The translations under genes were made by a program, and so were the position numbers. The notes beneath the pieces are model-generated. The model saw nothing but the letters and a program-made list of their open reading frames with translations. It made no database searches and was not told where the DNA came from. Positions 1 through 64,000 of a stretch of 64,000 bases of DNA are shown here, in pieces (within the stretch, counting starts at the first letter, position 1; each line of letters starts with the position of its first letter). Origin of the DNA: Chloroflexota bacterium. Its GTDB lineage: Bacteria > Chloroflexota > UBA11872. Where the stretch lies: assembly GCA_022826485.1 (NCBI GenBank), contig JAJDUU010000014.1, positions 131,254 through 195,253 of the forward strand. The letters are read 5' to 3'.

Positions 1-645
1 CTGTGGGTAGGCGTCCTGACCCTGGTGCTCGAACCGCAGGAACCACGCCATGTGGTTGATGCCGGCGACCCAGTAGGTCACCTCGTCGGCGGGAATGTTG
101 CAGTACCCGGCCAGTTGCCGGGCGGTGCCCTGCACGCTGTGGCAGAGGCCGATGGTCGCGATGTCGGTGGCGGCGTTCATGGCCCAGCAGTTGATGGCCA
201 TGGGGTTGGCGTAGTTGAGCAGCAGCGCGTCGGGGCAGACCTCTTCCATCTCGTCGGCCAGCTCCAGCAGGAACGGGATGGTCCGGAGGCCGCGGAACAC
301 CCCGCCGGGACCCAGCGTGTCGCCGACGGTCTGGTCGATGCCGAAGCGGGCAGGCACCTGGATATCGACCTCGAAGGGCGCCACGCCGCCGATCATCACC
401 ATCACGATTACGTAGTCCGCGTCCTCGAGGGCCTCGCGCCTGGTGGCCGGGGCTTCGATGCGCATGCCGGCGCCGAGCTGCTCGACGGCCCGCTCGGCGT
501 GCGCCTGCGTGGTGGCGAGCCGTTGCTGATCGACGTCGACGAGCGTGATGGTCGAGTCGGCAAGCTCGGGATAGGTCAGCATGTCGCCGATGAGCCGCGT
601 GGCGAAAACCGTGCTGCCGGCGCCGATCATGGCCACTCTGGGCAT
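1..645 (-). CDS. Glycoside hydrolase family 4 (NAD/Mn-dependent alpha-glucosidase or 6-phospho-glucosidase-like), N-terminal part. The gene continues past the window start.
   Basis: The reverse-strand translation begins MPRVAMIGAGSTVFATRLIGDM, a Rossmann-type IGAGS motif, and contains ...ATIGLCHSVQG, matching the conserved GH4 Cys-His region. It is not in the ORF table because it runs off the window edge. Confidence 0.65.
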   Translation of the reverse strand, partial: MPRVAMIGAGSTVFATRLIGDMLTYPELADSTITLVDVDQQRLATTQAHAERAVEQLGAGMRIEAPATRREALEDADYVIVMVMIGGVAPFEVDIQVPARFGIDQTVGDTLGPGGVFRGLRTIPFLLELADEMEEVCPDALLLNYANPMAINCWAMNAATDIATIGLCHSVQGTARQLAGYCNIPADEVTYWVAGINHMAWFLRFEHQGQDAYPQ

Positions 646-853
646 GTTGCGACCTTCCTCGCGCGAGCGGGGGGCTCGACGCGTGCACTGCCGTCGCCGC
701 AGAAGCTACCACGTCGTATCCGGCGGGTCCTTCGCGCGAGGCGAATTCCTGGAACTGCGGTCGCCATGCGCGCCTCGGCTCCGGTCCGGCCCCGGGTGGG
801 GTAGCGTTAGGACGCTGCGTCGGCGTGCGCCGGCGCGTTGCGGGGAGATATAG

Positions 854-1261
854 ATGCCCAAGGTCGTGATACGAGAGAGCGACGCGCAAGTGTTCGATCG
901 CGGATCGGGAGTCCGCAGCGTTCCGCTGATGAACGGCGATCGCGGCTCACAGAACGTCTCGTCCGGCATGACCATCATGGAGCCCGGTGCGGGCCTGCCC
1001 ATGCACTTTCACGACACCGAGGAGTGCATCACCTGCGTCGAAGGCGAAGCGATGTGCTCGGTCGACGGCGAGGTGCTGCAACTGCGGCCCTTCGACCACA
1101 TCTGGATCGCCGAGGGCTCGCACCACCGGTTCTGGAACGAGGGCACGGAGGCGATGCGCATCGTCTGGACCTACGGCAAGCCGGAGGTCATGCGGACGTT
1201 CGCAGACTCCGGCAAGACCGTGCGTCACATGTCCAAAGGCGATGTCGCGCGACCGACGTGA
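854..1261 (+). CDS. Cupin domain protein
   Basis: The 135-aa ORF carries two-His cupin motifs (GAGLPMHFHDTEE ... GSHHRFWNEG). Its stop overlaps the folP start (GTGA). Confidence 0.7.
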   Translation: MPKVVIRESDAQVFDRGSGVRSVPLMNGDRGSQNVSSGMTIMEPGAGLPMHFHDTEECITCVEGEAMCSVDGEVLQLRPFDHIWIAEGSHHRFWNEGTEAMRIVWTYGKPEVMRTFADSGKTVRHMSKGDVARPT

Positions 1262-2190
1262 ATGACCCGGCCGTAGACCGCGGCGAGCTGCGGCTCGGCT
1301 CGCGCGTCTTCGCCTGGGGCGCGCGCACGTTCGTGATGGGCGTGCTCAACGTGACGCCGGACTCGTTCAGCGGGGACGGCGTCGCCAACGATGCCGACGC
1401 GCTGCATGCCCGCATCGACTCGCTGCTCGATGCGGCGCCCGACATCATCGACGTGGGCGGTGAGTCCACGCGGCCCGGCGCGGCGGCGGTTTCCGCGGAA
1501 CTGGAGATCGACCGCGTTGGTCCGGCGCTGGAGGCCCTGCGAGGGCGCGCGCCCGAAACGCCACTCTCGATCGACACACGCAAGGCCGCCGTGGCGCGCG
1601 CCGCGCTCGACCTGGGCGCGGTGATGGTGAACGACGTGACCGGCGGCACGCACGATCCCGAGATCCTCGATGTCGCCGCGAGAGCGGGGGCGGCCTTCGT
1701 CGTTACACACAACCGACGGGGCAACGTGCGGCGATCCGAGATCGGCCCGCACGTCGCAGCCGTCGCCTACGACGACCTGGTGCGCGACGTGTTCGGGGAC
1801 GGCGGGCGGCTGCTCGACCGGGCGCAGGCCGCCGGCATTGCCCGCGATCGCCTGCTCTTCGATCCGGGATTCGGCTTCGGCAAGTCGCCGGAGCAAAACG
1901 TTGACCTACTGCGGGAAATGTCGTCGTTGACTGCGCTCGGGGCGCCGCTAATGGTCGGCGTGTCGCGCAAGTCGTTTGTCGGCTACGTGCTCGGATTGCC
2001 GGCCGCTCAGCGGCTGGAGGGCTCGCTGGCGGCCGCGGTAATTGCCGTGGCCAACGGCGCGGATATGGTCCGGGTTCACGACGTGGAGGCCACGAGGCGA
2101 GCGCTGGCGATGGCCGACGCGATCTATCGCCCGGGTGCTTCGCCGGCCGGCGGGCGACGCGACGATGGATTCCAGCCTCCGCGGGAATGA
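1258..2190 (+). CDS. folP: Dihydropteroate synthase
   Basis: The translation contains VMGVLNVTPDSFSGDG, DIIDVGGESTRPGA, GVSRKSF and MVRVHDV, which are classic pterin-binding DHPS motifs. A GTG at 1258 overlaps the cupin stop, and the long table ORF 838..2190 is an upstream extension of this frame. Confidence 0.85.
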   Translation: MNDPAVDRGELRLGSRVFAWGARTFVMGVLNVTPDSFSGDGVANDADALHARIDSLLDAAPDIIDVGGESTRPGAAAVSAELEIDRVGPALEALRGRAPETPLSIDTRKAAVARAALDLGAVMVNDVTGGTHDPEILDVAARAGAAFVVTHNRRGNVRRSEIGPHVAAVAYDDLVRDVFGDGGRLLDRAQAAGIARDRLLFDPGFGFGKSPEQNVDLLREMSSLTALGAPLMVGVSRKSFVGYVLGLPAAQRLEGSLAAAVIAVANGADMVRVHDVEATRRALAMADAIYRPGASPAGGRRDDGFQPPRE

Positions 2191-2196
2191 CGAATC
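2167..2196. repeat. Isolated copy of a REP-like palindromic unit (ggattccagcctccgcgggaatgacgaatc), the reverse complement of the cgtcattcccgcggaggcgggaatc unit seen at 63.5 kb
   Basis: It is a near-perfect inverted repeat with the same core as the units at 57001-57030 and 63496-63520. It overlaps the folP 3' end and intergenic region and generates a spurious ...RGNDE... reading frame. Confidence 0.5.
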
Positions 2197-2281
2197 TGTA
2201 GAAACTGGCCTTCGAAGTTCTGCCCGCGTTGCCAGGCTTACGCGGCGTTCGTATGCTCAACCACTCCTTCGCGCACGCCTC

Positions 2282-3214
2282 ATGTCAGGGTGCCGCGCCC
2301 ACGTCGTGAATCGAGGTTCCGTGCGCACGGTGCTCCGCGGCCGCGACGGCCTGGAAGTGGTGATCAGCCCGGATGAGGCCTTCGTGCCCATCGGCGAGCG
2401 ACTCAACCCCACCAACAAGCCTCGGCTCCAGCGGGCCTACGACGAAGGCAACTGGGAATACGTCCAGCGTGACGCCACGCGGCAGGTCGCGGCGGGCGCC
2501 GCGGTCATCGACGTCAACACGGGTGATCCGCACCACGAGATCGAGAAGCGCAAGATGCGCGACGCCGTGCGCGCGGTGCAGGACGTGGTGGACGTGCCGG
2601 TGTCGATCGACTCTTACACGATCGACGTGCTGCTGGCGGGGCTCGAGGTCGCGCGGGGACGCCCGCTGGTGAACTCCGTCCCATTCGAGGCCGACTACAT
2701 GCAGGACTTGCTCCCGGCAATCGCCGAGCACGACGCCTGCATGATCGGCATGTGCACCAAGGGCGGCGCCGCGATGCCGGAGACGGCGGAGGAACGGGTC
2801 GAGAACGCGCGCGCGCTGGTGGCCAGCGCAGCGGAGCACGGCATTTCCGCCGACCGGATTGTGATCGACCCGGTGTGCCTGCCTGTGGGAGCAAACGACG
2901 TCTTTGGGCCAGGGCTGCTGGGCGCGATTCGCACGCTGCACCGAGAGGACGACCTGAACATGTCCATCGGACTCAGCAACGTGTCATTCGGGTTGCCGGC
3001 CCGACGCTCCCTCAACGCGGCGACCCTGCTCATGGCCATGGAAGCCGGCCTGACGGCGGCGATCCTGGATATGACCCACAAGGAAATCAGGCACGCGGTG
3101 CTTGCCGCCAACCTGATCCGCGGCCGCGATGATTTCTCCATGAACTGGATCTCCAACTACCGCGCGGAGCAGGCACGGGAAGAGGCGCGCAAGGCCAGGC
3201 GCGCCGGGGGCTGA
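2282..3214 (+). CDS. Pterin-binding domain methyltransferase (methyltetrahydrofolate:corrinoid methyltransferase, MtrH/MetH pterin-domain-like)
   Basis: It carries IGERLNPTNKP, the MetH/AcsE-type IGERxNxTG pterin signature, and a DHPS-like TIM barrel with VIDVNTG, SIDSY and LVNSV motifs. The ATG at 2282 is tentative. Confidence 0.65.
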   Translation: MSGCRAHVVNRGSVRTVLRGRDGLEVVISPDEAFVPIGERLNPTNKPRLQRAYDEGNWEYVQRDATRQVAAGAAVIDVNTGDPHHEIEKRKMRDAVRAVQDVVDVPVSIDSYTIDVLLAGLEVARGRPLVNSVPFEADYMQDLLPAIAEHDACMIGMCTKGGAAMPETAEERVENARALVASAAEHGISADRIVIDPVCLPVGANDVFGPGLLGAIRTLHREDDLNMSIGLSNVSFGLPARRSLNAATLLMAMEAGLTAAILDMTHKEIRHAVLAANLIRGRDDFSMNWISNYRAEQAREEARKARRAGG

Positions 3215-3215
3215 A

Positions 3216-4628
3216 CTAGCCGGCGGACCGCTGCGCCGCCTCCGTGACCGCGTCCGCCAGGCGGGCAAAGCCCATGCCGTTGCTGGCCTTCAGCAGCACG
3301 GCGTCGCCGGCCGCAAGCTCCCCGTGAAGCCACGCCGCCGCGGCGTCCACGGCCGCGGCGATTGACGCGGAAGACTCGGTGTCCGCGGGGATCACGTCAA
3401 CCGCTTCCAGACCCGCCGCACGGGCGCCCGAGGCGATATGGGCGGCGAGCGCGCCGACGCAGAGCAGCCGATCGATGCCGGCGGCATCCCGTCCCACCTG
3501 CTCATGAGCCGCCGGGCCATAGGCGCCCAGCTCGAACATGTCGCCCAGCACTGCAATGCGGCGCCCCGGGACGGATACGGCTCGCAGCGTGTCCAGGGCC
3601 ACCGCCATCGACGCGGCATTGGCGTTGTAAGTGTCGTCCAGCAACAGGCCGCCACCGGGTAGCGCTTCGAGCCGCATGCGGTGCGGCGCGGGCTGAAAGG
3701 CGCGCAGACCGTGGCAAGCCGTGGCGGGGTTCACGCCCAGCGCCCGAGCGGCCGCGAATGCGGCGCCGAAGGCCAAATCAACTGCGCCCGCCGTACCCGG
3801 GACGTCTACGCTGTCGCTAAAGCTGTCGGCCTCGATGTGAACGCGCGTCCCCGGCGGATCGGCCAGCAGTTCGCTGACTACTTGCACGTCCGCCGCGTCC
3901 GAGCGGCCAAACGACACCACCGGCCCTGGCGCGCGACGCCGCAACGCCTCGGACCAAGGGTCGTCGGCGTTCACGATGGCCGGTCCATGCTCCGGCAGGG
4001 CTTCGAAGAGCTCGCCCTTGGCCGTGGCGATGGCCTCCATCGAGCCGAACAGCCCCAGGTGCGCCCCGGCAATAGAGGTGATGACGCCGGCGTCCGGCTT
4101 GGCATAGCTGCAGTAGTGGGCAATTTCCCCGACGACCTGCGCGCCGATCTCGACAACCGCGTAGCGGTGCGCGGGCGTCAACCGCGACAGGGTGGCCGGC
4201 ACGCCCACCTCGGCATTCTCGCTGCGCTCGGTGGCGAGCGTGGGGCCTGCGGCGCTCAGGGCCGCCGCCAGGGCTTCCTTCGTGGTGGTCTTGCCGTTGC
4301 TGCCCGTGACGCCGACGAAGGTCGCCGACGAGAGCGCGCGCAGCGCACCCGCCAGCCGCTCGAACGCGGCCTGCGGCTCGGCGGCAACTACCTGCCGGCT
4401 CATTGGCTGATCCGGATCGGGCCGGGCGCACAGCACTGCCGCGGCGCCGCGGGCAAAGGCGTCGCCGATGAATTCGTGGCCGTCAACTCGGGCGCCGGGC
4501 AGCGCCACGAAGAGCATGCCGGGCTGAATGCGGCGGCTGTCGAAGTGCGCCGCGGTCATGGCGAGGTCGTCAGCGCCGTGTGGGACCGGCCGCTTGGCGG
4601 CCAGGGCGACGTCCGCCAGGGTGAACAT
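3216..4628 (-). CDS. murF: UDP-N-acetylmuramoyl-tripeptide--D-alanyl-D-alanine ligase
   Basis: The 470-aa ORF has the GVTGSNGKTTTKE P-loop and Mur ligase middle and C-terminal domains, ending in DAVLLKASNGMG. Confidence 0.9.
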   Translation of the reverse strand: MFTLADVALAAKRPVPHGADDLAMTAAHFDSRRIQPGMLFVALPGARVDGHEFIGDAFARGAAAVLCARPDPDQPMSRQVVAAEPQAAFERLAGALRALSSATFVGVTGSNGKTTTKEALAAALSAAGPTLATERSENAEVGVPATLSRLTPAHRYAVVEIGAQVVGEIAHYCSYAKPDAGVITSIAGAHLGLFGSMEAIATAKGELFEALPEHGPAIVNADDPWSEALRRRAPGPVVSFGRSDAADVQVVSELLADPPGTRVHIEADSFSDSVDVPGTAGAVDLAFGAAFAAARALGVNPATACHGLRAFQPAPHRMRLEALPGGGLLLDDTYNANAASMAVALDTLRAVSVPGRRIAVLGDMFELGAYGPAAHEQVGRDAAGIDRLLCVGALAAHIASGARAAGLEAVDVIPADTESSASIAAAVDAAAAWLHGELAAGDAVLLKASNGMGFARLADAVTEAAQRSAG

Positions 4629-5704
4629 CAGGCGTCGAGCCCGGGCGCCGCGTCACGAATGCGCCGTCTAGCGCCGGCGTCCAGGTCGAGACGCTCCACG
4701 GCGTCGTCGAAGACACGGAGATACCACCGCCGCCGCGCTGCGTACGTCGACGCACGATCTCTTGCCGACGTTGCGTGCTGGCGACCTTGCCGCACCGCGG
4801 CAGTGGCGGCATAGGTCAAGCTGCGCTCCGCCGCGGCGGCCCAGAATTCGTGGGCTAATTCAGCGACGCCTCCGACACTTGCGATCCGCGAGGCCTGGTC
4901 GCCGATAGCGTTCGCCGTGAGCCCGAACCCCGGAAACGTCAGGAGGTCCGCCGCGTCCAGCGCCGGCGCTGCTACCGCCAGCGTCTCCCAATCGATGACC
5001 GCCAGCCGTCCACCGGGACGCGGCATCAGGTTGAGCGGTGAGTATCCGTTGTGGACCACTTGCCGCGGCGCGCGGATGAGCGACCTGACGATGCCGGCCT
5101 CGAGGTCCCGCCAGGGGAGATCGGGCGCCAACGTTCGGGGTGCGGCGTCCGGCTCCGGGGCGGTCGATGGATTGCCGAGTCGGGCTGCGGCGATGGCAAG
5201 GCGTCGCCGCAGCGTGTCGCGCGTGATCCGGTCCAGATCGCTCTGGTACGCCAGCGCCCGGAGCATGCCCTGGTGGCGCGAGGCGACGTCGCGAAACGCC
5301 GCCAGCGTCTCAATTGCATGCTCCAACAGGCCGGTGCGCTCGCCGGCGTCGGCGGTGTCCAGTCGCTCGGCCAACGACTCGGCGCCCAGATCCTCCATGG
5401 CCACGGCGGCAAAGGCGTCGGGGGCCAGCAGAGCCCCGTGCGGGCGGGGAACCAATCCGGGCGCCTGGCGGCTGAGCAGGTCCAACGCCCGCTCCTCGCG
5501 CCGCCAGCGGTGGTGGTAGTAGCGGTCGACATCCGGTCGGTACACCTTGACGATCAGCGATGCAGGTCCAGAGCGAAGGCGCCAGATTTCGTGCCGTGCG
5601 TCGGCGGCAACGGAGTGCCAGGACCACGGGCCGCCCTCGCCGCTCGCCGCCAGGATCGCGCTCAGTCCGGTGCGCAGGTCGTCGTTCACGACCAGTGCGC
5701 TCAC
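4628..5704 (-). CDS. Aminoglycoside phosphotransferase (APH)/choline-kinase family kinase, possibly an AmgK-like anomeric MurNAc/GlcNAc kinase
   Basis: The C-terminal about 358 aa of table ORF 4628..6829 show an APH fold (VHNGYSPLNLM..., VIDWETLAVAAPALDAADLL). A GTG start overlaps the mraY stop, and its stop overlaps the murF ATG. Confidence 0.6.
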   Translation of the reverse strand: MSALVVNDDLRTGLSAILAASGEGGPWSWHSVAADARHEIWRLRSGPASLIVKVYRPDVDRYYHHRWRREERALDLLSRQAPGLVPRPHGALLAPDAFAAVAMEDLGAESLAERLDTADAGERTGLLEHAIETLAAFRDVASRHQGMLRALAYQSDLDRITRDTLRRRLAIAAARLGNPSTAPEPDAAPRTLAPDLPWRDLEAGIVRSLIRAPRQVVHNGYSPLNLMPRPGGRLAVIDWETLAVAAPALDAADLLTFPGFGLTANAIGDQASRIASVGGVAELAHEFWAAAAERSLTYAATAAVRQGRQHATSARDRASTYAARRRWYLRVFDDAVERLDLDAGARRRIRDAAPGLDA

Positions 5705-7032
5705 GTGGACGGTCGTTTCGGATCGGCGAGAATCGCGTCGAGGGTTGCGTTCAGCACGTGGGCGTTCATCGGCCGGTTGAGAAGACCGCGTTCCGAGGCC
5801 GCCTTGACCACATCCGCGTCGCCCACCACGCGTCGCCGTCGGGCCAGGAGCTGACCAAGCAGCGTGATTGGCCGGCCGTGAAACAGCAGCAAGAAGTCGC
5901 CGTCGGCGGCGACGAATGCCGGACGGGTCCAGGTGGCGGCGGCCCAGAACCCCGCGCTCACCGCCGCGGCGAGCGTAATCGCCAGCGCCGCCCACGCCGT
6001 TTCCGATAGCGCGGATGCGACGGCACAGAGGCTGGCAGTCACCGCCGTCGCCGCCCAGAATCCCAGCACGATCTTCTGCCGATTCAGGCCGACGATCTCC
6101 CAGTGGTAATGCAGCGGCGACGCCAGCAGGGGCAGCGGGAAACGCTGATGCGGAACCGGCGAGCCGTCCGGCAGTCGGGGATCGCGCCAGCGTCGGTAGA
6201 GCGGAACCAGAATCTTGGCTTGCAGCAGCGACGAAAGCCCCTCGAGCAGCAGGGGCGCGGCGATCACCGGCCACAGCAAATCGACGCCCGCCACGATTGC
6301 CGCGGCGGCTGAGGCCGCACCCAGCGTCAGGGCACCGCTGTCCCCGATATAGATGCTCGCCCGTCGCCGGGCGCCGCGATTCGCCGGCGACCACTCCGAG
6401 GGCAGATTCCAGACCAGGAGACCAGCGCCGATGGCCGCGATGCCGAGCGGCCAGCCGGCCTGGCCGACGCTGGCGGCAAGCCCGGCCGCCAGCGCGGCGC
6501 CCGCCGTCGCGAAGGCTACGGTGCCGGGTGTGAGGCCGTCCATGCCGTCGCTGAAGCTGGTCGCCAGCGTGGTTCCAAGGATGAGCGCGAGATACCAAAT
6601 GCTCAGCGGCACGTGCGCTCCCGATCCCAGCCAGTGCGCCATTGCGTAGGGCGATGCCGCGCCGGATTCGTGGGCGCCGGGGCCTACCACGAGCGCCGTT
6701 GCGCCGATGCTGAGAATGAGGGCGATGACCAGGTAGGCGCCCTCCGGAACGCCGCGACCGGTGCGCGTCTTGCGCAGGTCGTCCGCCAGCCCGAAGAGAA
6801 AGAACCCGGCCGCGCCGGCCAGCACCCACCAGGCGCTCGACGCGGTAGGGCCGGCCGACAACAGCGCCGCGGCGACGACCGCGGCGACCGCGGCCGCAAG
6901 TCCTCCCACGAGCGGCAGCTTGCCGGACACGCCGAGCGGCGCGGCGATCTGGTGCGCTCCCCGCTTGACCTCAGCCGACCGGAAGTGCGGCAGCAGGCGC
7001 CTGAGCGCGGCAGAGCCGCCCGCGGTGATCAC
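5701..7032 (-). CDS. mraY: Phospho-N-acetylmuramoyl-pentapeptide transferase with a C-terminal extension
   Basis: It has the DD motif (GLADDLRKT), DGMDGL, and the His-rich loop PLHYHWEIVGL...VLGFW, which corresponds to MraY HHHFE...RFW. About 110 extra residues follow at the C-terminus. Confidence 0.75.
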   Translation of the reverse strand: MITAGGSAALRRLLPHFRSAEVKRGAHQIAAPLGVSGKLPLVGGLAAAVAAVVAAALLSAGPTASSAWWVLAGAAGFFLFGLADDLRKTRTGRGVPEGAYLVIALILSIGATALVVGPGAHESGAASPYAMAHWLGSGAHVPLSIWYLALILGTTLATSFSDGMDGLTPGTVAFATAGAALAAGLAASVGQAGWPLGIAAIGAGLLVWNLPSEWSPANRGARRRASIYIGDSGALTLGAASAAAAIVAGVDLLWPVIAAPLLLEGLSSLLQAKILVPLYRRWRDPRLPDGSPVPHQRFPLPLLASPLHYHWEIVGLNRQKIVLGFWAATAVTASLCAVASALSETAWAALAITLAAAVSAGFWAAATWTRPAFVAADGDFLLLFHGRPITLLGQLLARRRRVVGDADVVKAASERGLLNRPMNAHVLNATLDAILADPKRPST

Positions 7033-7120
7033 GAAGGCGCAACCGGCCGCCAGGCCGATCGCCAGCCCAGGCTCTATGCGACCCTCCGACGTGTGGCGGG
7101 CGTCAGGGTTACGGTAGCAA

Positions 7121-8323
7121 TCAGCCGTGCCGCAGTCCCGCGCCGACGGACGCGTACACGTCGAGGATTTTGCCTATCTGTCGTCGCCACGAGAACTTGT
7201 GCTCCGCACGCGCTCGCAGGCGCTCACCGTATGCCCGGCGCGCGTCGGCGTCTCTCACCAGTCGCAGGATCTCACCGGCGAGCGCCGGCACCGACCCGCG
7301 CTCGGCCAGCCTGGCCTCGGGACCCAGAAATTCGGCCGCCACTCCACCCGCGTAGGCCACGGTCGGCAAGCCGGCGGCCATGTAGTTCAGCACCTTGCCG
7401 TTGCCTTCCGTTTTCGACCGCTTGGGCGCCACCGCCAGGTCGCAGAGCCTCAGGTGCGTAGGGGCTTGGGTGTAGGGAACTCGTCCCGTGAACGTCACGT
7501 AGTCGGCGAGGCCCGCCTGTCCCGCGGCGCGCTCGTATTCGGCGGCGTTGGGATAGCCCATGATCAAGAAATGCGTCCCCGGCTCGGCGTCAACCACCTC
7601 ACGCGCGGCGCGAATGAGGTCGCCGGTGCCCTGGTATTCCGCGAGCAGCCCCAGATAGCCGACGACCAGCCGGTTGGGCGGAATGCCAAGTTGCCGCCGC
7701 AGCGCCGCCAGCTCCGAGCCATCTTCGGCTGCGCGCGGTCGAAACCGCGACACGTCCACGCCGTCCGGAACGCTGACGATCCGTTCCGGCGGCCATGATT
7801 TGCGGGCGGCAAGCTGGCGCCTGGCGAATGCCGAGCTCGTAACGATGCAGTCGGCGGCGGACTCGGTGACGCGCTCGATGACGCCGAAGAACGGGACTCC
7901 GGGTCCGTCCGGCGAGAGGAATCGATGGTCGACCATCTCACTGGTCAGGCTTCCCTGGTAGTCGAGGACGAGCGGCACCCGCCGGGCGCGCGCGAGCGGC
8001 CATCCAATCGCGGCGCCCTCGTGCAGGTGGCCGTGCACCACGTCGATGGGTTCGCGCAGGCCGCGAGTCAGGACCAGTCCGGCCAGCAGCGGGTCGAGCA
8101 GCAGCTTGAGCCGGTGCGAGCCGATGTACGCGCTCGACTGGTGCCGAATCGCCGGCAGGCGCACCACGCGCAGTCCGTCCGGCGTGGCCCCGGTCGGATA
8201 GGTAAAAATTGTGACCGCGTGGCCCAATGCCTGCAGGGCACGGGCCTCCTCCAGGATCCGCACGTGACACCCGTAGTCCGCGAAGAACCCGGTCGGCGCG
8301 ATCATCGCGATGTGCAGGCTCAT
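7121..8323 (-). CDS. Glycosyltransferase, GT-B fold (GT4 family)
   Basis: The 400-aa product has an N-terminal GT4_N region (MIAPTGFFADYGCHVRILEEARAL) and an E-x7-E region near the C-terminus. Its start is divergent from tsaE. Confidence 0.75.
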   Translation of the reverse strand: MSLHIAMIAPTGFFADYGCHVRILEEARALQALGHAVTIFTYPTGATPDGLRVVRLPAIRHQSSAYIGSHRLKLLLDPLLAGLVLTRGLREPIDVVHGHLHEGAAIGWPLARARRVPLVLDYQGSLTSEMVDHRFLSPDGPGVPFFGVIERVTESAADCIVTSSAFARRQLAARKSWPPERIVSVPDGVDVSRFRPRAAEDGSELAALRRQLGIPPNRLVVGYLGLLAEYQGTGDLIRAAREVVDAEPGTHFLIMGYPNAAEYERAAGQAGLADYVTFTGRVPYTQAPTHLRLCDLAVAPKRSKTEGNGKVLNYMAAGLPTVAYAGGVAAEFLGPEARLAERGSVPALAGEILRLVRDADARRAYGERLRARAEHKFSWRRQIGKILDVYASVGAGLRHG

Positions 8324-8337
8324 CGCCCCCGCCTTGC

Positions 8338-8844
8338 GTGGAGCGTGACTTGACCTCCCCAACGGCCGCCCACATCCGCATCGTGTCCGACGGGCCTGAC
8401 GCTACGCGGGCCGTCGGCGCCGGCATTGGTCGGGCCGCACGGCCGGGAGACCTGGTCGCGCTCCAGGGGGAACTGGGCGCGGGCAAGACCGTCGTCGCCC
8501 AGGGCGTCGCGCAAGGGCTTGGGGTTGTCGAGGGCGTCACGTCGCCGACCTATGTACTCGTGGCGGTCTACGGGTCGGGCCGGGTGCGACTGCAACATGT
8601 TGATCTCTACCGCCTGGCGGGAGCGCTCGACGTGGATTCGATCGACTGGGAGGACCTGCTCGACGAGCCGGCGGTCACGGTCGTGGAGTGGCCCGAACGC
8701 GCGGGCGAGCGAATGCCGGATGACCGGTTGCTCGTATCGATCCGGGCGGGGTCGACCACCCGGCGTACGCTGACGATTTCAGCCGGCGGACCTCGCAGTC
8801 GAGAACTCCTCGCAGCCGTGGGGGCGGGGATGGCGGCGCGATGA
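8338..8844 (+). CDS. tsaE: tRNA threonylcarbamoyladenosine biosynthesis ATPase TsaE
   Basis: It carries GDLVALQGELGAGKTVVAQG (Walker A) and ...TSPTYVLV. The GTG start is tentative, and its stop overlaps the tsaB ATG. Confidence 0.8.
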   Translation: MERDLTSPTAAHIRIVSDGPDATRAVGAGIGRAARPGDLVALQGELGAGKTVVAQGVAQGLGVVEGVTSPTYVLVAVYGSGRVRLQHVDLYRLAGALDVDSIDWEDLLDEPAVTVVEWPERAGERMPDDRLLVSIRAGSTTRRTLTISAGGPRSRELLAAVGAGMAAR

Positions 8845-9473
8845 CGATGGTACTCGCGATCGACACCACAGGGACCGCGCCCGCCATGGCGCTGTTGCGC
8901 GGCGACGAGGTGGGGTCCGCCTGGCAGGGCGATGCCGCGCAGACGCCGCTGCTCGACGGGCTGCGCGCCGTGCTCGCCGGCCAGGGTCTGGCGATGCCGG
9001 CACTGCGTGAAGACTTGAGCGCCGTCGCCGCGGCCATGGGCCCGGGCCGCTATGCGCGCCTGCGCGCCGGAGTGGCGTTTGCGAAGGGACTGGCGACCGG
9101 ATGGGGCGTACCCTTCATCGGCGTGCGATCGGCCGCGGCCGTGGCCCATGCCGCCGGCGAACGCGTCGGGCCGATCGTCATCCCGGCCGGGCGCAGCCGC
9201 CTCTATTGCTGGACCGGTGAGCCGGGTGCGCCGCTCAGCCCCGCGGTGGATCCGAGCGCGCTCGTCGACTGCCTTGGATCCGGAGCCTCAGTGGCAGGTG
9301 ACGTCGACGACGCAACGGCGGCGGCGTTGCGGGCTGCCGGGCTGCGACTGAAGCGAATCCAGCCAATCGCGGTCGCCGAGTCCGTGGGCCGCCTCGCCGG
9401 CGGCTGCGATCGATCCGCTGTTGGCGCGGAAGTGGCCCGCCCCATCTATGTCCCGGCGGCCGACCATGGCTGA
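8841..9473 (+). CDS. tsaB: tRNA t6A biosynthesis protein TsaB (inactive Kae1 paralog)
   Basis: The ORF begins MVLAIDTTGTAP... and is the YeaZ-like N-terminal actin-fold domain, placed between tsaE and rimI. Confidence 0.8.
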   Translation: MTMVLAIDTTGTAPAMALLRGDEVGSAWQGDAAQTPLLDGLRAVLAGQGLAMPALREDLSAVAAAMGPGRYARLRAGVAFAKGLATGWGVPFIGVRSAAAVAHAAGERVGPIVIPAGRSRLYCWTGEPGAPLSPAVDPSALVDCLGSGASVAGDVDDATAAALRAAGLRLKRIQPIAVAESVGRLAGGCDRSAVGAEVARPIYVPAADHG

Positions 9474-10077
9474 CGGCCCGGAGATCGTCATCGAGCCGAT
9501 GCAGCTCGCGGACCTGCCCCAGGTGCGCCGCATCGAAAAGGCCTCGTTCTCCGTGCCCTGGCCGCGCGACTCGTATCGACGGGAGATCATGGATAACCAG
9601 CGGGCGTGGTACTTCGTGGCGCGCCGCCCCGACGTGGAACCGCCGCCGCAGCCGCCGCCACGGCGATTCCCCTTCAACCTGTGGCCGCGCGCCCCGGTGC
9701 CGGGCAACGACATCGTTGCGTTCGGTGGGATGTGGCTCATGATCGACGAGTCGCACATCACGACCATCGCCGTCGATCCCGAATATCGCCGGCGTGGGTT
9801 CGCCGAGGCGCTGATCATCGAGATGGCCAAGCTCAGCCGGCTGCGCGGCGCCACGCGCATCACGCTCGAGGTGCGCATGAGCAATCGGGGGGCGCAGAAT
9901 CTCTATCGCAAATACGGCTTCGTGGACCATGGGGTGCGACCGCGCTACTACAGCGACGACCGGGAGGACGCGCTGATCATGTGGAGCGAACCCATCCACG
10001 GGCCGGACTTCCACGCACGCCTCACGCGCAACGAGCGGGATCTTTCGGAGCGCCTCAATTGGGCCGCGCGCCTGTGA
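9466..10077 (+). CDS. rimI: Ribosomal-protein-alanine N-acetyltransferase (GNAT)
   Basis: It has GNAT motif A (RRRGFAEALI) and the LYRKYGF region. It is embedded in the tsa cluster as is usual. Confidence 0.8.
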   Translation: MADGPEIVIEPMQLADLPQVRRIEKASFSVPWPRDSYRREIMDNQRAWYFVARRPDVEPPPQPPPRRFPFNLWPRAPVPGNDIVAFGGMWLMIDESHITTIAVDPEYRRRGFAEALIIEMAKLSRLRGATRITLEVRMSNRGAQNLYRKYGFVDHGVRPRYYSDDREDALIMWSEPIHGPDFHARLTRNERDLSERLNWAARL

Positions 10078-11135
10078 CGGTCACGGACGGGCCGCTGATC
10101 GCCGCGATCGAGACTTCCTGTGACGACACCTCCGTGGCGGTGGTGCGGGGCGGACGCGAGGAGTTGGCGCTCAAGAGCCAGACCCAAATCGAGCCGCACG
10201 CCGCGATGGGCGGCATCGTGCCGGAAGCCGCTGCGCGCATTCACGTCGAGGCCATCGACGCCGTGTGGAACGCGTGCCTGACGACAGCCGGGGTTGACTC
10301 GGCGGAACTTGACGCGCTGGCCGTGACGCAGGGACCGGGCCTCCCCGGCTCACTGCTCGTGGGGCTCGGCTTCGCGCAGGGTCTGGCGGCGGCCGTGGAC
10401 TGCCCACTCATTCCGGTGAACCACCTGGAAGGCCACTTCGCCTCGCCATGGCTCAACGACGGCGATCCGCCGGAGTTTCCGTTGGTGGCGCTGATCGTGT
10501 CCGGCGGCCACACCGAGCTTGTGTTCGGCGCCGCGCCCGGCGAGTACCGGCTCATCGGGCGCACGCGGGACGACGCCGCCGGCGAGGCCTTCGACAAGGT
10601 GGCGCGGATGCTCGGACTGGAATATCCGGGCGGCCCCGCCATCCAGCGAGCGGCGGCGGGACGCGACAGGTCCCCCTTCGAGCTGCCGCGCGCGTGGCTG
10701 CCCGGCACCAGCGACTTCAGCTTCAGCGGACTCAAGACTGCGGTGCGACGGTTGGTTCACGACGAGTTAGGACCAGTCGAGGCGGCGCGGATTGGTGCGG
10801 CGGACAACGGCGCGGCCGGCATCGACGACGCCGACTTCGTGGCGGATGTGGCGCACGCCTTCGAGGTCTCCGTGGTCGACGTCCTCGTGACCAAGACCGT
10901 GCGCGCGGCCCGGCAGATGCGCGCCGCCACGATCACGCTCACCGGCGGCGTGGCGGCGAATGCGAGGCTGCGCGCGGCGCTGGACGCGGCCTCCCCGGTT
11001 CCCGTCCAGGTGCCGGCGCTCAAGCACTGCGTCGACAACGCCAGCATGATCGCGGTGGCGGGCGCTTGGCGCCTGGCGCGCGGCGAGGTGGCGAACGGCC
11101 CGCTCGAACCCGAACCGGGCCTGGCGCTGGCCTAG
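10074..11135 (+). CDS. tsaD: tRNA N6-adenosine threonylcarbamoyltransferase TsaD
   Basis: The translation begins LIAAIETSCDDTSVAVV and contains LAVTQGPGLPGSLLVG and VSGGHT. A GTG start overlaps the rimI stop. Confidence 0.9.
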   Translation: MTVTDGPLIAAIETSCDDTSVAVVRGGREELALKSQTQIEPHAAMGGIVPEAAARIHVEAIDAVWNACLTTAGVDSAELDALAVTQGPGLPGSLLVGLGFAQGLAAAVDCPLIPVNHLEGHFASPWLNDGDPPEFPLVALIVSGGHTELVFGAAPGEYRLIGRTRDDAAGEAFDKVARMLGLEYPGGPAIQRAAAGRDRSPFELPRAWLPGTSDFSFSGLKTAVRRLVHDELGPVEAARIGAADNGAAGIDDADFVADVAHAFEVSVVDVLVTKTVRAARQMRAATITLTGGVAANARLRAALDAASPVPVQVPALKHCVDNASMIAVAGAWRLARGEVANGPLEPEPGLALA

Positions 11136-12579
11136 GAGATTCGGGCGGTCCGCCGGCTTTCGAGCGCCTGACCGTAAAGCTCAAGGTAGGTGCGCGCTGC
11201 GGCGTCCCATGAGGAATCGCGCGACATGCCCCGGCGCATGAGCGCCCACCAGGCATCCGGATAGCGATAGGTCTCCAGCGCGCGGGCAATGGCCCCGAAG
11301 AAGTCGATGGGGTCGTAGCGATGAAACACGAACCCCGTGCCCACGCCGGTTCGCGCGTCGAAGTCTTCAACCGTATCGGCCAGCCCGCCGGTGGCGCGCA
11401 CCACGGGAATGCTGCCGTAGCGCATGGCGATGAGCTGGCCCAGGCCGCACGGCTCGTGGCGTGACGGCATGAGAAAGATGTCCGACCCGCCGTAGATTCG
11501 CTGCGCCAGCGGCGGGTCGAAGCGCAAGGCCAACCCGACGTGGCGGGGATGCTCCCGCGAGGCCTGGGTCAAGAGCTCGTGGTGGCGCGGGTCGCCGGTG
11601 CCCAGCACCGCCAGCTGGGCGCCGCGCTCGACGATGTGGGGCACGACCGGCGCCAGCAGGTCCAGTCCCTTGTGATCGGCCAGCCGCGACACCATGCCCA
11701 GCAGTGGCGTGTCGGCCTCGACGGGCAGCCCAAGCTCGCGCTGCAGCGCCGCCTTGTTGTGCGCGCGCTCCGCCAGGTTCCGCACGCTGAAGGTCGCCGG
11801 CAGATGCGGATCGGATGCGGGGTCGAAGGCGACGGTGTCGATGCCGTTGACGATGCCCGCGATGCCGTCGTGGCGCTCACGCAGCAGCGGGTCCAGCCGT
11901 TCCCCGTATGCCGGCGTCAGGATCTCCCTGGCGTAGGTGGCGCTCACCGTATTGACGGCGTCGGCATAGCGAATCCCGCGGGCGAGAAAATTCAATCGCG
12001 GGGTGAGCTCCGGGTCGGTCGGATGCTCCAGAAACCCGCCCTCCGCGAGGCCCGCCGCTTCCAGGATCTCCTCGCCAAAGTGCCCCTGGTACGCCAGGTT
12101 GTGAATGGTAAGCGCGGTGGCCGGGGAATCGGCGTGGTCCCCGTTGGCGCGCCCGGCGTGAATCCAGTTGGGAACCAGCCCCGCGTGCCAGTCGTGGCAA
12201 TGGACCACATCCGGCTGCCACCGCATCGTTCGCATGGCTTCCAGCGCACCGCGCGAAAAGAAGACGAACCGATGGCCATCGTCGGGATAGCCGTAGAGGT
12301 CGGGCCGGTTAGCGAAGTAGTCGTCGCTGCCGATCAGATACAGCGGAAATGGACATTGCTCGACCAGACCGACCGATCCTCGGCGGGTGACGCCGTTCAT
12401 GGGCACCGCGAACGAGTCGCCCGTAGCTGGAATCGTGGGTATGGCGGGATCGATCGATCCGTAATGCGGCAGCGCCACCCGCACGTCGGCGCCCAGTTTT
12501 CGCAACGCCGTCGGCAAAGACCCGACCACGTCGCCCAGGCCGCCGGTCCAGGCGTAGGGCGTGCACTCGGCGGCGAGCA
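11132..12579 (-). CDS. glgA: Glycogen (starch) synthase, ADP-glucose type
   Basis: The product starts MLAAECTPYAWTGGLGDVV and carries a GT5 C-terminal domain. The N-terminal extension of table ORF 11132..13057 overlaps purH and is not credible. Confidence 0.85.
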
Positions 12580-12612
12580 TCAGCACTCGCAACGGGCGCG
12601 TGTCGGCTTGGC

Positions 12613-14163
12613 TCAATGTTTGAAGTGCCGCTCGTCGGCGAACACCATCACGCCGCCGCGGGCGTCGACGGCGGCCACCACGGCGTCGTCTTCGATCGAG
12701 CCCGAGGGCGCCGCAATGGCCCGCACACCGGCCGCCAGCGCCTCTTCCGGGCCGTCCGTCTTGGGGAAGAAGGCATCGGAGACGAGGTAGCTGCCCGCGG
12801 CCTCGGCGCCGGCATGCGTGACGGCATGACGCACTGCGTCCACGCGGTTCATCTGGCCGACGCCCACGCCAACCAGCATGCCGTCCTTGACGAGCACCAC
12901 CGCGTTCGACTTCACGTGCCGTATCACCCGCAGCCCGAATCGCAACTCCGCCAGGTCCGCGTCGGATGCCGGCATGGCTGACACCGACCGCAGCTCCAGG
13001 TCGTCCCCGGGGCTCCGGTCGGGATCCTGCACCAGATAGCCTCGGTCGAGGCCCCACACGTGGGCCGACTCGAACCGCAGCGGGAGCCTGGCGGGCGGAG
13101 CGGACCAGCGAATGATGCGCAGGTTCTGGCGCCGCCGCAGGCGCCGCAGCGCGTCGTCGGCGTACGCCGGCGCCACGACCACGTGATAGAAGTGGCCCTT
13201 CATCGCCGCGACGGTTTCGATGTCGACTTCGCGGTTGAATCCCACGATGCCGCCGAACGCCGAGAGCGGATCGCCGGCGTGCGCGCTCGCATAGGCCTCG
13301 CGGAGCGAGTCTCGCACCGCGAGGCCGCAGGGATTGGTGTGCTTGACGATGGCGACGGCCGGCCGGTCGTGGTCATTCGCCGCGGCCCAGGCGGCCTGCA
13401 GGTCCAGGATGTTGACGTACGACAGCTCCATGCCGTGCAGCTGCTCGATGCCCGCGAGCGCGCCGTGGCCGAGCTCCGGGTCGCCCGCGGCGTAGAACGC
13501 GCCGCGCTGATGGGGATTCTCGCCGTAGCGCAGGTCCTGCATCTTCTGCAGCGGCACGGTGAGTCGGTGGGGAAAGTCATCGCCCGCCTGCGCCTGGAAG
13601 TACCCGGCCACGTGCGCGTCGTAGAAGGCTGTAAGGGCGAAGGCCTTGGCCGCCAACTCACGCCGCAGATCCCCGCCGTCCGCCCCGCCCTCGATTGCGT
13701 CCAGCACGCGCTCGTAGTCGTCCGGATCGGTGACGGTCCACACGCTGTCGTGGTTCTTGGCGGCGGCGCGAATCATGGCGGGGCCGCCGATGTCGATGTT
13801 CTCGATGAGCTGCTCGTGGTCGTCGGTTCGGGCCAGCGTCGCCGCGAACGGATAGAGATTCACGGCCACAAGGTCGATGGGCGTCAGGCCATGCTCGGCC
13901 AGTTGCTCCCGATCGCTTGCCAGGTTGGGTCTCGCGAGGATTCCGGCGTGAATCGCCGGGTGCAGCGTCTTGACCCGGCCGTCGAACATCTCCGGCCAGC
14001 CGGTCACCTCGTCGATCGACCGCACCGGCACGCCGGCATCCCGCAGTGCCTGGGCGGTGCCCGACGAGGCCACGATTTCCCAGCCCAGGGCGTGCAGACC
14101 CGCGCCCAGGCGGTCGATGCCGCGCTTGTCGGCGACGGCCAGCAGGGCGCGCGGCGCGCTCAT
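12613..14163 (-). CDS. purH: Bifunctional AICAR transformylase/IMP cyclohydrolase
   Basis: This 516-aa ORF is colinear with PurH, with MGS-like and AICARFT domains. Confidence 0.95.
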   Translation of the reverse strand: MSAPRALLAVADKRGIDRLGAGLHALGWEIVASSGTAQALRDAGVPVRSIDEVTGWPEMFDGRVKTLHPAIHAGILARPNLASDREQLAEHGLTPIDLVAVNLYPFAATLARTDDHEQLIENIDIGGPAMIRAAAKNHDSVWTVTDPDDYERVLDAIEGGADGGDLRRELAAKAFALTAFYDAHVAGYFQAQAGDDFPHRLTVPLQKMQDLRYGENPHQRGAFYAAGDPELGHGALAGIEQLHGMELSYVNILDLQAAWAAANDHDRPAVAIVKHTNPCGLAVRDSLREAYASAHAGDPLSAFGGIVGFNREVDIETVAAMKGHFYHVVVAPAYADDALRRLRRRQNLRIIRWSAPPARLPLRFESAHVWGLDRGYLVQDPDRSPGDDLELRSVSAMPASDADLAELRFGLRVIRHVKSNAVVLVKDGMLVGVGVGQMNRVDAVRHAVTHAGAEAAGSYLVSDAFFPKTDGPEEALAAGVRAIAAPSGSIEDDAVVAAVDARGGVMVFADERHFKH

Positions 14164-14786
14164 GCCGCCGTCACCGGCGGATCAACGCGCGCGATGCCGT
14201 CGACCACGCGAACTCGCCCATCGGCGAACCATTGCAACGCCTCGGGGTAAATGCGGTGCTCCTGCTCCAGGATGCGTGCCGCGAGCGTATCCACCGTGTC
14301 GTCGGGACGCACGCACACGGCCGCCTGCGCCACGATCGGCCCTCTATCCACGTCTTCCGTCACCAGGTGCACGGTGCAGCCGGAGAGTTTCACCCCCGCC
14401 GCCAGGGCGTCGGCCTGAGGCCGCGGCGCCATCGTGCCCCCGAATGCAGGAAGCAACGACGGATGGATGTTGAGTATGCGGCCGGGGAAGGCTTCCAGGA
14501 AGAACGGGCGAAAGATCGCGCTGAACCCGGCGAGCGCGACGGTGTCGACCCGGGCGTCTTGCAGGACCTCCAGCATCCGCCGCTGCTGCGCCGTGCGGGA
14601 CGGGAAGTCGCTGCGGACGACGAGGTGAGCGGGCACGCCAAAGTCCCGCGCGACGTCGAGCACCCCGGCGCCGGCGCGGTTGCACACGAGCGCCGGCACT
14701 TCGGCTTGCAGTCGCCCGTCGCGAACCGCCTCCAGAATCGCGCGCGCGTTCGAGCCGCGGCCCGACGCCATGATGCCGAGCCGCAT
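14160..14786 (-). CDS. purN: Phosphoribosylglycinamide formyltransferase
   Basis: It begins MRLGIMASGRGSNARAIL and contains the NIHPSLLP motif. Its stop overlaps the purH ATG. Confidence 0.9.
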   Translation of the reverse strand: MRLGIMASGRGSNARAILEAVRDGRLQAEVPALVCNRAGAGVLDVARDFGVPAHLVVRSDFPSRTAQQRRMLEVLQDARVDTVALAGFSAIFRPFFLEAFPGRILNIHPSLLPAFGGTMAPRPQADALAAGVKLSGCTVHLVTEDVDRGPIVAQAAVCVRPDDTVDTLAARILEQEHRIYPEALQWFADGRVRVVDGIARVDPPVTAA

Positions 14787-14805
14787 CAGGCGGCCTCCGG
14801 CGCGC

Positions 14806-15825
14806 TCACGCGTCGATAAGCTCCACCGCCGCGCCATCGCGCGGGACCACCGATCCGGCCATGAACGCGCCGGGAAGCTCGGCCAGCAGCGTTTCGCCGG
14901 CGTCGGGCCGGCACACGATGACGACGCCCACGCCCATGTTGAACACGCGGTACATCTCCTCGGGCGTCACGTCGGCGGTTGCTTGAATCCACGCATACAG
15001 CGGCGGAATCGTCCACGCCGCGGGCGACAATCGCGCCGCGAACCCGTCTGGAAGCACGCGCGGCAGGTTGTCGATGAGTCCGCCGCCGGTGATGTGGGCG
15101 GCCGCATGCACGCCCGGAACCTGGAATGCCCGGAGCAGTGGCTCCACATACGACTCGTGAGGCGTCAGCGCGGCGTCGATCACGGTGGTCTCGCCGAGCG
15201 GCGCCATGGGATTGCCGCGCTCCAGGGCGCGCCGGACCAGGCTGTAGCCGTTCGTATGCGGGCCCGCCGCCGGCAGCCCCACGCAGACGTCACCCTCGCG
15301 GATGTTGGCGGAATCCGCCAGGTCGTCTTGCTCGGCGACACCGATCACGGTGCCGGCAAGATCGTAGGCGCCGGACCGATAGGTGTCGGGCAGTTGCGCC
15401 GACTCGCCGCCGATCAGCGTCACGCCGGCCTCGCGGCACGCCTCGGCGATGCCTTGCACCAATCGCGTGACCACGTCGCGCTCGAGATGCGCCGCCGCCA
15501 CGTAGTCCAGAAACGCCGCCGGGCGCACGTTCTGCACGGCCAGGTCGTTCATGCAATGACGCACGAGGTCGCCGCCGGCAAGCTCGGGACGATCCCAAGC
15601 CAGCGCGAGCAGCAGCTTCGTGCCCAGCGAGTCCGTGCTCGCCAGCAGCACCGGGTCTCGCATGTCCGACGGCAAGCGCAGGCCGCCGGCAAAGGCCCCG
15701 AATCCGGGCAGCGACGCATCGTCCGACGTGCTGGCCACGGCGGTCCGCAGGGCCGCCTTCAGTGAGTCGTTGTGGTCGAGGTCGACGCCGGCGTCCGCAT
15801 AGACCGAGCGCGGCGCCGTGCTCAT
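14806..15825 (-). CDS. purM: Phosphoribosylformylglycinamidine cyclo-ligase (AIR synthetase)
   Basis: It begins MSTAPRSVYADAGVDLD, a PurM N-terminus. Its ATG overlaps the purF stop. Confidence 0.9.
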   Translation of the reverse strand: MSTAPRSVYADAGVDLDHNDSLKAALRTAVASTSDDASLPGFGAFAGGLRLPSDMRDPVLLASTDSLGTKLLLALAWDRPELAGGDLVRHCMNDLAVQNVRPAAFLDYVAAAHLERDVVTRLVQGIAEACREAGVTLIGGESAQLPDTYRSGAYDLAGTVIGVAEQDDLADSANIREGDVCVGLPAAGPHTNGYSLVRRALERGNPMAPLGETTVIDAALTPHESYVEPLLRAFQVPGVHAAAHITGGGLIDNLPRVLPDGFAARLSPAAWTIPPLYAWIQATADVTPEEMYRVFNMGVGVVIVCRPDAGETLLAELPGAFMAGSVVPRDGAAVELIDA

Positions 15826-17315
15826 GCGCCGTTCTCGGCGGGATCGGCCTCGGATTCCTCCAGCGGGAACATTGCGGCCTGGCGGGGGAACACCGGCGCG
15901 GTCTGCAGCTCGGTTGGCCGCTCGAGCTCGAACTTGTCGAACGCCAGCTGCACGTCGATGGGGTAGTCGCGCGTGAAGCAGCCCAGACACAGCTCCTCGT
16001 GCTCCTGGCGCGTGGCGGCCACCAGATTCGGAATGGAGAGGTAGTCGAGGCTGTCAGCGCCGATGGCCTGGCAGACGTCCGCCACCGGACGCTCGTGCGC
16101 GATCAACTCGTCGGGATCGGGGATGTCGATGCCCAGGAAGCAGGGCCAGCGGATCGGTGGGGCGGTGATGCGGACGTGAACCTCGGTCGCACCGCCTCGG
16201 TCACGCAGGAGGTCCACCAACTGGTGCTGCGACGTGCCGCGCACGATGCTGTCGTCGACCATGACCACGCGCTTGCCGCGCGTAACGCTTGGGAGCGCGT
16301 TGTACTTCAGCCGCACCCACAGCTTGCGCAGCTCGGTGGACGGCTCGATGAACGTGCGCCCGATATAGCGATTGCGCAGGAATCCGTCGGCGTAGGGCAG
16401 GCCGCTCGCCTCGGCGTATCCGGTCGCCGCGGCGATGGCCGAATCCGGCACGCCCACCACGAGGTCGGCGTCCACCGGATTCTGCAGGGCCAGGCGGCGC
16501 CCCATTTCGCGACGGACGGAATGGACCAGCTCGCCCCTGAGGGACGAGTCGGGCCGCGTGAAATAGATGTATTCGAAGGCGCACAGCGCGTGCCGGTGCG
16601 GCGGCGTGGCGTGCTGGGACCGCAGACCGTTGGCGCCGATGGCCAGAACCTCGCCTGGCTCGATCTCCCGCTCCATTTGGGCGCCCACCGCGTCCAGCGC
16701 GCAAGTTTCCGAGGTGACGATCCAGGCGCCGTCGATGGAGCCGAGACACAGCGGGCGGTTGCCCATGGAGTCGCGCGCGACGATGACTTCGGTGGGCGTG
16801 GCCACGGCCAGGCAGAACGAGCCCTGCAACCGCGGCACGGTGTGGCACACCCGCTCGAATACGCCGGCGCCGGGCGCGCCGGCAATCGCCTGGGCGATGA
16901 CGGCCGTGTCGGAAGTGGCCGTGGTGTGATAGCCGGCTTCGCCGTTCGAGTCTCTCAGGTCTAGGGCGTTGACGATGTTGCCGTTGTGGGCCACGGATAT
17001 CGGCCCCACGTCGGTCGCTTGCAGCACCGGCTGAATGTTCTGCGTGGTGTTCGAGCCGCTGGTGGAGTAGCGGCAGTGACCGATGGCGAGATGTCCGTGG
17101 GCTTCTGCCAGGATGTCGCCGCGAAATACCTGCGAAACCAGCCCTTCGTCCTTGACCGTATACAGGTCGTCGCCGTTCCCCAGCGTGATGCCGGCGCCTT
17201 CCTGTCCCCGATGCTGGACGGCGTAAAGCCCCACGTAGGCCAGGGCCGCGACATCCGCATCGGGACCATAGACCGCCACGACGCCGCAGGCTTCGCGCAG
17301 GTTGGGCAGGCCCAA
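15822..17315 (-). CDS. purF: Amidophosphoribosyltransferase with N-terminal propeptide
   Basis: The translation begins MGLPNLREA-CGVVAV with a Cys nucleophile after an apparent propeptide, and has the PRTase motif VVMVDDSIVRGTS. Confidence 0.95.
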   Translation of the reverse strand: MGLPNLREACGVVAVYGPDADVAALAYVGLYAVQHRGQEGAGITLGNGDDLYTVKDEGLVSQVFRGDILAEAHGHLAIGHCRYSTSGSNTTQNIQPVLQATDVGPISVAHNGNIVNALDLRDSNGEAGYHTTATSDTAVIAQAIAGAPGAGVFERVCHTVPRLQGSFCLAVATPTEVIVARDSMGNRPLCLGSIDGAWIVTSETCALDAVGAQMEREIEPGEVLAIGANGLRSQHATPPHRHALCAFEYIYFTRPDSSLRGELVHSVRREMGRRLALQNPVDADLVVGVPDSAIAAATGYAEASGLPYADGFLRNRYIGRTFIEPSTELRKLWVRLKYNALPSVTRGKRVVMVDDSIVRGTSQHQLVDLLRDRGGATEVHVRITAPPIRWPCFLGIDIPDPDELIAHERPVADVCQAIGADSLDYLSIPNLVAATRQEHEELCLGCFTRDYPIDVQLAFDKFELERPTELQTAPVFPRQAAMFPLEESEADPAENGA

Positions 17316-17459
17316 TGGGGCCGCGGGTTCGTAAATCGGGAGAGGGTGCGACGGGACTCGGATTGTTGCCGGCGCCGGTGCGTTGGGCGGCGTCGGCCCG
17401 CATGGACTGGAGCGCGTGAATGCCAGCGGGGCTACCCCGGAGTCCCTCCCTGGCGCATC

Positions 17460-19712
17460 TTAACCGCTCGGCTGGCGTCCGGCGAGCGCGGTGTTCAAGC
17501 CCTGGTCCCACGCTCGATGGGCCTCGTCGAGCGCCACGTCGATGGGACCGATGCGCAACCGGTCGCCGCCGACACGGCCCAGCTTGTGCACGGCAACGCC
17601 CGCGGCCGCGGCCCGGTCTTCGACCGCCGCCCAATGCGCGGCCGTGGCGCTAATCGCGATCCGGGATGGAGCTTCGCCGAACAGCGCCACGTCGTCTCGC
17701 TCCTGTCTCGAATCGAGTTCGAGGTCCACGCCGATGCCGCCCGCAAAGGCGCTCTCGGCAACCGCGACGGCAAGCCCGCCGTCGCTGCAATCGTGGGCCG
17801 AAACCAGCAGCCTGGCCTCGATCAGGTCGCGGACCAGGGCCTGAACGGCCAACTCGGCGTCGAGATCGATGGTTGGCGCTCCGGCGACTTGTCCGTGGAC
17901 GACCGCCAGGTACTCACTGCCGTCGAGCGCCGGCGTCGCATCGCCGAGCAATCCCACGATCTCGCCTTCCGCACCGAACCCGATGCCACAACTCGCGTCG
18001 GCTCGCTCGAGCAGCCCGAGCATGCCGACCACCGGCGTGGGCCAGATGGCCTGGTCGCTGGACTCGTTATAGAGGCTTACGTTGCCGCTGACCACCGGCG
18101 TGCCGAGCGCCTCGCAGGCCGCGGTCATACCGTCGATCGCGCGCGCCAACTGGTAGTAGACCGCAGGGTCTTCTGGCGAGCCGAAATTGAGGCAGTTGGT
18201 GATCGCGAGCGGCGTCGCTCCGGTGCAGGAGACGTTGCGCGCGGCCTCGGCCACCGCCATGGCGCCGCCGTGAAATGGGTCCAGGTAGCAATGCCGCGCG
18301 TTGCCGTCGGTGCATAGCGCGACGGCGCGGTCCGTCCCCTTGATTCGCATCACCGCCGCATCGCCGCCCGGCGGCCCGATCGTATGCGTGCCCACCATGT
18401 GATCGTATTGGCGGTAGACGCCCCGCCGGCTGGCGATGTTGGGCGAGGCCAGCATGGTGAGGAGGGTCCCGGAGAGATCCACCGGCTCGGGAAGCTCGTC
18501 GACGTTCAGCCGCTGGACATCGTCCAGGTAGGCCGGTCGCTCGACCGGGAACTCGTAGGTTGGGGCATCGACCAGCATCGACACGGGTAACTGCGCCACG
18601 TTTACCGATCCCTCGGTGACGCGCACGTCATGGCCGTCGGCGACGTGACCGATTACGTCGCTGTGCAGTCCCCACTTGGTGAAGACGGCGCGGACCTCGT
18701 CCTCACGCCCGGCATGCGCCACGACCAGCATGCGCTCCTGGCTTTCACTTAACATAACTTCATAGGGCGTCATGCGGTCGGCGCGACGCGAGACGCGCGC
18801 CACGTCGATGGTGACGCCGCAGCCACCGCGTTCCGCGGCTTCGATCGTGGCGCTGGTGAGGCCGGTCGCGCCCAGGTCCTGGAGGCCGGCCACGCCGCCG
18901 GTCGTCAACGCCTCCAGGCACGCTTCGAGCAGCAGCTTCTCCATGAAGGGGTTGCCGACCTGCACCACGCCGCGGTGTGAGGCTTCCGGGTCTTCCACCG
19001 AGGCGAACGTGGCGCCGTGGATGCCGTCGCGCCCGGTGTCCGTGCCGACCAGAATCAGGGGATTGCCCGGTCCGGACGCGGCGGCGCTGGTCAGGTCTTC
19101 ATGCCGAATCAGGCCCGCGCACATGGCATTGACCAGCGGATTGCCCGCATAGCACGGCGCCACCTGAATCTCGCCGCCGACCGTGGGCACGCCCACGCAG
19201 TTCCCGTACCAGGCGATGCCGCCGACCACGCCGTTCGCCAGGAAGCGGCTGCGGGCGTCGTCCAGCGAGCCGAAGCGCAGGCTGTCGAGGATGGCAATGG
19301 GCCGCGCGCCCATGGTGAAAATGTCGCGCAGGATTCCGCCCACCCCGGTGGCCGCGCCCTGAAAGGGCTCCACCGCGCTCGGGTGGTTGTGGCTCTCGAC
19401 CTTCATCACGATGGCCAGTCCGTCGCCGATGTCCACGGCGCCGGCGTTTTCCTGTCCCGGCCCGATCAGCACCCGCGGACCCGTGCCGGGAAAGCGGCGC
19501 AGGAGCGGACGGGAATGCTTGTAGCCGCAGTGCTCGCTCCACATGCCGCCGATGATTCCCAGCTCCACCGCATTCGGGGCGCGGTCGAGCAGGTCGAAGG
19601 CCAGGTGGTATTCGTCCCGCGTCAGCGCGACTTCGCGCAGCGTGGCGTCGTCCGGGACGGCGCGATCGGTGGGCGCGGTCACGCGGCCACGCGCGCGAGC
19701 ACGGACTCCCAC
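17460..19712 (-). CDS. purL: Phosphoribosylformylglycinamidine synthase subunit II
   Basis: The 750-aa ORF has tandem AIRS/AIRS_C domains typical of small PurL. Confidence 0.95.
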
Positions 19713-20371
19713 AGTAGGCGTCCATCGGTGCCGCCCAACGCCGTCTCGCTGCAGCGCTCCGGGTGGGGCATGAGCCCGACCACGTTGCCCCGCGCGTTGC
19801 AGATGCCCGCGATGTCACCGACCGAGCCGTTGGGATTGGCCCCCGCCGTGCGTCTGCCGGCGGCGTCGCTGTAGCGCCAGACGACCTGGTCGTTGTCGTG
19901 CAGCGCATCCAGGGTTTCGTGGTCCGCGACATAGTTGCCCTCACCGTGCGCGATGGGCATGCGCAGGACCCGGCCGACGTCAGTCGCCTCCGTGAAGGGC
20001 GTGCGGCGCGTCTCCACGCGCACGTGCACCCATTCGCAGCGGAACTCGACGCAGGCGTTGGGCAGCATGGCGCCGGGGAGCAGCCCGGCTTCGAGCAGAA
20101 TCTGGAACCCGTTGCAGATGCCGAGCACGGGCACGCCGCGATCAGCCGCCTCGCGAACGGCCCGCATCACCCGAGCCTGCGCCGCCATGGCGCCGGTGCG
20201 CAGATAGTCCCCGTAGCTGAATCCGCCCGGCAGGACCACCAGGTCGTAGCCGTCCAGCGACGGCGTGGCGTGCCAGACAAGATCGGTCGGCACCCCCATC
20301 ACGTGGGACAGCGCATGGTGCGTGTCGGTGTCGCAGTTGCTGCCCGGAAAGACGATGACCGCTGCGCGCAC
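19679..20371 (-). CDS. purQ: Phosphoribosylformylglycinamidine synthase glutamine amidotransferase subunit
   Basis: It begins [14 protein letters not shown] and has the class I GATase motif GICNGFQ. The GTG start lies 5 nt below the purS stop. Confidence 0.9.
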
Positions 20372-20376
20372 CCTGG

Positions 20377-20673
20377 CTACCAGGCGGTGTCGCTGAGCTT
20401 GAGCGGTTGCGGCTCGATCAGCTCCAACTCGTATTCCTCGATCACGGGGTTGGTGAGCAGTTGCTCGCACATCGATTGCAGGCGGTCGCGCGCCGTTGCG
20501 GCGTCCGGGGCGACCAGCTCGACGTCGACGATCTTGCCCACGCGCACATCGCGAATGCCGTCGAAGCCGAGGTCACGCAACCCGTCGGCCACCGTGGCCC
20601 CCTGCGGATCGTTGACGCCCGGTTTGAGGCGCACGAACACGTGCGCGGTGTAGATCTGGGGCAGGCCGCTCAC
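20377..20673 (-). CDS. purS: Phosphoribosylformylglycinamidine synthase subunit PurS
   Basis: It has a PurS fold (IYTAHVFVRLKPGVNDPQG...). A GTG start overlaps the purC stop. Confidence 0.8.
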   Translation of the reverse strand: MSGLPQIYTAHVFVRLKPGVNDPQGATVADGLRDLGFDGIRDVRVGKIVDVELVAPDAATARDRLQSMCEQLLTNPVIEEYELELIEPQPLKLSDTAW

Positions 20674-21551
20674 GCCGCCAGGCGCTCGCGGATATCGCGA
20701 TAGCGCGCGGCGGTGCGCTCCACAATCGCCTCCGGCAGGGCGGGAATCGGCGGCTCCCGATCCCAGCCAATCTCGATCAAGTGGTTGCGCACGATCTGCT
20801 TGTCGAAGCTCGGCGGCGAGAGGCCGACGTCGTATTCCGCCACGTCCCAAAACCGGGACGAATCCGGCGTAAGGACCTCGTCGATCAGGGTCAACTCACC
20901 GTCGACCCAGCCAAACTCGAACTTCGTGTCGGCGAGGATGATGCCGCGCTCGCCGGCGTAGTCACGGCCGCGCGAGTACACCGCGATGCTGACGTCCCGC
21001 AGTCGCCCGGCAAGCTCCGCCCCCACCAGGTCGCTCAGCTGGGCGAAGCTGATGTTCTCGTCGTGGCCGGTCTCGGCTTTCGTCGCCGGCGTAAACAGCG
21101 TGTCGGCGAAGGGCTCGGCCTCCTGCATGCCGGACGGGATGTCGATGCCGCAGATCTGGCCCGTGCGCTGATAGTCCACCCAGCCGGAGCCGGTGATGTA
21201 GCCGCGCACCACGCACTCCGCGTCGATGCGCTCGGCGCGCTTGACCAGCATCGTGCGGCCGCGCAGAACGTCGGCGTGCCGGCGCACATCGTCGCCCATG
21301 GCGTCCACGTCGGTCGTGATGAGGTGGTTCGGCACGATGTCCTCGGTGAGCCCAAACCAGCGCTCCGACATGCCCGTAAGCACGGCGCCCTTGTCTGGAA
21401 TGGCCGTCGGCAGCACATGGTCGAATGCCGAAATGCGGTCGGTGGTGACGATCAGCAGCTTGTCGTCCAGGTCATAGATGTCACGCACCTTCCCGCGGTT
21501 GATGAGCCGCAGGCCCTCCAGATCGGTTTGGGTAACCGTGTTCGTCATGTC
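20670..21551 (-). CDS. purC: Phosphoribosylaminoimidazole-succinocarboxamide synthase
   Basis: It begins MTNTVTQTDLEGLRLINRGKVRDIY and contains ILADTKFEFG, SAICAR synthetase motifs. Confidence 0.9.
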   Translation of the reverse strand, partial: DMTNTVTQTDLEGLRLINRGKVRDIYDLDDKLLIVTTDRISAFDHVLPTAIPDKGAVLTGMSERWFGLTEDIVPNHLITTDVDAMGDDVRRHADVLRGRTMLVKRAERIDAECVVRGYITGSGWVDYQRTGQICGIDIPSGMQEAEPFADTLFTPATKAETGHDENISFAQLSDLVGAELAGRLRDVSIAVYSRGRDYAGERGIILADTKFEFGWVDGELTLIDEVLTPDSSRFWDVAEYDVGLSPPSFDKQIVRNHLIEIGWDREPPIPALPEAIVERTAARYRDIRERLAA

Positions 21552-21565
21552 GCGCTCACCTCCGC

Positions 21566-22888
21566 CTATCGCGCCGGGGCGTCCGGCGCGGCGTCTTCGT
21601 TCAAGCCTAGTCTCTCGTACGCAGCATCGATCCATTTCAAATGCGGGTCCGGGCTAAAGGCCAGATTCAGGTCGTCCGGCGTCAGCCGCTCGGTCACGCG
21701 CGAATCCCCGGTGATCAGGTCGCGGAACGATGCTCCGCTCGTCCACGCGGTGCCGGCGTGATCCTGCACGATCGCGTAGGCATCCTGACGCGACATTCCG
21801 GCGCGCACCAGAGCCAGCAGGACCCCCTGCGAATAGATGAGGCCGCCGGTCATGTCCACGTTTGCTCGCATCCGCTCCGGGTAGACCCGCAGGTCGCGCA
21901 TGACGTTGGTGAAGAGCCACAGGATGTAGTCGAGGCCCATGCACGAGTCGGGGATCAGCACCCGCTCCGCCGACGAATGGCTGATGTCCCGTTCATGCCA
22001 CAGCGCCACGTTTTCCAGCGCGGCCTGCGCATTGGCCCGCACCACGCGCGCCAGCCCCGAGACGCGCTCGCAGCGCGACGGGTTGCGCTTGTGGGGCATG
22101 GAGGATGAGCCGTGGCGGCCTTCCTCGAAGGGTTCCTCGGCCTCCCGGATCTCGGTGCGCTGCAGGCTGCGGATCTCGGTGGCGAATTTGTCCAGCGAGC
22201 TGGCAATGCCGGCGAGCGTGGTCATGAAATGGGCGTGGCGGTCGCGCTGCACGATTTGATTCGTCACCGGCGCCGCCGTCAGGCCAAGCTCGGCGCAGGC
22301 CCATTCCTCGACTCGCGGCGGAACGTGGGCGTGCGTGCCCACCGATCCGGAGAACTTGCCCACGCTCACGGTCGCCTGCGCGTCACACAGCCGCTGACGC
22401 TGGCGCCGCACCTCGTCGATCCAAATCAGCAGCTTGAGTCCAAACGTGATCGGCTCCGCGTGCACGCCGTGGCTGCGGCCCATCATCAGCGTGCGGCGAT
22501 GTTCCAGCGCCAGCCGCGTCAGGACTTGCGACAGGTCATCCAGGCGCTCGAGCAACTGGTCGCCGGATGCGACGAGTTGCAGCGCCAATCCGGTGTCCAG
22601 GACATCGGACGACGTGAGCCCGAGATGCAGCCACCGGCCCTCGGGCCCCACGGATTCGGCCAGGGCGTCGACGAACGCGTTGGTCTCGTGATCGCTGGTT
22701 CGTTCCAACTCGTCGATGCGCTCGAGGGTGAAGCTGGCCCGCTGCAGCAGCGCGGCCTCGTCGGCGGGTATCCGGCCGTCCCGCGCCCAGGCGTTGACCG
22801 CTGCCAGCTCAACGCGCCGCTGGAACTCGAAGTACATCTGGCGGTCCCAGATGGCGCCCATCTCGGGTCGGGTGTAGCGGGGAATCAC
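21566..22888 (-). CDS. purB: Adenylosuccinate lyase
   Basis: The 440-aa ORF has fumarate-lyase family motifs (GSSSMPHKRNP). Confidence 0.95.
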   Translation of the reverse strand: MIPRYTRPEMGAIWDRQMYFEFQRRVELAAVNAWARDGRIPADEAALLQRASFTLERIDELERTSDHETNAFVDALAESVGPEGRWLHLGLTSSDVLDTGLALQLVASGDQLLERLDDLSQVLTRLALEHRRTLMMGRSHGVHAEPITFGLKLLIWIDEVRRQRQRLCDAQATVSVGKFSGSVGTHAHVPPRVEEWACAELGLTAAPVTNQIVQRDRHAHFMTTLAGIASSLDKFATEIRSLQRTEIREAEEPFEEGRHGSSSMPHKRNPSRCERVSGLARVVRANAQAALENVALWHERDISHSSAERVLIPDSCMGLDYILWLFTNVMRDLRVYPERMRANVDMTGGLIYSQGVLLALVRAGMSRQDAYAIVQDHAGTAWTSGASFRDLITGDSRVTERLTPDDLNLAFSPDPHLKWIDAAYERLGLNEDAAPDAPAR

Positions 22889-24186
22889 GACGCGACCGCC
22901 ATGCCGAGCGCATCGGCGGCGATGTCCGAGCGATAGCCCGCGCCGTGAAAGTGGATCGACGCGGCGAGGGCATAGGCCTCGTCGCGGGCCTCGCCCAGGT
23001 CATCGCCCAGCCCCACCGCGGCGAGCACGCGCCCGCCCGCCGTGCGCACGACGCCGTCGCGCCGCTCCGTGCCGGCGTGAAAGACCAGCCCGGAGTCGGC
23101 AGCGTCCAGCCCATCGATCGGGTGACCGCTCTCGGACGGACCCGGGTAGCCTTCGGACGTCAACACCACGGCCACCGCCGCCTGCGTCGGACGGCCAATG
23201 CTCGCGCGGTCCAGCGTGCCGCTGACCGCGGCGTCGATGAGATCCACGAAGTCGCCGTGCAGCACCGGAAGCACCACCTGGGTCTCCGGGTCGCCCATCC
23301 GGCAGTTGAATTCAATGACCTTGGGGCCCTCGGCGGTCAGGATCAGCCCGGCGTACAGCAGACCGACATACGGCCGTCCCTCGGCTCGCAGGCCGGCCAG
23401 GACCGGGGCGATGATCTCGCGCTCGACGCGCGCTACGAGCTCCGCGGGCGCGTCGGGCACGGGCGTGTAGCTGCCGACGCCGCCGGTGTTCGGTCCTCGA
23501 TTACCGTCGCCGATGCGCTTGTAGTCGCGGGCCACGCCGATGGTGCGAAAGGTCGTGCCGTCCGACAGGGCGAGCACCGATAGCTCGGGACCCTGCAGGA
23601 GCTCTTGCACCACGACGCGCGCGCCGGAGGCGCCGAACGCGCCGTCGACCATCATCCGCCGCACCGCCGCATCGGCCTCTTCAGGGGTGCTGCAAACGAT
23701 CACGCCTTTTCCAAGCGCCGGGCCGTCGGCCTTGACCACGACTCCGTCGGGTTCGTCCTCCACGTAGCCCAGCGCCTCGTCGACGTTGTCGAACGTGGCG
23801 TGGTCGGGCGCCGGCACGCCGAGGCGCGTGACCAGGGCGCTCGAAAAGGCCTTGCTGCCCTCGATCGCGGCCGCGCGGGCCGTCGGTCCGAAGGCCGGTA
23901 CGCGAATTGCTTGCAGGTCGTCGACGAGACCGCCGATCAGCGGATCCTCGGGCCCGACCACCACCAGGTCGGGACGTTCCGACCGCGCCCAGGACACGAG
24001 GTCGTCGATATCGGCCGCGCCAATGTCGAGCGTTCGGGAGATGTCTTCCGTACCCGCGTTGCCCGGCGCACAGAAGATCTCCGCGTGCGGTCGGTCCTGC
24101 CGCAGCCGCCAGCAGATCGCGTGCTCGCGGCCGCCGCCGCCCACGACCAGCAGCTTGGGGGCCGGCTGCCGCCCGATCATTCCCAT
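22885..24186 (-). CDS. purD: Phosphoribosylamine--glycine ligase
   Basis: It begins [13 protein letters not shown] and has an ATP-grasp domain. Its stop overlaps the purB ATG (ATGA). Confidence 0.95.
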
Positions 24187-25703
24187 TCGATAGTCCCTGG
24201 AGGCTTGGACGTGATGTCGTAGACCACACGGTTCACGCCCGGGACCTCGTTGACCAGCCGGCTCGAGATTCGCGCCAGCACCTCGGCTGGGATGCGCGCC
24301 CAGTCGGCGGTCATAAAGTCGTCGGAGGTCACGGCGCGGACGGCCACCAGCTCGCCGTAGGTGCGCTCGTCGCCCATTACGCCGACGCTGCGCACGCCGG
24401 GCAGCACGGCAAAGTACTGCGCGAGGGCATGCGACGCGGCGATCGGCTCCAGCTCCTGCAGCACAATGGCGTCCGCCGCTCGCAGCGTGTCGACTCGCGC
24501 GGGCGTCAGGTCGCCGAGCGCGCGCACGGCGAGGCCCGGACCGGGGAACGGCTGACGGTCGACGATCGATTCCGGGAGGCCAAGCTCGCGCCCCACGGCG
24601 CGCACTTCGTCCTTGAAGAGCTCACGCAGCGGTTCGAGCAACTCCAGGCCCAGGCGATCGGGCAATCCGCCGACGTTGTGGTGCGACTTGATGACCGCCG
24701 CGCCGACGCGGCCGCCGCTTTCGATCACGTCGGGATAGATCGTGCCCTGCGCGAGGAAGCGCGCATCGTCGATGCGGGCGGCCTCGCGCTCGAAGGCGCG
24801 AATGAAGGCCTCACCGATGATGGCGCGCTTCCGCTCCGGATCGGTCACGCCTCGCAGGCCGGTCAGGAACTCGTCGGCCGCGTCAACGACGATGAGGTCG
24901 AGGTTCTGGCTGGTGCGCAGTGCGTCCCGGACCTGTTCGACTTCACCCGCGCGCAGCAAGCCGGTGTCGATGAGGATGCACGTGAGCCGGTCGCCGATGG
25001 CGGCGTGCACCAGCGCGGCCGTCACCGCGCTGTCCACGCCGCCGCTGAGCCCGCAAATCACGCGGGCATCGGCGGCAAGGCGGCGGATGTCGGCAATGGC
25101 CTCTCGGACGAGCGACGCCGGGGTCCAATCACCACGGCAGCCGCAGATGTCGCGGGCGAAATTGCGCAGCACGTCCAGCCCGTGCGACGTGTGCCGCACC
25201 TCGGGATGGAACTGCAGCGCGCTCACGCCGTTGCCGTTGGACATGGCGGCCGTCGGCGAGTGCGCGGTGGCGGCAACCGCGCGAAATCCTGGCGGAAGTT
25301 CCTCGACCACGTCGCCGTGGCTCATCCACACGTCGAATGCGGCCGGCAGACCGGCGAAGAGCGGATGCCTCGCGTCGGCGACCGTCACGCGTGCCGGGCC
25401 GTACTCGCGCCGTGCCGCGGGTTGCACGCGCCCGCCCAGGCTGTGGCTGAGCAGTTGCATGCCGTAGCAGATGCCCAGAACCGGCACGCCCGCGTCGAGC
25501 ACGTCCGCCGGAAGCTGAGGGGCGCCCGGCGCGTAGACGCTGGCCGGACCGCCGGAGAGCACGACGCCGCGCAGGCTGCGGCCGTCGACCGTGTGCAGCT
25601 GATCGTGGGAAAGGAGCTCCGTCCGGACGCCGACTTCGCGGATGCGCCGGGCGATGAGCTGACTGTATTGCGACCCGAAATCGAGGACCGCGATGGTCTC
25701 GTG
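24177..25703 (-). CDS. guaA: GMP synthase (glutamine-hydrolysing). The 5' boundary is unresolved because no canonical start codon precedes the conserved N-terminus.
   Basis: A GATase domain ([20 protein letters not shown] ... GICYGMQLL) is followed by the ATP-PPase motif (SGGVDS) and a dimerisation domain. The table ORF starts at an internal Met, at 25562. Confidence 0.85.
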
Positions 25704-25844
25704 TCCGCCCGATGCGGCGATGTCCGCGCCGACGCTGGTCGCGTCCGGGCGTGGAGCAACTCCTCGACGGCTAACTTCGGTGCGCAGTAGGCCTCCCCGC
25801 GGCGCCCACCGCTCGTTCCGGCGACGGTGTACGCCGACGCTTGA

Positions 25845-26783
25845 TTATAGGTCGGCTTGCCGTGTGCGCGTGCGCCAGGCTTCGGTTGGATACGCCCCTT
25901 CAGCCGCCGCGCCGACCACGTAGGTCTCACATGAGTGGCCGCTGTCGAGGCAGGCATCGGACATGGAGCTGGCCACCGAGAGATTGCGGTCGCGCGGACC
26001 GAAGGCAATGACGGTGGGGCCCGACCCACTCAGGGCCACCCCGTAGGCGCCCGCGTCGAGCGCCGCCGCCATGCAGGGCTCCAGCGCGGGATTGAGCGCG
26101 GAGCGGTAGGGCTGATGCAAGCGGTCGGTCATGGCCTCCCGGAACAGGTCGAAACGACCGTGGCTCACGGCGCCGGCCATCAGCGCCGCGCGGGCGAGGT
26201 TGGCAACGGCGTCGGCCCTCGGGACCTGTTCGGGCAGGACCTGCCGCGCTCGGTGCGTGGGCACCCGGTAGCCCGGCACGACCAGTACGATCCCGACGGC
26301 TGCCGGGAATTCGAGTCGCAGCCAGGGCAGGTCGGGTCCGTCCGGGACGGTGATGACCATGCCGCCCAGCAACGCCGGCGCCACGTTGTCCGCATGCCCC
26401 TCGAGCTCGGCCGCTCGCCGCAGCAGCTCATCCTGGGGCACCTCGAGGTCGAAGGCGAGCGTGGCCGCCACCAGCCCGCCGACAATGGCGCTGGCCGAGC
26501 TGCCCAGGCCGCCCTGCGCGGGAATGATTCGCCGAGCGTGCAGCCGATAGGGACCGGCCGCCGTCGGCGCCAGGGAGCGGAACGCGCGAAAGGCCAGATT
26601 GCGCCGGACGTCTCGCGGCACGAACTCGGCGAACTTTCCGCTGGCCTCGATGTGATCGTGACTGCTGGGCTCGAACCGATAGGTGTTTCGCAGCTCCAGC
26701 GCCAACCCGAGCGCATCGAAGCCGGCCCCGAGATTGCCCGACGATGCCGGGACGGCAACTTCGGCCCAGCCTGGGCCGCTCAC
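25845..26783 (-). CDS. thrB: Homoserine kinase
   Basis: It has a GHMP kinase fold with AEVAVPASSGNLGAGFD and GLGSSAS motifs. A GTG start overlaps the rodA stop. Confidence 0.8.
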   Translation of the reverse strand: MSGPGWAEVAVPASSGNLGAGFDALGLALELRNTYRFEPSSHDHIEASGKFAEFVPRDVRRNLAFRAFRSLAPTAAGPYRLHARRIIPAQGGLGSSASAIVGGLVAATLAFDLEVPQDELLRRAAELEGHADNVAPALLGGMVITVPDGPDLPWLRLEFPAAVGIVLVVPGYRVPTHRARQVLPEQVPRADAVANLARAALMAGAVSHGRFDLFREAMTDRLHQPYRSALNPALEPCMAAALDAGAYGVALSGSGPTVIAFGPRDRNLSVASSMSDACLDSGHSCETYVVGAAAEGAYPTEAWRTRTRQADL

Positions 26784-27946
26784 GGTCTTGGCGGCGACTC
26801 CGGGCGGGCCGCCATTCGTCTCACACTCGACACCCACCAGACGCCCTGCTGTCGGTGCGGCGCGGCCGTCCGATGCGCATTGATGCTGAGCAGGATGCCA
26901 ATGGCCGCCAGCGTGACCACCAGCGAGTTGCGCCCGAAACTGAGCAGCGGGAGCGTGATCCCCGTCACCGGCATCAGGCCCACATTCATTCCAATGTTGA
27001 CGAAAGACTGAAAGAACAGCATGCCCGCAATGCCGATGGCCAGGTAGCGGCCAAAGTCATCGCGCGCCCGAATCGAAATGATCACGGCCTGGGCAAGCAA
27101 GATGGTGAAGAACATGATGACGCCCAGGGCGCCGACGAATCCCAGCTGCTCGCCCAGCACGGCGAAGATGAAATCGGTATCGCGGACGCGCAGAAACTCG
27201 AGTTGCGACTGCGTGCCCTGGCCGATTCCCTGCCCCCACCAGCCGCCCGAGCCGATGGAGATGCGCGCCTGCAGCACGTTATATCCGGCGCCAAGCGGAT
27301 CGCTCCCTGGATCCAAGAACGCGACGAAGCGCTCCCGCATGTAGTCCTGCGCAAAGAACCAGGCGAAGGGGAAGGCGGCCAGGGCCATCCCCGCGGGAAT
27401 CAGCGCGTGCCACCAGCGCGCGCCGGCGACGAACACCATCGCCAACCAAATCGCGACGAACACCAACGCCGAGCCCAGGTCCGGCTCGATGAACACCAGC
27501 GCCGCGGGCACCAGCACGATGAGCAGACTCAGCAGCAGCGTGCGAATGGAACGGACGCGTTCGCCGCGCCGCGCCAGAAATCGCGCCAGAAAGATGATGA
27601 CGGCGAGCTTCATGATCTCGGACGGCTGAATCACGATGGGACCCACCACGAACCAGCGTTGGGCGCCCAGACTGGCGTCGCCGAACACCACCACGGCGGC
27701 GACCAGGATCGTGCCGAGAATGAATGCTGGCAGCGCCACGGCATGAAGCAGGCGATAGTCCAGGAACGCCATGACGAGCGCGGCCGCGAGCCCGATGGCC
27801 ACGAACACGCCCTGCTGCACCGCCTTGTGGTCAAGGCCCGTCTGGCCGGGATCGCCCGAGGTGGAGAGGATCAGAATTCCAGCCGAAACCAACGCAATCG
27901 AAGGAATGATGACGGCGAGATCGAAGCGCCGCAGGGCGTGCGTCAT
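26780..27946 (-). CDS. rodA: SEDS-family peptidoglycan glycosyltransferase RodA
   Basis: It is a 10-TM FtsW/RodA family protein and lies downstream of mrdA with an ATGA overlap. Confidence 0.85.
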   Translation of the reverse strand: MTHALRRFDLAVIIPSIALVSAGILILSTSGDPGQTGLDHKAVQQGVFVAIGLAAALVMAFLDYRLLHAVALPAFILGTILVAAVVVFGDASLGAQRWFVVGPIVIQPSEIMKLAVIIFLARFLARRGERVRSIRTLLLSLLIVLVPAALVFIEPDLGSALVFVAIWLAMVFVAGARWWHALIPAGMALAAFPFAWFFAQDYMRERFVAFLDPGSDPLGAGYNVLQARISIGSGGWWGQGIGQGTQSQLEFLRVRDTDFIFAVLGEQLGFVGALGVIMFFTILLAQAVIISIRARDDFGRYLAIGIAGMLFFQSFVNIGMNVGLMPVTGITLPLLSFGRNSLVVTLAAIGILLSINAHRTAAPHRQQGVWWVSSVRRMAARPESPPRP

Positions 27947-29895
27947 GCCAGTCGCCGCGTTGGAGGAATGAAGTCCGGGCGGTCCTGGGGCAGTGGAGGC
28001 ATCTCGCCCGACATCAAGTAGTCGATGATGTCCCGCGCGATGGGCGCGGCCGCGAAGGCGCCTTCGCCGCCGTCACGCACCAGGACCGCAAAGGCGTATT
28101 CGGGATTCTCCGCCGGTGCGTAGCCCGCGAACCAGGCATGGCTGGGGAGCTTGTCCTGGGAGTCGCGCGTTCCGCTGTACTCGGCGGTACCCGTTTTCCC
28201 CGCCACGACCGCGAACTCGGAGCGCGCGTACTTGCCGGTACCGTTCCGACCGTTGACGGCCTCCAAGAGCGCATTGCGCAGCAGGCGCAGGTGCTCCTTG
28301 GAGACCGGCAATTGCCCGCGCTCGCTCACCGGCAGCCGCTGCAGCACGTTTCCTTGCGTATCGACGATGCGGTCCACCAGGCGCGGGCGCAGCAGGCGCC
28401 CGCCATTGCCCAGCGCCGCGTACATCATGGCGATCTGCAGCGGCGTGACCTGCACCAGCCCCTGGCCGATGGCCGCGTGGTAGGTGTCGCCGGTCACCCA
28501 CGGCTGTCCCAGATTGCCCTGCTTCCATTCGGCGGTTGGCACCAGGCCGGCGGCCTCGCCGGGAAGGTCGATGCCGCTGGCTTCGCCGAACCCAAAGGCG
28601 CGCTCATACTCCACCAGCCGCCGATTGCCGAACCCGGTGAGGTTCGTGTACGGGTTGCCGCCGGAGATGTTGTAGAAGTAGATGTTGCACGACTCCGATA
28701 TGCCCCGGTGCAGGTCGACCATGCCGTGCCCGGTTGCCAACCAGTCGTTGAACGCCCAGCCGGTTGGCAGCACCAGCTGGCCGTCGCACCGGATCTTGGT
28801 CTGCGGCAGGACGATTCCGGTTTCGAGCGCTGCCGAGGCCGCAATGACCTTGTAGCTGGAGCCCGGGGGGTACAGGCCGGCCACCGCATGATTGATGAGC
28901 GGGCGGCGCGGATCGGTCACCAAGCGCGTCAGCACGCTCGGGTCGCCTCCCGCGCCGAACGCGTTGTTGTCGTAGTCGGGCAGGCTGGCGAGCGCCACCA
29001 CCGAGCCGTCCTCGGGTCGAATCACCACCGCAACGCCCGCGCCCGCGTCGCGCAGGGCCAGATGCCGCGCCAGGATTTCCCGAATGGCCCGCTGCTCACG
29101 TACGGACACGGTCAGCACCAGGTGACGCCCCTCGACGGGCGCCTCGGACTCGATCTCGTTCAGCTCGCGTCCGAGGGCGTCGATCTCGACCTTCCGCGAG
29201 CCGTCGGTGCCGCGCAGCGCCCCTTGAAACTGGCGCTCGAGGCCCGAGAGCCCGACCGTCTCATCGAAACCCACGCCAAGCGCCTGGTACTCCTCCAGCG
29301 ACTCAGCCGGAACCGGACCGACAAATCCGAGCATGTGCCCAAACGCGTCGCCGTGCAGGTATTGCCGGCGAATTCCTGAACGGACCTGCACGCCCGGCAG
29401 GTCGTGGCGGCGCTCTTCGATGGCCAGCGCGGAATCCCGCTGCACGTTCGCCGCCACCTGCACCGGGCGGCCCGGATCGTAGCGGGCTTGCGACAGTTTG
29501 AAGCGCAGGTCGTCGGGCCGCTCGCCCGTGAGGGCGGCCAGGCTGGCGATGATCGATCCTTCGCGCGACTTCGGGACGTCGGCCGGCGTGACCCACACGC
29601 CGAACTCCGGCAGGTTGCGGACCAGCGGCTCGCGATTGCGGTCGAACACCAGCCCGCGCACCGGCCGCACCGGCTCGGTTCGCAGGCGGTTCCTGGCTGC
29701 CTGCTCCTGGTAGGTCTCCGTTTCGACGACCTGGAGTTGCCACAGTCGCCCCGCTAAGGCCGCGTTGGCCCCCAGCACCGCACCGCCGAGGATGAGGCCG
29801 CGTCTCAGCTTGCGATTGGCGCTCGCGCCGCCGTCACTCTTGGAACCAGGGGGCCCCGCCGCCGATTGACCGGTCTGATCGCCGTTTACCGCCAT
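27943..29895 (-). CDS. mrdA: Penicillin-binding protein 2 (elongasome transpeptidase)
   Basis: It has a PBP dimerisation domain and a transpeptidase domain with SSYK-like (GSSYKV), SxN and KTGT motifs. Confidence 0.85.
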   Translation of the reverse strand: MAVNGDQTGQSAAGPPGSKSDGGASANRKLRRGLILGGAVLGANAALAGRLWQLQVVETETYQEQAARNRLRTEPVRPVRGLVFDRNREPLVRNLPEFGVWVTPADVPKSREGSIIASLAALTGERPDDLRFKLSQARYDPGRPVQVAANVQRDSALAIEERRHDLPGVQVRSGIRRQYLHGDAFGHMLGFVGPVPAESLEEYQALGVGFDETVGLSGLERQFQGALRGTDGSRKVEIDALGRELNEIESEAPVEGRHLVLTVSVREQRAIREILARHLALRDAGAGVAVVIRPEDGSVVALASLPDYDNNAFGAGGDPSVLTRLVTDPRRPLINHAVAGLYPPGSSYKVIAASAALETGIVLPQTKIRCDGQLVLPTGWAFNDWLATGHGMVDLHRGISESCNIYFYNISGGNPYTNLTGFGNRRLVEYERAFGFGEASGIDLPGEAAGLVPTAEWKQGNLGQPWVTGDTYHAAIGQGLVQVTPLQIAMMYAALGNGGRLLRPRLVDRIVDTQGNVLQRLPVSERGQLPVSKEHLRLLRNALLEAVNGRNGTGKYARSEFAVVAGKTGTAEYSGTRDSQDKLPSHAWFAGYAPAENPEYAFAVLVRDGGEGAFAAAPIARDIIDYLMSGEMPPLPQDRPDFIPPTRRLA

Positions 29896-29901
29896 AGGTC
29901 C

Positions 29902-30468
29902 CTAGCGTACTCCTCGATACGTTGGAATCGGGCGACCGTGGGTCCAGCGCTCGAGCAGCCGCACCGGGTAGTAGAGCACCGCCGCCGCGCCAAGATTGAC
30001 GATGATTGCCGGCCACAGGCGGGCCGGGAGATGGGCCTCCCACACGACGTCCACGCCCTGCAACTGCAGGGCCAGCAGCACGCTTGGGTAGTAGGCGGCG
30101 GTTGCGAGCACCACTGCCGCGGCTGGGATGACGGCGTTCGCGCGGTCGACGCCGCCGAAGCCCCCGCCGGCCACGTAGGCGATCAGGGTGAAGAGGAGGG
30201 CATTGGTTCCGAGGGGCGCCGCCGAAAACAGGTCGACCATCAGCCCGCCCGCAAAGCCCAGGCCGAGGGCTCGCGTCCCCACCTGCATCGTGGCCAGGAT
30301 CACGACGCTGACGAGCACCAGCGATGGCTGTGCGCCGAGGATTTCGAAATACGGCAGAACCGAGGTCTGCACGAGCGCCAGCAACGCGAGGAAGAGCGCC
30401 GCCGCCCATGTGCCCGGCGATGGAAGCCACCGCGCGCCTCGTGCGGCCGTGCCAAGACGCGAAACCAT
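29902..30468 (-). CDS. mreD: Rod shape-determining protein MreD
   Basis: It is a small polytopic membrane protein placed between mreC and mrdA. Confidence 0.7.
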   Translation of the reverse strand: MVSRLGTAARGARWLPSPGTWAAALFLALLALVQTSVLPYFEILGAQPSLVLVSVVILATMQVGTRALGLGFAGGLMVDLFSAAPLGTNALLFTLIAYVAGGGFGGVDRANAVIPAAAVVLATAAYYPSVLLALQLQGVDVVWEAHLPARLWPAIIVNLGAAAVLYYPVRLLERWTHGRPIPTYRGVR

Positions 30469-30470
30469 GC

Positions 30471-31304
30471 CTAGCTTCCGGCCGTCTGCCCAAGAATGAC
30501 CTGGACCACGTCCACGTGCTCAAGCTGGACGAATGGTTCCACGATCGCCTGTCGCAGCACGCTGGTGGGAGAGACTTCGATGGCCACGATTCGTCCCACG
30601 GGAATGCCGCGCGGCAGGGAACCTCCCAGGCTGGAGGTCACGATCGGGTCGCCGACCATGATCTCGGCCTCGGCGTCGATGTGGCGCATCACCAGGTCGG
30701 CGCCGCTGGTGCCATCCAGTGTGCCGTCGGCCGTGGCGTCCTCTCCCTGAGCCAGCACGCTCACCGTGCTCTGCGGGCTGTGCACGGGCAGGACGTCGGC
30801 CGTGGTTTCGGTCACCTTGGTCACACGGCCGGCCAGCCCGCCGTTGGCCACCACGGCCATCCCCGCCCGGATGCCGTGCGATGCGCCGCGATCGATCACG
30901 ATCGTATCGAGCAGGTCCAGGCTGTCCCGTCCGACGATGCGCGCGGTGACGAGCCTCAGCTCGGGGTGCTCGTCCAGATACGCCAGGGCCTCTCGGAAGC
31001 GCTCGTTTTCGCGCTCGGCATGGCTGAGACGGGCGGCCTGCGCGCGAAGCTCGGCCACTTCCGCGTGCAGCGCGGCATTCTCCTCCCGCATCTCCCCAAA
31101 CTGCTCAAGGTCGGCCAGGGCGCGGGAGGCGCCGTTGGCCACCGTGGTAAAGGCGCTCCGCACGGGTTCCACCACGCGCAGCACCAGACCCTCCACCGGC
31201 ACGCTGGCGCCGGTGTTGTGCAGCATCGAAAGCACGATGGCCGCCACGATCAGCCCGACCAGGACAATCGCGGCTCGCTGGCCTCCGCGCATGCTCGTGA
31301 CCAC
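30471..31304 (-). CDS. mreC: Rod shape-determining protein MreC
   Basis: It has an N-terminal TM helix, a coiled coil (ENAALHAEVAELRAQAARL) and a beta domain. Confidence 0.8.
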   Translation of the reverse strand: MVTSMRGGQRAAIVLVGLIVAAIVLSMLHNTGASVPVEGLVLRVVEPVRSAFTTVANGASRALADLEQFGEMREENAALHAEVAELRAQAARLSHAERENERFREALAYLDEHPELRLVTARIVGRDSLDLLDTIVIDRGASHGIRAGMAVVANGGLAGRVTKVTETTADVLPVHSPQSTVSVLAQGEDATADGTLDGTSGADLVMRHIDAEAEIMVGDPIVTSSLGGSLPRGIPVGRIVAIEVSPTSVLRQAIVEPFVQLEHVDVVQVILGQTAGS

Positions 31305-32360
<1,056 letters not shown>

Positions 32361-32470
32361 CAGAACGCTTGCTCAGCTCTCCTGTTACGCGGGGCGTTCC
32401 GCTGACACGTTACGCAGAATAGCCATTCCCGGCCGTCAATCGAGTCGTCCGGGCGGCGGACCGCGCCGTG

Positions 32471-34858
32471 CTAGGCCACCAGGACGTGCGCGAGCGCTTC
32501 GTCCACCGTAGCCGCCAGGGCGAAGTCGAGGCCGCGCCGGGTGTCCGCGTCGAGCTCATCGAGGTCCTGCCGATTGCCATGCGGCAGCACGAAGGTCTCG
32601 ATGCCCGCACGTTGGGCGGCAAGGACCTTTTCCTTGATTCCACTCACCGGCAGCACCCGCCCGCGAAGCGTGATCTCGCCGGTCATCACAGCGCTGCCGC
32701 GGACCTTGCGGCGGGCCAGGGCCGAGACCAGCGCGGCGGCAATGGCCACCCCGGACGCCGGGCCTTCCTTCGGCAGCGCCCCCTGGGGCACGTGCACGTG
32801 AATGTCCGTGGCGTCGAAGTCGGAGCTGCCATAGCCGAACTCGTCGGCATGGGCTCGGGCATAGGTGATGGCGGCGTGCGCGGACTCTCGGATCACGTCG
32901 CCAAGGGAGCCTGTGAGCGTGACCCTGCCCGTGCCCTCGGCGATGGACACTTCGATCGGCAACAAGTCGCCGCCGGCCGGCGTGGTGAACACCGCGGTCG
33001 CCACGGCGGGCGCGTCTTCACTCTCGGCCTTGCCGAAGCGATATTTGGGCGGGCCGAGATACTCCGACACGTCCGCGGGGCGAATGTTCGGCTGCCCCTC
33101 GCGACCCTCGGCGCGGGCCAGGGTCTGCTTGCGGGCGATGGTGGCGATGGCGCGCTCCAGCTCGCGCACGCCCGCCTCGCGCGTGTAGGCCTGAACGATG
33201 CGCCGCAGCGTCTCCCGTTCGAATTGGAGCGCGGTGGCGTTCAGCCCGTGCTCACGCAGCTGCCGGGCGACCAGGAAATGCTCCGCGATGGCCACCTTTT
33301 CGTCCTCCACGTAGCCCGGAAGCTCAATCACCTCCATGCGGTCGACGAGCGCCGGCGGCAGGCCGTGCAGCGTGTTGGCCGTCGCGATGAACATGACCTT
33401 GCTCAGGTCGAAGGGCAGCTCCAGGTAGTGATCGCTGAAGGTGTGATTCTGCTCCGGGTCCAGCACTTCGAGCAGGGCGGCGGCGGGGTCGCCGCGAAAG
33501 TCCAGCCCGAGCTTGTCGATCTCGTCGATCATGAACACGGGGTTTACGGTCCCCGCTTCGCGCATCTTCTGCAGAATCCGTCCCGGCATGGAGCCCACGT
33601 AGGTCATGCGGTGGCCGCGAATCTCGGCCTCGTCGCGCACGCCGCCCAGCGACACCCGCACGAACGTGCGGCCCAGGGCTTCGGCGATGGAGCGGCCCAG
33701 GCTCGTCTTGCCGACGCCCGGCGGTCCCACGAAGCAGAGGATGGGGCTGCGGGAACGGCGCGCGAGATGGCGCACCGCGATGTATTCCAGCAAGCGCTCC
33801 TTGACGTCCTTCAGCCCGTAGTGATGCTGGTTCAGGATGTCCTCCGCCCGCGCCACGTCCGTCTTGTCCCTGGACCGCCGCCGCCACGGCAATTCCGTGA
33901 GCCACTCCAGGTAAGTGCGCAACACGCTGGTTTCAGGCGATCCATGGGGAAGCGCGTTGAGCCGGTCGATCTCCTTGAGTCCACGGGTGACGACGGCCTC
34001 GGGATAGGCGCCGGACTCCAGCCGTTCTCGAATGGCGGCGATCTCGGCGTTCTGCGCGTTGGTTTCCCCGATCTCTTTGATGATCGCTCGCATCTGCTCG
34101 CGCAGATAAAACTCACGCTGTTTGATGTCGACGTCGTTGCGCGTGCTTTCACGGATCTCTTGCTCGAGCCTGAGAACCTGAATCTCGCCGTCCAGCAGCG
34201 TGCGCACGCGATCCATCCGCTCTGCCACGTCACGCATTTCGAGCAGTGTTTGGTGATCGTCGAGCGAGAGTTCCAGCGACGCTGCCACCACGTCGGCGAG
34301 CAACCCGGGCGTCTCGGCGTTCATGGCGCGAATCTGCGCTTCTTCCGAAATGGTGTCGCTGAGCTTGGAGACGCGCTGGAAGAGCTTCAGCACCTTTGGC
34401 ATCGCCGCCCGTGAAGCCGCGGGGTCCTCGTCCAGATCCTCCACGACCTGACCCACGACACGCACGATGGGGTACTCGCTGATGACCGAGACCACGCGGA
34501 CGCGCCGCACGCCGTGCACGAGCACGCTCGTCGTCCCGTCCGGCAACCGAAGCATGCGGATGATCCGCGCCTCGGTCCCCATCTCGTGCAGGTCGTCGAA
34601 GCCGACTTCCTCCTTGTTGGGATCGCGCTGGGCCACGGCCAGAATGCGCCGGTCGCGGGCCAACGCGTCCTCGATGGCCGACACGGAGCCCTCGCGACCC
34701 ACGAGGAACGGCGTCATGGTCTCGGGGATGGGATAGAGCGACTCGGCGCGCAGCGGCAGCACCGGCAGCTCCACCCGGTCGGTGCCGGCCGCGTCCGGAT
34801 CGTCGGGTTCGATGATGTCGAACTCCGGCGGCAGCGGCTCGTGCTCGAGGAGCGTCAT
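32471..34858 (-). CDS. lon: ATP-dependent Lon protease
   Basis: The 795-aa ORF has a LON N-domain, the AAA+ motif GPPGVGKTS, and a catalytic Ser-Lys proteolytic domain. Confidence 0.95.
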   Translation of the reverse strand: MTLLEHEPLPPEFDIIEPDDPDAAGTDRVELPVLPLRAESLYPIPETMTPFLVGREGSVSAIEDALARDRRILAVAQRDPNKEEVGFDDLHEMGTEARIIRMLRLPDGTTSVLVHGVRRVRVVSVISEYPIVRVVGQVVEDLDEDPAASRAAMPKVLKLFQRVSKLSDTISEEAQIRAMNAETPGLLADVVAASLELSLDDHQTLLEMRDVAERMDRVRTLLDGEIQVLRLEQEIRESTRNDVDIKQREFYLREQMRAIIKEIGETNAQNAEIAAIRERLESGAYPEAVVTRGLKEIDRLNALPHGSPETSVLRTYLEWLTELPWRRRSRDKTDVARAEDILNQHHYGLKDVKERLLEYIAVRHLARRSRSPILCFVGPPGVGKTSLGRSIAEALGRTFVRVSLGGVRDEAEIRGHRMTYVGSMPGRILQKMREAGTVNPVFMIDEIDKLGLDFRGDPAAALLEVLDPEQNHTFSDHYLELPFDLSKVMFIATANTLHGLPPALVDRMEVIELPGYVEDEKVAIAEHFLVARQLREHGLNATALQFERETLRRIVQAYTREAGVRELERAIATIARKQTLARAEGREGQPNIRPADVSEYLGPPKYRFGKAESEDAPAVATAVFTTPAGGDLLPIEVSIAEGTGRVTLTGSLGDVIRESAHAAITYARAHADEFGYGSSDFDATDIHVHVPQGALPKEGPASGVAIAAALVSALARRKVRGSAVMTGEITLRGRVLPVSGIKEKVLAAQRAGIETFVLPHGNRQDLDELDADTRRGLDFALAATVDEALAHVLVA

Positions 34859-35550
34859 GGGACCTGGCTGATATCCGGGACCGAGCGCCCAATCTGGCGC
34901 AGGAACTCCAGCGGGTTATCCGTCACCACCGTCTCGGTTTCGTCGGCGTTCAAGCCCGCCCCGCGCGCGACGCGGCGGGCCAAGGGCTCCGAAAGCAAAT
35001 CGCCCGGGGCGTGCGCATCGCTGTTGACGAGCAGCCGAGCTCCGGACGACCGCGCCAGCGCGGCCACGTGTCCGTTCGTGAGCGAGTGCCCCCGGCGCGC
35101 CGACAGCTCCAGCCACTTGCCGTTGCGTTGCGCCAGCTGCGCCAACTCCGGGCTCAGCAGGCCTGGGTGAACCAGCGCGTGCACGTAGTCGGACTCCAAC
35201 GCGGCGCGGTTGGTGCCGGCGGCGACCGGTTCGGCGATGGTCTCGCCGTGAACGGCCACAAGCTCGGCGCCGGCCTCGGCGGCCTGTCGCGCCACCGCGT
35301 CGATCTCGCCCGGCGGCACGTGAGTGATCTCGACGCCCGGCATGGCCACGATGCCCCAGGCCTCCTCGGCGATGCGGCAATCGCGGGCGAGGGCCGACAC
35401 CAGCATGTCGACGTTGGCGGGGCTGGCGTGATCCGTCATGGCCACGGCCGTGTAGCCCGCGACGTGACAACGCCGCAAAAGCTCGATCGGCGAAAGCTCG
35501 CCATCGCTCAAGAAGGTGTGCGTGTGGAAATCGAAGAGCACGAAGAGCAC
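34855..35550 (-). CDS. PHP-domain (histidinol-phosphatase family) metal-dependent phosphoesterase
   Basis: It begins VLFVLFDFHTHTFLSDGE, the HxH PHP motif, with conserved His residues further on. The table ORF starts too early and would collide with the divergent nudix gene. Its stop overlaps the lon ATG. Confidence 0.7.
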   Translation of the reverse strand: MLFVLFDFHTHTFLSDGELSPIELLRRCHVAGYTAVAMTDHASPANVDMLVSALARDCRIAEEAWGIVAMPGVEITHVPPGEIDAVARQAAEAGAELVAVHGETIAEPVAAGTNRAALESDYVHALVHPGLLSPELAQLAQRNGKWLELSARRGHSLTNGHVAALARSSGARLLVNSDAHAPGDLLSEPLARRVARGAGLNADETETVVTDNPLEFLRQIGRSVPDISQVP

Positions 35551-35676
35551 GCTGAGAGTCCGGGAGGCCCCTGATTCTATGAGGCTGCACGCCGGAGACT
35601 CAATGGGCTTCGGTCTGGCGTCCGTGAGCGCCCGCTGCAACCCCGGCGGCGCCATGCGCGCCGGTACTATGGCGCG

Positions 35677-36159
35677 ATGAGCCCGATTCCCGCGCGCTAC
35701 AACACCGGCTACAACGTCGGGGTGGGCGGCGCCGTGGTCGACGGCGACCGCGTCCTGCTGGTGCGCCGCGCCACCGCCCACGGGCGCGGCACCTGGCAGA
35801 TTCCGGGCGGTTTCTGCGAATCCGATGAGACGCTGCCCGAAGCCGCCGTGCGCGAGGTCGAGGAGGAAGCCGGCCTCTCCACGGAGGTCCAAGGGCTGCT
35901 GGCGGTGCGCTCGCGGCACGGCGAAGACCACTCCACGTACGTGGTCTTCCTGCTCCGGCGCGTGGCCGGCGAGCCCGCCCCCGGCGAAGAGGTCGACGCC
36001 GCGCGCTTCTTCACGCTCGAAGAGATCGACGAGCTGGACAAGGTTCCGGAAATCAACCGCGCCATCGCGGCGCGGGCGCTCAGCCCCTCGCGCGAACTAC
36101 TCCAACGCGCCGCCGTCGAGTCGCCGATTCCTGGGCCCTACGACCTCTTTCTGGGCTAG
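35677..36159 (+). CDS. NUDIX hydrolase
   Basis: It contains the Nudix box GGFCESDETLPEAAVREVEEEAGL. Confidence 0.8.
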   Translation: MSPIPARYNTGYNVGVGGAVVDGDRVLLVRRATAHGRGTWQIPGGFCESDETLPEAAVREVEEEAGLSTEVQGLLAVRSRHGEDHSTYVVFLLRRVAGEPAPGEEVDAARFFTLEEIDELDKVPEINRAIAARALSPSRELLQRAAVESPIPGPYDLFLG

Positions 36160-36164
36160 ACGCG

Positions 36165-36980
36165 TTAGACCAAAGCGAGCGGACGCACCGGCGAACCGGT
36201 GGCGCCCACCAGCTTGAGCGGCGAGAGGATGAAGCCGAACTCGTAGACACCGTCCGCGGCCAGGGTCTCCAGATCGGCCATCTCGAGAATGTGGATCCCA
36301 TTGCGCGCCAGGAAGATCTGATGCACCGGCATGGCCGCGCCGGGAATGACCTGCTCGAACGCCGCCGTGTCCGATCCGCCCAGGAATATCCCGCGCTCGA
36401 CCAGCCACTCGGCGGCGTCGGCATTGACGCCGGGCTGACCGTCGGCTTCGGCCAGATACGCCGGTGGGTCGCCCCAATGGCGCATCCACCCGGTGCGCAC
36501 CAGGACGCAATCGCCGGCCTGAATTTCCACGCCCTGGGCCTTGGCCACGCTTTGCAGGACCTCGGCATCGGCCCCGTAGTCGGGCGGCAGGATGTCCACG
36601 CCCTCCGCACCCGCCACGTCGAGCAGCACGCCGCGCCGCACCACCGGCTCAATGGTCTCCACGCCGATGGTCTTCATGCCCCGGCCGCCCTGCTGGTTGC
36701 AGCCGGCGTCCACGCCGCCGAATAGCTTTCCGTGCTCGGAGACGTGCGCGAGCGAGTCGATGTGCGTGCCGGTGTGGCCGCACATGACGATCAGCTCGTT
36801 GGACGAGCTGTAGCCGCCGGGGCGGAAGGTGTCGCCGTGGCGGCGCTGCAGGGTGAAGATGTAGGGCGGATGAGCCGGATGCACCGGCATGTCCATCTCG
36901 TAGCGCGTGCCGAGGTCGTACACGCGCGACGACGCGAGCCGGTCGATCATTCCGGGATTGGCTGTGGTTGCCTGAGCCAT
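36165..36980 (-). CDS. Cyclase-family protein (kynurenine formamidase-like, PF04199)
   Basis: It carries the cyclase signature CGHTGTHIDSLAH (HxGTHxDxPxH). Confidence 0.75.
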   Translation of the reverse strand: MAQATTANPGMIDRLASSRVYDLGTRYEMDMPVHPAHPPYIFTLQRRHGDTFRPGGYSSSNELIVMCGHTGTHIDSLAHVSEHGKLFGGVDAGCNQQGGRGMKTIGVETIEPVVRRGVLLDVAGAEGVDILPPDYGADAEVLQSVAKAQGVEIQAGDCVLVRTGWMRHWGDPPAYLAEADGQPGVNADAAEWLVERGIFLGGSDTAAFEQVIPGAAMPVHQIFLARNGIHILEMADLETLAADGVYEFGFILSPLKLVGATGSPVRPLALV

Positions 36981-37102
36981 GGCTGAATCCTTCGGGGGCA
37001 CATCGAGGGCGGGGCCGGTTCCCGCCATAGTGGCGCACCGCGTCGCTTCCGGACCACCGGGCCACGCGTAGAATCTTGCGTCCGCCCACGCCGAGCGATG
37101 CC

Positions 37103-38164
37103 ATGGACACCGAAAGCGTCACGCTGCGGAACGGCGAGCGCCTGCGGATCGAGCGCCTCCTCCCGCCGATGGACACGTTCGGCGGCCGGGTCCGCACCTG
37201 GGACCCGCTTCAAGACGATCTGTTCAGCGGGGCGCTGGCCGAGACGCTCTACACGCCGCATTTCGTGGGAACCATCGACGGCGAATGTGCCGGTTCGCTG
37301 GGCTACTACGTCCCCGCCGACACGCGCGACGTGGGCATCGTGGAGTTCGTGGCGACCGAGGACCGGCACCGCCGCAAGGGTGTGGCCGACGCGCTCATGT
37401 CGCGCATGCTGCGGGAGTTCGTGGCGAACGGCGGCCAGGCGCTCCATCTCTGCACCACCAATCCGGTGGCCGGCCACCTCTACGAGAACCACGGGTTCTG
37501 GTATCGCGTCGGCGACGGCATGCGTTTCTCGGTGGTGGACGCGCACGAGTTCGACGCGACGTATCTGGCGTTCGACGGCGAGCCCACGGTGCGGAACGCG
37601 GTCTGGGGCGATCTGCCGCGCGCGGCCATCCTCTACAACCTGCCCCAGCCGGCCTGGCTGCTCAAGGAGGTGCTGGACAACTGTCTCCGCGACACGCGTT
37701 ATGAGTACCACTTCGCCCGCCTCATGCTCCGCGTCCAGAATTCGCAGGGCGCCGTGCTGGTTCTGGCCACGCCCAGGAACCGCGTGGCGGGGCAAACGGT
37801 TTTCGTGCGCCGCGACACGTTCCCGCAGCAGCACGTGGCCACGCTCTCGCTGCGCGTGGCGCCGGCGTACATGGACCATGCCGTCGATCTGCTGCGTGCC
37901 GCGGTCGACCGGGCCGGGGAGATCGGCGTGAGCGTGCTTGAGTTCCCCATCGCGGCCTCCGACGCGGACCTCGCGGCCATCGCAAGCGCCGCCGGTTTCA
38001 GCGAGGCGGCGCGCTTGCCGAACCGCATCCGCGACGGAGACGCCTGGGTCGATCTGTGCCTGTTCGAACTCGTGCTCGGCCCGCCCGCCCGCGCCTTCCA
38101 CGCGTCCGAAACCTATTACGCCAATCGCCACCCCTGGCACGTGGAGCGCATCGCCGAGGGGTGA
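37103..38164 (+). CDS. GNAT family N-acetyltransferase, two-domain
   Basis: It has acetyl-CoA motif A (RHRRKGVADALM) and the ...NHGFWYRVG region, with a second GNAT-like half. Confidence 0.7.
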   Translation: MDTESVTLRNGERLRIERLLPPMDTFGGRVRTWDPLQDDLFSGALAETLYTPHFVGTIDGECAGSLGYYVPADTRDVGIVEFVATEDRHRRKGVADALMSRMLREFVANGGQALHLCTTNPVAGHLYENHGFWYRVGDGMRFSVVDAHEFDATYLAFDGEPTVRNAVWGDLPRAAILYNLPQPAWLLKEVLDNCLRDTRYEYHFARLMLRVQNSQGAVLVLATPRNRVAGQTVFVRRDTFPQQHVATLSLRVAPAYMDHAVDLLRAAVDRAGEIGVSVLEFPIAASDADLAAIASAAGFSEAARLPNRIRDGDAWVDLCLFELVLGPPARAFHASETYYANRHPWHVERIAEG

Positions 38165-38284
38165 AGCAAGCCGGTTCAGACCCGTTGGATCATGTCTGGC
38201 TCCGGCGGAACTCTGCAATCGCCCGGGTAATCACGCTGCTTTGGAATGGTTTGGCGCGCGGTCATCGTCCGCCACCAGCGGCTC

Positions 38285-40279
38285 TCAACTCCGGGCATCG
38301 AACGCGTCTCGAAGACCGTCAGCAATCAGGTGGACTGATAGAACCAAGAGAACAATCGGTACCGCAGGCGTTATCCAGCCCTGGACGGCGAAAAGGGAAT
38401 TGCCCGGCATTTGCGAGACCATCAGTCCCCAATTGACGGCTGGGTCGGGACTGCCAAGGCCAAGGAAACTCAGTGTGGCGTCTGTCAAGAGCGCTCCGGC
38501 CAGCCCATAGGCAGCGGCCACCGCCACCGGGCCCGAAAGATTCCTAAGCACAAGACGCGCGATGTCCGGTCGCTCGTCTTCGGTCGCCAGCGAATCCGCA
38601 GCATCAGCCGAGTGTCGCTGGATGAGGACCTGGCGGCGGACCAGACGTGCAATCCCTGGCCAACTGATGATCCCAATGATCAAGGCCACAGTCCCAGCTC
38701 CGAAAGCCACGAATATTGGGACCACGAGGAATATCGCTAGGAGCAACGGCGGGAAGGTCATGCCGAGATCGGTGACCCGCATGAGGACGCTGTCGATAAA
38801 TCCGCCACGAAGGCCCGCGATTGCACCAACAGCGAAGCCGATGACCAGGCTGATCGCCACCGCTGCCACGCCCACCGATAGTGCTGTGCGCGCACCGTGC
38901 AGCAGCAGGCTAAAGATGTCGCGACCAAAGCGGTCGGTCCCGAGCCAATGGGAAGCGCTTGGTTCCGCCATTGAGCTCAGCGGGACGGCGTCATGCGGAT
39001 CATGAGGGGCCGCCAGCGGCCCGAGCACGGCGATTGCGACGAACCCCAGAAGCATGACGAAACCGGCGACGGCCGGACGGCTGGACAGAAAGCGACGCCG
39101 CGCGATGCTCCATGGACGGTGCGCCAAGGGGCGGTCGAGCAGTTCAAGCGGTGGGCCGAACTGTCGCCCGGCGGCGCCGTGGCTGGCCGTCGCCGGCTCG
39201 CCGGTGGCGGGCGTGGAGCTTCGAGAGGAACCGCGAACGCGCGGGTCCAGCCAACCGTAAGCCACGTCGCTGAGGAGCCTCACAGCCAGCACCGCGACTG
39301 CGGCAACGAGCAGAGCCGCGGTTTGTACCGGGTAATCACGCTCCACCAATGCGGTGACCGTGAGCCCACCCAAGCCTGGCCATCCGTGCATCATCTCGAC
39401 GACGATAGCGCCGCCTATGAGAGATGGGAGATAGAGGCTCAGATTCCTCACCAAGCGCAGCCCAGCACTGCGGAGCACGTGCCCTGAGCTAATCGGTGTC
39501 TCACTTGAGTCCTCGGCAGGTTCGGTCTGCTCGGAACTTCCGGAGCGCGGAGCCCTGATCGATTGCTGTGTGTGGCGCATGTGCATCGCTATGCACGGCA
39601 GCGCCAAGGCTGCGGTCGGTATGAGGGCGGCGTGAAGCGTTGTCAGACTGAAAGATCCGCCAGTGCCCGGCAGTCCACCAATCCCGAAGGCAGGCAGCCA
39701 TCCCAGTCGAATGATGAGTGTGTGAATCCCCCAGAGGACAATGAGTATCGGTGGGATTGAAGCCAGGAGGACAGGGATTGCACCGAGCGAACGGACTAAG
39801 CTTGATTCTCGGAACTTTGCCGAAATCACACCAAATGCAGTCCCTATTGCTGCGGCAACGATGAGTGCAAACGAGACAAGTGTCAATGTGACTTTGGCTG
39901 CCTCTCCGACTATGTCGGAAACCTGGCGGTAGCTCTCAATTGAATCGCCTAGATTGCCGGTCAGAATCTCCTTCATCCAGAATATATAGCGCACTGGACC
40001 TGGAGATTCATCGCCGAATCGGCGCTGCAATTCCTTGCGATCTTCCCCCGATTTCCACGCTTGATCTTGTCCGGAAGACCGCGCCTGCTCTTGTCCTAGA
40101 ATCCCCGCTCGATCTTGGATGGAAAGCGCCACTTGATCGTAACGTCCGAAGAGATTGACAACAGGATCGCCGGGAATCATGCTTGCCAACAGAAAAACAA
40201 CGACTGAAACTCCCAGAAACAATTGGATTGAGATGAGCAAACGTTGAAAAATGTATTTGGCCATTGTCCCAGAACTCAA
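38285..40279 (-). CDS. Fused ABC transporter permease (DppB/OppB-like N-terminal half plus DppC/OppC-like C-terminal half). It is an orphan with no cognate ATPase or binding protein nearby.
   Basis: The N-terminus begins MAKYIFQRLLISIQLFLG...MIPGDPV. The second half has the GTDRFGRDIFS motif of OppC, and both halves carry EAA-like loops. Its 5' half is about 50% GC. Confidence 0.8.
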   Translation of the reverse strand: MSSGTMAKYIFQRLLISIQLFLGVSVVVFLLASMIPGDPVVNLFGRYDQVALSIQDRAGILGQEQARSSGQDQAWKSGEDRKELQRRFGDESPGPVRYIFWMKEILTGNLGDSIESYRQVSDIVGEAAKVTLTLVSFALIVAAAIGTAFGVISAKFRESSLVRSLGAIPVLLASIPPILIVLWGIHTLIIRLGWLPAFGIGGLPGTGGSFSLTTLHAALIPTAALALPCIAMHMRHTQQSIRAPRSGSSEQTEPAEDSSETPISSGHVLRSAGLRLVRNLSLYLPSLIGGAIVVEMMHGWPGLGGLTVTALVERDYPVQTAALLVAAVAVLAVRLLSDVAYGWLDPRVRGSSRSSTPATGEPATASHGAAGRQFGPPLELLDRPLAHRPWSIARRRFLSSRPAVAGFVMLLGFVAIAVLGPLAAPHDPHDAVPLSSMAEPSASHWLGTDRFGRDIFSLLLHGARTALSVGVAAVAISLVIGFAVGAIAGLRGGFIDSVLMRVTDLGMTFPPLLLAIFLVVPIFVAFGAGTVALIIGIISWPGIARLVRRQVLIQRHSADAADSLATEDERPDIARLVLRNLSGPVAVAAAYGLAGALLTDATLSFLGLGSPDPAVNWGLMVSQMPGNSLFAVQGWITPAVPIVLLVLSVHLIADGLRDAFDARS

Positions 40280-40507
40280 TTCATATGATCATTTCAGCTT
40301 CGCTACGACAGCCGACGTTAAACTCAGCGAGTCTATCTAGATCGCGTATCTCCGGCAAGTTCGTGCCTCGCATGGCGTGGATGGAGCCACGGCTTGGCAT
40401 AAAATTGCAGCGCAGGATTGGCGCGCGGCGACCGTCCGCGGTTATTCGGACGGGCCGTGGTGCGATTCAGCTCACGCTTAGACGCACGGTGATGCCGTGG
40501 TACGCGG

Positions 40508-41098
40508 CTACTCCGCCAGATAGCCCCGCTGGACGGCCTCGTCGATCAGCTCTCGCGCGTATTCCCAAAGCTCCGGCGCGCCGTCGGCGATGGTGGCGTT
40601 CACGGCCATCACTTGGGCTCGGCGCACGCCGTGCTTGCGCCAGGCGTGGCCCTGGGTGTGGAAGTTGAGCAGCAGCGGTTGCAGGCGGTCCAGCGTGAAG
40701 GCGAACCTGGCTTCGGGCGTCTGCCGCGCTTCGAACTCCTCCCACGCCTCGCGCAGCGCGGCCGCCTGATCGGGCGGCAGGAGGCCGAAGATGCGGTCGG
40801 CCGCGGCGCGTTCTTTCTCGGCTTGCCGCTCGCGGGCCGCGATGTCGTAGATGAAGGTGTCGCCGGCGTCGATCTCGACCAGGTCGTGGACCAACAGAAT
40901 CTCGATCACCCGATAGACGTCGATCTCCTCGCGCGCGTACTCGGCAAGCAGTCGCGCCATCACCCCCAGGTGCCAGGCGTGCTCGGCGTCGTTTTCGCGG
41001 CGGCCCGCCTCGATGACCAACGAGTTGCGCAGGATGGACTTGGCCTTGTCGATCTCGACGATGAACGCGAGCTGACGCTGCAGTCGGTCGGTCGTCAC
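40508..41098 (-). CDS. HD-domain phosphohydrolase (YfbR-like 5'-deoxynucleotidase)
   Basis: It contains HAWHLGVMA ... LLVHDLVEIDAGD (the HD motif). Confidence 0.75.
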   Translation of the reverse strand: MTTDRLQRQLAFIVEIDKAKSILRNSLVIEAGRRENDAEHAWHLGVMARLLAEYAREEIDVYRVIEILLVHDLVEIDAGDTFIYDIAARERQAEKERAAADRIFGLLPPDQAAALREAWEEFEARQTPEARFAFTLDRLQPLLLNFHTQGHAWRKHGVRRAQVMAVNATIADGAPELWEYARELIDEAVQRGYLAE

Positions 41099-43248
41099 TG
41101 AGCGTCCGGGGCCGCGTCTCGCAGGAGCTCGGCCAAGTGCACCGGACGCGGGGCGTCGGGTGTCGCGCCGTCCGAATCAAGGTGCAGCAGGCAGCCGGGA
41201 TTGTCGCCGCATACGAGCTTGGCGCCGGTGGACGTAAACGCGTCCAGCTTGCGTTGTCGCATGCGACCGGCCACTTCGGGAAAGTCGAATGAGAACGACC
41301 CGCCGAAGCCGCAGCATTCGCCGCTGTAGGGGGCCTCGCGCACGTCGTAGCCCGCTGCCTCGAGCAGCCGGCGCATGCCGGTTCCGAGACCCAGCCCGTG
41401 ACGCGACTGGCAGGCGTCGTGCACGGTCACCACGCCACGCTGTCGCGGCGTGGCGCCGCCGGCGAGCCCATGCTCCTCGACATAGGTGGCGAATTCGACC
41501 ATGCGTCTTGCAGCGGCAAGTGCCCGCTCCCGCCATTCGGGCTCGTCGGCAAGCAGCCGTGGATAGTCGTCCCGAATGGCGCCCAGACAGCTGGTGGACG
41601 TGCTGACGACGGTTTCCACGCCGGAGCGTTCGATGGCTTCGATGGTCTGCTTGGCCATCCGCAGAGCCGGCTCGCGGTAGCCGGCGTTGATGGCCGGCAG
41701 CCCGCAGCAGGACTCGAAGACGACGGGCGCCACGGCGGCGTCCCCGAGCACGCGCACGGCCGCCTCACCCGTCTCCGGCGCGAGCCAGTCGGTGAGGCAG
41801 CCGGGAAAGTAGGCCACCTGGGCTTTCGCGCCGGCCTCGGACGTCAGGCCCGGTAGTCGATCTCGAAACGGTCGCGCCGCCACCGGCGGCAGCGGACGCG
41901 CGCGCAGCGGCGATCCCGGCAGCCGGCGCGCCAACGCCTGCGCCCCCGGAATCCGGGTCAGGGTGCGCAGCCCCTTTTCGAACGCCCGAGGTTCGGCGAG
42001 GACGCCCAACGCCAGCAACTTCATCCGATTCTTCGCGGCGCCGTCGGCGACGGCCCGAGTGCGCACCTCCTGGATCAACTCAGGGATTGGGATCCCGGCG
42101 GGACACACCGTGGCGCAGGCGCCGCAGCCCGCGCAGAGCGCCTGCGGTCCGGCCACGTTTTCCATGCCGTGATGGAACGACGTGAGCAAGAGGCCGATGG
42201 GACCGGTGTAGATGTGCCCCATGGCGTGTCCGCCGACTTGCTGATAGGTCGGGCAGACGTTCGAGCAGGCCCCGCAGCGCACGCACTGCAACGCGGTTTG
42301 GAACTTCGGGTCGCGCCGCATGGCCTCGCGTCCGTTGTCGAGCAGCACCACGTGCACGTCGCGCGGTCCGTGCACGCCGAGTGACAGGGACATCTCGATG
42401 TCGGCGCTGCGGCTGGGTCCGCTGATGAACGAGACGTAGCTGGACATCGTCTGTCCCGTGGCGCTCGCCGGCAGCATGTCCAGCGTGGCCGCGGCGTCGG
42501 TCATGGTGGCGACGAGCTTGTCCACGCCCGCGACCACGATGTGCAGCGGCGGCAGGCTGCTGCAGAGCCGCGCGTTGCCCTCGTTGCTCACCAGCATCAC
42601 GCTGCCGGTGCTGGCCACCAGGGCGTTAGCGCCCGTGATGCCGGCGTCGGCGGCGATGAACTTGTCGCGCAGGTACTCGCGCGCCGCCTGCACCAGCGTG
42701 TCGGGATCCGGCGGGAGGTCTTGCCCGGTGACGCCGCCGATCAGCTCGGCGGCGCGCTCGCGGGTGATGTGCAGCGCCGGCGCGACGATGTGCGAGGGAA
42801 GCTCGTCCGCCGCCTGCACCAGGAACTCGCCCAGATCGGTTTCGACCACTTCCAGCCCGTCGGCTTCGAGCGCCTGGTTTAGACCGATTTCCTCCGTGGC
42901 CATGGACTTGCTCTTCACGACCATTCGCGCCGACGCCCGGCGCAGCAGTTCCGCCACCGTTTCCCGCACCGCAGCCGCGTCGGCCGGCGGATGCACCACC
43001 ATGCCGGCCTTCTCCGCAACCGCGGTGAACTGATCGAGCAAACGGGGGCCGTCGGCGACGTCGCGCTTGCGGATCGCCGCCAGCCGCGCCTGCTCGGCGG
43101 GGAAGTCGCGTCCGTCGAACGCCTCGCGCCGGCGCCCGTCCAGCAGCGGCAGCACTCGACCCAGCGCCATCGGCAGGGAGTCCGACTCCAGAGCGTCGCG
43201 CAGCCGCTGCTTGAACGGCGCAACCGCCTGGCTCACGGCGCCGACCAT
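41095..43248 (-). CDS. Fused lactate-utilisation-type iron-sulfur oxidoreductase (LutB-like LUD plus 2x[4Fe-4S] domains fused to a LutA/GlcF-like double CCG domain)
   Basis: It has CVRCGACSNVCP and CAGCGACATVCP ferredoxin motifs, CCGLP and CCGFGG cysteine-rich CCG motifs, and an N-terminal LUD (DUF162) region. Confidence 0.8.
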   Translation of the reverse strand: MVGAVSQAVAPFKQRLRDALESDSLPMALGRVLPLLDGRRREAFDGRDFPAEQARLAAIRKRDVADGPRLLDQFTAVAEKAGMVVHPPADAAAVRETVAELLRRASARMVVKSKSMATEEIGLNQALEADGLEVVETDLGEFLVQAADELPSHIVAPALHITRERAAELIGGVTGQDLPPDPDTLVQAAREYLRDKFIAADAGITGANALVASTGSVMLVSNEGNARLCSSLPPLHIVVAGVDKLVATMTDAAATLDMLPASATGQTMSSYVSFISGPSRSADIEMSLSLGVHGPRDVHVVLLDNGREAMRRDPKFQTALQCVRCGACSNVCPTYQQVGGHAMGHIYTGPIGLLLTSFHHGMENVAGPQALCAGCGACATVCPAGIPIPELIQEVRTRAVADGAAKNRMKLLALGVLAEPRAFEKGLRTLTRIPGAQALARRLPGSPLRARPLPPVAARPFRDRLPGLTSEAGAKAQVAYFPGCLTDWLAPETGEAAVRVLGDAAVAPVVFESCCGLPAINAGYREPALRMAKQTIEAIERSGVETVVSTSTSCLGAIRDDYPRLLADEPEWRERALAAARRMVEFATYVEEHGLAGGATPRQRGVVTVHDACQSRHGLGLGTGMRRLLEAAGYDVREAPYSGECCGFGGSFSFDFPEVAGRMRQRKLDAFTSTGAKLVCGDNPGCLLHLDSDGATPDAPRPVHLAELLRDAAPDAQ

Positions 43249-44663
43249 TCGCCGACGCGATGCAGCTTGAGCAGGTTGGTGCTGGCCTTGCCGACGGGCG
43301 ACGCCGCCACGAGCACCACCGGGGTTTCGGGCGCGAGGCCAAAATCGCGGCTCAAGCCGGCGTCCAGCATTCCAATCACGGCGTCCGTGTCGGGCATCCG
43401 AGTGGTGGGGATCGGATGCACGGCGCGGCGCAGCGTCAGGCGGCGGGCGACGGCCTCGTCCGCACAGAACGCCGCGATGGGCACGCGCGGCCGTGCTCCT
43501 GCGAGCAGCTCCGCAGTCTCGCCGGTCTCGGTGAAGCAGGCGATCGCGGCGATGTCTGGATTGGCGGCCGTGACGTCCGCCACTGCTCGGGCTACGGCCG
43601 CGGCTGAATCGCCGGGCTGCGGTTGGAGCATTGGGGCCGAGAATTCGTCGCCGTGGCGCTCGGTTTCCCTGGCAATGCGCGCGGCCGTCTGCACCGCGGC
43701 GACGGGATGACGGCCGATCGCCGTTTCGCCCGACAGCATCACCGCGTCGGCATCGTCGAGCACGGCATTGGCGATGTCGCTCACCTCGGCGCGCGTGGGT
43801 CGAGATTCGTCGATCATGGACTCCAGCATATGTGTCGCGATGATCGCCGGGACACCCATCGCGACGGCCTGGCGGGTCAGGCTCTTTTGGATCAGCGGCA
43901 CGCGCTCCAGGTCCACGTCCACGCCCAGGTCGCCGCGGGCGAGCATCACGGCGTCGGCCGCGTGCAGGATATCCGCTGCCGCCTCGACGGCGGCGCTAGT
44001 CTCGATCTTGGCGACGATCGGAATCGCGGGCGCGCCGAGGGCCGCGCGTAGCGCGTCCACGTCGGACGCCCGGCGCACGAACGACTGCGCGATGTAGTCG
44101 ACTCCCAGGGTGCGGGCCCGGACCAGGCCGTCGCGGTCGCGCTCCGTGATGGCCGGCAGCGAGAGCCTCGATGCAGGAACGTTGACGCCGGCGTGCGACC
44201 GCAGGGCGCCTCCGGTCACCACTTCGCACACCGCGTCGTCGCTGGTGGAAGTCACGCGCAGCTCGACCGCTCCGTCCGCCAGCGATATCCGATCGCCTGG
44301 CCGCAGGTCGCCCGCCAGCCCGTCGTGATTGGTTGCCGCGCCGTGCGCATCGCCGATCTCCATGTCGCGCCGCAGCGTAAAGGTCGCGCCGGTCCTGAGC
44401 ACCACTCCGCCGGGAGGCAGCCGGCCGAGCCGGACCTTCGGGCCGGCCAGGTCCGCCATGACGGCCACCGGCCGGCCGGCGCGCGCGGCCGCATCTCGCA
44501 CCGCCCGCGCGGCAGCCGCGTGATCGGCCGGAGTGCCGTGCGAGAAGTTGAGCCGCGCCACGTCCATGCCGGCCGCCACCAGTTCATCGACCCGTCCAAC
44601 GCTGGCGGGGCCGATCGTGGCGACGATCTTGGTGCGGCGCAGGGCCAATTCGCCGCCGGTCAT
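43233..44663 (-). CDS. pyk: Pyruvate kinase
   Basis: It begins RTKIVATIGPAS and contains MLARGDLGV and MLSGETA motifs. It overlaps the start of the upstream Fe-S oxidoreductase by 16 nt. Confidence 0.9.
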   Translation of the reverse strand: MTGGELALRRTKIVATIGPASVGRVDELVAAGMDVARLNFSHGTPADHAAAARAVRDAAARAGRPVAVMADLAGPKVRLGRLPPGGVVLRTGATFTLRRDMEIGDAHGAATNHDGLAGDLRPGDRISLADGAVELRVTSTSDDAVCEVVTGGALRSHAGVNVPASRLSLPAITERDRDGLVRARTLGVDYIAQSFVRRASDVDALRAALGAPAIPIVAKIETSAAVEAAADILHAADAVMLARGDLGVDVDLERVPLIQKSLTRQAVAMGVPAIIATHMLESMIDESRPTRAEVSDIANAVLDDADAVMLSGETAIGRHPVAAVQTAARIARETERHGDEFSAPMLQPQPGDSAAAVARAVADVTAANPDIAAIACFTETGETAELLAGARPRVPIAAFCADEAVARRLTLRRAVHPIPTTRMPDTDAVIGMLDAGLSRDFGLAPETPVVLVAASPVGKASTNLLKLHRVGEWSAP

Positions 44664-44749
44664 CGAGCAGATCCGCGGTCGCCGGTAGGTCGCCGCTCGC
44701 GATCCGGCATAGAATGGCGCGCTTGGCACGCTTCCAGGGGGCTTGCCGC

Positions 44750-45868
44750 ATGGCAGTCACCGCCGATCGTCCGTCCACCACCCGCGACGACATGGTCATC
44801 GTGGATGTCGACGTGCACGTCAACGACACGCCTGAAGCGTTGGCGCCCTATTGCGACGCGCCCTATCGCCGGGTGCTGGAGCACATCAGCACGTTGCCGC
44901 GCCGCTATCTGGACATCCCGGGATACGCGCTCAGGCTCGCGATCGATCTGCCCCTGCCCGACCGCGGGGCGGGCGCGCGGTCCGTGCACACGCCGCAGCA
45001 GATGCGCGAGGACCTGGACGCGCTGGCGGTCGATATCGGCATCCTGTTCCCGGACCATCTGCTGACGATGGCGGCGCTGCCCGACGACGTGTACGCGGCG
45101 GCGCTCGGCCGCGCCTACAACGCCTGGCTGGCCGAGGAGTGGGTGAGCCGCGCGGACGGGCTCTACGGGGCGGTGGTCGCCGCGCCGCAGGACCCCGAGG
45201 ACGCCGCGCGCGAGATTCGCCGCTATGGGGCGCTCGACGAGTTCGTCGGCGTCTATCTGCCGACGGCGGGCGTGAATCCGCTGTGGGGCGCCCGGCGCTA
45301 CACCCCGATCTTCGAAGCCGCCGCCGAGATGGGTCTGCCGGTGATGCTGCACAGCGTGGGCCTGATTCACGCCGCGTTTCCCTTCAACGTCGAGCAGTTC
45401 CGCACGATTCTCTTCCGCCACCCGATTCAACATGAGTTTGCCCTGATGGCGAACATGTTCAGCATGCTCGAATCGGCCATACCGGCGCGATTCCCCGACC
45501 TGTGCATCGTCTTCACCGAAGGCGGCATCTCGTGGGTGCCCTTTACGATGTGGCGGCTGGACAAGGAGTACCACGAATACCGCTCGATGGCGCCCCTGCT
45601 CGAACACCCCCCAAGCCACTACATCCGGAAGTTCTACTTCTCGACCCAGCCGATCGAGGAGCCCGAGCGTCCCCAGGACCTGGTGACGATGCTCGACATG
45701 TTTGACGGCGCCGACCAGGTGCTGTTCGCGTCGGATTGGCCCCACCATGACTTCGATCATCCGCGCCAGGTGCTCAACATGCCGTTCCCGGCGGACGTGA
45801 AGCGGAAGATCATGGGCGAGAACGCGCTGGCGCTGTTCGGCATCGACGCACCCGTGCGGGCCGGCTAG
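44750..45868 (+). CDS. Amidohydrolase-2 family TIM-barrel metal-dependent hydrolase/decarboxylase (ACMSD/LigW-like, PF04909)
   Basis: It has MVIVDVDVHVN (His-x-His metal ligands) and ...FASDWPHHD at the C-terminus. Confidence 0.7.
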   Translation: MAVTADRPSTTRDDMVIVDVDVHVNDTPEALAPYCDAPYRRVLEHISTLPRRYLDIPGYALRLAIDLPLPDRGAGARSVHTPQQMREDLDALAVDIGILFPDHLLTMAALPDDVYAAALGRAYNAWLAEEWVSRADGLYGAVVAAPQDPEDAAREIRRYGALDEFVGVYLPTAGVNPLWGARRYTPIFEAAAEMGLPVMLHSVGLIHAAFPFNVEQFRTILFRHPIQHEFALMANMFSMLESAIPARFPDLCIVFTEGGISWVPFTMWRLDKEYHEYRSMAPLLEHPPSHYIRKFYFSTQPIEEPERPQDLVTMLDMFDGADQVLFASDWPHHDFDHPRQVLNMPFPADVKRKIMGENALALFGIDAPVRAG

Positions 45869-45873
45869 CCGCG

Positions 45874-46230
45874 ATGGCGCGCATATCCGCGGGACCCGCC
45901 GACGCCCTGGCGCCCGGCGAGCGCACCTTCGTCAAGCACCGCAACTTCGAGATTGGCGTCTTCAACGTCAACGGCAACTTTCGGGCCTACCGCAATCGCT
46001 GCCCGCATCAGCTCGGCCCCGCCTGCGAAGGCGCGATCAGCGGCACGCTGATGGGCTCGGCGGACACCGACTGGCAGTTGGAGTGGGTCCTCGACGGACG
46101 CGTCCTGCTCTGCCCCTGGCATCAGGTCGAGTTCGACCTCGACACCGGCGAGCGCATCCGCGGCCTCGGCGAGCGGCTCAGGTCATACACCGTCGAAGTC
46201 GACGACGGCGAGCTGTACGTCGTCGTTTAG
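45874..46230 (+). CDS. Rieske [2Fe-2S] domain protein (small subunit/ferredoxin-like)
   Basis: It carries CPHQLG ... CPWHQVEF, the CxH...CxxH Rieske ligands. Confidence 0.75.
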   Translation: MARISAGPADALAPGERTFVKHRNFEIGVFNVNGNFRAYRNRCPHQLGPACEGAISGTLMGSADTDWQLEWVLDGRVLLCPWHQVEFDLDTGERIRGLGERLRSYTVEVDDGELYVVV

Positions 46231-46330
46231 GCGGTCCTTTCCGGAGTAGGCGCGACGCCGCGGTCGAATGATGGAAGCGGAGCCTCATCCGTAGACTTGA
46301 CCAAGCGGGACCTCTGTTTCGCGATCTCCT

Positions 46331-47110
46331 GTGGTGCGCGGCATGCGGATTTGCCTGATCGGCGACACGCACGGCTTCGTGCCGGGTCTCGAGGCCGCGA
46401 TCAGGGCATGCCGGCGTCACGCTCCGGATCGCATCGTGCATTGCGGTGACTTTCTGACCTCGCCGTATTCGCCCGACCCACCCGGCGAAACGATGGACCT
46501 GTTGCGCGCGGAGCGAATCGACGTCATCTATGGCAACAACGAGGCCTATCTGCGCGACTGGGGAACGTCGCGCTGGGATGCGACGGTCGCCGCCCGCCGG
46601 CGCCGGCCGGACTCGCCGGATTACTTCCTGTCCCACATCGAGCGAGGGCAGGCCAAGATCAGTTCCGCGGACCTCAAATGGCTGCGGGCCTTGCCGGAGG
46701 AGCTGTCGCTAGACGGGGCGCGGGCAGGGGACGTGTTCGTAAGCCATGGCATGCCCGGCAATCCGTTTGCCACGATCTGGGACACGGATCCAGCCTTCAC
46801 GCCTGCATTCACCGATCACGAAATCGACGCGGCGCTGTCCCGCGATGATGTCGCGTCGGCCGACCTGATCTTGTGCGGCCACACTCCGGGCCCCACGCTC
46901 CTGCGAATCGCGCTTCCAAATGGCCGGGCGGCGCTCGTGGTTCGCAGCTCCGGATACCGGCCCGGCGATGGGCCGGGTCCGTGGTACCAGGGGATTTGCG
47001 TGCTCACCGATGGCGGCGGTCCGGTGTCCGGCTTCGCCCGCTGGAGCATTGCGTTCGAGTGGGCGCCATTCGTGCCGCGCGACCCGAGCTGGACCGACGT
47101 GAGCCCCTGA
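46331..47110 (+). CDS. Metallophosphoesterase (calcineurin-like)
   Basis: It carries GDTHG, GDFL, GNNE and GHTP motifs. Confidence 0.75.
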   Translation: MVRGMRICLIGDTHGFVPGLEAAIRACRRHAPDRIVHCGDFLTSPYSPDPPGETMDLLRAERIDVIYGNNEAYLRDWGTSRWDATVAARRRRPDSPDYFLSHIERGQAKISSADLKWLRALPEELSLDGARAGDVFVSHGMPGNPFATIWDTDPAFTPAFTDHEIDAALSRDDVASADLILCGHTPGPTLLRIALPNGRAALVVRSSGYRPGDGPGPWYQGICVLTDGGGPVSGFARWSIAFEWAPFVPRDPSWTDVSP

Positions 47111-47111
47111 C

Positions 47112-47807
47112 GTGATGGCCGCCTACGACCCCATAGCCGATTGGTACGCGGCCCAAGCTCGGTCGGGCTCGCTGCACGCATTTCTCCACCACCTCGCCGG
47201 CCGTCTACTCGAGATGGCCGGCGATGTTTCCGGCAAGCGGGTGTTGGACGCGGGCTGTGGAGAAGGCCATGTGGCCCGCTTGTTCGCGCGCCACGAGGCG
47301 GACGTAGTGGCGGTCGACATCTCGCCGAAGCTCCTGCACCTCGCGCGGACCTTCGAGGAGCAGGATCAACTCGAGATTGAGTACGTAGAAGCGGACCTGG
47401 CCTCAGGGTTGCTGTCCCACCGCGGGGCATTCGATCTGGCGACCGCAAACATGGTGCTCGAAGACTGTGAGGACCTCTTGGGCGTGCTGGCCGCGATCGC
47501 CGAGGCCCTCAAGCCCGGTGGCCGCCTTCTCCTGTCGATGAACAATCCCTACGCGCTCGCCGCCAGGGGGAAGGTCGACGACTACTGTTCAGCGGGAGTG
47601 ATCACCCAAACGTTCGGCACGGAGCAAGCGCGTCATGAAGTCCCGTTCTACTACCGCTCGTTCGAGGAGCTTATGGCCGCGTTTCGGCAGCAGGGGCTAT
47701 TGCTCCGCAGCCTGGTAGATGTCCGGCCCAATCCGTCCGATCCGCATCTACCGGACGATCCGGTGCCCAAGATCATGCTGCTCGAACTGGTTCAGGACGC
47801 ATCGTGA
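47112..47807 (+). CDS. Class I SAM-dependent methyltransferase
   Basis: It carries VLDAGCGEGHV (motif I) and the DLATANMVL region. Confidence 0.75.
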   Translation: MMAAYDPIADWYAAQARSGSLHAFLHHLAGRLLEMAGDVSGKRVLDAGCGEGHVARLFARHEADVVAVDISPKLLHLARTFEEQDQLEIEYVEADLASGLLSHRGAFDLATANMVLEDCEDLLGVLAAIAEALKPGGRLLLSMNNPYALAARGKVDDYCSAGVITQTFGTEQARHEVPFYYRSFEELMAAFRQQGLLLRSLVDVRPNPSDPHLPDDPVPKIMLLELVQDAS

Positions 47808-47983
47808 CTACGCGGCCCACGCTTCGACGACGCACGGCATCGGAGTTGCTTATTTGCACGTCTGGCGGCGAGCTGTAGGTGGTCGTATAGAAGGGTGGAC
47901 GGCTGCCCGCTGCAGGCGATGTTCATCCTTGCTCGTCGTCATGGCCCCAGGCCTGGATTCCTGTCAGGTTTGTTGATCGCGGC

Positions 47984-49316
47984 CTAGCCGGCACACGCCG
48001 CCGGGTCGGGCGTCATGCTCACTTGGCCCGACTGCACCGGCGCCGGCTCGCGGGTGGGCTCCGCCCGGGCCACGACACGCACATCACTGCCGTCGGGCGC
48101 TGCGGTGTACACGGACGTGCCGAAGTAGCCGGCGTGATTGGGGCGTCCGATGCTGATGGTCGCGATCCGCGAACCGTCCGGCGACCAAGCGGCGAGTGCC
48201 CCGGGTATGGGTGACGCGTTCACCAGCGTGCCGTCCAGATCGACTACGCCGGTCCCGAAGCACGAAAAGAGAATCTGTGAGCCGCTAGGTGACCAGGCCA
48301 CCGTCTCGACCCAGGCGTCCGCGGCGTGCGGGTCTCGGCTAAAGAGGGTGCCAGAACGCTGCCGCCAACCTCGGATCGTTGTCAGGCGCCGCGCGTCGGT
48401 CCCATCCGCTGCGATCGTGTAGAGCCCCACGGAGTCGCGCTCTGGGTCTGCCTTTGCGAATGCGATGCGCCGCCCGTCCGGCGACCACGACGGTCCGCTC
48501 ACCGCTTCGGTGATCCACCGCATGGCCCCGCCGGCGGCGCTGATGGTGTAGATGGAGTATCCCGGACGTTCGTCGTAGCCCACTACGGCGATGCGTTGCC
48601 CGTCCGGGGACCACTGCGGCGGATGTGGGGCAATGATGACCGCGGTGGAATTGGCCGCGTCGTCAAGTGGATGGATGTCGGTGCCATCGACTGCCATTGT
48701 GTAAAGACGCAGGCCCCCGGAAATCCGGAATGATTCTGTCGTGCGACTGGCAAGGCGGCTGGAAAGAAACGCGATCCGGCTGCCGTCCGGCGACCAGGCG
48801 GGAAAGTCGGAGATTGTGGAATCCATGGTCAAGCGGATGTCATCCGTGCCGTCGGTCGACGCTCGCGCGAGTTCCGGGTCGTATTCGAGCCATGGCGGAT
48901 ACCCTCGACCTGGCGGGGGATGGCTTCGATAGGCGCATGTGCCGTAAACGAGCTGCATACCAGAGGGGGAGAGGCTCATCCTCGCCGGTCGCCCGACAAT
49001 CTCCTCCTTGGCGGGGGCCGTCCTGGCAACTAGCTCCAGCCCCGATCCATCCGCAGCCACTGCGTAGATCGCAGCACCCGGCGTCCCCGTGCTGAAGTAG
49101 ATCGTCGATCTGTGGGGATGCCAGGCCACGTTCGTCTTCGGCAGCCGGATCGGGTGAGAGTGCGGGCTGCATGTCGATTCCGGGTAGTACTTGGTAGCCA
49201 CTTGACTGTCGCCGGTCATAGCTACTTGACTCTCCCCACACCCGGCGACGACCAGCAGCGCCAGCGCTGCCGTTGCCACTAGCGCCGCCTTCTGGCGTAG
49301 ACCGCTCAAATGACGC
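47984..49316 (-). CDS. Lipoprotein with a TolB-like WD40 beta-propeller (repeated SPDG-x-RIAF blades)
   Basis: It has a signal peptide and lipobox (ALALLVVAGCG). WSPDGSRIAF, WSPDGQRIAV, WSPDGRRIAF and WSPDGSRIAT repeats follow. The start is probably TTG at about 49316, because the table Met at 49405 would overlap livF. Confidence 0.6.
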
Positions 49317-49376
49317 GCTTCATTCCTAGTGGCAACCGCACCGAACAACAAGTGCCAGCGCTGCAGCAACGCTACC

Positions 49377-50117
49377 CTACTCCGTCTCCTCGCCCTCCCC
49401 AGCATCGACTTTGCCCAGGAAAACCTGGGTCAGGATGTCCGTCTCCTGGACCGATTGGGGCGTGCCGTCGTGGACGACGCGGCCCATGTCGAGGACGTAG
49501 GCCCGGTCGACGATGTCCAGCACGCCTTTGATGTTGTGCTCGACGACCATGATGGTGGTGTTGAGCCGCTCGGCGATCTCGGCGACCTTCTGAAACACCT
49601 CTTTCACCACCACCGGCGCCAGGCCCAGGGTGGGCTCGTCGAGCAGCAGCACGTCCGGTGCGGCCATGAGGCCGCGACCCAGGGCCAGCATCTGCTGCTG
49701 CCCCCCGGACATCTGGCTGGCGTAGTCGGCGCGCTTCTCGTGCAGGATGGGGAAGAGTTCCAAGACCGAGTCAAGGCGGCGGGCCTTCTCCGCATCGTCG
49801 TTGAGGTAGAGACAGCCCATCTCCAGGTTCTCCTGGATGGTGAGGTGGGTGAACACGCGCCGACCTTGCGGCACGAAGGCGATGCCCTCTTTCACGATCT
49901 CGTGCGTGGCGGCGAGGAGCGGCTCCTGCCGCCAATAGACCGTCCCATCGACCACGGGCGCCAGTCCCATGATGGCCTTGAGCACTGTGGACTTCCCGGC
50001 CCCATTGGGACCCATGACCGCGACGACTTCACCCTTCTGGACTCCGAGCGAAACGTCGGTCAGGGCTCGCACGGCCCCATACCGCACAGAGATGCCGTCC
50101 ATTTCAAGGAGCATCAT
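49377..50117 (-). CDS. livF: Branched-chain amino acid ABC transporter ATP-binding protein LivF
   Basis: It has Walker A (GPNGAGKST), the signature MSGGQQQ, and Walker B (LLLDEPTLGL). Confidence 0.9.
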   Translation of the reverse strand: MMLLEMDGISVRYGAVRALTDVSLGVQKGEVVAVMGPNGAGKSTVLKAIMGLAPVVDGTVYWRQEPLLAATHEIVKEGIAFVPQGRRVFTHLTIQENLEMGCLYLNDDAEKARRLDSVLELFPILHEKRADYASQMSGGQQQMLALGRGLMAAPDVLLLDEPTLGLAPVVVKEVFQKVAEIAERLNTTIMVVEHNIKGVLDIVDRAYVLDMGRVVHDGTPQSVQETDILTQVFLGKVDAGEGEETE

Positions 50118-50135
50118 GCGAGCCCGCTGCTCACG

Positions 50136-50891
50136 TCAGTGGCCCAGGTAAGCGTCGATGACGTCGGACCTGCCGAGCACCTCGTCGACTTCCCCCACGG
50201 CGAGGAGAGCGCCGCTGTCCAGCACGAAGATGTGGTCCGATAGCTCGCGCACGATGTCCATGTTGTGGGAGACGAAGATGATGGTGCGCTTCTGCTGCCG
50301 CATTTCTTTCAGGATGGACTTGACCCGTTCCAGCATCCGGGGAAACAGGCCGGCGAACGGTTCGTCGAACAGATAGATGTTCACGTCCAGGGCCATCACG
50401 CGACCGATCTCCAGCAGCTTGCGCTGGCCGTAGGAGAGGTCCCCGGCCATGGCGTCGCGCTTCTCCCACATGCCGACGCTGCGCAGGATCTCCTCGGCCT
50501 TCTCCTGGTGACGCGGTTTCGTCCGCTCCAGCAGCGAGGGGAACAGGCGGCGCTCCGTCAGGCCCACCATGATGTTGTCCCACACGCTGATCTGGTCGAA
50601 CAGCCGCACCTCCTGAAAGGTCCGGGTGATCCCGTGGTCCGGCGTCTCGTGCGCCTTCAGGACGCGGATGCCCACTGTGTCGATCACCACGATGCCTTCG
50701 TCGATCGGCAGCATCCCGCTCAGCAGATTGATCAGGGTCGACTTGCCCGAGCCGTTCGGCCCGACGACGCAGGTGATCCACTCGCTGAAGATGGACATCG
50801 AGAGTTGGTCCACGGCCTTGACGGCGCCGAAGTGCTTCGAGATTGCCTTGGTCTCAAGCGCGAACGTGCGGGGATCGAGCTTGGTGCTCAC
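50136..50891 (-). CDS. livG: Branched-chain amino acid ABC transporter ATP-binding protein LivG
   Basis: It has GPNGSGKST, LSYGQRK and LFDEPFAG motifs. A GTG start overlaps the livM stop, and the 571-aa table ORF is an Arg-rich upstream artefact. Confidence 0.85.
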   Translation of the reverse strand: MSTKLDPRTFALETKAISKHFGAVKAVDQLSMSIFSEWITCVVGPNGSGKSTLINLLSGMLPIDEGIVVIDTVGIRVLKAHETPDHGITRTFQEVRLFDQISVWDNIMVGLTERRLFPSLLERTKPRHQEKAEEILRSVGMWEKRDAMAGDLSYGQRKLLEIGRVMALDVNIYLFDEPFAGLFPRMLERVKSILKEMRQQKRTIIFVSHNMDIVRELSDHIFVLDSGALLAVGEVDEVLGRSDVIDAYLGH

Positions 50892-51943
50892 AGCCGGAAT
50901 CTCCCGACCAGGCCCTGCGGCCGGAACAGCATGAGCAGCACCAGCAGGATGCCCAGGACGACCTGCCGCGCCTGGCCGACGAATTCGGTGGGCAGAAACG
51001 GCAGGAAACGCATGCCCTCCTCGAGCATCACAAAGGCCATGGCCCCAAGGATCGATCCCCAAATCGTGGCCAGCCCACCCAGGATCACGATTGACACCAG
51101 CAGGATCGACTCCAGCAGGACGAAGGAATTGGGATCGATGAAGCTCGTCCAGCTGCCGAACAGGGCGCCCGCCAGGCCGGCCATCATGGCCGAGATGACC
51201 CAGATGGCGAGCTTGTAGTGGGCGGTCTGGTAGCCGAAGACCTCGATGGCCTGCTCGTCCTCGCGGATGGCTCTGAGCACCCGTCCAAACGACGAGGTCA
51301 CGATGAACCACGAGATGAGCACCACGATGGCGAGGAACACGAGCGCCAGCACCAGAAACTCGAACGCGCCGCTGAGCGTCCACCCACCGATCTCGGGCCT
51401 GGCGATCTCGTGGATGCCGAAGGCCCCTCGGGTCAGCGGGCGCCAGTTCAAGAAGAGGTTGAAGGCGATGACGGCGAAGCCGAATGAAACCAGCACGTAG
51501 ATGTCGTCGCGGAATCGGTTGAAGGCAACGCCCACCACGACGGCCACCAGTCCGGCCAGGATCACGCTGAACGGCAACGCGGCGAAGAAGGGCCAGCCGA
51601 AGGTCGGGATGGCCTCCGTCCGCAGCTGCTCGTACGAGGCGTCGGAACTGAGGATCGCCATCGCGTAGGCCCCGATGCCGAAGAACCCGATATGCCCCAC
51701 CGACAGCAGGCCGGTATAGCCCACCACCAGGTTCAGGCTGACCGCCAGGATCGCCCAGATGGCGAAGACCGTGCTCACGGTGATGGCGAATCCGACGCCC
51801 TGCCACAGCATGAACGCTGCGGCCCAGGAGATGATCACCAGGTTGGCCCACAGCTCGATGTTGCCCTTGGCGAACCGCCGGCGCCGCCCGGCGTCGACCG
51901 TTCGTCGCACCAGGTTTCCGACGGTCTGGGTACTCAGCGCCAC
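50888..51943 (-). CDS. livM: Branched-chain amino acid ABC transporter permease LivM
   Basis: It is a polytopic permease of the LivM family. Confidence 0.85.
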   Translation of the reverse strand: MALSTQTVGNLVRRTVDAGRRRRFAKGNIELWANLVIISWAAAFMLWQGVGFAITVSTVFAIWAILAVSLNLVVGYTGLLSVGHIGFFGIGAYAMAILSSDASYEQLRTEAIPTFGWPFFAALPFSVILAGLVAVVVGVAFNRFRDDIYVLVSFGFAVIAFNLFLNWRPLTRGAFGIHEIARPEIGGWTLSGAFEFLVLALVFLAIVVLISWFIVTSSFGRVLRAIREDEQAIEVFGYQTAHYKLAIWVISAMMAGLAGALFGSWTSFIDPNSFVLLESILLVSIVILGGLATIWGSILGAMAFVMLEEGMRFLPFLPTEFVGQARQVVLGILLVLLMLFRPQGLVGRFRL

Positions 51944-51947
51944 CCCG

Positions 51948-53354
51948 CTACCTCCGTGGCAACAGGCCCTGAGGCCAGAACGACAGGAAGATGATGAGGA
52001 CCACGAACGAGATGACGTCCTTCCACTCGCCGGCCAGGTCCCAGATGCCGAACTGCTCGATCATGCCCAGGGCGAAGCCGCCGATGATGGCGCCGTGGAG
52101 ATTTCCGATGCCGCCGATTACCGAGGCGATCCAGCCCTTGAGCAGAAGCAGGAGCCCCATCCGCGGCTGAATGGCGGTGTCGTGGCCGCTGAGAATTCCG
52201 GCCAGCGCGGCGAATATCGCACCGATGAAGAACACCACGGCAATGACGACCGTGGTGTTGATGCCCACCACCTTCGACACCTCTTCGTCGTCCCCGATGG
52301 CCCGCACCGCGGTGCCGAACGCCGTCCTCTTGAGGAGCAGCAGCAGGCCGACAAAGCCCGCCAGCGCCACGCCGATGGAGAACACGTTGAATCCCTTGAT
52401 GTTCGCTCCGGCAACGGTCCACACATCGCTGCCGAACGCTTCCGGCAGCGGGCGCGGCGCGGCCCGAAAGATGATGGTGGTGATGGCGGTGATCGCCAGC
52501 AGGATGCCGAGCGAGGCCACGAGCATGATCAGGGGCGACTTGGCCCTCAGGCGCATGTACACGTAGAGGCCCCGGTAAAGGGCCAGGCTCACGGCCCCCG
52601 CCAGCACGCAAGAAACGCCCCAGCTCAAATAGAGGTTGAACTCCGGCGTCGTTGCTACGAGGAATCCGCAATAGGCGCCAACGGCCGCCGCGGGTGGGAT
52701 CGTGCCGATCAGCGCCGCCCGACCGGAACCAAGGGAGAGACGCCGCAAGCCTCGCAGGAGCGCCCACACGGCCACCGCCGCGACCAGCACGCCGATCACC
52801 GGACTGAGCAGGGCGTTGAGTTGCTTTGGATTGGCAAGAACCAACCCCATATAGACCCCGACTCCCGCCGACAGCGTGCCGCCCAGGGCGACCAACGCAT
52901 CTTGATTGAGACGGGTCCGTAGTCGGCTGTGGAAGTTCACGTGCAGCGCCCACGCCACGACCCCGGCAACGACCAGTGCAAAGGCGATGTTGACGAAGTG
53001 GTTGGTGACGTCGTAGCGACCGCCCAGGAAGTCCTGCGATCGCAGATAGAAGACGCCGTAGGCGCCCAGCGCGGCGGCCGCGCCGTAGTAGAGGTCGAAG
53101 AACCAGACCGTGCTGTAGACGAGCGTGAATCCCATGGCCAGCAGGGCATACACGGCGCCCACGGGCAGGCCGTTGAAGGCGAACTGCAAGGCCTGGCTGG
53201 GGGACTGAAAGATCTTCCAGAGGATGTATGCCAGGACCGCGGTGGTCAGCACCGTGGCCAGCGCCCGGCTGTGGTGCTCGCGAAAGCGCATCAGCGCACC
53301 GAGCGGGGCAGCCTTGAGCCGTGCCAGGCTCATCGCGCGAAAGGACGGGCGCAA
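51948..53354 (-). CDS. livH: Branched-chain amino acid ABC transporter permease LivH-like, with an unusually long insertion (468 aa)
   Basis: It is a BPD_transp_2 family permease (GFTLVYS..., GGLAGALFG-like regions) and is about 150 aa longer than typical LivH. Confidence 0.8.
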   Translation of the reverse strand: MRPSFRAMSLARLKAAPLGALMRFREHHSRALATVLTTAVLAYILWKIFQSPSQALQFAFNGLPVGAVYALLAMGFTLVYSTVWFFDLYYGAAAALGAYGVFYLRSQDFLGGRYDVTNHFVNIAFALVVAGVVAWALHVNFHSRLRTRLNQDALVALGGTLSAGVGVYMGLVLANPKQLNALLSPVIGVLVAAVAVWALLRGLRRLSLGSGRAALIGTIPPAAAVGAYCGFLVATTPEFNLYLSWGVSCVLAGAVSLALYRGLYVYMRLRAKSPLIMLVASLGILLAITAITTIIFRAAPRPLPEAFGSDVWTVAGANIKGFNVFSIGVALAGFVGLLLLLKRTAFGTAVRAIGDDEEVSKVVGINTTVVIAVVFFIGAIFAALAGILSGHDTAIQPRMGLLLLLKGWIASVIGGIGNLHGAIIGGFALGMIEQFGIWDLAGEWKDVISFVVLIIFLSFWPQGLLPRR

Positions 53355-53472
53355 TGGCCCGAGAGCGCCCCGAACGTGGAAGGCAAATGGCTCGCCGGTC
53401 TAGCTGATGCGACCGCCGGGCGGCCCGGCGATCCCGGGCCACCCGGCGAATTTCCTGTCAATACGGCTAGGC

Positions 53473-54666
53473 TCACCCGGTCGGCGCGGCGCCCAGGACC
53501 TTGTAGCCTCCGTTGTCTTCGGTTCGCTCGGCGGGTGGCAACACCTCCAACACGGCGTTGGACAGACCAACCACTTCGCCTTTTTCGTCGAAGCTGTAGT
53601 TGTCGCCGATCGTTCCGCTCCAGGTGATCTCGTAGAGACAGTCACGGAACCCGTCGGCGTCCTGGTCGTCGCCGGTCTTCTTGAGGCACTCGGCGGCAAT
53701 GTAGACGGTGTCATAGGCCGATCCGAGGAACCAGGGCAGCGTGACGTAGTCGTAACGGTCGCTGAAGTTCGCCAACACCTCCTGGGCTTTGGCGTTTGCC
53801 GGGTCCAGGTCCGGCGTAATGCCGATCACGCCTGTCGCGGCGTCGCCGGCGATCTCCTGGGCCGTCGTTCCAATCGGCACGACGTCAGCGTAGATGGGCC
53901 CGTCGTAGCCCAACTCGCGAAGCTGCTTGATGATGGTGCCGCCGGTGAACTCGGACTGGGCGGCGATGTGCAGGGCATCCGGGTTGGCGCCGAGGAGTTT
54001 CTCCAACTGCGTTCGGAAGTCCGTGGTGTCGGAGGCGTAGCGCTCCTCACCCACGATCTCGCCACCCAGGCTCTGGAAGTGCTCGGAGGTGGTGCGCCGC
54101 ACGCCCTCCGCGTAGTCGGTCGACTCGCTGATGGTTGCCAGCTTCCGGATGCCGTCGGCCCAGAGCACGTTGCCTGTGTCCACGCCCACGGTGGCGTCGC
54201 TGAGCGCGGTGCGGAAGATGTAGTCGCCGGCCTCCGCGATGTCCGGGTTCGTCGCCAGGCCGGAGAACATCACGACGCCGTCCTCCTCGGCCAGGGGCGC
54301 GGCGCCGAGCATCGCGCCGCTGCACGAGGTGCCAAGGATGATCTTCACTCCATCAACGTCAGTGAGCTTGGTGTAGGCGGTGATGGCGTCCTGGGCGTTG
54401 CACTTCGAGTCTTCGACCACGAGCTCCAGCATGCGCCCGTTGATGCCGCCCGCGGCGTTGATCTCGGCCACGGCCATTTCCTTGGACTGCACCGCCACGG
54501 TGCCATAGGTCTCGCCGGGGCCGGTGACGGACTCCATCACGCCGATCCGAAACGGCTCGTCGCTTGCGGCTTCACCGCATCCCAGGGCGGCCACCACGAG
54601 CACGGCCAGCAACGCAAGCGAGGCAGTTCGCTTCCATGAAAATACGCTCACGAGATACCCCCTCAT
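53473..54666 (-). CDS. livK: Branched-chain amino acid ABC transporter substrate-binding lipoprotein (LivJ/LivK family)
   Basis: It has a signal peptide plus lipobox (LVVAALGCGEA) and a periplasmic-binding-protein type I fold (IGVMESVTGPGETYG). Confidence 0.85.
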   Translation of the reverse strand: MRGYLVSVFSWKRTASLALLAVLVVAALGCGEAASDEPFRIGVMESVTGPGETYGTVAVQSKEMAVAEINAAGGINGRMLELVVEDSKCNAQDAITAYTKLTDVDGVKIILGTSCSGAMLGAAPLAEEDGVVMFSGLATNPDIAEAGDYIFRTALSDATVGVDTGNVLWADGIRKLATISESTDYAEGVRRTTSEHFQSLGGEIVGEERYASDTTDFRTQLEKLLGANPDALHIAAQSEFTGGTIIKQLRELGYDGPIYADVVPIGTTAQEIAGDAATGVIGITPDLDPANAKAQEVLANFSDRYDYVTLPWFLGSAYDTVYIAAECLKKTGDDQDADGFRDCLYEITWSGTIGDNYSFDEKGEVVGLSNAVLEVLPPAERTEDNGGYKVLGAAPTG

Positions 54667-54824
54667 GCTGAGGCCGTCCAGGCCCGCCCGCAGGCTTGCT
54701 AGCACCTATTCAACTTCGACGTGGAAGTGTAGGAGCGGGCCGCGCGCCTATGCAAACGTGAGACGCCGTCCGACCTTGATTGGAACGGCGCCGCCAACGC
54801 GGAACGTCGCTGGATCCAGGGGCC

Positions 54825-55217
54825 TTACGGCTTCGACCAGGGAATTGGCGGTTTCCCCCGGAGATAGGTGGTGTGCACATCCGTGAGCGCGTCGGGCACG
54901 GGGAACACGGTCAGAATCACTGCCGGACTGTCGCCGGCGCCGGTGAAGCCGTGCGCGCTGCCCGCGGGGAATACGCACACGTCGCCGGGCCCGGCAGTGC
55001 GCCACTGATCGTCGAGGTACACGTGAATGCACCCGCAGAGCGGAAGCAGCGCCTCGTCCACGTCGTGCCAATGCAGCGGCGTCTCGGCCCCGGGCTCCAC
55101 CGTGAAGTGCTGCATGGACAGCGAGCTTGAGCCCTGCGCCGAGCCAATCACCTGACGCAAGGTCTGTCCCGGCCGCCACGCGGTTTCTGGCTGGTCGGCG
55201 AGGCGCACGATGGGCAC
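54825..55217 (-). CDS. Cupin domain protein
   Basis: It carries ETPLHWHDVDE ... AGSAHGF cupin motifs. Confidence 0.65.
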   Translation of the reverse strand: MPIVRLADQPETAWRPGQTLRQVIGSAQGSSSLSMQHFTVEPGAETPLHWHDVDEALLPLCGCIHVYLDDQWRTAGPGDVCVFPAGSAHGFTGAGDSPAVILTVFPVPDALTDVHTTYLRGKPPIPWSKP

Positions 55218-55255
55218 GAGGCAGTCCTCCTCAGACCGGCGGCCTGCCCGCGGGC

Positions 55256-56146
55256 CTAGCTCCGTCCGGGAAAGGTCAGCTCCGCCACGCCCGACTTGTC
55301 CAGCTCGCCCTTGCCGATGGCGATCATCTTGTCGTACTGCGCCTTCGTCGCCTGCGCCAACGGCAGGTCGAGTCCGGCGTCGTCGGCCAGCGACAGGGCA
55401 ATGCCCGAGTCCTTGGCCGCGTGCGCCGATGAGAAGTACGTCTCATGGTCCCGGATCACCATGTCCTCGCCGTCGGTTTCGAGCACGCGTGAGTTCGCCC
55501 CGGTCTGCGAGAACACCTCCTGGAGCACGTCCAGGTCCAACCCCAGCGCCGACCCAAGGCCCAGGCCCTCGGCCAGCCCGGCGGTGTTGATGTTCATCAC
55601 CATGTTGACCAGCGCCTTCACCTGCGCCGCCGTGCCCGCGGGCCCGATGTAGCGACGCGAGATGCTCAGGGTTTCCAATAGCGGCTCGACCTGCTGGTAG
55701 ACGGCTTCGCGCCCGCCGCACATCAGGTAGAGAGTTCCGTCGCGCGCCTGCGTGATGCTGCTGGCCATGCAGGCTTCCAGGCTGCTCGCGCCGGCGCCCT
55801 CGGCTAGGGCCTCCACATCCACGTGCACCTGCGGCGTGATGGTGGCGCAGTTGATGAACACCCGGCCCTCGGCGCCGGTCAGCAGACTGTCGCCGCTCTC
55901 GCTGAAGATCTCGCCCATGGAGGCGTCGTCCGTGACCACGGTGATGATGACGTCGGACGCCGCCGTCACTCCGGCCAGGGAGTCCGAGGCCTCGCACCCA
56001 AGCTCGCCGGCCAGCGATTCGGCCAGCGCGCCCTGCGCGTCGAATACGGCGGAGACCGTATAGCCCTCGTCGTTCAGGTGGCGCGCCATGTTGGCGCCCA
56101 TCCGCCCCACGCCCACAAAACCAATCCGCTGCGCCATGTCCGCCAT
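55256..56146 (-). CDS. NAD(P)-dependent 3-hydroxyisobutyrate dehydrogenase-family oxidoreductase (MmsB / 2-hydroxy-3-oxopropionate reductase-like)
   Basis: It has an N-terminal Rossmann motif (IGFVGVGRMGANMA) and a 6PGD-like C-terminal domain. Confidence 0.8.
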   Translation of the reverse strand: MADMAQRIGFVGVGRMGANMARHLNDEGYTVSAVFDAQGALAESLAGELGCEASDSLAGVTAASDVIITVVTDDASMGEIFSESGDSLLTGAEGRVFINCATITPQVHVDVEALAEGAGASSLEACMASSITQARDGTLYLMCGGREAVYQQVEPLLETLSISRRYIGPAGTAAQVKALVNMVMNINTAGLAEGLGLGSALGLDLDVLQEVFSQTGANSRVLETDGEDMVIRDHETYFSSAHAAKDSGIALSLADDAGLDLPLAQATKAQYDKMIAIGKGELDKSGVAELTFPGRS

Positions 56147-56229
56147 CGCTAGCCCCCCTTAAGTGGTGCGGGGTACGGACAAGCCGCGAAGGACTGCCCG
56201 CACCCCGTCTTCCGTCGCTGGTTGAACGC

Positions 56230-56670
56230 CTATCCGCTCAGGGACGCGTGGAAGTCGCTCCAGTCCTCGAGCGCATTCAGCGTCACGGCGTCCTTGATGG
56301 CGTGGTCCGCGTTGGTCCCGGCGCCCTCGGAAATCGCCGCCACGATGTCGTCGCCGTGCTCATAGCCCGCGATCGCCGCGTTCGAGGCGTCGATCACCGA
56401 CTGGTCGATGCTGCCGCCGTTCTGGTCGACGACCCACTGCTCGAACTGCGGATACGTCGGGCGACTGCTCGAAATGAAGTCCACCGCCGCGTCGCGGTCG
56501 ACCCCCAGGCCGTCCAGCACCATCTGGTCGAACCCGGCGCCGCACGCGTCGTATTCGTCATTGAGCTGGCCCGCCGCCGACAACGAGACCTTCAGCCACA
56601 GCCGCGGCAGGTGCATCGCTCCCAGCGGTCCGGCTTCGCTTGATCCAATCATCGGAATCATCTTCGCCAT
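56230..56670 (-). CDS. DUF5069-like protein
   Basis: The MHLPRLWLKVSLSAAGQLNDEY region resembles the conserved LPRxxDKxRL...G.LP.EY core of DUF5069. The start is tentative. Confidence 0.5.
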   Translation of the reverse strand: MAKMIPMIGSSEAGPLGAMHLPRLWLKVSLSAAGQLNDEYDACGAGFDQMVLDGLGVDRDAAVDFISSSRPTYPQFEQWVVDQNGGSIDQSVIDASNAAIAGYEHGDDIVAAISEGAGTNADHAIKDAVTLNALEDWSDFHASLSG

Positions 56671-56831
56671 TTGCTCGCTCCTCACCGTCGCCCGGGCAGC
56701 CTGAAGGGTGCCTAGCACGATACCAACAAACCATTGCGGAGGTGAAGCTTCGGGCCACAGCAGTCGCGCCGCGCCGCCCGTTCGTGGTGAGCCCGTCGAA
56801 CCACGCCGGGAGTCCCTCGCTCCGTCTCCTC

Positions 56832-57140
56832 CGTCATTCCGGCGAAGAGCCTGCCCCGTACTCGATACGGGGCCGAAATCCAGTCGGGCTCACGGACGTG
56901 TCAGACGGACCTGGACCCCGGCCTTCGCCGGGGTGACGAGGAAATCCCTGGGCTGCCGGTAACCGCTATCCCCCCGCCCGTCATTCCCGCCATCACCCGC
57001 CCGTCATTCCGGCGGACGCCGGAATCCAGGTCCGGTGGCCCACGCTGCGTGCAGCGTGGGATCCGGCGCCAGTGCGTTTGCTCCCTATTCCCCGTGCGCG
57101 TCCGCTCCCTCTCCCGCGGGGAGAGGGCAGGGGTGAGGGG
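56832..57140. repeat. Cluster of GC-rich palindromic REP/MITE-like elements forming the left boundary of the 57-62 kb island
   Basis: The cluster holds several palindromes and inverted repeats. There is an inverted repeat ccggcgaagg/ccttcgccgg spanning about 100 bp around a ccccgta-ctcga-tacgggg hairpin. There are tandem cgtcattcc(c/g)gc...ggaatcc units (56986-57030). The palindrome cccacgctgcgtgcagcgtggg lies at 57039-57060. The palindrome ccctctcccgcggggagaggg (57107-57127) sits next to ggggtgagggg. Confidence 0.6.
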
Positions 57141-57283
57141 CCGCCGGCACTATCCACCAGTACACGGTCCCACAAGGACAATCCTGGGGATTGCCCGTTC
57201 GCGCCACCGGCTGCCAGCCGCCGCCGCCCGGCGATATAGGATTGACTCAGGCCCGCCTGAACGGACCTGCCTGCGAGGTCTCC

Positions 57284-57724
57284 ATGACTGACGACGCAAC
57301 CCCGAACGAGAACTCCCCGGCCGTTCACGCGCCCCTGTCCATCATGCAGTCCGTCATCGCCCGCATGGCCGACGGCAGCCGTTCATGCAAGACCTGGTGC
57401 GTCATCATCATTGCGGCCATCCTGGTCCTCGGCGCGGGCATGACCGAATTCGACCACCTGTGGATCGCCTACGTGCCGCTGATCGTCTTCCTCGGCCTCG
57501 ACATGTACTACCTGGCTCTGGAGCGGCGGTTCAGGGCGTCCTACAACGCCTTCCTGCAGAAGCTCCGCAGCGGCGATGTCACCGCCGAAGACTTATTCGA
57601 GATCACGCCCGCAGGCTCAGCCGCCAAGGCATGGTTCGCGACCCTCGGCTCAATCGCCATCTGGCCCTTCTATCTGGTCCTCGCCGGAGTCATAGCCTTC
57701 GTATGGTGGCAGGTAACGGGCTAA
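57284..57724 (+). CDS. Small integral membrane protein (three predicted TM helices) of unknown function
   Basis: It is an ORF of about 146 aa from the ATG at 57284 (MTDDATPNEN...). It has hydrophobic segments WCVIIIAAILVLGAGM, LWIAYVPLIVFLGLDMYYLAL and LGSIAIWPFYLVLAGVIAFVWW. No family was recognised. Confidence 0.5.
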   Translation: MTDDATPNENSPAVHAPLSIMQSVIARMADGSRSCKTWCVIIIAAILVLGAGMTEFDHLWIAYVPLIVFLGLDMYYLALERRFRASYNAFLQKLRSGDVTAEDLFEITPAGSAAKAWFATLGSIAIWPFYLVLAGVIAFVWWQVTG

Positions 57725-57800
57725 GGTAATGGCTGTGAAGCAGGCGGTCAGGTGCGGCTGCGTTAGGGGCTGAGCGTGCCGTGTGTTTCGTGGTCGTGGT

Positions 57801-57825
57801 TTGCCTGTTTCGTGTTTTCTATAAT
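57801..57825 (+). promoter_or_regulatory. Candidate sigma70-like promoter (ttgcct ... tataat) upstream of the DUF4238 gene
   Basis: A perfect tataat lies at 57820-57825 with ttgcct at 57801-57806 (13-nt spacer, suboptimal). A GGGGAAAGGAG Shine-Dalgarno-like sequence precedes the ATG at 57917. Confidence 0.25.
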
Positions 57826-57916
57826 CGGCCGAAATGTGAGCAGAACAGAACAACCCAGTCTGATGCTCACTCCGAGACGCATATCTGGGCAAAGATCTAT
57901 TGTGGGGAAAGGAGTG

Positions 57917-59030
57917 ATGCAAAACGGGTAAGAAAAGGCAGCATTATGTTCCTAAATTCTATCTCAAGGCATTTCAAAGCGAACCAAGGAGAATCCACAT
58001 CTATAATCTTGAGAGATCGATGCCGATAAGGAGCGTAAGCGTCCGGGACCAATGCCATAAGCCCAACTTTTACGGGGCTGACAATCGCAACGAAGATATG
58101 TTGGGGTTTTTCGAGAATCACATGGCCAGAGTTATCTCATCAATAAATGAAAGCAAAGGTATCCCTAGAGATGGCGATGCGTCTCGTAATCTCCTCTTGC
58201 TTTTTGTGGCCCTTCAATCTATGCGCACCGCTAAAGCCGCTGATCAAGTGGAGCAGATTATGGCAAAGATTAGCGACCGAGTCTATTCCGGTGACCGGAG
58301 AAGTCGGCAAGACTTTGACAGGTCGGATGTGGGAAGAATGTTAGGGGGTTCTGAGAATGCACCTGAGAGTCTGCTTAACTTGGTTCCTGATCTACTCGAG
58401 TCAATTTTAGATCTGAATGCTCATTTGGTGATTTCCAGGAACAATGAATTTCTAGCAAGTGACAACCCGGCTTTTAAGTATAATCAATACTGTGAGGGCC
58501 TTTCGGCCATGGGAACTACCGGCGCAATTAAAAAAGGATTTCAAGTATTTCTGCCAATTTCACCGAGCACTCATTTGGTTCTTTATGATGGATCAACCTA
58601 TCGGGTGAAATCTCGTGATAAGGCATCTTGCGTCAGCACTGCTCAGCAATCTGATATAGAAACCTTGAATATGCTACAGATGGTTTCGGCTGGGATGAAT
58701 GTCTATTTCTCTAACTGGAGCCAAGCTGCAGGTATCGATAAGCTTTACCGAAGCGTTAAGTCAATTCGCGATGCTAATTCGGTGGTTGTTTCTGAATTCG
58801 GTCGTGATGGTGTCGAGAATGAATCTCTAATTCACACCTATGAACAGATGCCGAATCTGTCGCTTGAACTTGGATTTCTACACTTGCGGAGGCGAGCACT
58901 CAGAATACCGCTTCGTGACCGTCACCGACTAATCCGAATGGCGCATGGTGGCAAGTTCACACGCAGGCGTGGACCACATAGTCAGCCGAATGAAGTCGTG
59001 AGATATTCGAGATTCTTAGGTCGAAGCTGA
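57917..59030 (+). CDS. DUF4238 family protein. It appears to need a +1 frameshift near 57920-57930 to join its start codon to the conserved N-terminus, so it is either a pseudogene or carries a sequencing error in a homopolymer run.
   Basis: The frame of table ORF 58020..59030 extends upstream as KRQHYVPKFYLKAFQSEPRRIHIYNLERS, the DUF4238 HYVPxFYLKxF N-terminal signature. That frame has a TGA at 57915 and no start codon. The ATG at 57917 (MQNG*) is in the -1 frame and is preceded by a Shine-Dalgarno sequence. GC is about 45%, against about 69% for the background. Confidence 0.55.
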
Positions 59031-59153
59031 GATTGACAGGATGTCGGCCACGTATATGCGAGGCGGATCATTCTGGGAAAAACGGCCTGAATGTGTGGAT
59101 GGTGACGGATTGGGAGTGTACGCGTTGTTTCGCGTGGGGTAAGGAAGCTAGGG

Positions 59154-62105
59154 CTAGGACGGCAACTCTGGCTCTTTCGCCCCGTGGATGGACGGGTCGC
59201 TGGCGAGGAGGGTGCGGAGGCGGGAGATGGTGGTTAGGGCCTGATCGTCGAGGGCGAGCATGTCGGTGGTGATGCGTTGGTCGAGATCGATGCGGTCGGG
59301 GTCGACGGCGCAGCGGTGGAAGGATTCGAAGGTGCGACCCTGGAAGTCGCGCCAGATGGACTGGGCTTCGTCGAGCTGCCAAGGCTGAAGTTCGCGCACG
59401 TCGAGTGTTGGCAGCGTTTCGAGCATTCCCTTGTTGCCGCGACCTCTTCCGTACTGCGATCTGCTGGCGTGATTGGCGTGGAGCATTAGTCCTGCCGTGG
59501 AGTTGCACCAAAGGGCGAGTGCGACCTCTTGCCGGGAGTGGTTCGCGGGAATGCCCTCTTGGATTTTCATGGAAAACCATTGACTCACGCCGAGCGCCCG
59601 AGCAATGGTTCGGGTCGCCATGATTCGTTGTGAGTTGTACCTGACGTCGCGGGTCATCTGAAGCATGCCGGCCTGGGACCATATCGGCGGATGGTCGCGG
59701 CGATTTGAGGGATAGAGGCGCGCATTTGGCTCAGAGACAAACCCCTGGTGTACTTTCTGCGACTGCGCCCAAAGCGCCGGGAATTGCGCTTGTGCATCCC
59801 ACCCGTGATAGGCGTCGAACGCCCCGAGAGAGCCGCGAATCTGGCGGTCCTGCGGACCTACGTTGCAGACGCTTCCCAGTGGCTCGATAGGAAGCTGGGC
59901 GATGACTCGCGAGCCGTCGGCCGCCCAAAGCTCGCCGCGTTCCAGCGCGGCGGCGAACTGGCCGGTCTGGCCCTGCCGCCAGCGGGAGGCGGCCCACGAT
60001 CTCGCGTCCACCGGCCCGTCCAACAGCTCTCCCCATTGCTCGCCACCGACGATCAAGGGAATACCGCCGATAGGCGGACCGTCGGAGCGGTGCAAGGGCG
60101 CCTCTGCCGCTACATTGATAGCGTTGACCAGCGCCAGTGCGTCGGTGTCGCGATAGGGCGCGCGCCAGAGGTTGACGAACCGGCCCCGGCCCGATGGCGT
60201 CTCGTCTTCGCGCAGTCGACGGGCGACTACTAGGGCCTCGGCAATGTCGGTGTCGTAGGACATCGAGCGCAGCTTGGGATCGTGAGACGAGACTACGAAC
60301 TCAAGCAAGTAGCGGTCGGCGAGCATCTGGCGTACGTCCCGCCATGACTCCCCGGCCAATGCGGTCACCGGCAGCACCAGCGCGACTCGGCCGCCGGGTT
60401 TCACGAGCCGGTCGGCTAGAACGGTGAACGACGCGCCATGCCCTGCCGTCTGGTTGGCCGGCGTGCCCCTAATGAGGTCGGAGGTGCGCCGGGCCACGGC
60501 TTGCTGCGCCTCCGCGTCGCCTGCGGGCAGGTCCAGCACCCGCGCCAGCGCCGCGCCCTTGCCGCCGTCGCTGCCCCGCCGGGTGAAGGGCGGATTGCTG
60601 ATGACCAAGTCAGCGCGCGGCGGTCGAACCTCGTCGCCTGCGCCACCCTTTGCGCCGATTTGTTCGCGCGTGGCTGAGAATGATGATTGGGCTACAGGTG
60701 CTTGCAACCAGTCCAGCGAGCCAAGGTGAATCACGTCTTGGCTCACTGATGGCGCCTCGGGCTCCACGCCGGCCGCTTCGAAGCCTTGCTCGGTGGCATC
60801 GAACACGGATGCTCCCCGCTCCATGCCCATGCGCAGGCTGTGCAGTTGCATTTGGGTGAAGCCCACAGAGGGCGACATGGCGGCAAGCGTGGCGGCGGTG
60901 AGGTGGATGGCGGCCTGCACCACGTCGGCGCCGAATAGGGTGTGCTCGACGAGTGCTTGATGCAGTGCCTCGTCGGTCTCCTGGTTTCCGGCTTCCGCCG
61001 GAATGACGGAAGCCGGCGCGGTCGCGCGGTTTTGGACGATCTGTTGATAGGCCGCCATGAGCAGGGTGCCGGTGCCGCAGGCGGGGTCGACCACGCGCAG
61101 TTGGCTCAGGTTCTCGGCGTCGCTCCAGTCCACGCTCGGCCAGCGTTCCGGCGCTAACGCCAGCCCCGCCAACAAGGTGGCGGCCGGAATGCTGGTGTAG
61201 TAAGCGGCCAGCAGTTTGCGGTCGGCGATCAACCGGTTGAAGATGCGTCCGGCCAGGTCATGGCGACCCACCGCGCCCATGCCCAGCAGTTGCGCGGCGG
61301 TTTCCGCGCACTCTTCCAGCACAGCGGCAGCCTCGACGTCCGAAAGCTCGGACACAACATCGCGGGCCATGCTGAAGATGGGGTAGTAGTCAATGTCGAG
61401 GATGGCGTCCCACATGGTGAGCAGCCGCAAGCGCGAGAAGACGCCATTGCGGCGAGAGGCGCTGGTCGGCTGAATGGCTGCGTCAACACTGGACAGCCGC
61501 TCCTGGAACACCATGGCGTTGGTGACGACCAGCGCGGCCATGTGGGCCACCTCATCGCTCGGCGGTGCGTTGAAGATGCCGGCCACGCGTGCCAGCGTGC
61601 CGGGTGAGCTATAGAGGCGCGAGCCGGCGCTGCGGACGCCATCGTCGAGGACTTTGACCGCTTCTTCGAGGTTGCTGGCCGGTGGGGCGGCTCGCGCCGC
61701 CGCGTTGCCGAGCTCGACGAAGCTGCCACTGACCCTTGGGCCCGCGGTGCCGTCGATCCGCCACTCGCGCCACGTGAGGCTAGCGCCGGCCAGACGTTCA
61801 TAGAGGTGTTGTTGGCTGATTGCACGCAAGTGCACGGGAACGGCGACGGCGGCGGCGATTTGCACGGGCTGGCCATCGATCTCCAGGCCCAACCGCGCCA
61901 GCGCGTCGGCGTCCACGGTGGCCGCCGGTTCGAACTCTATTTCAAGCACGACCGGGCCTTCGGGCCGCCGCAGAACGATGTCCGGTCTGGCAGGTCCGCG
62001 TATGGTCTCGGCGGCCGTTGACAGCCCCAGGCGATCCCTCAGCAGTTGCGCCAGCACGACGTTAATGACTTCTTCTCGGCTGCGTGTGCTGGCGGCGGCA
62101 GTCAT
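59154..62105 (-). CDS. Large single-polypeptide gamma-class N6-adenine DNA methyltransferase with an MmeI-like type IIG/IIL restriction-modification architecture (N-terminal nuclease-like region, MTase, C-terminal putative target-recognition domain). A BREX PglX-like role is not excluded.
   Basis: It has motif I VVDPACGTGTLLMAAY and motif IV LVISNPPF about 145 aa downstream, which gives the gamma order. It also has a post-IV RVALVLP strand and a C-terminal region of about 480 aa with no recognisable enzymatic motif. The N-terminal RPDIVLRRPEGPVVLEIEFE resembles a PD-x(n)-(D/E)xK core with Glu in place of Lys. The ATG at 62105 is favoured over 62183. GC is about 60%. Confidence 0.7.
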   Translation of the reverse strand: MTAAASTRSREEVINVVLAQLLRDRLGLSTAAETIRGPARPDIVLRRPEGPVVLEIEFEPAATVDADALARLGLEIDGQPVQIAAAVAVPVHLRAISQQHLYERLAGASLTWREWRIDGTAGPRVSGSFVELGNAAARAAPPASNLEEAVKVLDDGVRSAGSRLYSSPGTLARVAGIFNAPPSDEVAHMAALVVTNAMVFQERLSSVDAAIQPTSASRRNGVFSRLRLLTMWDAILDIDYYPIFSMARDVVSELSDVEAAAVLEECAETAAQLLGMGAVGRHDLAGRIFNRLIADRKLLAAYYTSIPAATLLAGLALAPERWPSVDWSDAENLSQLRVVDPACGTGTLLMAAYQQIVQNRATAPASVIPAEAGNQETDEALHQALVEHTLFGADVVQAAIHLTAATLAAMSPSVGFTQMQLHSLRMGMERGASVFDATEQGFEAAGVEPEAPSVSQDVIHLGSLDWLQAPVAQSSFSATREQIGAKGGAGDEVRPPRADLVISNPPFTRRGSDGGKGAALARVLDLPAGDAEAQQAVARRTSDLIRGTPANQTAGHGASFTVLADRLVKPGGRVALVLPVTALAGESWRDVRQMLADRYLLEFVVSSHDPKLRSMSYDTDIAEALVVARRLREDETPSGRGRFVNLWRAPYRDTDALALVNAINVAAEAPLHRSDGPPIGGIPLIVGGEQWGELLDGPVDARSWAASRWRQGQTGQFAAALERGELWAADGSRVIAQLPIEPLGSVCNVGPQDRQIRGSLGAFDAYHGWDAQAQFPALWAQSQKVHQGFVSEPNARLYPSNRRDHPPIWSQAGMLQMTRDVRYNSQRIMATRTIARALGVSQWFSMKIQEGIPANHSRQEVALALWCNSTAGLMLHANHASRSQYGRGRGNKGMLETLPTLDVRELQPWQLDEAQSIWRDFQGRTFESFHRCAVDPDRIDLDQRITTDMLALDDQALTTISRLRTLLASDPSIHGAKEPELPS

Positions 62106-62284
62106 GCTCGAATCGTTCTCGACCGCTGTAGTTTCGTTGAGAGTAGTACGCCTGTGCGTGGCTGGGGATAGTCGGGCGGGCAACCACCAGGGTTGCCCCC
62201 ACTCGGACTTGCATGCGAACTGCTTCTAGCCAACGGTGTAGATTCAGCTATGGGAAGCCACGTCATGCGCAAGACGACAGTCCG

Positions 62285-63436
62285 ATGAAATTCTGGTCGG
62301 CGGCGTCGCTGGAGCATGCGCCTGAGGCCATTGCGGCGGACCTGCGGGATCAGGTTCAGGGCGGGGACGACGCGTTGGATCTGGCCGTCGCGTTCGTGCG
62401 GCCGCCGGACAACACCGAAATTACGCCGATCATCGAGGCGGTTCGCCAGGCGCTGCCGGCGCGTCACTTTCTGGCCTGTACGGCCGAGAGCGTGGTGGCG
62501 GCCGGACGCGAGATCGAGGACGAGGCGGCCACGGGGCTGCTGGCGGGCTCGATGCCGGGCGTGCAGATCGACCCGCTGCCGGACCTCGCGGCGCTGCTCG
62601 AGGACGGCGAGGCGGCCGCGGCGCACCTGCGGAGCGCCGCCGCCGTGGTGGCGCTGGTGGACCCCTTCTCGGTGCACACGGAACATTTGGTCGAGCGCAT
62701 GAACGAGCGTGCGCCGGGCGTGCCGCTCATCGGCGGCATCGCCAGTTGGGCGCGCTCGGCGGGCGGCAACCGGCTGGCGAACGGCGACGCCATCACCGAC
62801 CGGGGCGTGGTTGCCGTTGCGCTGCGCGGCGCGGTGGACGTGAGCATCGTGGTTTCGCAGGGGTGCCGGCCCGTCGGCTCGCCGCGCACCGTGACCGGCG
62901 CCAAGGGCAACATCATCACCGAGCTCGACGGGCAGTCGCCGATCGACACGCTGCGGCAGGTGTTCGCCGAGGCCGCCGAAAAGGACCAGGAGCTGATGCG
63001 CGTGGGCGTGATGCTGGGCCACGCGATCTCGACCGACGCCGACGATTGGGGCCGCGGCGGCTTTCTCATTCGCGGCCTGATGGGCGCCGACGCCGGCTCG
63101 GGCGCCCTGGCCGTGACCGGCATCGTGAGCGAGCAGGACACGGTGCAGTTTCACGTGCGCGACGCCGCGACGGCTCAGGAGGACCTGGAGCTGCTGCTCA
63201 CGCCGCAGGCGTTCGAGCCTGAGGCCGCCGGGGCGCTGCTGTTCACCTGCAACGGACGCGGCGCGCGCATGTACGGCCGGCCCGACGGGGATATCTCGTT
63301 GGTGCGCCAGGCGCTCGGCAGCGACGTGCCGGTCAGCGGCTTTTTCTGCGGCGGGGAGCTGGGGCCGATCGGCGGATCGAACTTCGTGCACGGATTCACG
63401 GCGAGCTTGGCGATCTTTCGACCAAAGGCGGGCTGA
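62285..63436 (+). CDS. FIST-domain sensor protein (FIST_N + FIST_C)
   Basis: It is a 383-aa protein with two FIST halves, and its GC matches the genome. Confidence 0.65.
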   Translation: MKFWSAASLEHAPEAIAADLRDQVQGGDDALDLAVAFVRPPDNTEITPIIEAVRQALPARHFLACTAESVVAAGREIEDEAATGLLAGSMPGVQIDPLPDLAALLEDGEAAAAHLRSAAAVVALVDPFSVHTEHLVERMNERAPGVPLIGGIASWARSAGGNRLANGDAITDRGVVAVALRGAVDVSIVVSQGCRPVGSPRTVTGAKGNIITELDGQSPIDTLRQVFAEAAEKDQELMRVGVMLGHAISTDADDWGRGGFLIRGLMGADAGSGALAVTGIVSEQDTVQFHVRDAATAQEDLELLLTPQAFEPEAAGALLFTCNGRGARMYGRPDGDISLVRQALGSDVPVSGFFCGGELGPIGGSNFVHGFTASLAIFRPKAG

Positions 63437-63448
63437 GCCGGGCGGCGA

Positions 63449-63900
63449 CCCCTCACCCCGTCCCTCTCCCGCCGGAGACCCTTGCGTAACCCCTCCGTCA
63501 TTCCCGCGGAGGCGGGAATCTACCGGACGCTGAACCTCTTAGCCCACGCGTAGGGGCGACGCATGCGTCGCCCTTGCCTCTTTGTTCAAAGGCCTCCGCC
63601 GGGAGAGGGGGCCGGCCCGTGGTCGAGAATGGGATGCGCTTGGAAGGCTCAGCCGCGTCGGGTCCCACGCTGCACGCAGCGCGGGCCACCGGGCAGGAGC
63701 CGTCTCCGTTCGCCCTGAGCGCAGTCGAAGGGCGCCGTCCATGGTTCGACAGGCTCACCACGAACGGCGACGGATCCCACGCTGCGCGCAGCGTGGGCCA
63801 CCGGACCCCACGGTGCTTGCCGCGGACCCCCTCACCCCACCCTCTCCCGCCGGGAGAGGGGCCGGACCGTGGTCGAGACCGAGGGCGCCCACGACCGGCG
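63449..63900. repeat. Cluster of GC-rich palindromic REP/MITE-like elements forming the right boundary of the island, the same family as at 56832-57140 and 2167-2196
   Basis: These units are present: cccctcaccccgtccctctcccgccggagac (63449-63478), cgtcattcccgcggaggcgggaatc (63496-63520), gtaggggcgacgcatgcgtcgccc (63551-63574), tcccacgctgcacgcagcgcggg (63664-63686), tcccacgctgcgcgcagcgtggg (63776-63798) and ccccctcaccccaccctctcccgccgggagagggg (63829-63860). Each of the two ...gagagggg units is followed by gccgg(c/a)ccgtggtcgaga. Confidence 0.6.
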
Positions 63901-63922
63901 CCCTACGCGGACTTCAGGCTCT

Positions 63923-64000
63923 GGCGGCGCCTACTCGGCGAGGTCCGTTCGGTAGAGATAGCGGATATCCCACAGCCCATACAGCGTGGGCGTGGTGTTG
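63923..64000 (-). CDS. C-terminal fragment of an unidentified minus-strand gene. It continues past the window end.
   Basis: The reverse-strand frame ...NTTPTLYGLWDIRYLYRTDLAE stops at 63923-63925. A GC hairpin (gggcgcc-cacgacc-ggcgccc, 63882-63903) lies just downstream. Confidence 0.3.

Follow-up and report, generated by a model that had tools for sequence, protein, structure and literature searches.

Results

Gene content of the locus

The window, which is the whole stretch of 64,000 nucleotides of Chloroflexota DNA analysed here, contains a unit of four genes encoding a GT-B fold glycosyltransferase, a MraY-like protein, an APH-like protein and MurF (Table 1), flanked by tsaEBD/rimI and by two pterin-binding genes. 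The initial annotation had described a kinase gene of about 358 codons at 4628-5704 inside a cell-wall cluster. The gene is real, lies on the minus strand and matches Pfam APH; the cluster is a more qualified matter, having a regular murF and a MraY-like gene but being this four-gene unit and not the canonical dcw cluster. We agree that a kinase is uncommon between mraY and murF. The translational coupling proposed between the APH-like gene and both its neighbours is likewise visible in the sequence, where the minus strand reads GTGA across the MraY-like stop and the APH-like start, and TGATG across the APH-like stop and the murF start.

Table 1. Features of the four-gene unit, with positions in the window
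Feature	Position	Strand	Evidence and remarks
murF, UDP-MurNAc-tripeptide--D-Ala-D-Ala ligase	3216..4628	-	470 aa; TIGR01143 348 bits (cutoff 289); complete set of three Mur ligase domains
TGATG overlap of APH-like TGA stop and murF ATG	4626..4630	-	Read from sequence; one base in common
APH-fold, AmgK-related kinase-like gene	4628..5704	-	358 aa, GTG start, soluble product; Pfam, GC3, homologues, AF2, hhalign
Asp238 of 'IDWET', equivalent of the Mg-binding DFG Asp	4991..4993	-	Retained; invariant in all clades
Degenerate catalytic loop H218-N219-G220-Y-S-P-L-N225	5030..5053	-	Sequence and alignments; Gly220 at the catalytic-Asp position of H-x-D-x4-N
Lys53, beta3 ATP-binding lysine in 'IVKVY'	5546..5548	-	Retained; invariant in 97 sequences
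GTGA overlap of MraY-like TGA stop and APH-like GTG start	5701..5704	-	Read from sequence; translational coupling
Divergent MraY-type phospho-MurNAc-pentapeptide translocase	5701..7032	-	443 aa as called; PF00953 47 bits, TIGR00445 71 bits, AF2, Foldseek
Family-specific C-terminal extension of MraY-like: 11th TM helix (345-368) and small domain (372-436)	5725..6000	-	Hydropathy, AF2, conservation
GT4-family glycosyltransferase with a GT-B fold, first in the cluster	7121..8362	-	Pfam Glycos_transf_1 and Glyco_trans_4_4

A longer open reading frame (4628-6829) over-extends the APH-like gene and was rejected, because GC3 falls from 0.81 in 4628-5704 to 0.57 in the same-frame part upstream, and because the starts of homologues coincide with the GTG at 5704. 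Alignment of homologues from 93 clusters reveals many invariant residues, including blocks peculiar to the family (HRWRREER, QSDLDR and ERSLTYAAT), and so the APH-like gene is a conserved gene and not a chance reading frame. Hydropathy analysis found no transmembrane segment in its product.

A kinase fold of the APH superfamily

The APH/choline-kinase fold suggested previously is well supported. The protein scores 56.8 bits against PF01636 (E 3.6e-15; gathering threshold 23.2 bits), and its AF2 model (pLDDT 89.5, pTM 0.90) is a bilobal kinase fold for which Foldseek returns APH(3')-Ia (E 2e-8), APH(4)-Ia, MTR kinase, LicA and FN3K. APH(3')-Ia and APH(4)-Ia rank highest among these structures, with TM-scores of 0.45-0.6, which is a generic level of likeness. 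Aminoglycoside, choline and MTR kinases share with the APH-like protein the bilobal architecture and the Lys, Glu and DFG-like Asp residues, but are only 12-18% identical to it in structural alignments and differ in possessing the catalytic Asp. Among PDB sequences the family profile best matches corramycin phosphotransferase (8agy), at E 0.007 and over the N-lobe only; a search with the single APH-like sequence returned one antibody, judged spurious. The NCBIfam resistance-kinase models gave no match to the window protein.

A divergent MraY with a family-specific extension

The neighbouring MraY-like protein scores far below the TIGR00445 cutoff of 192 bits, with the consequence that HMM surveys applying this cutoff can miscall such bacteria as lacking MraY. 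Its AF2 model (pLDDT 88.7) nevertheless finds MraY structures as best Foldseek matches (TMt 0.65-0.74), ahead of DPAGT1; its catalytic residues (DD, DGxDG, GD.G and H.H) align with those of the MraY structures 9zno, 8g01 and 4j72, and the complete set (DD..K, SDGxDGL, N..P, GDSGAL, E and H.H) does not vary among 32 family members. Homologues begin about 11 residues earlier, so that the true start may lie some 11 codons upstream of the one called. A relative with 88% identity is labelled 'hypothetical protein' at NCBI.

The C-terminal extension comprises an additional helix and a tail modelled as three strands and two helices (pLDDT ~85-92), with W363, R370, P371, H385, G386, R387 and N423 conserved. 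Since the 11th helix follows a canonical MraY core, whose topology is known, the tail is predicted to face the cytoplasm.

Conservation of the gene pair

In every Chloroflexota locus that we examined, the MraY-like and APH-like genes are neighbours, and their stop and start codons usually overlap; in a set of 32 Chloroflexota genome loci the MraY-like gene always comes first. At six loci (L001, L003, L007, L041, L042 and L043) the junction is a 4-nt or 1-nt overlap or a direct abutment. The synteny holds over 26-94% identity; in relatives at 26-34% identity the two genes are still paired while their other neighbours differ, and at L047, where the order is inverted (the one such case), the two genes still lie side by side amid unrelated fatty-acid genes. 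The remaining members of the unit are less constant. Downstream, murF is present in every closely related locus that reaches that far but absent from this position in distant loci, while upstream of the MraY-like gene the close-clade loci that reach far enough all have a GT-B gene (immediately adjacent in most), as do L007 and L008.

In Armatimonadota the two proteins are joined. At least 94 clusters encode a single polypeptide of about 980 aa (920-1030 aa), in which MraY is followed by an extra TM helix, a TPR linker and the kinase-like domain; database entries name these proteins 'phosphotransferase' or 'phospho-N-acetylmuramoyl-pentapeptide-transferase'. Both window proteins align over their full length with one such fusion (P0121): residues 25-443 match the MraY-like protein together with its tail, and residues 637-968 match the APH-like protein. 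Fusions and window genes are thus homologous in both parts, with a kinase-like domain of the same clade and the extra helix and post-MraY segment in common. They differ in that the fusions span a TPR or coiled linker of ~300 aa where the window has two proteins, and in that the MraY part of the fusions is nearer to canonical (175-184 bits on TIGR00445 against 71). In two loci, 51% identical to each other, the gene directly upstream of the fusion encodes an FHA domain. Neither an FHA-domain nor a Hanks-type kinase gene was found beside the window cluster among the window ORFs scanned. Overall, the APH-like clade is always encoded beside, or fused to, a MraY with the extra TM helix and the tail predicted to be cytoplasmic.

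Loss of the catalytic aspartate

The catalytic Asp of the APH-like protein has been replaced by Gly while the Lys, Glu and Asp that bind ATP and Mg are kept. The loop containing Gly220 aligns with HND..NN of APH(2'')-IIa (3ham) and HID..EN of LicA (4r77), and its HNGYSPLN motif with HRDFQSRN and HRDYQSTN of AmgK-like proteins (P0326 and the MurU-AmgK-like fusion P0217, respectively). D238 corresponds to the Asp of IDF/IDW in APH(2'')-IIa, in LicA and in AmgK-like proteins; like K53 and E70 (the helix-C Glu), it does not vary in 97 sequences drawn from three clades. H218 is also invariant, and position 158 is acidic in all three clades. Within the close family H218 and N219 do not vary and position 220 is Gly with the exception of one Ala, while the distant standalone relatives examined have mostly Ser, and one Ala. 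Asp was never seen at position 220 in ~120 standalone relatives, which have Gly or Ser and rarely Ala. The Armatimonadota fusions, by contrast, carry Glu here (49/49). N225, the second metal ligand, varies among distant members (N/H/S). We considered whether D158 might be a compensatory gain of the standalone clade, that is, a relocated catalytic base, but rejected this because the fusions also carry an acidic residue at 158.

Relationship to AmgK

The initial annotation proposed an AmgK-like sugar kinase, and AmgK-type MurNAc/GlcNAc kinases are indeed the nearest recognisable kin of this soluble APH-superfamily fold. Our comparisons used AmgK-like stand-ins, none of them an authenticated AmgK, namely P0326, P0139 and P0171 (120-130 bits on NF045759) and the fusion P0217. 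The family profile matches P0326 with 97.1% probability in hhalign (E 5e-11; 185 columns, residues 99-299), BLASTP finds P0217 at E 2e-7, and in a rough NJ tree the AmgK-like proteins form the sister group of the APH-like clade. P0326 and the APH-like family have local motifs in common (MEDLG, PRR.VH, IDW/IDF, D.A.LL and FW.AA.R), but the N-lobe of the APH-like protein could not be aligned to AmgK-like sequences by hhalign. P0326 itself has no MurU neighbour, and its PDB relative is 3csv.

The specific assignment to AmgK is not supported. For the window protein, neither AmgK model (NF045759 and NF045698; cutoffs 550 and 500 bits) gives a match at E<=0.01 or even at E<=1; its relatives match NF045759 weakly (32-40 bits), and in the wider family five of 23 members match the AmgK model, with a best E of 1e-12. 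AmgK resembles the APH-like protein in fold and in its connection to peptidoglycan precursors, but AmgK-like sequences read HRD..S.N...IDFQ where the APH-like protein reads HNG.SPLN...IDWE, and the partner of AmgK is MurU (MurNAc-1-P uridylyltransferase), often encoded next to it, whereas here it is MraY. No NTP-transferase gene, MurU-like or other, was seen among the ~36 window ORFs scanned, nor among called genes within ~10 kb in related loci with gene tables.

Discussion

A candidate subunit of MraY

Loss of the catalytic Asp, together with the constant pairing or fusion with MraY, makes an accessory or regulatory MraY subunit more likely than a salvage kinase, and the regulatory or lipid-linked role that the initial annotation offered as a fallback is a better fit than AmgK. 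At roughly even odds, we propose that the APH-like protein is a nucleotide-binding, non-phosphorylating, pseudokinase-like subunit that regulates or scaffolds MraY and hence lipid I synthesis. Such a protein would be made together with the MraY-like protein by virtue of the stop/start codon overlap, and would dock on the cytoplasmic face or tail of MraY; it would bind a nucleotide and, given its AmgK ancestry, perhaps a MurNAc-type ligand as well, and would regulate or scaffold lipid I synthesis without phosphorylating. In the lineage of the window, it might also link the product of MurF to MraY.

Several observations count against a subunit of this kind. The invariance of K53, E70 and D238 would be equally expected of a working enzyme; the invariant acidic residue at 158 could conceivably substitute for the missing Asp; and, since the sister fusion clade keeps an acidic Glu at the catalytic position, the ancestor may have been active. 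Adjacency and fusion are also known between enzymes of the same pathway, not only between subunits, and the window cluster has no neighbouring FHA-domain or Hanks-type kinase gene. The same residues, with invariant H218, would suit an active, non-canonical kinase or ATPase whose substrate belongs to the MraY step, either undecaprenol (giving C55-P) or a MurNAc/GlcNAc-type sugar, by means of D158 or substrate assistance. The Glu of the sister clade and the nearness of AmgK-like proteins are in keeping with this, as is the tight coupling to MraY, which is compatible with substrate supply. To our knowledge, however, characterised APH-family kinases, anomeric sugar kinases included, require the H-x-D Asp, and the entire standalone clade has Gly or Ser in its place; the second metal ligand varies, and we found no precedent for an APH-fold polyprenol kinase. 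We regard an active enzyme as rather unlikely, at perhaps one chance in a few.

Two further functions are far less probable. A genuine AmgK, phosphorylating MurNAc/GlcNAc at C1 for MurU-dependent salvage and fosfomycin bypass, would account for the remote homology, the weak NF045759 matches of some relatives and the location in a peptidoglycan-precursor cluster; but the unmatched AmgK models, the altered catalytic motif and the lack of a MurU-like gene among the window ORFs scanned all speak against it. Salvage also leaves unexplained why the invariant partner, fusions included, is MraY, and we consider this function highly improbable. Slightly more improbable still is an antibiotic-modifying kinase, whether of aminoglycoside type or directed against nucleoside inhibitors of MraY, kept beside the target that it protects. 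Some APH-like kinases are known to phosphorylate MraY inhibitors of capuramycin type, and aminoglycoside kinases and corramycin phosphotransferase head the structural and PDB profile matches, respectively. The structural likenesses are only generic, however, no resistance model was matched and the catalytic Asp is missing, while synteny across such a range of identity and fusion to MraY in another phylum are the pattern of a housekeeping gene rather than of mobile resistance.

Significance

MraY is essential and a major antibiotic target, and how flux through it is controlled is an active question. In the literature, we found no paper describing an APH-like partner of MraY, and none that connects MraY to a pseudokinase or to a partner of APH-family or AmgK-like type. 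A dedicated kinase-fold partner in two phyla, fused in one of them, would represent a new form of regulation or assembly at the lipid I step, for which the scaffold of an AmgK-type sugar kinase may have been repurposed; the MraY-like and APH-like proteins are a concrete and testable pair. More tentatively, and at clearly less than even odds, we suggest that MraY of Chloroflexota and Armatimonadota could be a two-part enzyme. Its second part would be an AmgK-derived, ATP-binding kinase-fold domain, tethered to MraY either through fusion or through the dedicated 11th helix with its tail, which would gate the synthesis of lipid I by sensing ATP or a precursor of MurNAc type. The first membrane step in building the cell wall would then have a checkpoint not known before, wired in Armatimonadota to FHA-based phospho-signalling.

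Comparison with mycobacterial MviN

In Mycobacterium tuberculosis, the pseudokinase domain of MviN recruits FhaA and peptidoglycan synthesis is thereby restrained (PMC12599244). A kinase-fold partner of MraY would parallel this module, for in both cases a kinase fold without the catalytic Asp is tied to a membrane protein of lipid-linked peptidoglycan synthesis; the APH-like protein is a pseudokinase module in the sense that its fold lacks the catalytic residue and is joined to an enzyme of the lipid II pathway, with which it presumably associates physically. The MviN domain serves as a regulatory scaffold with FhaA (PMC12599244), and the counterpart in Armatimonadota is a fused module with an adjacent FHA-domain gene. 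There are also clear differences. The domain of MviN (MurJ) is Hanks-type (ActPs3) and does not bind ATP, whereas the APH-like protein is of APH/AmgK type and keeps its ATP/Mg residues; MviN is a flippase, whereas the partner here is MraY; and the MviN domain is part of one polypeptide, whereas the APH-like protein of the window is separate and has no FHA-domain gene among the ORFs scanned. Given its APH/AmgK-type fold, its retained ATP residues and a window without FHA, the APH-like protein is not a member of the MviN family, although it may act like one. The pseudokinase domain of MviN is the closest counterpart of the role that we propose at MraY.

Gene structure and genomic setting

The APH-like gene encodes a kinase-fold protein that is remotely akin to AmgK, lacks the catalytic Asp and retains the ATP-site residues. 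On the minus strand its GTG start shares the sequence GTGA (5704-5701) with the TGA stop of the upstream gene, and its own TGA stop runs into the murF ATG with one base in common (TGATG, 4630-4626). The sequence and the Pfam match thus confirm the initial annotation of an APH-family gene overlapping its neighbours at both ends. A mechanical open reading frame at 4628-6829 was ruled out as an over-extension, because GC3 drops from 0.81 in the APH-like gene to 0.57 in the upstream part of the same frame, and because homologues begin where the shorter gene begins. The protein has 93 homologue clusters at 44–94% identity, all named ones coming from Chloroflexota MAGs. Database names for this family and for relatives of the MraY-like protein are generic ('phosphotransferase', 'aminoglycoside phosphotransferase family protein', 'hypothetical protein').

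Features of the cluster and the wider window
Feature	Position	Strand	Remarks
Pterin-binding genes, tandem	838-2190 and 2042-3214	+	One folP-like, one MtrH/CdhD-like
murF	3216-4628	-	Downstream of APH-like gene; regular; TIGR01143 348 bits (cutoff 289)
APH-like gene	4628-5704	-	358-aa product; Pfam APH 56.8 bits, E 3.6e-15
MraY-like, Glycos_transf_4 protein	5701-7032	-	TIGR00445 71 bits only (cutoff 192)
GT-B glycosyltransferase (GT4-family)	7121-8362	-	Upstream of MraY-like gene; weak MshA/BshA-like matches
Purine genes	12.6-25.5 kb		Gene block
GHMP-family kinase	25845-26837	-	Directly 3' of rodA, ending mreBCD-PBP2-rodA block
mreBCD-PBP2-rodA	26.8-32.4 kb		Gene block
1009-aa ORF	59154-62183	-	Only a faint match to N6_Mtase (E 3.7e-6); possibly a large protein of methyltransferase or restriction type

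The four-gene cluster is flanked by tsaE-tsaB-rimI-tsaD and by the two pterin-binding genes. It does not form a canonical dcw cluster. The pterin-binding genes are convergent with murF, and the pair is also kept near the cluster in related loci.

The MraY-like partner

Gene 5701-7032 is, on alignment and modelling, a genuine though divergent MraY. Aligned to solved MraY structures it displays the DD..K, SDGxDGL, GDSGAL and H.H motifs, whose catalytic residues are invariant among 32 family members, and its AF2 model (pLDDT 88.7) finds MraY as its best structural match (TMt 0.65–0.74), ahead of DPAGT1. Beyond the MraY core lie an extra transmembrane helix (345–368) and a confidently modelled small domain (372–436) with conserved residues. 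As the extra helix follows the canonical core, the tail is predicted from known MraY topology to be cytoplasmic. Homologues begin approximately 11 residues earlier (MAIGLAAG...; 7033-7065, minus strand), where the window has CTG, and the stretch from that codon to the GTG at 7032 contains no ATG, GTG or TTG. Both the actual start codon and the completeness of TM1 are uncertain. A relative 88% identical to the MraY-like protein is annotated by NCBI as 'hypothetical protein', and surveys of Chloroflexota peptidoglycan genes that apply the TIGR00445 cutoff would overlook the MraY-like protein. TIGR00445 is among the search models listed in PMC10608941.

Linkage to MraY in relatives

In the genomes the APH-like protein goes obligatorily with a specialised MraY, fusions included. 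The order GT-B, MraY-like, APH-like, MurF is kept in 32 of 32 loci as far as contigs reach, these being drawn from species-representative genomes, every one a Chloroflexota MAG. In a relative at 34% identity the cluster is retained and is followed by a fusion of MurF with alanine racemase, and relatives at 26–30% identity retain only the MraY-like/APH-like pair, with overlapping or abutting codons and a different downstream gene. One locus (L047) has the pair in reverse, with the APH-like gene ahead of the MraY-like gene, amid fatty-acid oxidation genes. When 1.84 billion representatives were searched exhaustively with the profile, only 44 proteins had E below 1e-10; these include proteins of 925–1013 aa with an N-terminal MraY and a C-terminal APH-like domain. 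This fusion family comprises at least 94 clusters from Armatimonadota; its MraY part scores 175–184 bits on TIGR00445, and the window MraY-like and APH-like proteins align end to end with one member (P0121), post-MraY tail included.

All close-clade loci reaching that far, as well as L007 and L008, have a GT4-family gene upstream of the MraY-like gene, directly so in most of the close-clade loci. The marine relative L007 has an 841-aa Mur ligase/alanine racemase fusion (5708-8233) directly after the APH-like gene and a second Mur ligase (9125-10537), the closer of the two to the window MurF. An FHA-domain gene is directly upstream of the Armatimonadota fusion at two loci (L006, 1305-1751; L044, 7678-8875), and in L044 it is itself preceded by a RIO1-like gene, a hint that phospho-signalling may operate around MraY.

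Active site and relation to AmgK

AF2 gave the APH-like protein a confident kinase fold (pLDDT 89.5, pTM 0.90). The protein has no transmembrane segment, and its Foldseek matches were only generic to the APH fold (APH(3')-Ia at E 2e-8, MTR kinase and LicA; TM 0.45–0.6). The catalytic loop of the family alignment reads V-V-H218-N219-G220-F/Y-S-P-L-N225. Profile alignments pair G220 with the catalytic Asp of APH(2'')-IIa (HND) and LicA (HID), and hhalign pairs it with that of the AmgK-like protein P0326 (HRD). In the wider standalone family (23–49% identity) the position is Ser, Gly or Ala and never Asp; in the Armatimonadota fusions it is Glu (49 of 49 sequences). K53, E70 and D238 do not vary among 97 sequences from all clades. 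Characterised APH-family kinases use the catalytic Asp as general base; with G220 in its place and K53, E70 and D238 invariant, the nucleotide/Mg site is therefore predicted to be kept and the general base lost, a reading of the sequence that leans on established enzymology.

The initial annotation had proposed an AmgK-like function. Remote kinship stood: hhalign of the family profile against P0326 gave 97.1% probability (E 5e-11, 185 columns, residues 99–299), BLASTP against a MurU-AmgK-like fusion gave E 2e-7, and in a rough neighbour-joining tree, with near-saturated distances and no bootstrap, the AmgK-like group was sister to the entire MraY-associated clade. The function itself did not fare as well, given Gly220 and given that the window protein matched neither of the two NCBIfam AmgK models, even at E<=1. 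One of these, NF045759, was matched by 5 of 23 wider-family members (best E 1e-12), and was the sole kinase family matched by the Armatimonadota fusions (32–40 bits; cutoff 550). Profile, BLASTP and tree results thus make AmgK-type kinases the closest known family, of which the APH-like protein is no member. No MurU-like nucleotidyltransferase occurred among the window ORFs scanned. Elsewhere, P0217 (606 aa) carries a MurU-like nucleotidyltransferase and an AmgK-like kinase in one protein. A large APH-family group of approximately 325 aa (P0140-P0238) has H-G-E in place of H-x-D, matched no NCBIfam family in the members tested, and may be an uncharacterised family using Glu.

Proposed role

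We rate the APH-like protein as a candidate accessory module, of kinase fold, on an enzyme of lipid-linked peptidoglycan synthesis. It would be co-translated with MraY, assemble with it at the cytoplasmic face, bind nucleotide and possibly a MurNAc-type ligand too, and regulate or scaffold the lipid I step. According to the main rival reading it is still an unconventional kinase or ATPase, which is allowed by the invariance of K, E and D, by the acidic residue 158 and by the Glu at the catalytic position of the sister clade; the Gly at its own catalytic position speaks for the accessory module. A canonical AmgK, set against the unmatched models, and an antibiotic kinase, set against the fixed association with MraY, are both poorly supported.

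A literature search found no paper tying MraY to a pseudokinase, APH-family or AmgK-like partner. By analogy, the closest functional counterpart is the pseudokinase domain of Mycobacterium tuberculosis MviN, which recruits FhaA and so restrains peptidoglycan synthesis (PMC12599244). The likeness is one of analogy and not of membership, since MviN carries a Hanks-type domain that binds no ATP, whereas the APH-like protein has an APH fold and keeps its ATP-site residues.

What the first reader, a model, noticed from the sequence alone, without database searches (positions are those of the whole stretch)
57284..62183. Compositionally foreign island of about 5 kb flanked by palindromic repeat clusters: small membrane protein + DUF4238 + giant single-chain N6-adenine MTase, a candidate mobile R-M or defense module
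GC falls from the genomic 68-70% to about 45% in the DUF4238 gene and about 60% in the 985-aa methyltransferase gene. The block sits exactly between two clusters of the same GC-rich palindromic repeat family (56832-57140 and 63449-63900) and is flanked by ordinary housekeeping genes (the liv operon, an mmsB-like gene, a FIST sensor). Its content matches no standard multi-gene layout. A 3-TM mini-protein, a DUF4238 protein of unknown function, and an MmeI-like nuclease-MTase-TRD fusion with an atypical PD...ExE motif are arranged convergently. This combination has, to my knowledge, not been described as a named system. It could be two or three independent defense cargos or a cooperating unit.
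Basis: partly seen in the sequence, partly recalled or inferred. Interest (0 to 1): 0.8.

Follow-up and report, generated by a model that had tools for sequence, protein, structure and literature searches.

The report
Swappable defence slot beside restriction-methylase gene
Only about 1.4 kb here is foreign DNA: a DUF4238 antiphage-type gene sitting in a slot, between a conserved restriction-methylase-like gene and a small membrane-protein gene, that holds a different defence gene in each related Chloroflexota genome, so this is a defence hotspot and not a 5-kb mobile island.

Summary
The three genes exist, and the GC trough is the deepest in the window. The trough covers only 57725-59153 (GC 0.475), which is the DUF4238 gene. 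The 983-aa methylase-like gene has GC 0.66. The small 3-TM gene has host-like codon usage (GC3 0.86).

Syntenic relatives keep FIST | methylase | slot | small gene | DUF5069 | dehydrogenase. Only the slot content differs: retron RT-TIR, PDC-M24, a 1125-aa P-loop protein, or DUF4238 again. Non-syntenic relatives carry CBASS, PDC-M41 or a type II R-M pair 3' of the gene. Homology breaks at the two convergent stop codons.

The methylase belongs to an unnamed family, almost all in Chloroflexota MAGs and often multi-copy. A confident AlphaFold model shows a type IIG-like single chain:
- an N-terminal PD-(D/E)xK-type domain (D42, E55-x-E57);
- a gamma N6-adenine methyltransferase (DPACGTG, NPPF);
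- a recognition domain with a hypervariable stretch (aa 812-895).

The palindromes are REP-like elements found around many of the related loci. The right-hand cluster lies beyond FIST.

The small protein matches PADLOC candidate PDC-M50A but lacks the TIR neighbour seen in other phyla.

The DUF4238 gene has a conserved, selected N-terminal extension with no canonical start codon.

Verdict: a new example of a known kind (a defence hotspot). Moderate interest.

The parts
56778..57149 (.). Left cluster of REP-like GC-rich palindromes (three families). It lies in the intergenic space between the DUF5069 gene and the small membrane-protein gene.
   Evidence: the repeat finder and pattern searches against shuffles. 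The same elements are scattered up- and downstream in 35 of 80 related loci, so they are not island junctions.
57284..57724 (+). Conserved 146-aa protein with three transmembrane segments (PADLOC candidate family PDC-M50A). It forms the left flank of the variable slot and is transcribed towards it.
   Evidence: PADLOC PDC-M50A, E 8.9e-26. Hydropathy analysis. GC3 0.857, like the host. Homologues 73-83% identical lie on the far side of the cargo in L002/L006, L004, L007, L008 and L010; L089 shows the same layout with a 71%-identical copy. DNA homology with L004/L006 ends at 57714-57715.
57725..59153 (.). Variable cargo slot. This is the only compositionally foreign DNA in the finding. It is bounded by the stop codons of two convergent conserved genes.
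   Evidence: GC 0.475 and GC3 0.433, against 0.676 for the window. No DNA homology to syntenic L004, L005 or L006 between 57715 and 59155. In relatives the slot holds retron RT-TIR, PDC-M24, a 1125-aa protein, CBASS, PDC-M41 or a type II R-M pair.
57909..57931 (+). Unusual translation-start region of the DUF4238 gene. It contains a Shine-Dalgarno AAGGAG (57909-57914), a 5-codon mini-ORF ATG CAA AAC GGG TAA (57917-57931) in another frame, and an in-frame ACG (57924-57926) 9 nt after the Shine-Dalgarno.
   Evidence: Read directly from the sequence. The same layout occurs in homologous loci L093 and L094: Shine-Dalgarno, ATA or ATT mini-ORF, TAA, in-frame ACG.
57924..58019 (+). N-terminal extension of the DUF4238 protein (TGKKRQHYVPKFYLKAFQSEPRRIHIYNLERS). 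It is in frame with the annotated ORF but has no ATG/GTG/TTG start.
   Evidence: Adding it raises the Pfam DUF4238 score from 87 to 126 bits, and the match then covers profile positions 1-279 of 281. pN/pS is 0.13-0.21 among three homologues.
58020..59030 (+). DUF4238 gene as called (336 aa). It is the cargo of the slot, and the family includes a published single-gene antiphage system.
   Evidence: Pfam PF14022, E 1.7e-24. PMC9122126: a DUF4238 protein gives strong resistance to T7. Closest homologues (77% and 63% identity) also lie next to large convergent genes: a member of this methylase family in L093, and an unassigned 927-aa gene in L094.
59154..62105 (-). 983-aa single-chain type IIG-like restriction-modification enzyme candidate (nuclease + N6-adenine methyltransferase + recognition domain). 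It forms the conserved right flank of the slot.
61716..62105 (-). N-terminal PD-(D/E)xK-type nuclease-like domain (aa 1-130). The candidate catalytic residues D42 and E55-x-E57 are encoded within 61935-61982.
   Evidence: Alpha-beta-beta-beta-alpha-beta core in both models. D42 is invariant and E55 is at least 90% conserved in 69 sequences of 26-44% identity. Coordinates checked.
61065..61088 (-). Methyltransferase motif I (DPACGTGT), the SAM-binding loop.
   Evidence: D340, G344 and G346 are invariant across the broad family. Pfam N6_Mtase hit over aa 360-394. Coordinates checked.
60980..61009 (-). REP-like palindrome inserted in frame within the methylase gene. It encodes VIPAEAGNQ in a loop after motif I.
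   Evidence: Inverted-repeat pair I5, 93% complementary to the 57001-57030 copy. Pattern hit. Translation. Relatives lack it or carry other versions of the insert (alignment).
60585..60596 (-). Methyltransferase motif IV (NPPF), the catalytic motif of N6-adenine methyltransferases.
   Evidence: N504, P505 and P506 are invariant. Coordinates checked.
59421..59672 (-). Hypervariable segment of the C-terminal recognition domain (aa 812-895). It coincides with the GC dip at the 3' end of the gene.
   Evidence: 121 sequence pairs have at least 80% backbone identity but at most 65% identity in this segment (for example 93% against 57%). Correlation is 0.35. Across 80 loci the last 800 nt of the gene average GC 0.59-0.60, against 0.62-0.65 for the rest of the gene.
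63443..63991 (.). Right cluster of the same REP-like palindromes. It lies beyond the FIST gene and so is not adjacent to the defence genes.
   Evidence: The FIST ORF at 62213-63436 lies between this cluster and the methylase gene.

Best explanation
The locus is a chromosomal defence hotspot. Two conserved genes converge on a short slot. One encodes a 983-aa single-chain type IIG-like restriction-modification enzyme. The other encodes a 146-aa three-TM protein. The DNA between their stop codons is replaced from genome to genome by different antiphage cargo. In this genome the cargo is a low-GC DUF4238 gene.

Inferred mechanism:
1. The large enzyme methylates adenines in a motif read by its C-terminal domain. 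It uses its N-terminal PD-(D/E)xK-type domain against unmodified incoming DNA. Diversification of aa 812-895 changes the motif.
2. DUF4238 adds an independent second layer, as its E. coli relative does against T7.
3. Cargo turns over by homologous recombination. The conserved, often multi-copy methylase gene and, in this clade, the small gene serve as homology arms. Crossovers often fall inside the 3' end of the methylase gene.

Shown here: synteny, slot boundaries, cargo diversity, domain architecture, conserved motifs and the hypervariable segment.

Inferred: enzymatic activities, antiphage activity, the recombination route and the role of the small protein.
For: Synteny and boundaries:
- The order FIST | methylase | slot | small gene | DUF5069 | 3-hydroxyisobutyrate-dehydrogenase-like | liv is kept in L002/L006 and L004. 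L093 shows the same order from liv to the methylase, where its contig ends. L005 keeps the synteny but has no small gene.
- blastn homology stops at 57714/57715 and resumes at 59155-59161, that is, at the two stop codons.

Cargo in close relatives:
- Syntenic relatives: retron RT-TIR XII (E 4e-123), PDC-M24A+B (E 1e-67 and 1e-101), a 1125-aa P-loop protein, and DUF4238 again at 77% identity.
- Relatives at other chromosomal positions: CBASS CD-NTase + Cap15, PDC-M41 (DUF5131 + partner) and a type II R-M pair.

Across 80 loci:
- GC dips only in the last 800 nt of the gene and the first 2 kb downstream (0.55-0.60 against 0.62-0.63).
- 209 downstream ORFs fall into 163 clusters. They include Cas1/Cas4, GmrSD, HEC-05, PDC-M55C and Schlafen-type proteins, alongside housekeeping genes.

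Recombination footprints:
- Remnants of methylase 3' ends lie beyond the cargo in L089, L011, L033, L046, L047, L076 and L082.

Enzyme:
- AlphaFold2 pLDDT 89.2.
- Foldseek top hit is BpuSI, a type IIG enzyme (E 3e-18).
- D42, NPP and the motif I residues are invariant, and E55 is at least 90% conserved, in a 26-44% identity alignment.
- Nine of 80 copies are not a single long ORF, through IS insertion or frameshift, and L063 is also IS-interrupted. This fits a dispensable defence gene better than a housekeeping one.

DUF4238:
- Antiphage activity is published for the family.
Against: - No activity has been measured for any member of this methylase family.
- The third nuclease motif position is Glu, not Lys. 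BamHI shows that this can be active (my own knowledge, not tested here), but cleavage remains a prediction.
- Identity of 63-89% over the full length across many genomes is unusually high for a restriction enzyme.
- Distant relatives (about 30% identity) on Aminobacter and Sulfuricystis plasmids sit among plasmid-maintenance and anti-restriction-type genes. That could mean a protective orphan methylase.
- Many downstream neighbours in distant loci are ordinary metabolic genes. I could not compute the defence fraction.
- The small gene is absent from 73 of the 80 genome loci. It also flanks variable defence genes without this methylase (L095, L096), so it is not a general arm.
- PADLOC's own models did not hit this DUF4238 protein at all.
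- No remnant or att-like core is visible in the window itself.
Confidence: 0.68

Rival explanations
1. The whole block of about 5 kb (small protein + DUF4238 + methylase) is one horizontally acquired mobile island, and its insertion junctions are marked by the flanking palindromic repeat clusters.
For: - The repeat clusters are real, and in this window they occur almost only on the two sides of the region.
- The methylase + cargo + small-gene arrangement also occurs at other chromosomal positions (L007, L008, L010, L089), so the trio can relocate as a block.
- The methylase family is multi-copy in about 10 of the assemblies sampled.
Against: - The methylase gene has GC 0.662 and the small gene GC3 0.857, both host-like.
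- Both genes are retained at the same position in syntenic genomes, with 77-82% and 82-83% protein identity, while only the slot differs.
- The right repeat cluster lies beyond the FIST gene.
- The repeats occur 74 times in 35 of 80 loci on either side of the gene, and even inside it.
- There is no integrase, transposase, tRNA or direct-repeat junction.
Confidence: 0.07
2. The large protein is an orphan or regulatory adenine methyltransferase, or an anti-restriction 'self-protecting' methylase as on plasmids, with a degenerate nuclease-like domain. The neighbouring variable DNA is simply a recombination-prone intergenic region, and there is no restriction function.
For: - Conservation is unusually high (63-89% over the full length), and inheritance in syntenic genomes is vertical.
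- The motif is ExE rather than ExK.
- Relatives of about 30% identity on plasmids lie next to a zincin-like metallopeptidase, DUF3560 and PRTRC genes.
Against: - D42 is invariant and E55 nearly invariant across relatives of 26-44% identity, which argues for a working active site.
- A hypervariable stretch in the recognition domain is typical of restriction specificity arms races.
- At least 9 of 80 copies are IS-disrupted or frameshifted.
- Genomes carry 2-3 diverged copies.
- The best Foldseek hit is a bona fide type IIG endonuclease that includes the N-terminal domain.
Confidence: 0.17
3. The methylase, the small membrane protein and whatever sits between them form one cooperating multi-gene defence system. 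Under this view the cargo genes are 'embedded' in the sense of Payne et al. 2024, and the membrane protein acts as a shared effector or partner.
For: - In Chloroflexota, 9 of the 11 distinct contexts examined for the small gene place it within about 4.5 kb of a large N6-methylase gene. In L090 it converges directly on a different, Eco57I-type 1241-aa methylase.
- Several cargos (PDC-M24, PDC-M41) and the small protein itself (PDC-M50A) come from a catalogue built from genes embedded in R-M, BREX and DISARM systems.
Against: - 73 of 80 methylase loci have no small gene.
- The small gene also occurs without this methylase: L095 next to HigBA, and L096 directly upstream of a 1137-aa P-loop protein.
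- In other phyla its near neighbour (adjacent, or one gene away) is a ThsB-type TIR protein and there is no methylase nearby.
- The cargos are complete, known stand-alone systems (CBASS, retron, type II R-M).
Confidence: 0.08

Closest known systems
Type IIG / IIL single-chain restriction-modification enzymes (BpuSI, MmeI, DrdV)
   Same: - One polypeptide of about 900-1000 aa, with an N-terminal PD-(D/E)xK-type domain, a helical connector, a gamma-class N6-adenine methyltransferase (DPACGTG, NPPF) and a C-terminal recognition domain.
- BpuSI is the best Foldseek hit (E 3e-18).
- No conserved partner gene.
   Different: - Sequence similarity is limited to the methyltransferase motifs: MmeI E 1.8e-3, Pfam MmeI_Mtase below cut-off.
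- The nuclease motif is D...ExE instead of D...ExK.
- The family is unusually conserved, nearly confined to one phylum in the genome collection searched, often multi-copy, and uncharacterised (no source gives a name beyond 'hypothetical protein').
BREX methyltransferase PglX/BrxX
   Different: - No brxA/B/C/L/Z or pglZ genes are nearby.
- NCBIfam PglX scores are 15-22 bits against cut-offs of 400-900.
- This protein has an N-terminal nuclease-like domain.
Defence genes embedded in or adjacent to R-M/BREX/DISARM loci ('guilt by embedding', Payne et al. 2024, bioRxiv 10.1101/2024.01.29.577857), and core-gene-flanked defence hotspots
   Same: A variable set of unrelated defence cassettes occupies one fixed position next to a restriction-modification gene. 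Several cassettes here (PDC-M24, PDC-M41, PDC-M50A, PDC-M55C, HEC-05) are families from that very catalogue.
   Different: The anchor here is a single-gene type IIG-like enzyme rather than a multi-gene type I, BREX or DISARM system. The slot lies outside the gene, between two convergent stop codons. The 3' (specificity-encoding) end of the anchor gene seems to take part in the exchange.
DUF4238 single-gene antiphage system (Rousset et al. 2022, PMC9122126; 'Rst_DUF4238' in DefenseFinder-based surveys)
   Same: A single protein of about 370 aa matching Pfam PF14022 end to end once the N-terminal extension is included (126 bits). It is located in a hotspot of variable defence genes.
   Different: - It is a distant relative: no PADLOC model hits it.
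- The host is a Chloroflexota MAG, not a P2 prophage of E. coli.
- The start of the gene lacks a canonical initiation codon in three homologues.
PADLOC candidate system PDC-M50 (two-gene cassette FAM_00415>>FAM_00416)
   Same: The small membrane protein matches all four PDC-M50A models (best E 8.9e-26).
   Different: No second component is present. In Nodosilinea and two metagenomic contigs of other phyla the homologue lies next to, or one gene from, a ThsB-type TIR protein. Here and in related Chloroflexota it has no TIR neighbour and instead borders a variable slot.

Membership tests
Type IIG/IIL single-chain R-M enzyme | Nuclease domain of the PD-(D/E)xK superfamily in the same polypeptide as the methyltransferase | tested here: met
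   The confident model (pLDDT 86-97 over aa 10-130) has the alpha-beta-beta-beta-alpha-beta core. D42 lies at strand 2 and E55-x-E57 on strand 3. D42 is invariant and E55 at least 90% conserved in the broad family. The motif variant is ExE, so catalysis itself is not shown.
Type IIG/IIL single-chain R-M enzyme | Gamma-class N6-adenine methyltransferase motifs I (xGxGxG) and IV (NPPY/F) | tested here: met
   DPACGTG at aa 340-346 and NPPF at aa 504-507, invariant in alignments A2 and A4. Pfam N6_Mtase scores 26.9 bits against a cut-off of 20.4.
Type IIG/IIL single-chain R-M enzyme | C-terminal target-recognition domain in the same chain, with no separate specificity subunit | tested here: met
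Type IIG/IIL single-chain R-M enzyme | Site-specific methylation and cleavage at a fixed distance from the site | not testable with these tools
   Needs a methylome or biochemistry.
MmeI family (Pfam MmeI_* domains) | Matches to the MmeI-specific domain models above their cut-offs | tested here: not met
   Only PF20473 MmeI_Mtase hits, at 20.2 bits against a cut-off of 27, over 29 residues of motif I. No MmeI N-terminal, helicase-spacer, TRD or C-terminal model hits. The profile against the MmeI sequence gives E 1.8e-3, motif region only.
BREX (PglX) | PglX-type methyltransferase together with the brxA/B/C, pglZ and brxL gene set | tested here: not met
   NCBIfam PglX models score 15-22 bits against cut-offs of 400-900. 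The neighbours are the FIST gene and the DUF4238 gene.
DUF4238 antiphage family | Full-length match to Pfam PF14022 in a stand-alone gene | tested here: met
   126.4 bits, profile positions 1-279 of 281 with the upstream extension; 87.2 bits without it.
DUF4238 antiphage family | Recognised by the defence-system HMMs (PADLOC) and protective against phage | tested here: not met
   No PADLOC model hits, even at E up to 10. Protection cannot be tested here.
PDC-M50 (PADLOC candidate, two genes) | Both components A and B adjacent | tested here: not met
   A is present (E 8.9e-26). None of the ORFs tested here, including those between 57725 and 59153, hits a PDC-M50B model. No TIR-domain gene is present, unlike in L084-L087.
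Mobile genomic island | Integrase/transposase or conjugation genes, insertion at a tRNA or a duplicated target, and absence of the whole block from relatives | tested here: not met
   No such genes were found, no tRNA and no flanking direct repeat of the block. The methylase and small gene are present at the same site in relatives.
Defence hotspot (variable slot between conserved flanks) | Conserved flanking genes with unrelated, largely defence-type content between them in related genomes | tested here: met
   The slots of the closest relatives hold six different kinds of content, plus DUF4238 again in L093. Breakpoints fall at the stop codons. The GC dip is family-wide. The overall defence fraction among all 80 loci was not quantified.

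The most novel reading that the evidence does not exclude
The 3' end of this methylase family acts as a dedicated exchange platform. Defence cassettes would travel together with the segment that encodes the enzyme's recognition domain. One recombination event would then swap both the restriction specificity and the neighbouring antiphage gene. Old 3' ends left behind as remnants would be the footprints.

A second, independent novelty is that this DUF4238 lineage may be expressed through a conserved non-canonical start. That start would be either ACG initiation or +1 recoding after a 5-codon leader, and it would throttle a potentially toxic effector.
Probability: 0.2. Interest if true: 0.7.

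Novelty: new member of a known kind. Interest (0 to 1): 0.42.

Why it matters
- It defines a large, unnamed family of type IIG-like enzymes. The profile search found about 1260 cluster representatives at E <= 1e-30. The close relatives (49-89% identity) lie almost entirely in uncultured Chloroflexota. There is now a confident structural model and a mapped hypervariable specificity segment. These enzymes are candidates for new recognition sequences.
- The position 3' of this gene is a reliable place to look for new defence genes in a phylum with no genetic system. The slot already yields uncharacterised candidates, for example a 1125-1137-aa P-loop protein with no Pfam or PADLOC hit.
- It corrects the annotation of a DUF4238 gene whose real start is not a standard codon.
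- None of this changes current concepts. It extends the 'defence hotspot / embedded defence' picture to a new anchor gene and a new lineage.

Tried and rejected
- DUF4238 as a frameshifted pseudogene. This was my first reading. I rejected it because the upstream 32 codons are under purifying selection in three homologues that all lack a canonical start.
- First AlphaFold run, with 64 close homologues. It gave pLDDT 51 and only weak fold matches. It was superseded by the run with 69 diverse representatives.
- Repeat clusters as island junctions. Rejected.
- Literature on PDC-M50. Only a cassette identifier was found (FAM_00415>>FAM_00416, 57 instances), with no description of the proteins.
- Mechanism of DUF4238. 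None has been published in the library searched.
- Names for distant family members. None were found.
- Sequence search of the PDB with the single protein. No hit.
- Promoter and terminator scan. Nothing above shuffles.
- tRNA and Rfam scans of the window. Nothing found.
- Batch Pfam and PADLOC scans of 149 downstream ORFs. These returned only family counts, so I could not calculate what fraction of slots is defence-related.
- Gene calls in the related loci come from a greedy longest-ORF heuristic and will contain some spurious ORFs in this high-GC DNA.

Full report
**1. What is at the coordinates**

- a 146-aa protein at 57284-57724 (+);
- a DUF4238 gene called at 58020-59030 (+);
- a large convergent ORF on the minus strand, 59154-62105 from its first ATG (983 aa; the upstream TTG is at 62183).

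The small protein has three hydrophobic segments.

The flanking genes are ordinary. On one side lie a 3-hydroxyisobutyrate-dehydrogenase-like gene (55256-56146) and a DUF5069 gene (56230-56718). On the other lies a FIST sensor gene (62213-63436).

**2. Composition**

The window averages GC 0.676 (sd 0.040 for 1-kb windows). The lowest 1-kb value in all 64 kb is 0.461, at 57751.

The trough is confined to the DNA between the two convergent stop codons: 57725-59153 has GC 0.475 and GC3 0.43.

The methylase gene is 0.662 overall and 0.675 over 59801-62105. Only its last ~650 nt fall, to 0.615. The small gene has GC3 0.857, like the housekeeping neighbours at 0.88-0.91.

So the foreign DNA is about 1.4 kb, not 5 kb.

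**3. The repeats**

Three families of GC-rich palindromes cluster at 56778-57149 and 63443-63991, far above shuffle expectation.

They do not work as island junctions:
- The right cluster lies beyond the FIST gene.
- In 80 related loci (1.72 Mb) the commonest element occurs 74 times in 35 loci, 37 downstream and 34 upstream of the methylase gene.
- One copy sits in frame inside the methylase gene at 60980-61009, encoding VIPAEAGNQ in a surface loop.

These are REP-like intergenic elements spread around many of the related loci.

**4. Comparison with relatives**

The large protein has more than 1000 full-length homologues at 49-89% identity. In a species-level genome collection, all 80 loci retrieved came from Chloroflexota MAGs (mostly labelled Dehalococcoidia, one Caldilineaceae). 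About 10 assemblies carry two or three copies.

L004 and L006/L002 keep the gene order FIST | methylase | slot | small gene | DUF5069 | dehydrogenase | liv. L093 shows the same order from liv to the methylase, where its contig ends. L005 keeps the synteny but has no small gene.

DNA homology with the window stops at 57714/57715 and resumes at 59155-59161. These positions are the two stop codons. No common sequence lies beyond them.

Slot content in syntenic and other close relatives:

| Locus | Slot content |
|---|---|
| window, L093 | DUF4238 (77% identity between the two) |
| L005 | retron-type RT-TIR (PADLOC RT-TIR_XII, E 4e-123) |
| L006 | PDC-M24A+B (DUF6978 + DUF1828) |
| L004, L008, L007 (split) | 1125-1130-aa P-loop protein with no Pfam or PADLOC hit |
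| L009, L071 | CBASS CD-NTase + Cap15 |
| L010 | PDC-M41 (DUF5131 + partner) |
| L019 | type II restriction enzyme + C5 methylase |

Only the window, L093, L005, L006 and L004 share the FIST-to-liv synteny. L007-L010, L019 and L071 carry the methylase at other chromosomal positions.

The pattern holds across the family:
- Over 80 loci, GC dips only in the last 800 nt of the gene (0.59-0.60) and the first 2 kb downstream (0.55-0.58). Background is 0.62-0.63, and the only other dip is a slight one (0.61) in the first 500 nt upstream.
- 209 downstream ORFs fall into 163 clusters.
- These ORFs include Cas1/Cas4, GmrSD, HEC-05, PDC-M55C, Schlafen-type proteins and transposases, alongside metabolic genes.

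**5. The large protein**

Library HMMs recognise only the methyltransferase motifs: Pfam N6_Mtase at 26.9 bits, and weak hits to type I, II and IIG models, MAD2 and PglX.

A profile search of 1.84 billion cluster representatives found 3913 relatives. Of these, 1260 have E <= 1e-30, and many of the best-scoring ones are 950-1000 aa long and match end to end. None carries a name.

In 69 sequences of 26-44% identity, the invariant residues are D42, D340/G344/G346 (motif I, DPACGTG) and N504/P505/P506 (motif IV, NPPF). E55 is at least 90% conserved. The consensus of the nuclease motif reads PD...IExE.

With this alignment AlphaFold2 gave pLDDT 89.2 and pTM 0.91. An earlier run with only close homologues had given pLDDT 51. 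The model has four parts:
- an N-terminal alpha-beta-beta-beta-alpha-beta domain, with D42 at strand 2 and E55-x-E57 on strand 3;
- a helical region;
- the methyltransferase fold;
- a beta-rich C-terminal domain.

Structural comparisons:
- Foldseek's best PDB match is the type IIG endonuclease BpuSI (E 3e-18), followed by BREX PglX/BrxX, CamA and DrdV.

By sequence it is not an MmeI-family member. Pfam MmeI_Mtase is below its cut-off, and the profile against MmeI gives E 1.8e-3.

Residues 812-895 (nt 59421-59672) are hypervariable:
- 121 pairs have at least 80% backbone identity but at most 65% identity in this segment. One example is P0003 against P0004, at 93% and 57%.
- Backbone and segment identities correlate at only 0.35.
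- The stretch coincides with the 3' GC dip.

Nine of 80 copies are not a single long ORF. L062, L076 and L080 carry ~410-aa transposase insertions, as does L063, which the ORF test missed. L079 and L082 are frameshifted. This argues against a housekeeping role.

**6. Footprints of exchange**

In L089 a 117-bp copy of the methylase 3' end lies beside the small gene, on the far side of the cargo from the intact gene. At the protein level, C-terminal remnants also lie downstream in L011, L033, L046, L047, L076 and L082.

Taken with the hypervariable 3' segment, this points to homologous recombination with crossovers inside the 3' end of the gene. I found no remnant in the window itself.

**7. The small membrane protein**

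It matches PADLOC candidate PDC-M50A (E 8.9e-26). PDC-M50 is a two-gene cassette from the 'guilt-by-embedding' catalogue.

In the three contexts from other phyla that I examined, the near neighbour is a ThsB-type TIR protein: adjacent in two contexts, one gene away in the third. No TIR gene is present here.

In Chloroflexota the small gene borders variable defence DNA at two or more chromosomal sites:
- With this methylase: window, L002/6, L004, L007, L008, L010, L089, L093.
- With a different Eco57I-type methylase plus a PLD-SNF2 helicase: L090.
- With a 1137-aa P-loop protein 48% identical to the L004 cargo: L096.
- With only HigBA: L095.

It is absent from 73 of 80 methylase loci. I read it as a conserved hotspot border gene of unknown function, an orphaned PDC-M50A, and not as an obligate partner of the methylase.

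**8. The DUF4238 gene**

A single DUF4238 protein from a P2 hotspot gives E. coli strong resistance to T7 (PMC9122126). Its mechanism is unknown.

The called ORF lacks the family's N-terminus. The 32 codons upstream (57924-58019) encode it in frame (…QHYVPKFYLKAF…). Including them raises the Pfam score from 87 to 126 bits. However, a TGA lies at 57915-57917, and there is no ATG, GTG or TTG before 58020.

The two closest homologues (77% and 63% identity, L093 and L094) show the same situation. The extension evolves with pN/pS of 0.13-0.21. It is therefore translated, and the gene is not a simple pseudogene.

Three features are conserved in all three loci:
- a Shine-Dalgarno sequence (AAGGAG or AAGGGG);
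- an in-frame ACG 9 nt later;
- a 5-codon mini-ORF (ATG, ATA or ATT … TAA) in the adjacent frame.

ACG initiation or +1 recoding would both explain this. I cannot separate them.

**9. Mechanism and comparison with what is known**

The best-supported reading (confidence about 0.68) is a chromosomal defence hotspot. Its parts are:
- a resident type IIG-like restriction-modification enzyme (methylation of self, cleavage of unmodified DNA, specificity set by aa 812-895);
- an independently acting DUF4238 cargo;
- a border gene for a small membrane protein.

Cargo is replaced by homologous recombination between the conserved flanks.

Shown here: synteny, breakpoints, cargo diversity, architecture, motifs and hypervariability. 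Inferred: all activities and the exchange route.

Rival readings:
- A 5-kb repeat-bounded mobile island (0.07). The synteny and composition contradict it.
- An orphan or regulatory methylase with a dead nuclease domain (0.17). High conservation, the ExE motif and the plasmid relatives near anti-restriction-type genes favour it. The conserved D42/E55, the hypervariable recognition segment and frequent gene decay argue against it.
- A cooperating methylase-cargo-membrane-protein system (0.08).

The closest known things are type IIG/IIL enzymes (same architecture, different sequence family, ExE motif) and defence genes embedded in or beside R-M/BREX loci (Payne et al. 2024). This is a new member of known kinds. 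Interest is moderate.

Noticed in passing
window 57909-58019; L093 6850-7000; L094 1400-1552: The DUF4238 gene has a conserved N-terminal extension under purifying selection (pN/pS 0.13-0.21) but no ATG/GTG/TTG start in any of three homologues. The conserved features are a Shine-Dalgarno sequence, an in-frame ACG 9 nt later, and a 5-codon ATG/ATA/ATT…TAA mini-ORF in the adjacent frame. This suggests either non-canonical initiation or +1 recoding.
   Followed up: partly
window 60980-61009 (-): A REP-like palindrome of the same family as the intergenic clusters is inserted in frame in the methylase gene. It encodes VIPAEAGNQ in a loop after motif I. Other family members carry related inserts (…VIPVKTGIQ…, …VIPATAGIQ…) or none.
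   Followed up: partly
L062 12325-13569; L063 ~10600-11815; L076 10822-12045; L080 11770-13014: Four related methylase genes are split by a ~1.2-1.4-kb insertion. In three of them it encodes a 407-414-aa protein, probably a Mutator-family (IS256-like) transposase. Others (L079, L082) are frameshifted, so the family decays in some genomes.
   Followed up: partly
L089 8487-8603; also L011, L033, L046, L047, L076, L082 downstream regions: Short remnants of methylase 3' ends (15-147 aa equivalents) lie on the far side of the cargo. They look like footprints of earlier cassette replacements with a crossover inside the gene's 3' end.
   Followed up: partly
L004 4539-7916 (-); L008 12871-16263 (-); L096 8466-11879 (+): A 1125-1137-aa protein recurs next to the small membrane-protein gene, with or without the methylase. 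It has a P-loop (GHPASGKTHLLRQF) and no Pfam or PADLOC hit. The L096 and L004 copies are 48% identical. It is a candidate uncharacterised defence gene.
   Followed up: partly
L090 8001-15641; L095; L096: A second chromosomal hotspot (near HpcH/aldehyde-dehydrogenase and ParE/luciferase-like genes) has the same small membrane-protein gene at its border. The neighbours vary: an Eco57I-type 1241-aa methylase plus a PLD-SNF2-helicase fusion, a 1137-aa P-loop protein, or only HigBA.
   Followed up: partly
L084 5492-6456; L086 6001-7905; L087 6001-7020: Outside Chloroflexota (a Nodosilinea cyanobacterium and two metagenomic contigs), homologues of the small membrane protein lie next to, or one gene from, a ThsB-type TIR protein. 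This probably identifies the undescribed PADLOC candidate PDC-M50 as a TIR + membrane-protein pair.
   Followed up: partly
L049 1251-4175: A second, distant paralogue of the methylase (32% identity, 974 aa) lies 6 kb upstream of the main copy in one genome. Several other assemblies carry two or three diverged copies.
   Followed up: no
L091 (Aminobacter pUSP4) and L092 (Sulfuricystis pSTJ1): Relatives of the methylase at about 30% identity sit on mobilizable plasmids. Their neighbours include a zincin-like metallopeptidase, DUF3560, DUF5710 and PRTRC genes. This context is more typical of plasmid establishment or anti-restriction functions.
   Followed up: no
window 39250-40750: This is the only other GC dip in the window (0.545-0.566). 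It falls in the 5' half of a 664-aa fused ABC-permease-like ORF (38285-40279, minus strand).
   Followed up: no
L008 7172-7809 and 9474-9779; L016, L027, L029, L036, L048 just upstream of the methylase gene: A ~100-aa HigA-like HTH antitoxin gene lies directly upstream of the methylase gene in at least six loci, with a HigB-like partner in L008.
   Followed up: no

Follow-up and report, generated by a model that had tools for sequence, protein, structure and literature searches.

Positions 57924-59030 on the forward strand of the window, the 64-kb stretch of DNA analysed here, probably hold (we put the probability at about 60%) an intact and selectively maintained DUF4238 gene of the anti-phage type, whose initiation codon is a conserved but very weak ACG. 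Comparison with related sequences indicates that the gene is most likely translated, at a low level, from this non-standard codon. A single T-to-C change of the initiator would explain the layout of the whole start region, so that no base needs to have been added or removed. The features on which this reading is built are collected in Table 1.

Table 1. Features of the DUF4238 locus; coordinates are those of the window.
Feature	Position	Strand	Remarks
Upstream neighbour, small protein, PDC-M50A candidate and phrog_19896	57284..57724	+	PADLOC E=8.9e-26; PHROG E=6.6e-21
TATAAT hexamer, putative -10 of the cassette's own promoter	57820..57825	+	TATAAT in L001, TACAAT in L002
Putative 5' leader of about 90 nt, found with the DUF4238 cassette only	57832..57923	+	Alignable in window, L001 and L002
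Shine-Dalgarno AAGGAG	57909..57914	+	AAGGGG in L001 and L002; GAAAGGRG invariant in three sequences
Out-of-frame mini-ORF ATG CAA AAC GGG TAA (MQNG, stop), judged incidental	57917..57931	+	ATG is ATA in L001, ATT in L002
ACG, proposed initiation codon	57924..57926	+	Invariant in window, L001 and L002; canonical ATG/GTG column
Proposed full-length DUF4238 coding sequence (368 codons and stop)	57924..59030	+	PF14022 126 bits; dN/dS 0.16-0.20; AlphaFold2 pLDDT 91
31 'orphan' codons of the N-terminus, with QHYVPKFYLKAF at 57939-57974	57927..58019	+	dN/dS 0.05-0.12
Internal ATG (Met-33), selected by gene callers; might start a truncated isoform	58020..58022	+	P0001, P0002 and P0003 calls
Convergent neighbour, about 1000 aa, weak N6-adenine methyltransferase motifs	59154..62183	-	Pfam N6_Mtase E=3.7e-6

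Membership of the DUF4238 family, which a preliminary description of this DNA had proposed, was confirmed with the PF14022 profile. The ORF as called (58020..59030) matched profile positions 32-279 only, with 87.2 bits, whereas the same frame together with its upstream segment matched positions 1-279 of 281 with 126.4 bits (cut-off 27). The gain of about 39 bits over 31 profile positions is well beyond chance, and because the match extends to position 1 once the segment is included, we take 57927-58019 to be the true DUF4238 N-terminus. The signature QHYVPKFYLKAF in this segment fits the family pattern [Q/H]H[Y/F]VPxFYL and had rightly been placed at the N-terminus. In an alignment of 58 sequences H7, V9, P10, Y13, L14 and F17 were invariant or nearly so, and these are the most conserved columns of the family. 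All homologues found by protein search (83 of 83) carried PF14022. A PDB sequence search and a Foldseek fold search with the DUF4238 protein gave no match (best fold hit E=0.12, TM <0.15), none of the PADLOC (2.0.0), NCBIfam and PHROG models matched it, and a phage search returned one distant match only.

Reading of the 64-kb window showed that the frame of ORF 58020..59030 is closed upstream by an in-frame TGA at 57915-57917. From this stop to Met-58020 the frame reads CKTGKKRQHYVPKFYLKAFQSEPRRIHIYNLERS; ATG, GTG and TTG are all absent from it, so the N-terminus does lack a canonical start, as had been described. The TGA limits any start in the window to position 57918 or beyond, where the codons are TGC AAA ACG GGT AAG AAA AGG CAG. 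The Shine-Dalgarno sequence lies 9 nt 5' of the ACG at 57924 and just 2 nt 5' of the ATG at 57917; this ATG, as previously reported, opens the adjacent frame and reads MQNG before a TAA at 57929-57931. The same region contains a short A-run, AAGAAAAGG.

A protein search over 5.8 billion clusters delimited a subclade of three clusters, P0001 (the window's own), P0002 and P0003, with proteins of 336, 336 and 340 aa, each called from the equivalent of Met-58020. Read at full length from the ACG, P0002 and P0003 share 77% and 65% amino-acid identity, respectively, with the window protein. A three-sequence profile searched against GTDB genomes, JGI metagenomes and IMG/VR turned up no sequence above 45% identity. 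The DNA of the relatives, here called L001 and L002, comes from two other metagenomic samples, and in both the alignment to the window is free of indels from the Shine-Dalgarno sequence onward into the gene (window, GAAAGGAGTGATGCAAAACGGGTAAGAAAAGGCAGCAT; L001, GAAAGGGGCAATACAAAACGGATAAGCGTAAGCAGCAC; L002, GAAAGGGGACATTCCCAACGAGTAAGAGAAACCAGCAC). Neither has a canonical start 5' of QHYVPKFYL, although the open frame extends over 25 and 15 codons, respectively, before the motif. The ACG, the Shine-Dalgarno sequence and an AAG at 57930-57932 are conserved in all three sequences; these three are the only carriers of the ACG-type start, and conservation of a single codon among them is statistically weak.

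These alignments speak against the cause first suggested for the layout, a 1-nt indel separating the N-terminus from ATG 57917. The search for the same indel in relatives, which had been proposed as a check, found none in L001 and L002; both share the layout of the window, and the ATG in question reads ATA and ATT there. A sequencing or assembly error, through loss of a base from the A-rich stretch at 57925-57935 or through miscalling of a T as C, could appeal to the short A-run in the window, but we regard it as extremely improbable. Across the start site, the Logan assembly of SRR16351679 (L003), which is independent, gives the identical sequence; the layout of the frames recurs in the two assemblies from other samples, with ACG in all three sequences; and L001, which reads AAGCGTAAG at this place, has no A-run. 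Two other candidates were rejected as explanations: transcriptional slippage in the A-run, given that L001 has none, and decoding of TGA as a sense codon, given that L001 and L002 do not have that TGA and are still startless, L002 with an upstream TAG.

The orphan N-terminus bears the marks of selection on a protein. For the 31 codons at 57927-58019, dN/dS (Nei-Gojobori) was 0.11, 0.05 and 0.12 in the three pairs at dS of 1.0-1.9, compared with 0.17-0.20 for the remainder of the DUF4238 gene and 0.16-0.20 for the whole gene, which is similar to its neighbours. The nonsynonymous deficit in these codons had p=7e-4, 4e-5 and 1.5e-3. Variable columns were distributed over the three codon positions as 5/5/16 (p=0.0095), as against 16/16/13, with no 3-nt periodicity, in the 93 nt 5' of the ACG. 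By this pattern of substitution the 31 codons are protein-coding and under purifying selection. The startless state must be older than the divergence of the three lineages, so that the N-terminus has stayed under selection without a canonical start, and the recent inactivation that the preliminary description had considered does not agree with the dN/dS of 0.05-0.12. Structure prediction points in the same direction: an AlphaFold2 model on 58 sequences (pLDDT 91, pTM 0.90) places a strand at residues 5-7, a helix at 11-15 and a strand at 23-28, with pLDDT of 86-98 over residues 1-32, and in this model these residues are confidently predicted core elements of the fold.

It may be argued that translation yields nothing but the 336-aa protein that begins at Met-58020, or that the gene is a decaying pseudogene with residual upstream conservation. 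Met-58020 is chosen by all gene callers, and the three sequences share its ATG, which in the window and in L001 has an SD-like GAGAG/GGGAG 4 nt to its 5' side. However, L002 has no such sequence before the internal ATG, Met at position 33 is variable across the wider DUF4238 family, and a protein starting there would lose the family's most conserved motif together with the three predicted core secondary-structure elements. Purifying selection on the upstream 31 codons is stronger than on the rest of the gene, at dS of at least 1; the synonymous divergence in these codons all accrued after the shared ATG-to-ACG change, and the dN/dS of the entire gene is low. We consider this reading quite unlikely.

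Several observations point to the ACG as the likely initiator. We scanned 163 fetched DUF4238 loci for the distance between start and N-terminal motif, and in all of them except the subclade and the distant L090 a canonical start lay 4-16 codons 5' of the motif (mode 6). The ACG stands 5 codons before the motif, inside the family range; this distance was found in 15 cases among the 163 loci. In the closest canonical homologues (L004-L007 and L084-L089) the column of the ACG is occupied by ATG or GTG, 5 codons before [Q/H]H. The start region of Neomoorella stamsii (L004), GGAGG-TATCAGTTC-ATG-AGT-AAA, can be set beside that of the window, AGGAG-TGATGCAAA-ACG-GGT-AAG, and the spacing is 9 nt in both. 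The Shine-Dalgarno sequence is likewise found 9 nt 5' of the ACG in all three subclade sequences, while a calibration of the spacing from GGAG to the start in 67 high-GC3 ORFs of the window gave no clear peak. In E. coli, the product of an ACG-initiated reporter carries an N-terminal Met, codons outside AUG/GUG/UUG and AUA/AUC/AUU/CUG initiate at about 0.01-1% of AUG, and ACG is not among the annotated starts of model bacterial genomes (Hecht et al., bioRxiv 10.1101/063800).

An ACG start has against it that few near-cognate codons initiate more weakly in E. coli, and that the conserved AAG at 57930-57932 is also near-cognate. Initiation at this AAG or at another near-cognate codon, or C-to-U editing of the ACG to AUG, nonetheless seems very unlikely to us. 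The AAG is invariant in the three sequences, but it is 15 nt from the Shine-Dalgarno sequence and the Lys that it encodes is a family-wide conserved internal residue. Editing of ACG to AUG makes start codons in plant organelles; the Pfam, PADLOC and NCBIfam annotation of the locus gave no hint of a deaminase, and we know of no C-to-U editing of bacterial mRNA by which start codons arise.

The out-of-frame stop next to the ACG raises the question of a programmed +1 frameshift at GGG-UAA-G, or of termination-reinitiation, from ATG 57917 or from ATG 57863, the start of a 22-codon upstream ORF. A stop codon in the A site is a classical stimulator of +1 frameshifting, as in prfB. The 22-codon ORF, from ATG 57863 to TAA 57931, is present in the window and in L001 and ends on a TAA that overlaps the start region; GGG-U would let Gly-tRNA re-pair on GGU in the window; and in L090 an upstream ATG frame ends in AAA-TAA-A, one frame off. 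Against this, the would-be P-site codons are GGG in the window, GGA in L001 and GAG in L002, and +1 re-pairing (on GGU, GAU and AGU) works in the window only. The upstream ORF has no ATG in L002, where it is cut by a TAG and only an ATT 2 nt after GGGG is left as a start; the spacing to the Shine-Dalgarno sequence is 2 nt for the ATG, the ATA and the ATT alike. The leader has no coding periodicity. In prfB a weak stop, UGAC, goes together with an SD-like stimulator about 3 nt 5' of the shift site, whereas here UAAG is a strong termination context and the Shine-Dalgarno sequence is 11 nt from the shift codon. Thus, of the features that characterize prfB (a conserved slippery P-site codon, a conserved translated upstream ORF, and a weak stop with a close SD), none of the three was found. 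The out-of-frame TAA can be understood as a by-product of xxT-AAR, in which AAR encodes Lys-3, and is also present in the ATG-started loci L004, L005 and L086. A programmed shift, which the preliminary description had already held to be the less likely option, is not favoured by the P-site codons and the UAAG context and appears distinctly unlikely.

We therefore return to the ACG start and to how it might work. The initiator would have changed from ATG to ACG and been kept as ACG in all three known members of the subclade. 30S subunits positioned by the Shine-Dalgarno sequence would place fMet-tRNA on the ACG, with a mismatch in the middle position, and full-length protein would be produced at a very low rate. 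Combined with a codon composition that is foreign to the host (GC3 0.44 vs 0.78-0.91 in the neighbours) and has persisted at a synonymous divergence of about 1, such a weak start could keep a potentially harmful defence effector at a very low basal level. It may be that the low-GC composition, kept at near-saturating synonymous divergence, and the ACG belong to one design for low expression. A further, unlikely possibility is that the ACG serves as a sensor: IF3-dependent fidelity would block initiation, and a phage that disturbs initiation, through loss of IF3, altered ribosomes or shut-off of host mRNA, would de-repress the full-length effector, while an abundant product starting at Met-33, should there be one, might serve as an inactive partner. 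Were this so, the locus would combine a natural, conserved bacterial ACG initiation codon with a new trigger for a defence gene.

The gene probably has its own promoter and leader. The hexamer TATAAT at 57820..57825 could function as a -10 element; a consensus scan found no -35, so that the hexamer went uncalled, and no terminator was found by scan. The leader is absent from loci with other cargo, and both it and the TATAAT are part of the cargo and not of the frame. No Rfam family matched the leader at E up to 5, and none reached its gathering score over the whole window. Single-sequence fold z-scores of the leader were not significant (-1.6, +0.5 and -1.4), and its alifold consensus was weak (covariation term, -0.88). 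Pairing of CACUCC (57868-73) with GGAGUG (57911-16) could occlude the Shine-Dalgarno sequence in the window and, with one compensatory change, in L001, where we consider such anti-SD pairing plausible; the L002 leader pairs differently and does not conserve it, and we do not claim a riboregulator. A hammerhead-like CUGAUG motif was rejected by eye and is not conserved in L002.

The composition of the gene sets it apart from its surroundings. GC is 0.44-0.48 over 57.75-59.0 kb, the minimum of a window that has 0.676 overall, as had been pointed out, and the composition is foreign-like. The DUF4238 gene has a GC of 0.46-0.47 and a GC3 of 0.44-0.47 in all three loci, compared with a GC3 of 0.76-0.91 in the neighbours (0.84 in the PDC-M50A-like gene). 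The gene's dS in the comparison of the window with L001 is 0.61 and falls among the values of the flanking chromosomal genes (0.40-0.79); the cassette was therefore already present in the common ancestor of the two. The earlier view of a recent acquisition can thus be kept in part: the variable cargo slot and the foreign-like composition fit an acquired gene, but its divergence in step with the flanks does not fit a recent one.

This slot became apparent from syntenic loci in more closely related genomes. The gene order is FIST, methyltransferase-like, variable gene, M50A-like, DUF5069-like, NAD_binding_2, cupin and Peripla_BP. The PDC-M50A-like protein is 78-89% identical in L001 and L164-L167, with a 44% remnant in L002. 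The methyltransferase-like protein, which has further weak PADLOC and NCBIfam matches to MTase, MAD2 and PglX models, belongs to a family of at least 738 members, the few named ones being from Chloroflexi MAGs; its gene is convergent to the DUF4238 gene in all three ACG-type loci. In the variable position, L164 (methyltransferase-like protein 89% identical) has a PDC-M41A-like gene, L165 (83%) a SIR2_2 gene, and L166 and L167 (82%) a gene for a 1125-aa AAA-like protein with a GIY-YIG gene. Cargo GC in the syntenic loci is 0.47-0.55 vs about 0.66 for the frame genes. As judged from this synteny and composition, the DUF4238 gene is a self-contained, low-GC cassette in a variable slot for defence-type cargo, flanked by the PDC-M50A-like and methyltransferase-like genes.

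These results have practical consequences. The three subclade proteins in the databases (336, 336 and 340 aa) lack the defining N-terminal motif of their family, because gene callers accept ATG, GTG and TTG only, and anyone who cloned the annotated ORF would be testing a truncated protein. To our knowledge, no natural, evolutionarily conserved ACG initiation codon has been documented in bacteria, and the locus offers a clean, testable candidate. It also reveals a chromosomal defence-cargo slot with a PDC-M50A-like gene on one side and, on the other, a methyltransferase-like gene that is widespread and uncharacterised.

Among known systems, prfB (RF2) resembles the locus in its short upstream frame, which ends at a stop one frame off the main ORF, and in the SD-like sequence upstream. 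It differs in that here there is no conserved slippery P-site codon, the UAAG stop is strong, the SD distance is wrong and the upstream start is unconserved. ACG starts occur in eukaryotic and viral mRNAs, such as those for AAV VP2 and the Sendai virus C' protein. With these, and with editing in plant organelles, the proposed reading has in common an ACG at the initiator position and a product that would be sub-stoichiometric, although the machinery is different there, being scanning with eIF2 or PPR-directed editing. The AUU starts of infC (for IF3 autoregulation) and pcnB in E. coli are examples of non-canonical codons used for control. By analogy, the window gene would share with them a near-cognate codon at the true start, preceded by a Shine-Dalgarno sequence and conserved in orthologues, and probably a low, IF3-sensitive initiation. 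Their mismatch to AUG is in the third position, whereas that of ACG is in the middle position, and ACG is the weaker in E. coli reporters.

The closest functional parallel is a DUF4238 protein that alone conferred strong T7 resistance on E. coli (Rousset et al. 2022, Cell Host Microbe, PMC9122126), and 'DUF4238' is listed among defence systems in later surveys. That protein comes from an enterobacterial P2 hotspot, and the window protein is probably only a distant relative. Unlike that system, the window gene and its two close relatives each have a methyltransferase-like partner gene of about 1000 aa and an ACG in place of a canonical start. The host is GC-rich and, going by the names of the methyltransferase-like homologues, probably belongs to Chloroflexota, and the role of the window gene in defence is putative. 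The gene has the full-length PF14022 match and the HYVPxFYL signature in common with that system and, like it, lies in a variable hotspot that holds other defence-type cargo.

The GC3 of the DUF4238 gene stays at 0.44-0.47 across three lineages, those of the window and of its two close metagenomic relatives (loci L001 and L002), with dS values of 0.6-1.3 between them, and GC3 is 0.76-0.91 in both genes immediately flanking it. That the composition of DUF4238 has not been ameliorated points to silencing or to selection favouring codons that are AT-rich or rare.

The leader upstream of the proposed ACG start holds a 22-codon uORF (MLTPRRISGQRSIVGKGVMQNG, then a stop), whose terminal TAA overlaps the ACG region; both the window and L001 have this uORF, and in L002 it is broken. 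Directly 3' of the inferred -10 TATAAT, the window and L001 carry a minimal ATG-TGA 'start-stop'. In the window, CACUCC in the leader is also perfectly complementary to the GGAGUG of the Shine-Dalgarno (SD) region, a pairing retained in L001 as GCUCC/GGGGC with one compensatory change, while the L002 leader adopts a different fold. It may be that this pairing sequesters the SD, a candidate role that three sequences are too few to establish. Further downstream, an SD-like GAGAG precedes the internal ATG by 4 nt, with GGGAG in L001 and GCCAG at this place in L002, and a truncated 336-aa isoform without the signature motif (HYVPxFYL) might be co-made in some members.

A canonical start is likewise missing from L090, a distant DUF4238 homologue with 34% identity. 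Its start region reads TAA ATC ATA AAT AAA AAA AGA, then CAA CAT, with ATA in the initiator column; it carries an A7 run, and an ATG frame upstream, one frame off, terminates at TAA. Two candidate explanations are a second non-canonical start and a true homopolymer indel. In another homologue, P0045, the HFVPxFYL region is replaced by the N-terminus MPSAPLSPLYGPSPPYRAPRK; possibly a true frameshifted copy, P0045 would be usable as a comparator.

For the neighbouring protein, about 1000 aa long, the N6-adenine methyltransferase matches are only weak (Pfam N6_Mtase, E=3.7e-6), as are the PADLOC and NCBIfam MTase/MAD2/PglX matches, and no domain is assigned to its N-terminal 300 aa or C-terminal 400 aa. 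Its family is large, well conserved and unnamed, with at least 738 matches, the best 120 of which show at least 64% identity; named members are few and come from Chloroflexi MAGs. The conserved gene adjoining the slot shares 83% identity with its L001 counterpart, and in L164 and L165 the counterpart, called at 146 aa, occupies the same position.

Slot content varies between the methyltransferase-like and PDC-M50A-like genes in loci that are otherwise syntenic (the window, L001 and L164-L167), and low GC is common to all of this cargo. The slot is a defence hotspot or else a modular system whose effector can be exchanged.

Coordinates of DUF4238 genes, leader elements, neighbouring genes and slot cargo
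Feature	Locus	Position	Strand	Remark
DUF4238 gene	window	57924-59030	+	GC3 comparison
DUF4238 gene	L001	5905-7011		GC3 comparison
DUF4238 gene	L002	1457-2575		GC3 comparison
Start-stop	window	57834-57839
uORF	window	57863-57931
CACUCC	window	57868-57873
GGAGUG	window	57911-57916
SD-like sequence, internal ATG (58020)	window	58006-58022
DUF4238 homologue start region	L090	2973-3030
Conserved 146-162-aa gene adjoining slot	window	56230-56718	-	weak DUF5069 match, E=7e-5, under gathering score
Methyltransferase-like protein	window	59154-62183	-
Slot cargo: DUF4238	window	57284-62183 (slot with both framing genes)		region
Slot cargo: DUF4238	L001
Slot cargo: PDC-M41A-like gene	L164	4641-7049
Slot cargo: SIR2_2	L165	7940-9883
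Slot cargo: 1125-aa AAA-like gene and GIY-YIG	L166/L167	4445-9037		position in L166

What the first reader, a model, noticed from the sequence alone, without database searches (positions are those of the whole stretch)
59154..62105. About 985-aa gamma-class N6-adenine methyltransferase with MmeI-like architecture but Lys-to-Glu replacement in the putative PD-(D/E)xK motif
Motif I (DPACGTG) precedes motif IV (NPPF) by about 145 residues, the gamma permutation typical of type IIG/IIL and PglX enzymes. About 340 residues lie upstream of motif I and about 480 downstream, matching MmeI-family R-M-S fusions in which one chain cuts, methylates and recognises the target. The N-terminal RPDIVLRRPEGPVVLEIEFE aligns with the MmeI D...ExK core but reads D-x12-E-I-E. 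This suggests an altered or possibly inactive nuclease, either a modification-only or solitary enzyme or a variant catalytic arrangement. No separate methylase, specificity subunit or helicase partner is present.
Basis: partly seen in the sequence, partly recalled or inferred. Interest (0 to 1): 0.65.

Follow-up and report, generated by a model that had tools for sequence, protein, structure and literature searches.

The report
Single-chain restriction-methylase with BamHI-type nuclease site
This gene most likely encodes a one-protein restriction-modification enzyme (it cuts, methylates and recognises DNA) from a very large unstudied family, and its unusual acidic nuclease motif is the family norm and conserved, so it is probably not a sign of inactivation.

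Summary
A confident AlphaFold model shows five domains: PD-(D/E)xK-fold nuclease, helical spacer, gamma-class N6-adenine methyltransferase, target-recognition domain and C-terminal helices. This is the order found in MmeI and BpuSI. The best whole-chain structural match is the type IIG enzyme BpuSI.

The D42-x12-E55-x-E57 motif is not a private Lys-to-Glu mutation. It is the majority state of a family with more than 850 clusters at 50% identity. E11, D42 and E55 are invariant. The third position switches only between E and K/R, about 12 times on a tree. ExE co-occurs with a conserved Arg/Lys at position 71. BamHI and OkrAI are active E-D-ExE precedents.

Some relatives encode the nuclease domain as a separate ~200-aa ORF directly upstream of the methylase-recognition ORF. 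No neighbouring gene is conserved across 82 loci, so this is a stand-alone gene.

Verdict: a new, uncharacterised family of type IIG/IIL-like enzymes with a variant nuclease centre. It is not an MmeI-family member by sequence. An inactive nuclease is unlikely, but no biochemical test exists. Interest is moderate.

The parts
59154..62105 (-). Complete CDS, 983 aa plus stop: single-chain nuclease-methyltransferase-recognition protein
   Evidence: Identical to public protein P0001. AF2 model has pLDDT 87 and pTM 0.89.
61677..62105 (-). N-terminal PD-(D/E)xK-fold nuclease domain (residues 1-143), topology alpha-beta-beta-beta-alpha-beta
   Evidence: Domain model has pLDDT 94. Foldseek matches are mostly PD-(D/E)xK nucleases, among them R2 RLE, AF1548, Hjc, the BpuSI nuclease domain, Cas4, McrC, NucS, HincII and RecB. 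All are weak, with E from 7e-3 to 0.8.
61935..61982 (-). Catalytic signature D42-x12-E55-x-E57 (DIVLRRPEGPVVLEIE). D42 sits just before strand 2; E55 and E57 lie in strand 3.
   Evidence: D42 and E55 are invariant and E57 is the majority residue in diverse relatives.
61101..61676 (-). All-helical spacer (residues 144-335)
   Evidence: Secondary structure of the model. MmeI has an equivalent spacer at residues 156-300 (PMC4833311).
60156..61100 (-). [quoted passage not shown]
   Evidence: Pfam N6_Mtase, MmeI_Mtase and UPF0020 hits. Eco57I hits in 32 of 50 relatives. PDB profile hits to BrxX/PglX, BsaXI, DrdV and BseCI. Fold hits.
61068..61088 (-). SAM-binding motif I, DPACGTG (residues 340-346)
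   Evidence: D340, G344 and G346 are invariant across the family.
60585..60596 (-). Catalytic motif IV, NPPF (residues 504-507)
   Evidence: N504, P505 and P506 are invariant.
59556..60155 (-). Alpha/beta target-recognition-like domain (residues 651-850)
   Evidence: Model. CamA and M.BseCI, which are MTases with a C-terminal DNA-recognition domain (prior knowledge), superimpose over almost their whole length: TM normalised by target 0.60-0.67, about 710-745 alignment columns.
59157..59555 (-). C-terminal helical domain (residues 851-983)
   Evidence: Helices 853-974 in the model. MmeI has a C-terminal helical bundle after its TRD.

Best explanation
The gene encodes a stand-alone, single-polypeptide restriction-modification enzyme of the type IIG/IIL kind. 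It belongs to a large, uncharacterised family. The steps below marked 'inferred' rest on analogy with BpuSI and MmeI.

1. The C-terminal recognition domain and the gamma-class methyltransferase domain clamp a specific DNA sequence (inferred).
2. With S-adenosyl-methionine, the NPPF site methylates an adenine in host copies of that sequence. The motifs are shown to be intact; the activity is inferred.
3. On unmethylated foreign DNA, the N-terminal PD-(D/E)xK-fold domain, held at a distance by the helical spacer, cuts the DNA at a fixed offset from the site. It probably acts after pairing with a second enzyme molecule (inferred).
4. The nuclease centre is a BamHI-type all-acidic variant: E11 on helix 1, E33, D42, and E55-x-E57 on strand 3. 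The usual lysine is absent. A conserved Arg/Lys at position 71 on the second helix may supply the positive charge (inferred from co-variation only).
For: Architecture:
- The AF2 model is confident (pLDDT 87, pTM 0.89) and shows five domains in the MmeI/BpuSI order.
- The best whole-chain Foldseek match is the type IIG enzyme BpuSI (E=1.5e-17, about 1110 alignment columns). BrxX/PglX, CamA, DrdV, M.BseCI and BsaXI follow.

Nuclease domain:
- The domain model has pLDDT 94, with D42 just before strand 2 and E55/E57 in strand 3. This is the canonical placement (PMC3424549).
- Its fold matches are mostly PD-(D/E)xK nucleases.
- E11, N15, D42 and E55 are invariant in relatives about 30% identical.
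- The third motif position is E in 91 and K/R in 21 of 115 aligned sequences, and almost never anything else. It changes about 12 times on a tree built from the non-nuclease part.
- ExE goes with R/K at position 71 in 85 of 91 cases. ExK/R goes with a non-basic residue there in 16 of 21 cases (Fisher p=1e-10, not corrected for phylogeny).
- BamHI (E77, D94, E111, E113) and OkrAI (E71, D86, E99, E101; the same D-x12-ExE spacing) are active enzymes with Glu at the last position (PMC3025578).

Modularity: in L088, L090, L094 and L095 a ~200-aa ORF homologous to the nuclease domain (hhalign E from 5e-9 to 2e-16) directly precedes a ~750-aa ORF that starts at the spacer.

Methylase: D340, G344, G346, D394, N504, P505 and P506 are invariant.

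Solitary gene and mobility:
- No neighbouring gene family occurs in more than 6 of 82 loci within 4 kb.
- The family spans many phyla, with two or more paralogues in several genomes, and occurs occasionally on plasmids and viral contigs.
Against: - No member of the family has been characterised. Sources call them 'hypothetical protein', 'N-6 DNA methylase' or 'DNA methyltransferase family protein'.
- Outside the MTase core there is no sequence match to any Pfam, NCBIfam, PADLOC or PDB entry.
- Fold matches of the nuclease domain are individually weak; none has E<0.001.
- In BamHI, EcoRV and EcoRI, swapping E and K at this position nearly abolishes cleavage. Either the ExE or the ExK members here could therefore differ in activity.
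- The recognition domain diverges at about the same rate as the other domains. There is no hypervariable specificity region. This fits MmeI-like enzymes but is not positive evidence for sequence-specific restriction.
Confidence: 0.68

Rival explanations
1. It is a modification-only (orphan) DNA adenine methyltransferase. The N-terminal nuclease-fold domain has lost cleavage activity because the catalytic lysine is replaced by glutamate, and it survives as a structural or DNA-binding module.
For: The canonical Lys is absent. K-to-E swaps inactivate EcoRV and EcoRI (PMC3025578). The gene is solitary, as orphan methylases are.
Against: E11, D42 and E55 are invariant across more than 100 representatives about 30% identical, and the third position is held to E/K/R. 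A dead site would drift. The ExE pattern with the same D-x12-ExE spacing is catalytically active in OkrAI, and ExE is also active in BamHI. Split forms keep a separate intact nuclease ORF next to the M-S ORF.
Confidence: 0.12
2. The nuclease-fold domain is active but not as a classical double-strand restriction nuclease. It could be a nickase, a modification-dependent sensor, or a cutter that acts only after oligomerisation or translocation. The system would then work differently from BpuSI/MmeI.
For: The best fold matches of the isolated domain are the R2 retrotransposon endonuclease and Holliday-junction resolvases, not type II REases. The all-acidic centre plus the co-varying Arg71 is unusual.
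Against: All those matches are weak, and the BpuSI nuclease domain is among them. The whole-chain architecture is that of type IIG/IIL enzymes.
Confidence: 0.1
3. It is one component of a multi-gene defence system: BREX/PglX-like, MADS-like, or working with the adjacent DUF4238 and PDC-M50A-like genes.
For: There are weak PglX and MAD2 model hits and PglX/BrxX is a strong fold match. The gene lies beside a candidate defence gene (PDC-M50A, E=9e-26) and a low-GC DUF4238 gene.
Against: The PglX and MAD2 hits cover only the MTase core and score 11-29 bits against cut-offs of 400-900. No neighbouring gene family is shared by more than 6 of 82 loci. In a 77%-identical relative at the same locus, DUF4238 is replaced by DUF1828+DUF6978. 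PglX lacks an N-terminal nuclease domain (prior knowledge).
Confidence: 0.07
4. It methylates RNA or protein, not DNA.
For: NPPF/NPPY motifs also occur in RNA and protein methyltransferases. There are weak UPF0020/RlmKL-like, MTS and METTL5 hits.
Against: All 50 listed whole-chain fold matches are DNA adenine methyltransferases or R-M enzymes, and CamA and M.BseCI superimpose over almost their whole length. The protein is fused to a nuclease-fold domain.
Confidence: 0.03

Closest known systems
RM.BpuSI (type IIG/IIS restriction-modification enzyme, PDB 3s1s)
   Same: Best whole-chain structural match (E=1.5e-17). It is also a single chain with an N-terminal PD-(D/E)xK nuclease, helical connector, gamma-class N6-A MTase and C-terminal TRD (PMC3185434). 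Its nuclease domain is among the matches of the isolated N-terminal domain.
   Different: Only 11% identity. BpuSI has PD-x15-ExK with the canonical Lys, whereas this protein has PD-x12-ExE. This protein has an additional C-terminal helical domain, as MmeI does.
MmeI / DrdV (type IIL family)
   Same: Same five-domain order with similar boundaries. MmeI: nuclease 1-155, spacer 156-300, MTase 301-620, TRD 621-825, helical bundle 826-919 (PMC4833311). DrdV is a significant fold match. Relatives are similar over the whole length, with the TRD diverging at the same rate as the rest.
   Different: The Pfam MmeI N, helical, TRD and C models do not match. MmeI_Mtase scores 20.2 bits, below its 27-bit cut-off. 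MmeI uses D70...E80-x-K82.
BamHI / OkrAI nuclease active site
   Same: All-acidic E...D...E-x-E catalytic signature. OkrAI (D86, E99, E101) has the same D-x12-ExE spacing as D42/E55/E57, plus an upstream Glu.
   Different: BamHI and OkrAI are small homodimeric type IIP enzymes with a separate methylase. No sequence or significant fold match to them was found here. The resemblance is in the motif only.
PglX/BrxX (BREX methyltransferase)
   Same: Strong fold match over the MTase and flanking domains and the best PDB sequence hit to motif I.
   Different: PglX has no N-terminal nuclease domain (prior knowledge) and works in a BREX operon. No BREX genes lie nearby. NCBIfam BREX models score 11-22 bits against cut-offs of 400-900.

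Membership tests
Type IIG/IIL single-chain R-M enzymes (kind, not a sequence family) | One polypeptide carrying nuclease, gamma-class N6-A methyltransferase and target-recognition domains in that order | tested here: met
   AF2 model. Foldseek best match is BpuSI; DrdV also matches. Domain boundaries compare well with MmeI.
Type IIG/IIL single-chain R-M enzymes (kind, not a sequence family) | N-terminal domain with PD-(D/E)xK fold and catalytic D...(D/E)xK residues | tested here: inconclusive
   The fold and the placement of D42, E55 and E57 fit. The Lys is replaced by Glu, as in BamHI and OkrAI. Fold matches are weak (E>=7e-3) and the residue geometry was not measured.
Type IIG/IIL single-chain R-M enzymes (kind, not a sequence family) | Intact SAM-binding motif I and NPP[FY] motif IV | tested here: met
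   DPACGTG and NPPF are present and invariant in the family.
Type IIG/IIL single-chain R-M enzymes (kind, not a sequence family) | Functions alone, with no separate M, S or helicase partner | tested here: met
   No neighbouring gene family occurs in more than 6 of 82 loci within 4 kb. Window neighbours are unrelated to R-M.
Type IIG/IIL single-chain R-M enzymes (kind, not a sequence family) | SAM-stimulated cleavage at a fixed distance from an asymmetric site, with methylation of that site | not testable with these tools
   This needs biochemistry or methylome data.
MmeI family (Pfam MmeI_N, MmeI_hel, MmeI_Mtase, MmeI_TRD, MmeI_C) | Significant matches to the MmeI domain models | tested here: not met
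   Only MmeI_Mtase matches, at 20.2 bits against a 27-bit cut-off. It matches in 11 of 50 relatives. The N, hel, TRD and C models do not match.
BREX PglX | Score above the NCBIfam PglX cut-offs and a BREX operon context (BrxA/B/C, PglZ, BrxL) | tested here: not met
   Scores of 11-22 bits against cut-offs of 400-900. No BREX neighbours.
MADS MAD2 methyltransferase | Score above the NF047738 cut-off (720 bits) | tested here: not met
   29 bits, covering the motif I region only.
BamHI-like restriction endonucleases (Pfam PF02923) | Sequence or fold match to BamHI/OkrAI | tested here: not met
   No Pfam hit. BamHI and OkrAI are not among the top 50 fold matches. Only the E-D-ExE pattern is shared.

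The most novel reading that the evidence does not exclude
This may be a very large, previously unrecognised family of type IIG/IIL-like restriction-modification enzymes: more than 850 clusters at 50% identity, concentrated in Chloroflexota/Dehalococcoidia, often with several paralogues per genome. Its nuclease centre has switched repeatedly (about 12 times) between an all-acidic BamHI-type ExE form and the canonical ExK form. A compensating basic residue appears or disappears on the neighbouring helix (R/K71), or helix 1 changes from Glu to Gln. If both forms cut DNA, one fold tolerates an E/K exchange that abolishes activity in BamHI, EcoRV and EcoRI. The family would then be a natural experiment on how the general base and charge of PD-(D/E)xK sites can be relocated, and a source of new specificities.
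Probability: 0.45. Interest if true: 0.5.

Novelty: new variant of a known kind. Interest (0 to 1): 0.36.

Why it matters
If the enzyme is active, it would extend the rare Glu-for-Lys nuclease centre. A 2010 paper reported that centre only in BamHI, its isoschizomers and BtsCI. It would now also occur in single-chain type IIG/IIL enzymes.

It would also define a big unannotated R-M family that current defence-system and protein-family models reach only through the MTase core. Defence inventories of Chloroflexota, including what appear to be sponge-associated lineages, may therefore be undercounting it.

The fused, split, ExE and ExK variants provide ready-made comparisons for studying active-site plasticity. 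The MmeI-like whole-length conservation suggests specificities that might be engineered. In itself, though, it is another restriction-modification enzyme, not a new kind of system.

Tried and rejected
- Pfam, NCBIfam and PADLOC scans of the protein and of 50 relatives matched only the MTase core. Nothing matched the N-terminal, spacer or C-terminal regions.
- Sequence and profile searches of the PDB matched the MTase core only for the whole protein. The N-terminal profile gave nothing meaningful.
- Two alignment-wide scans failed on the size limit and were repeated with 50 sequences.
- Model coordinates are not exposed, so the distances between catalytic residues could not be measured.
- All-against-all clustering of ORFs in 82 loci looked for a conserved partner gene and found none. 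The top clusters were shadow ORFs inside the gene itself.
- Membership of BREX, MADS and the MmeI family was considered and rejected on scores and context.
- A hypervariable specificity region was looked for and not found. All domains diverge at similar rates, also between paralogues in one genome.
- The promoter and terminator scan around the gene gave nothing above the shuffled expectation.
- A literature search for a described member in sponge or Chloroflexota defence papers found none.
Full report
**Observation.** The minus-strand ORF 59154-62105 encodes 983 aa from the ATG at 62105. A 1009-aa TTG extension is possible, but homologues begin at the same Met and an identical 983-aa protein is on record (P0001). 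Translation of the exact coordinates confirms the quoted motifs:
- D42-x12-E55-I-E57 (DIVLRRPEGPVVLEIE, 61935-61982).
- DPACGTG at residues 340-346.
- NPPF at residues 504-507.

There are 339 residues before motif I and 476 after NPPF, as stated. The gap between the two motifs is 157 residues rather than about 145. The window is about 69% G+C, so long ORFs arise easily, but this one has very many full-length homologues, so it is a real gene.

**What the libraries say.** Only the methyltransferase core is recognised. Pfam gives N6_Mtase (27 bits), MmeI_Mtase (below cut-off) and UPF0020. PADLOC gives weak hits to type I/II MTases, MAD2, PglX and type IIG models, all confined to the regions around motif I or NPPF. 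NCBIfam gives 11-29 bits against cut-offs of 350-900. The PDB has no sequence relative of the single protein. A family profile reaches only the MTase motifs of BrxX/PglX, BsaXI, DrdV, M.BseCI and type I M subunits. Public sources call family members 'hypothetical protein', 'DNA methyltransferase family protein' or 'N-6 DNA methylase'.

**The family.** The word-indexed search found 1014 proteins with E<=0.001 among the candidates it scored, and the best 120 were essentially full-length at 63-100% identity. The exhaustive search of 50%-identity representatives found 851 clusters with E<1e-30. Most are 930-1010 aa and align end to end at about 30-35% identity.

In species-representative genomes at least 454 loci encode relatives. 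The best 80 are mostly Chloroflexota/Dehalococcoidia MAGs. Others are Caldilineaceae, Latescibacterota, Poribacteria, Binatia, Verrucomicrobiota orders, Bryobacterales, Hydrogenedentota and Rhizobium terrae. Several genomes carry two or more paralogues. A few members lie on plasmids and on IMG/VR viral contigs. This patchy, multi-copy, mobile distribution is typical of defence genes (prior knowledge).

**Structure.** With a 50-sequence alignment, AlphaFold2 gave a confident model (pLDDT 87, pTM 0.89). Its secondary structure divides into five parts:
- an alpha-beta-beta-beta-alpha-beta domain (residues 1-143);
- an all-helical region (144-335);
- an alpha/beta Rossmann-type region holding motifs I and IV (336-650);
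- a mixed alpha/beta region (651-850);
- a helical C-terminus (851-983).

MmeI is described with the same order and similar boundaries: nuclease 1-155, spacer 156-300, MTase 301-620, TRD 621-825 and helical bundle 826-919 (PMC4833311). In Foldseek against the PDB the best match is the type IIG enzyme BpuSI (E=1.5e-17, about 1110 alignment columns). BrxX/PglX, CamA, DrdV, M.BseCI, a type I M subunit and BsaXI follow. CamA and M.BseCI superimpose over almost their whole length (TM normalised by target 0.60-0.67). The region after the MTase core is therefore a DNA-recognition domain of the usual kind. All listed matches are DNA adenine methyltransferases or R-M enzymes, which argues against an RNA or protein substrate.

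**The nuclease domain.** Residues 1-145 modelled alone give pLDDT 94. D42 lies immediately before strand 2 (43-45). E55 and E57 lie in strand 3 (52-58). E11 is on helix 1. This is where the PD-(D/E)xK superfamily places its Asp, its Glu-x-Lys and the frequent helix-1 Glu (PMC3424549).

Foldseek matches of this domain are individually weak (best E=7e-3, none below 1e-3). Most of them, and nearly all of the best-ranked ones, are PD-(D/E)xK nucleases: the R2 retrotransposon endonuclease domain, AF1548, Hjc resolvases, the BpuSI nuclease domain, Cas4 (SSO0001), McrC, EndoMS/NucS, SfsA, HincII, the tRNA-splicing endonuclease, Bax1 and RecB. That criterion is not met.

**Is the Glu an inactivating replacement?** No. 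Across relatives only about 30% identical, E11, N15, D42 and E55 are invariant and E33 is nearly so. Among 115 aligned N-terminal regions, mostly distant representatives, the third motif position is E in 91 and K or R in 21, with almost nothing else. On a neighbour-joining tree built only from the non-nuclease part of the proteins, this position changes state about 12 times.

The state co-varies with other sites:
- ExE is accompanied by Arg/Lys at position 71, at the end of the second helix, in 85 of 91 cases.
- ExK/R is accompanied by a non-basic residue there in 16 of 21 cases (Fisher p=1e-10, not corrected for phylogeny).
- In one divergent clade, ExE pairs with Gln at position 11 and ExK with Glu at position 11.

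A position that is allowed only E, K or R, and that changes together with charged neighbours, behaves like a working catalytic position and not a decaying one. There is also precedent. BamHI (E77, D94, E111, E113) and OkrAI (E71, D86, E99, E101; the same D-x12-ExE spacing) are active enzymes with Glu at the last position. The same 2010 paper notes that this is rare among restriction enzymes, and that E/K swaps in BamHI, EcoRV and EcoRI nearly abolish cleavage (PMC3025578). The idea that R71 supplies the relocated positive charge is an inference. Comparable migrations of catalytic residues to the second core helix are documented. I could not measure distances in the model.

**Split forms.** About 13 of the 150 listed representatives begin at query residue ~185, and so do two viral-contig matches. 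In all four cases examined (L088, L090, L094, L095), a 197-229-aa ORF lies directly upstream. It either overlaps the start of the 746-768-aa ORF by a few bases or ends within 15 bases of it. That ORF is homologous to the nuclease domain (hhalign E from 5e-9 to 2e-16) and carries PD...ExK or PD...ExR. The nuclease module is therefore kept as a separate gene when it is not fused. This fits an R plus M-S division of labour. It argues against a vestigial domain.

**Context.** In the window the gene is flanked by three genes:
- a divergent FIST-domain gene (62213-63436);
- a convergent DUF4238 gene (58020-59030);
- a small membrane protein that matches the PADLOC candidate PDC-M50A.

Clustering of all ORFs from 82 loci found no gene family near the methylase in more than 6 loci. 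A HigB/HTH toxin-antitoxin pair recurs only in a few close relatives. In a 77%-identical relative at the same chromosomal site, DUF4238 is replaced by DUF1828+DUF6978. The enzyme therefore acts without a conserved partner.

**Mechanism proposed.** Shown here: the five-domain architecture, intact SAM and NPPF motifs, a conserved acidic cluster on a nuclease fold, and a stand-alone gene. Inferred by analogy with BpuSI and MmeI: the TRD and MTase bind an asymmetric site, an adenine is methylated for self-protection, and the spacer-tethered nuclease cleaves unmethylated DNA at a fixed offset, probably as a dimer. I put this at about 0.68. The remainder is split among an orphan methylase with a dead nuclease (0.12), a non-classical use of the nuclease domain (0.10), a component of a multi-gene system (0.07) and a non-DNA substrate (0.03).

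**Comparison and novelty.** The protein works like a type IIG/IIL enzyme. It is not a member of the MmeI family by the Pfam domain models, and it is not PglX or MAD2 by score or context. The resemblance to BamHI and OkrAI is limited to the active-site pattern. The family is uncharacterised and is not captured by current family or defence libraries beyond the MTase core. I rate it a new variant of a known kind, with moderate interest of 0.36. What remains interesting is the family-wide E/K switching with compensating changes, and the size of the family.

Noticed in passing
window 57724-59154 (compare L002 12943-14469): The stretch between the 3' end of the methylase gene and a conserved 146-aa membrane-protein gene is a swappable cassette. 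The window carries a DUF4238 gene (58020-59030) at 46% G+C in a 69% G+C genome. A 77%-identical relative carries DUF1828+DUF6978 at the same place, while both flanks align well. It looks like a defence-island hot spot with recent horizontal acquisition.
   Followed up: partly
window ~57284-57724 (+): A small two-transmembrane-like protein (146 aa from the ATG; listed as a 177-aa TTG ORF from 57191) matches the PADLOC candidate defence family PDC-M50A (E=9e-26). It is 83% identical in the relative L002. Its variable neighbours (DUF4238, or DUF1828+DUF6978) may be its partners.
   Followed up: partly
L088 4369-7205; L090 4367-7280; L094 655-3508; L095 77-3070: These are natural split versions of the family. 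A ~200-aa nuclease-domain ORF (ExK or ExR type) directly precedes a ~750-aa spacer-MTase-TRD ORF. The two ORFs abut or overlap by a few bases. Two of the four lie on IMG/VR viral contigs.
   Followed up: yes
L040, L068, L020, L022 (gene at ~10000-12900 in each): In 4 of 82 loci the gene is broken into two ORFs. These are frameshifts, stops or assembly errors, and possibly decaying copies.
   Followed up: no
L012 (1251-4175 and 9977-12832); L061 (917-3742 and 9995-12916); paired loci on OZ252215.1, OZ251484.1, OY764155.1, OZ253467.1, OZ253578.1, OZ253587.1, CBDESO: Two or more paralogues occur per genome, sometimes within 6-9 kb of each other, at 24-40% identity in every domain. One pair is about 75-85% identical.
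   Followed up: partly
L003, L006, L007, L008, L018 (~9200-9950): A HigB-like toxin and HTH antitoxin pair sits immediately upstream of the methylase gene in a group of close relatives.
   Followed up: no
window ~62175-62197: There is an inverted repeat, GGGCAACC-N4-GGTTGCCC, in the 107-bp divergent intergenic region between the methylase gene and the FIST gene. It could be an operator or a hairpin.
   Followed up: no
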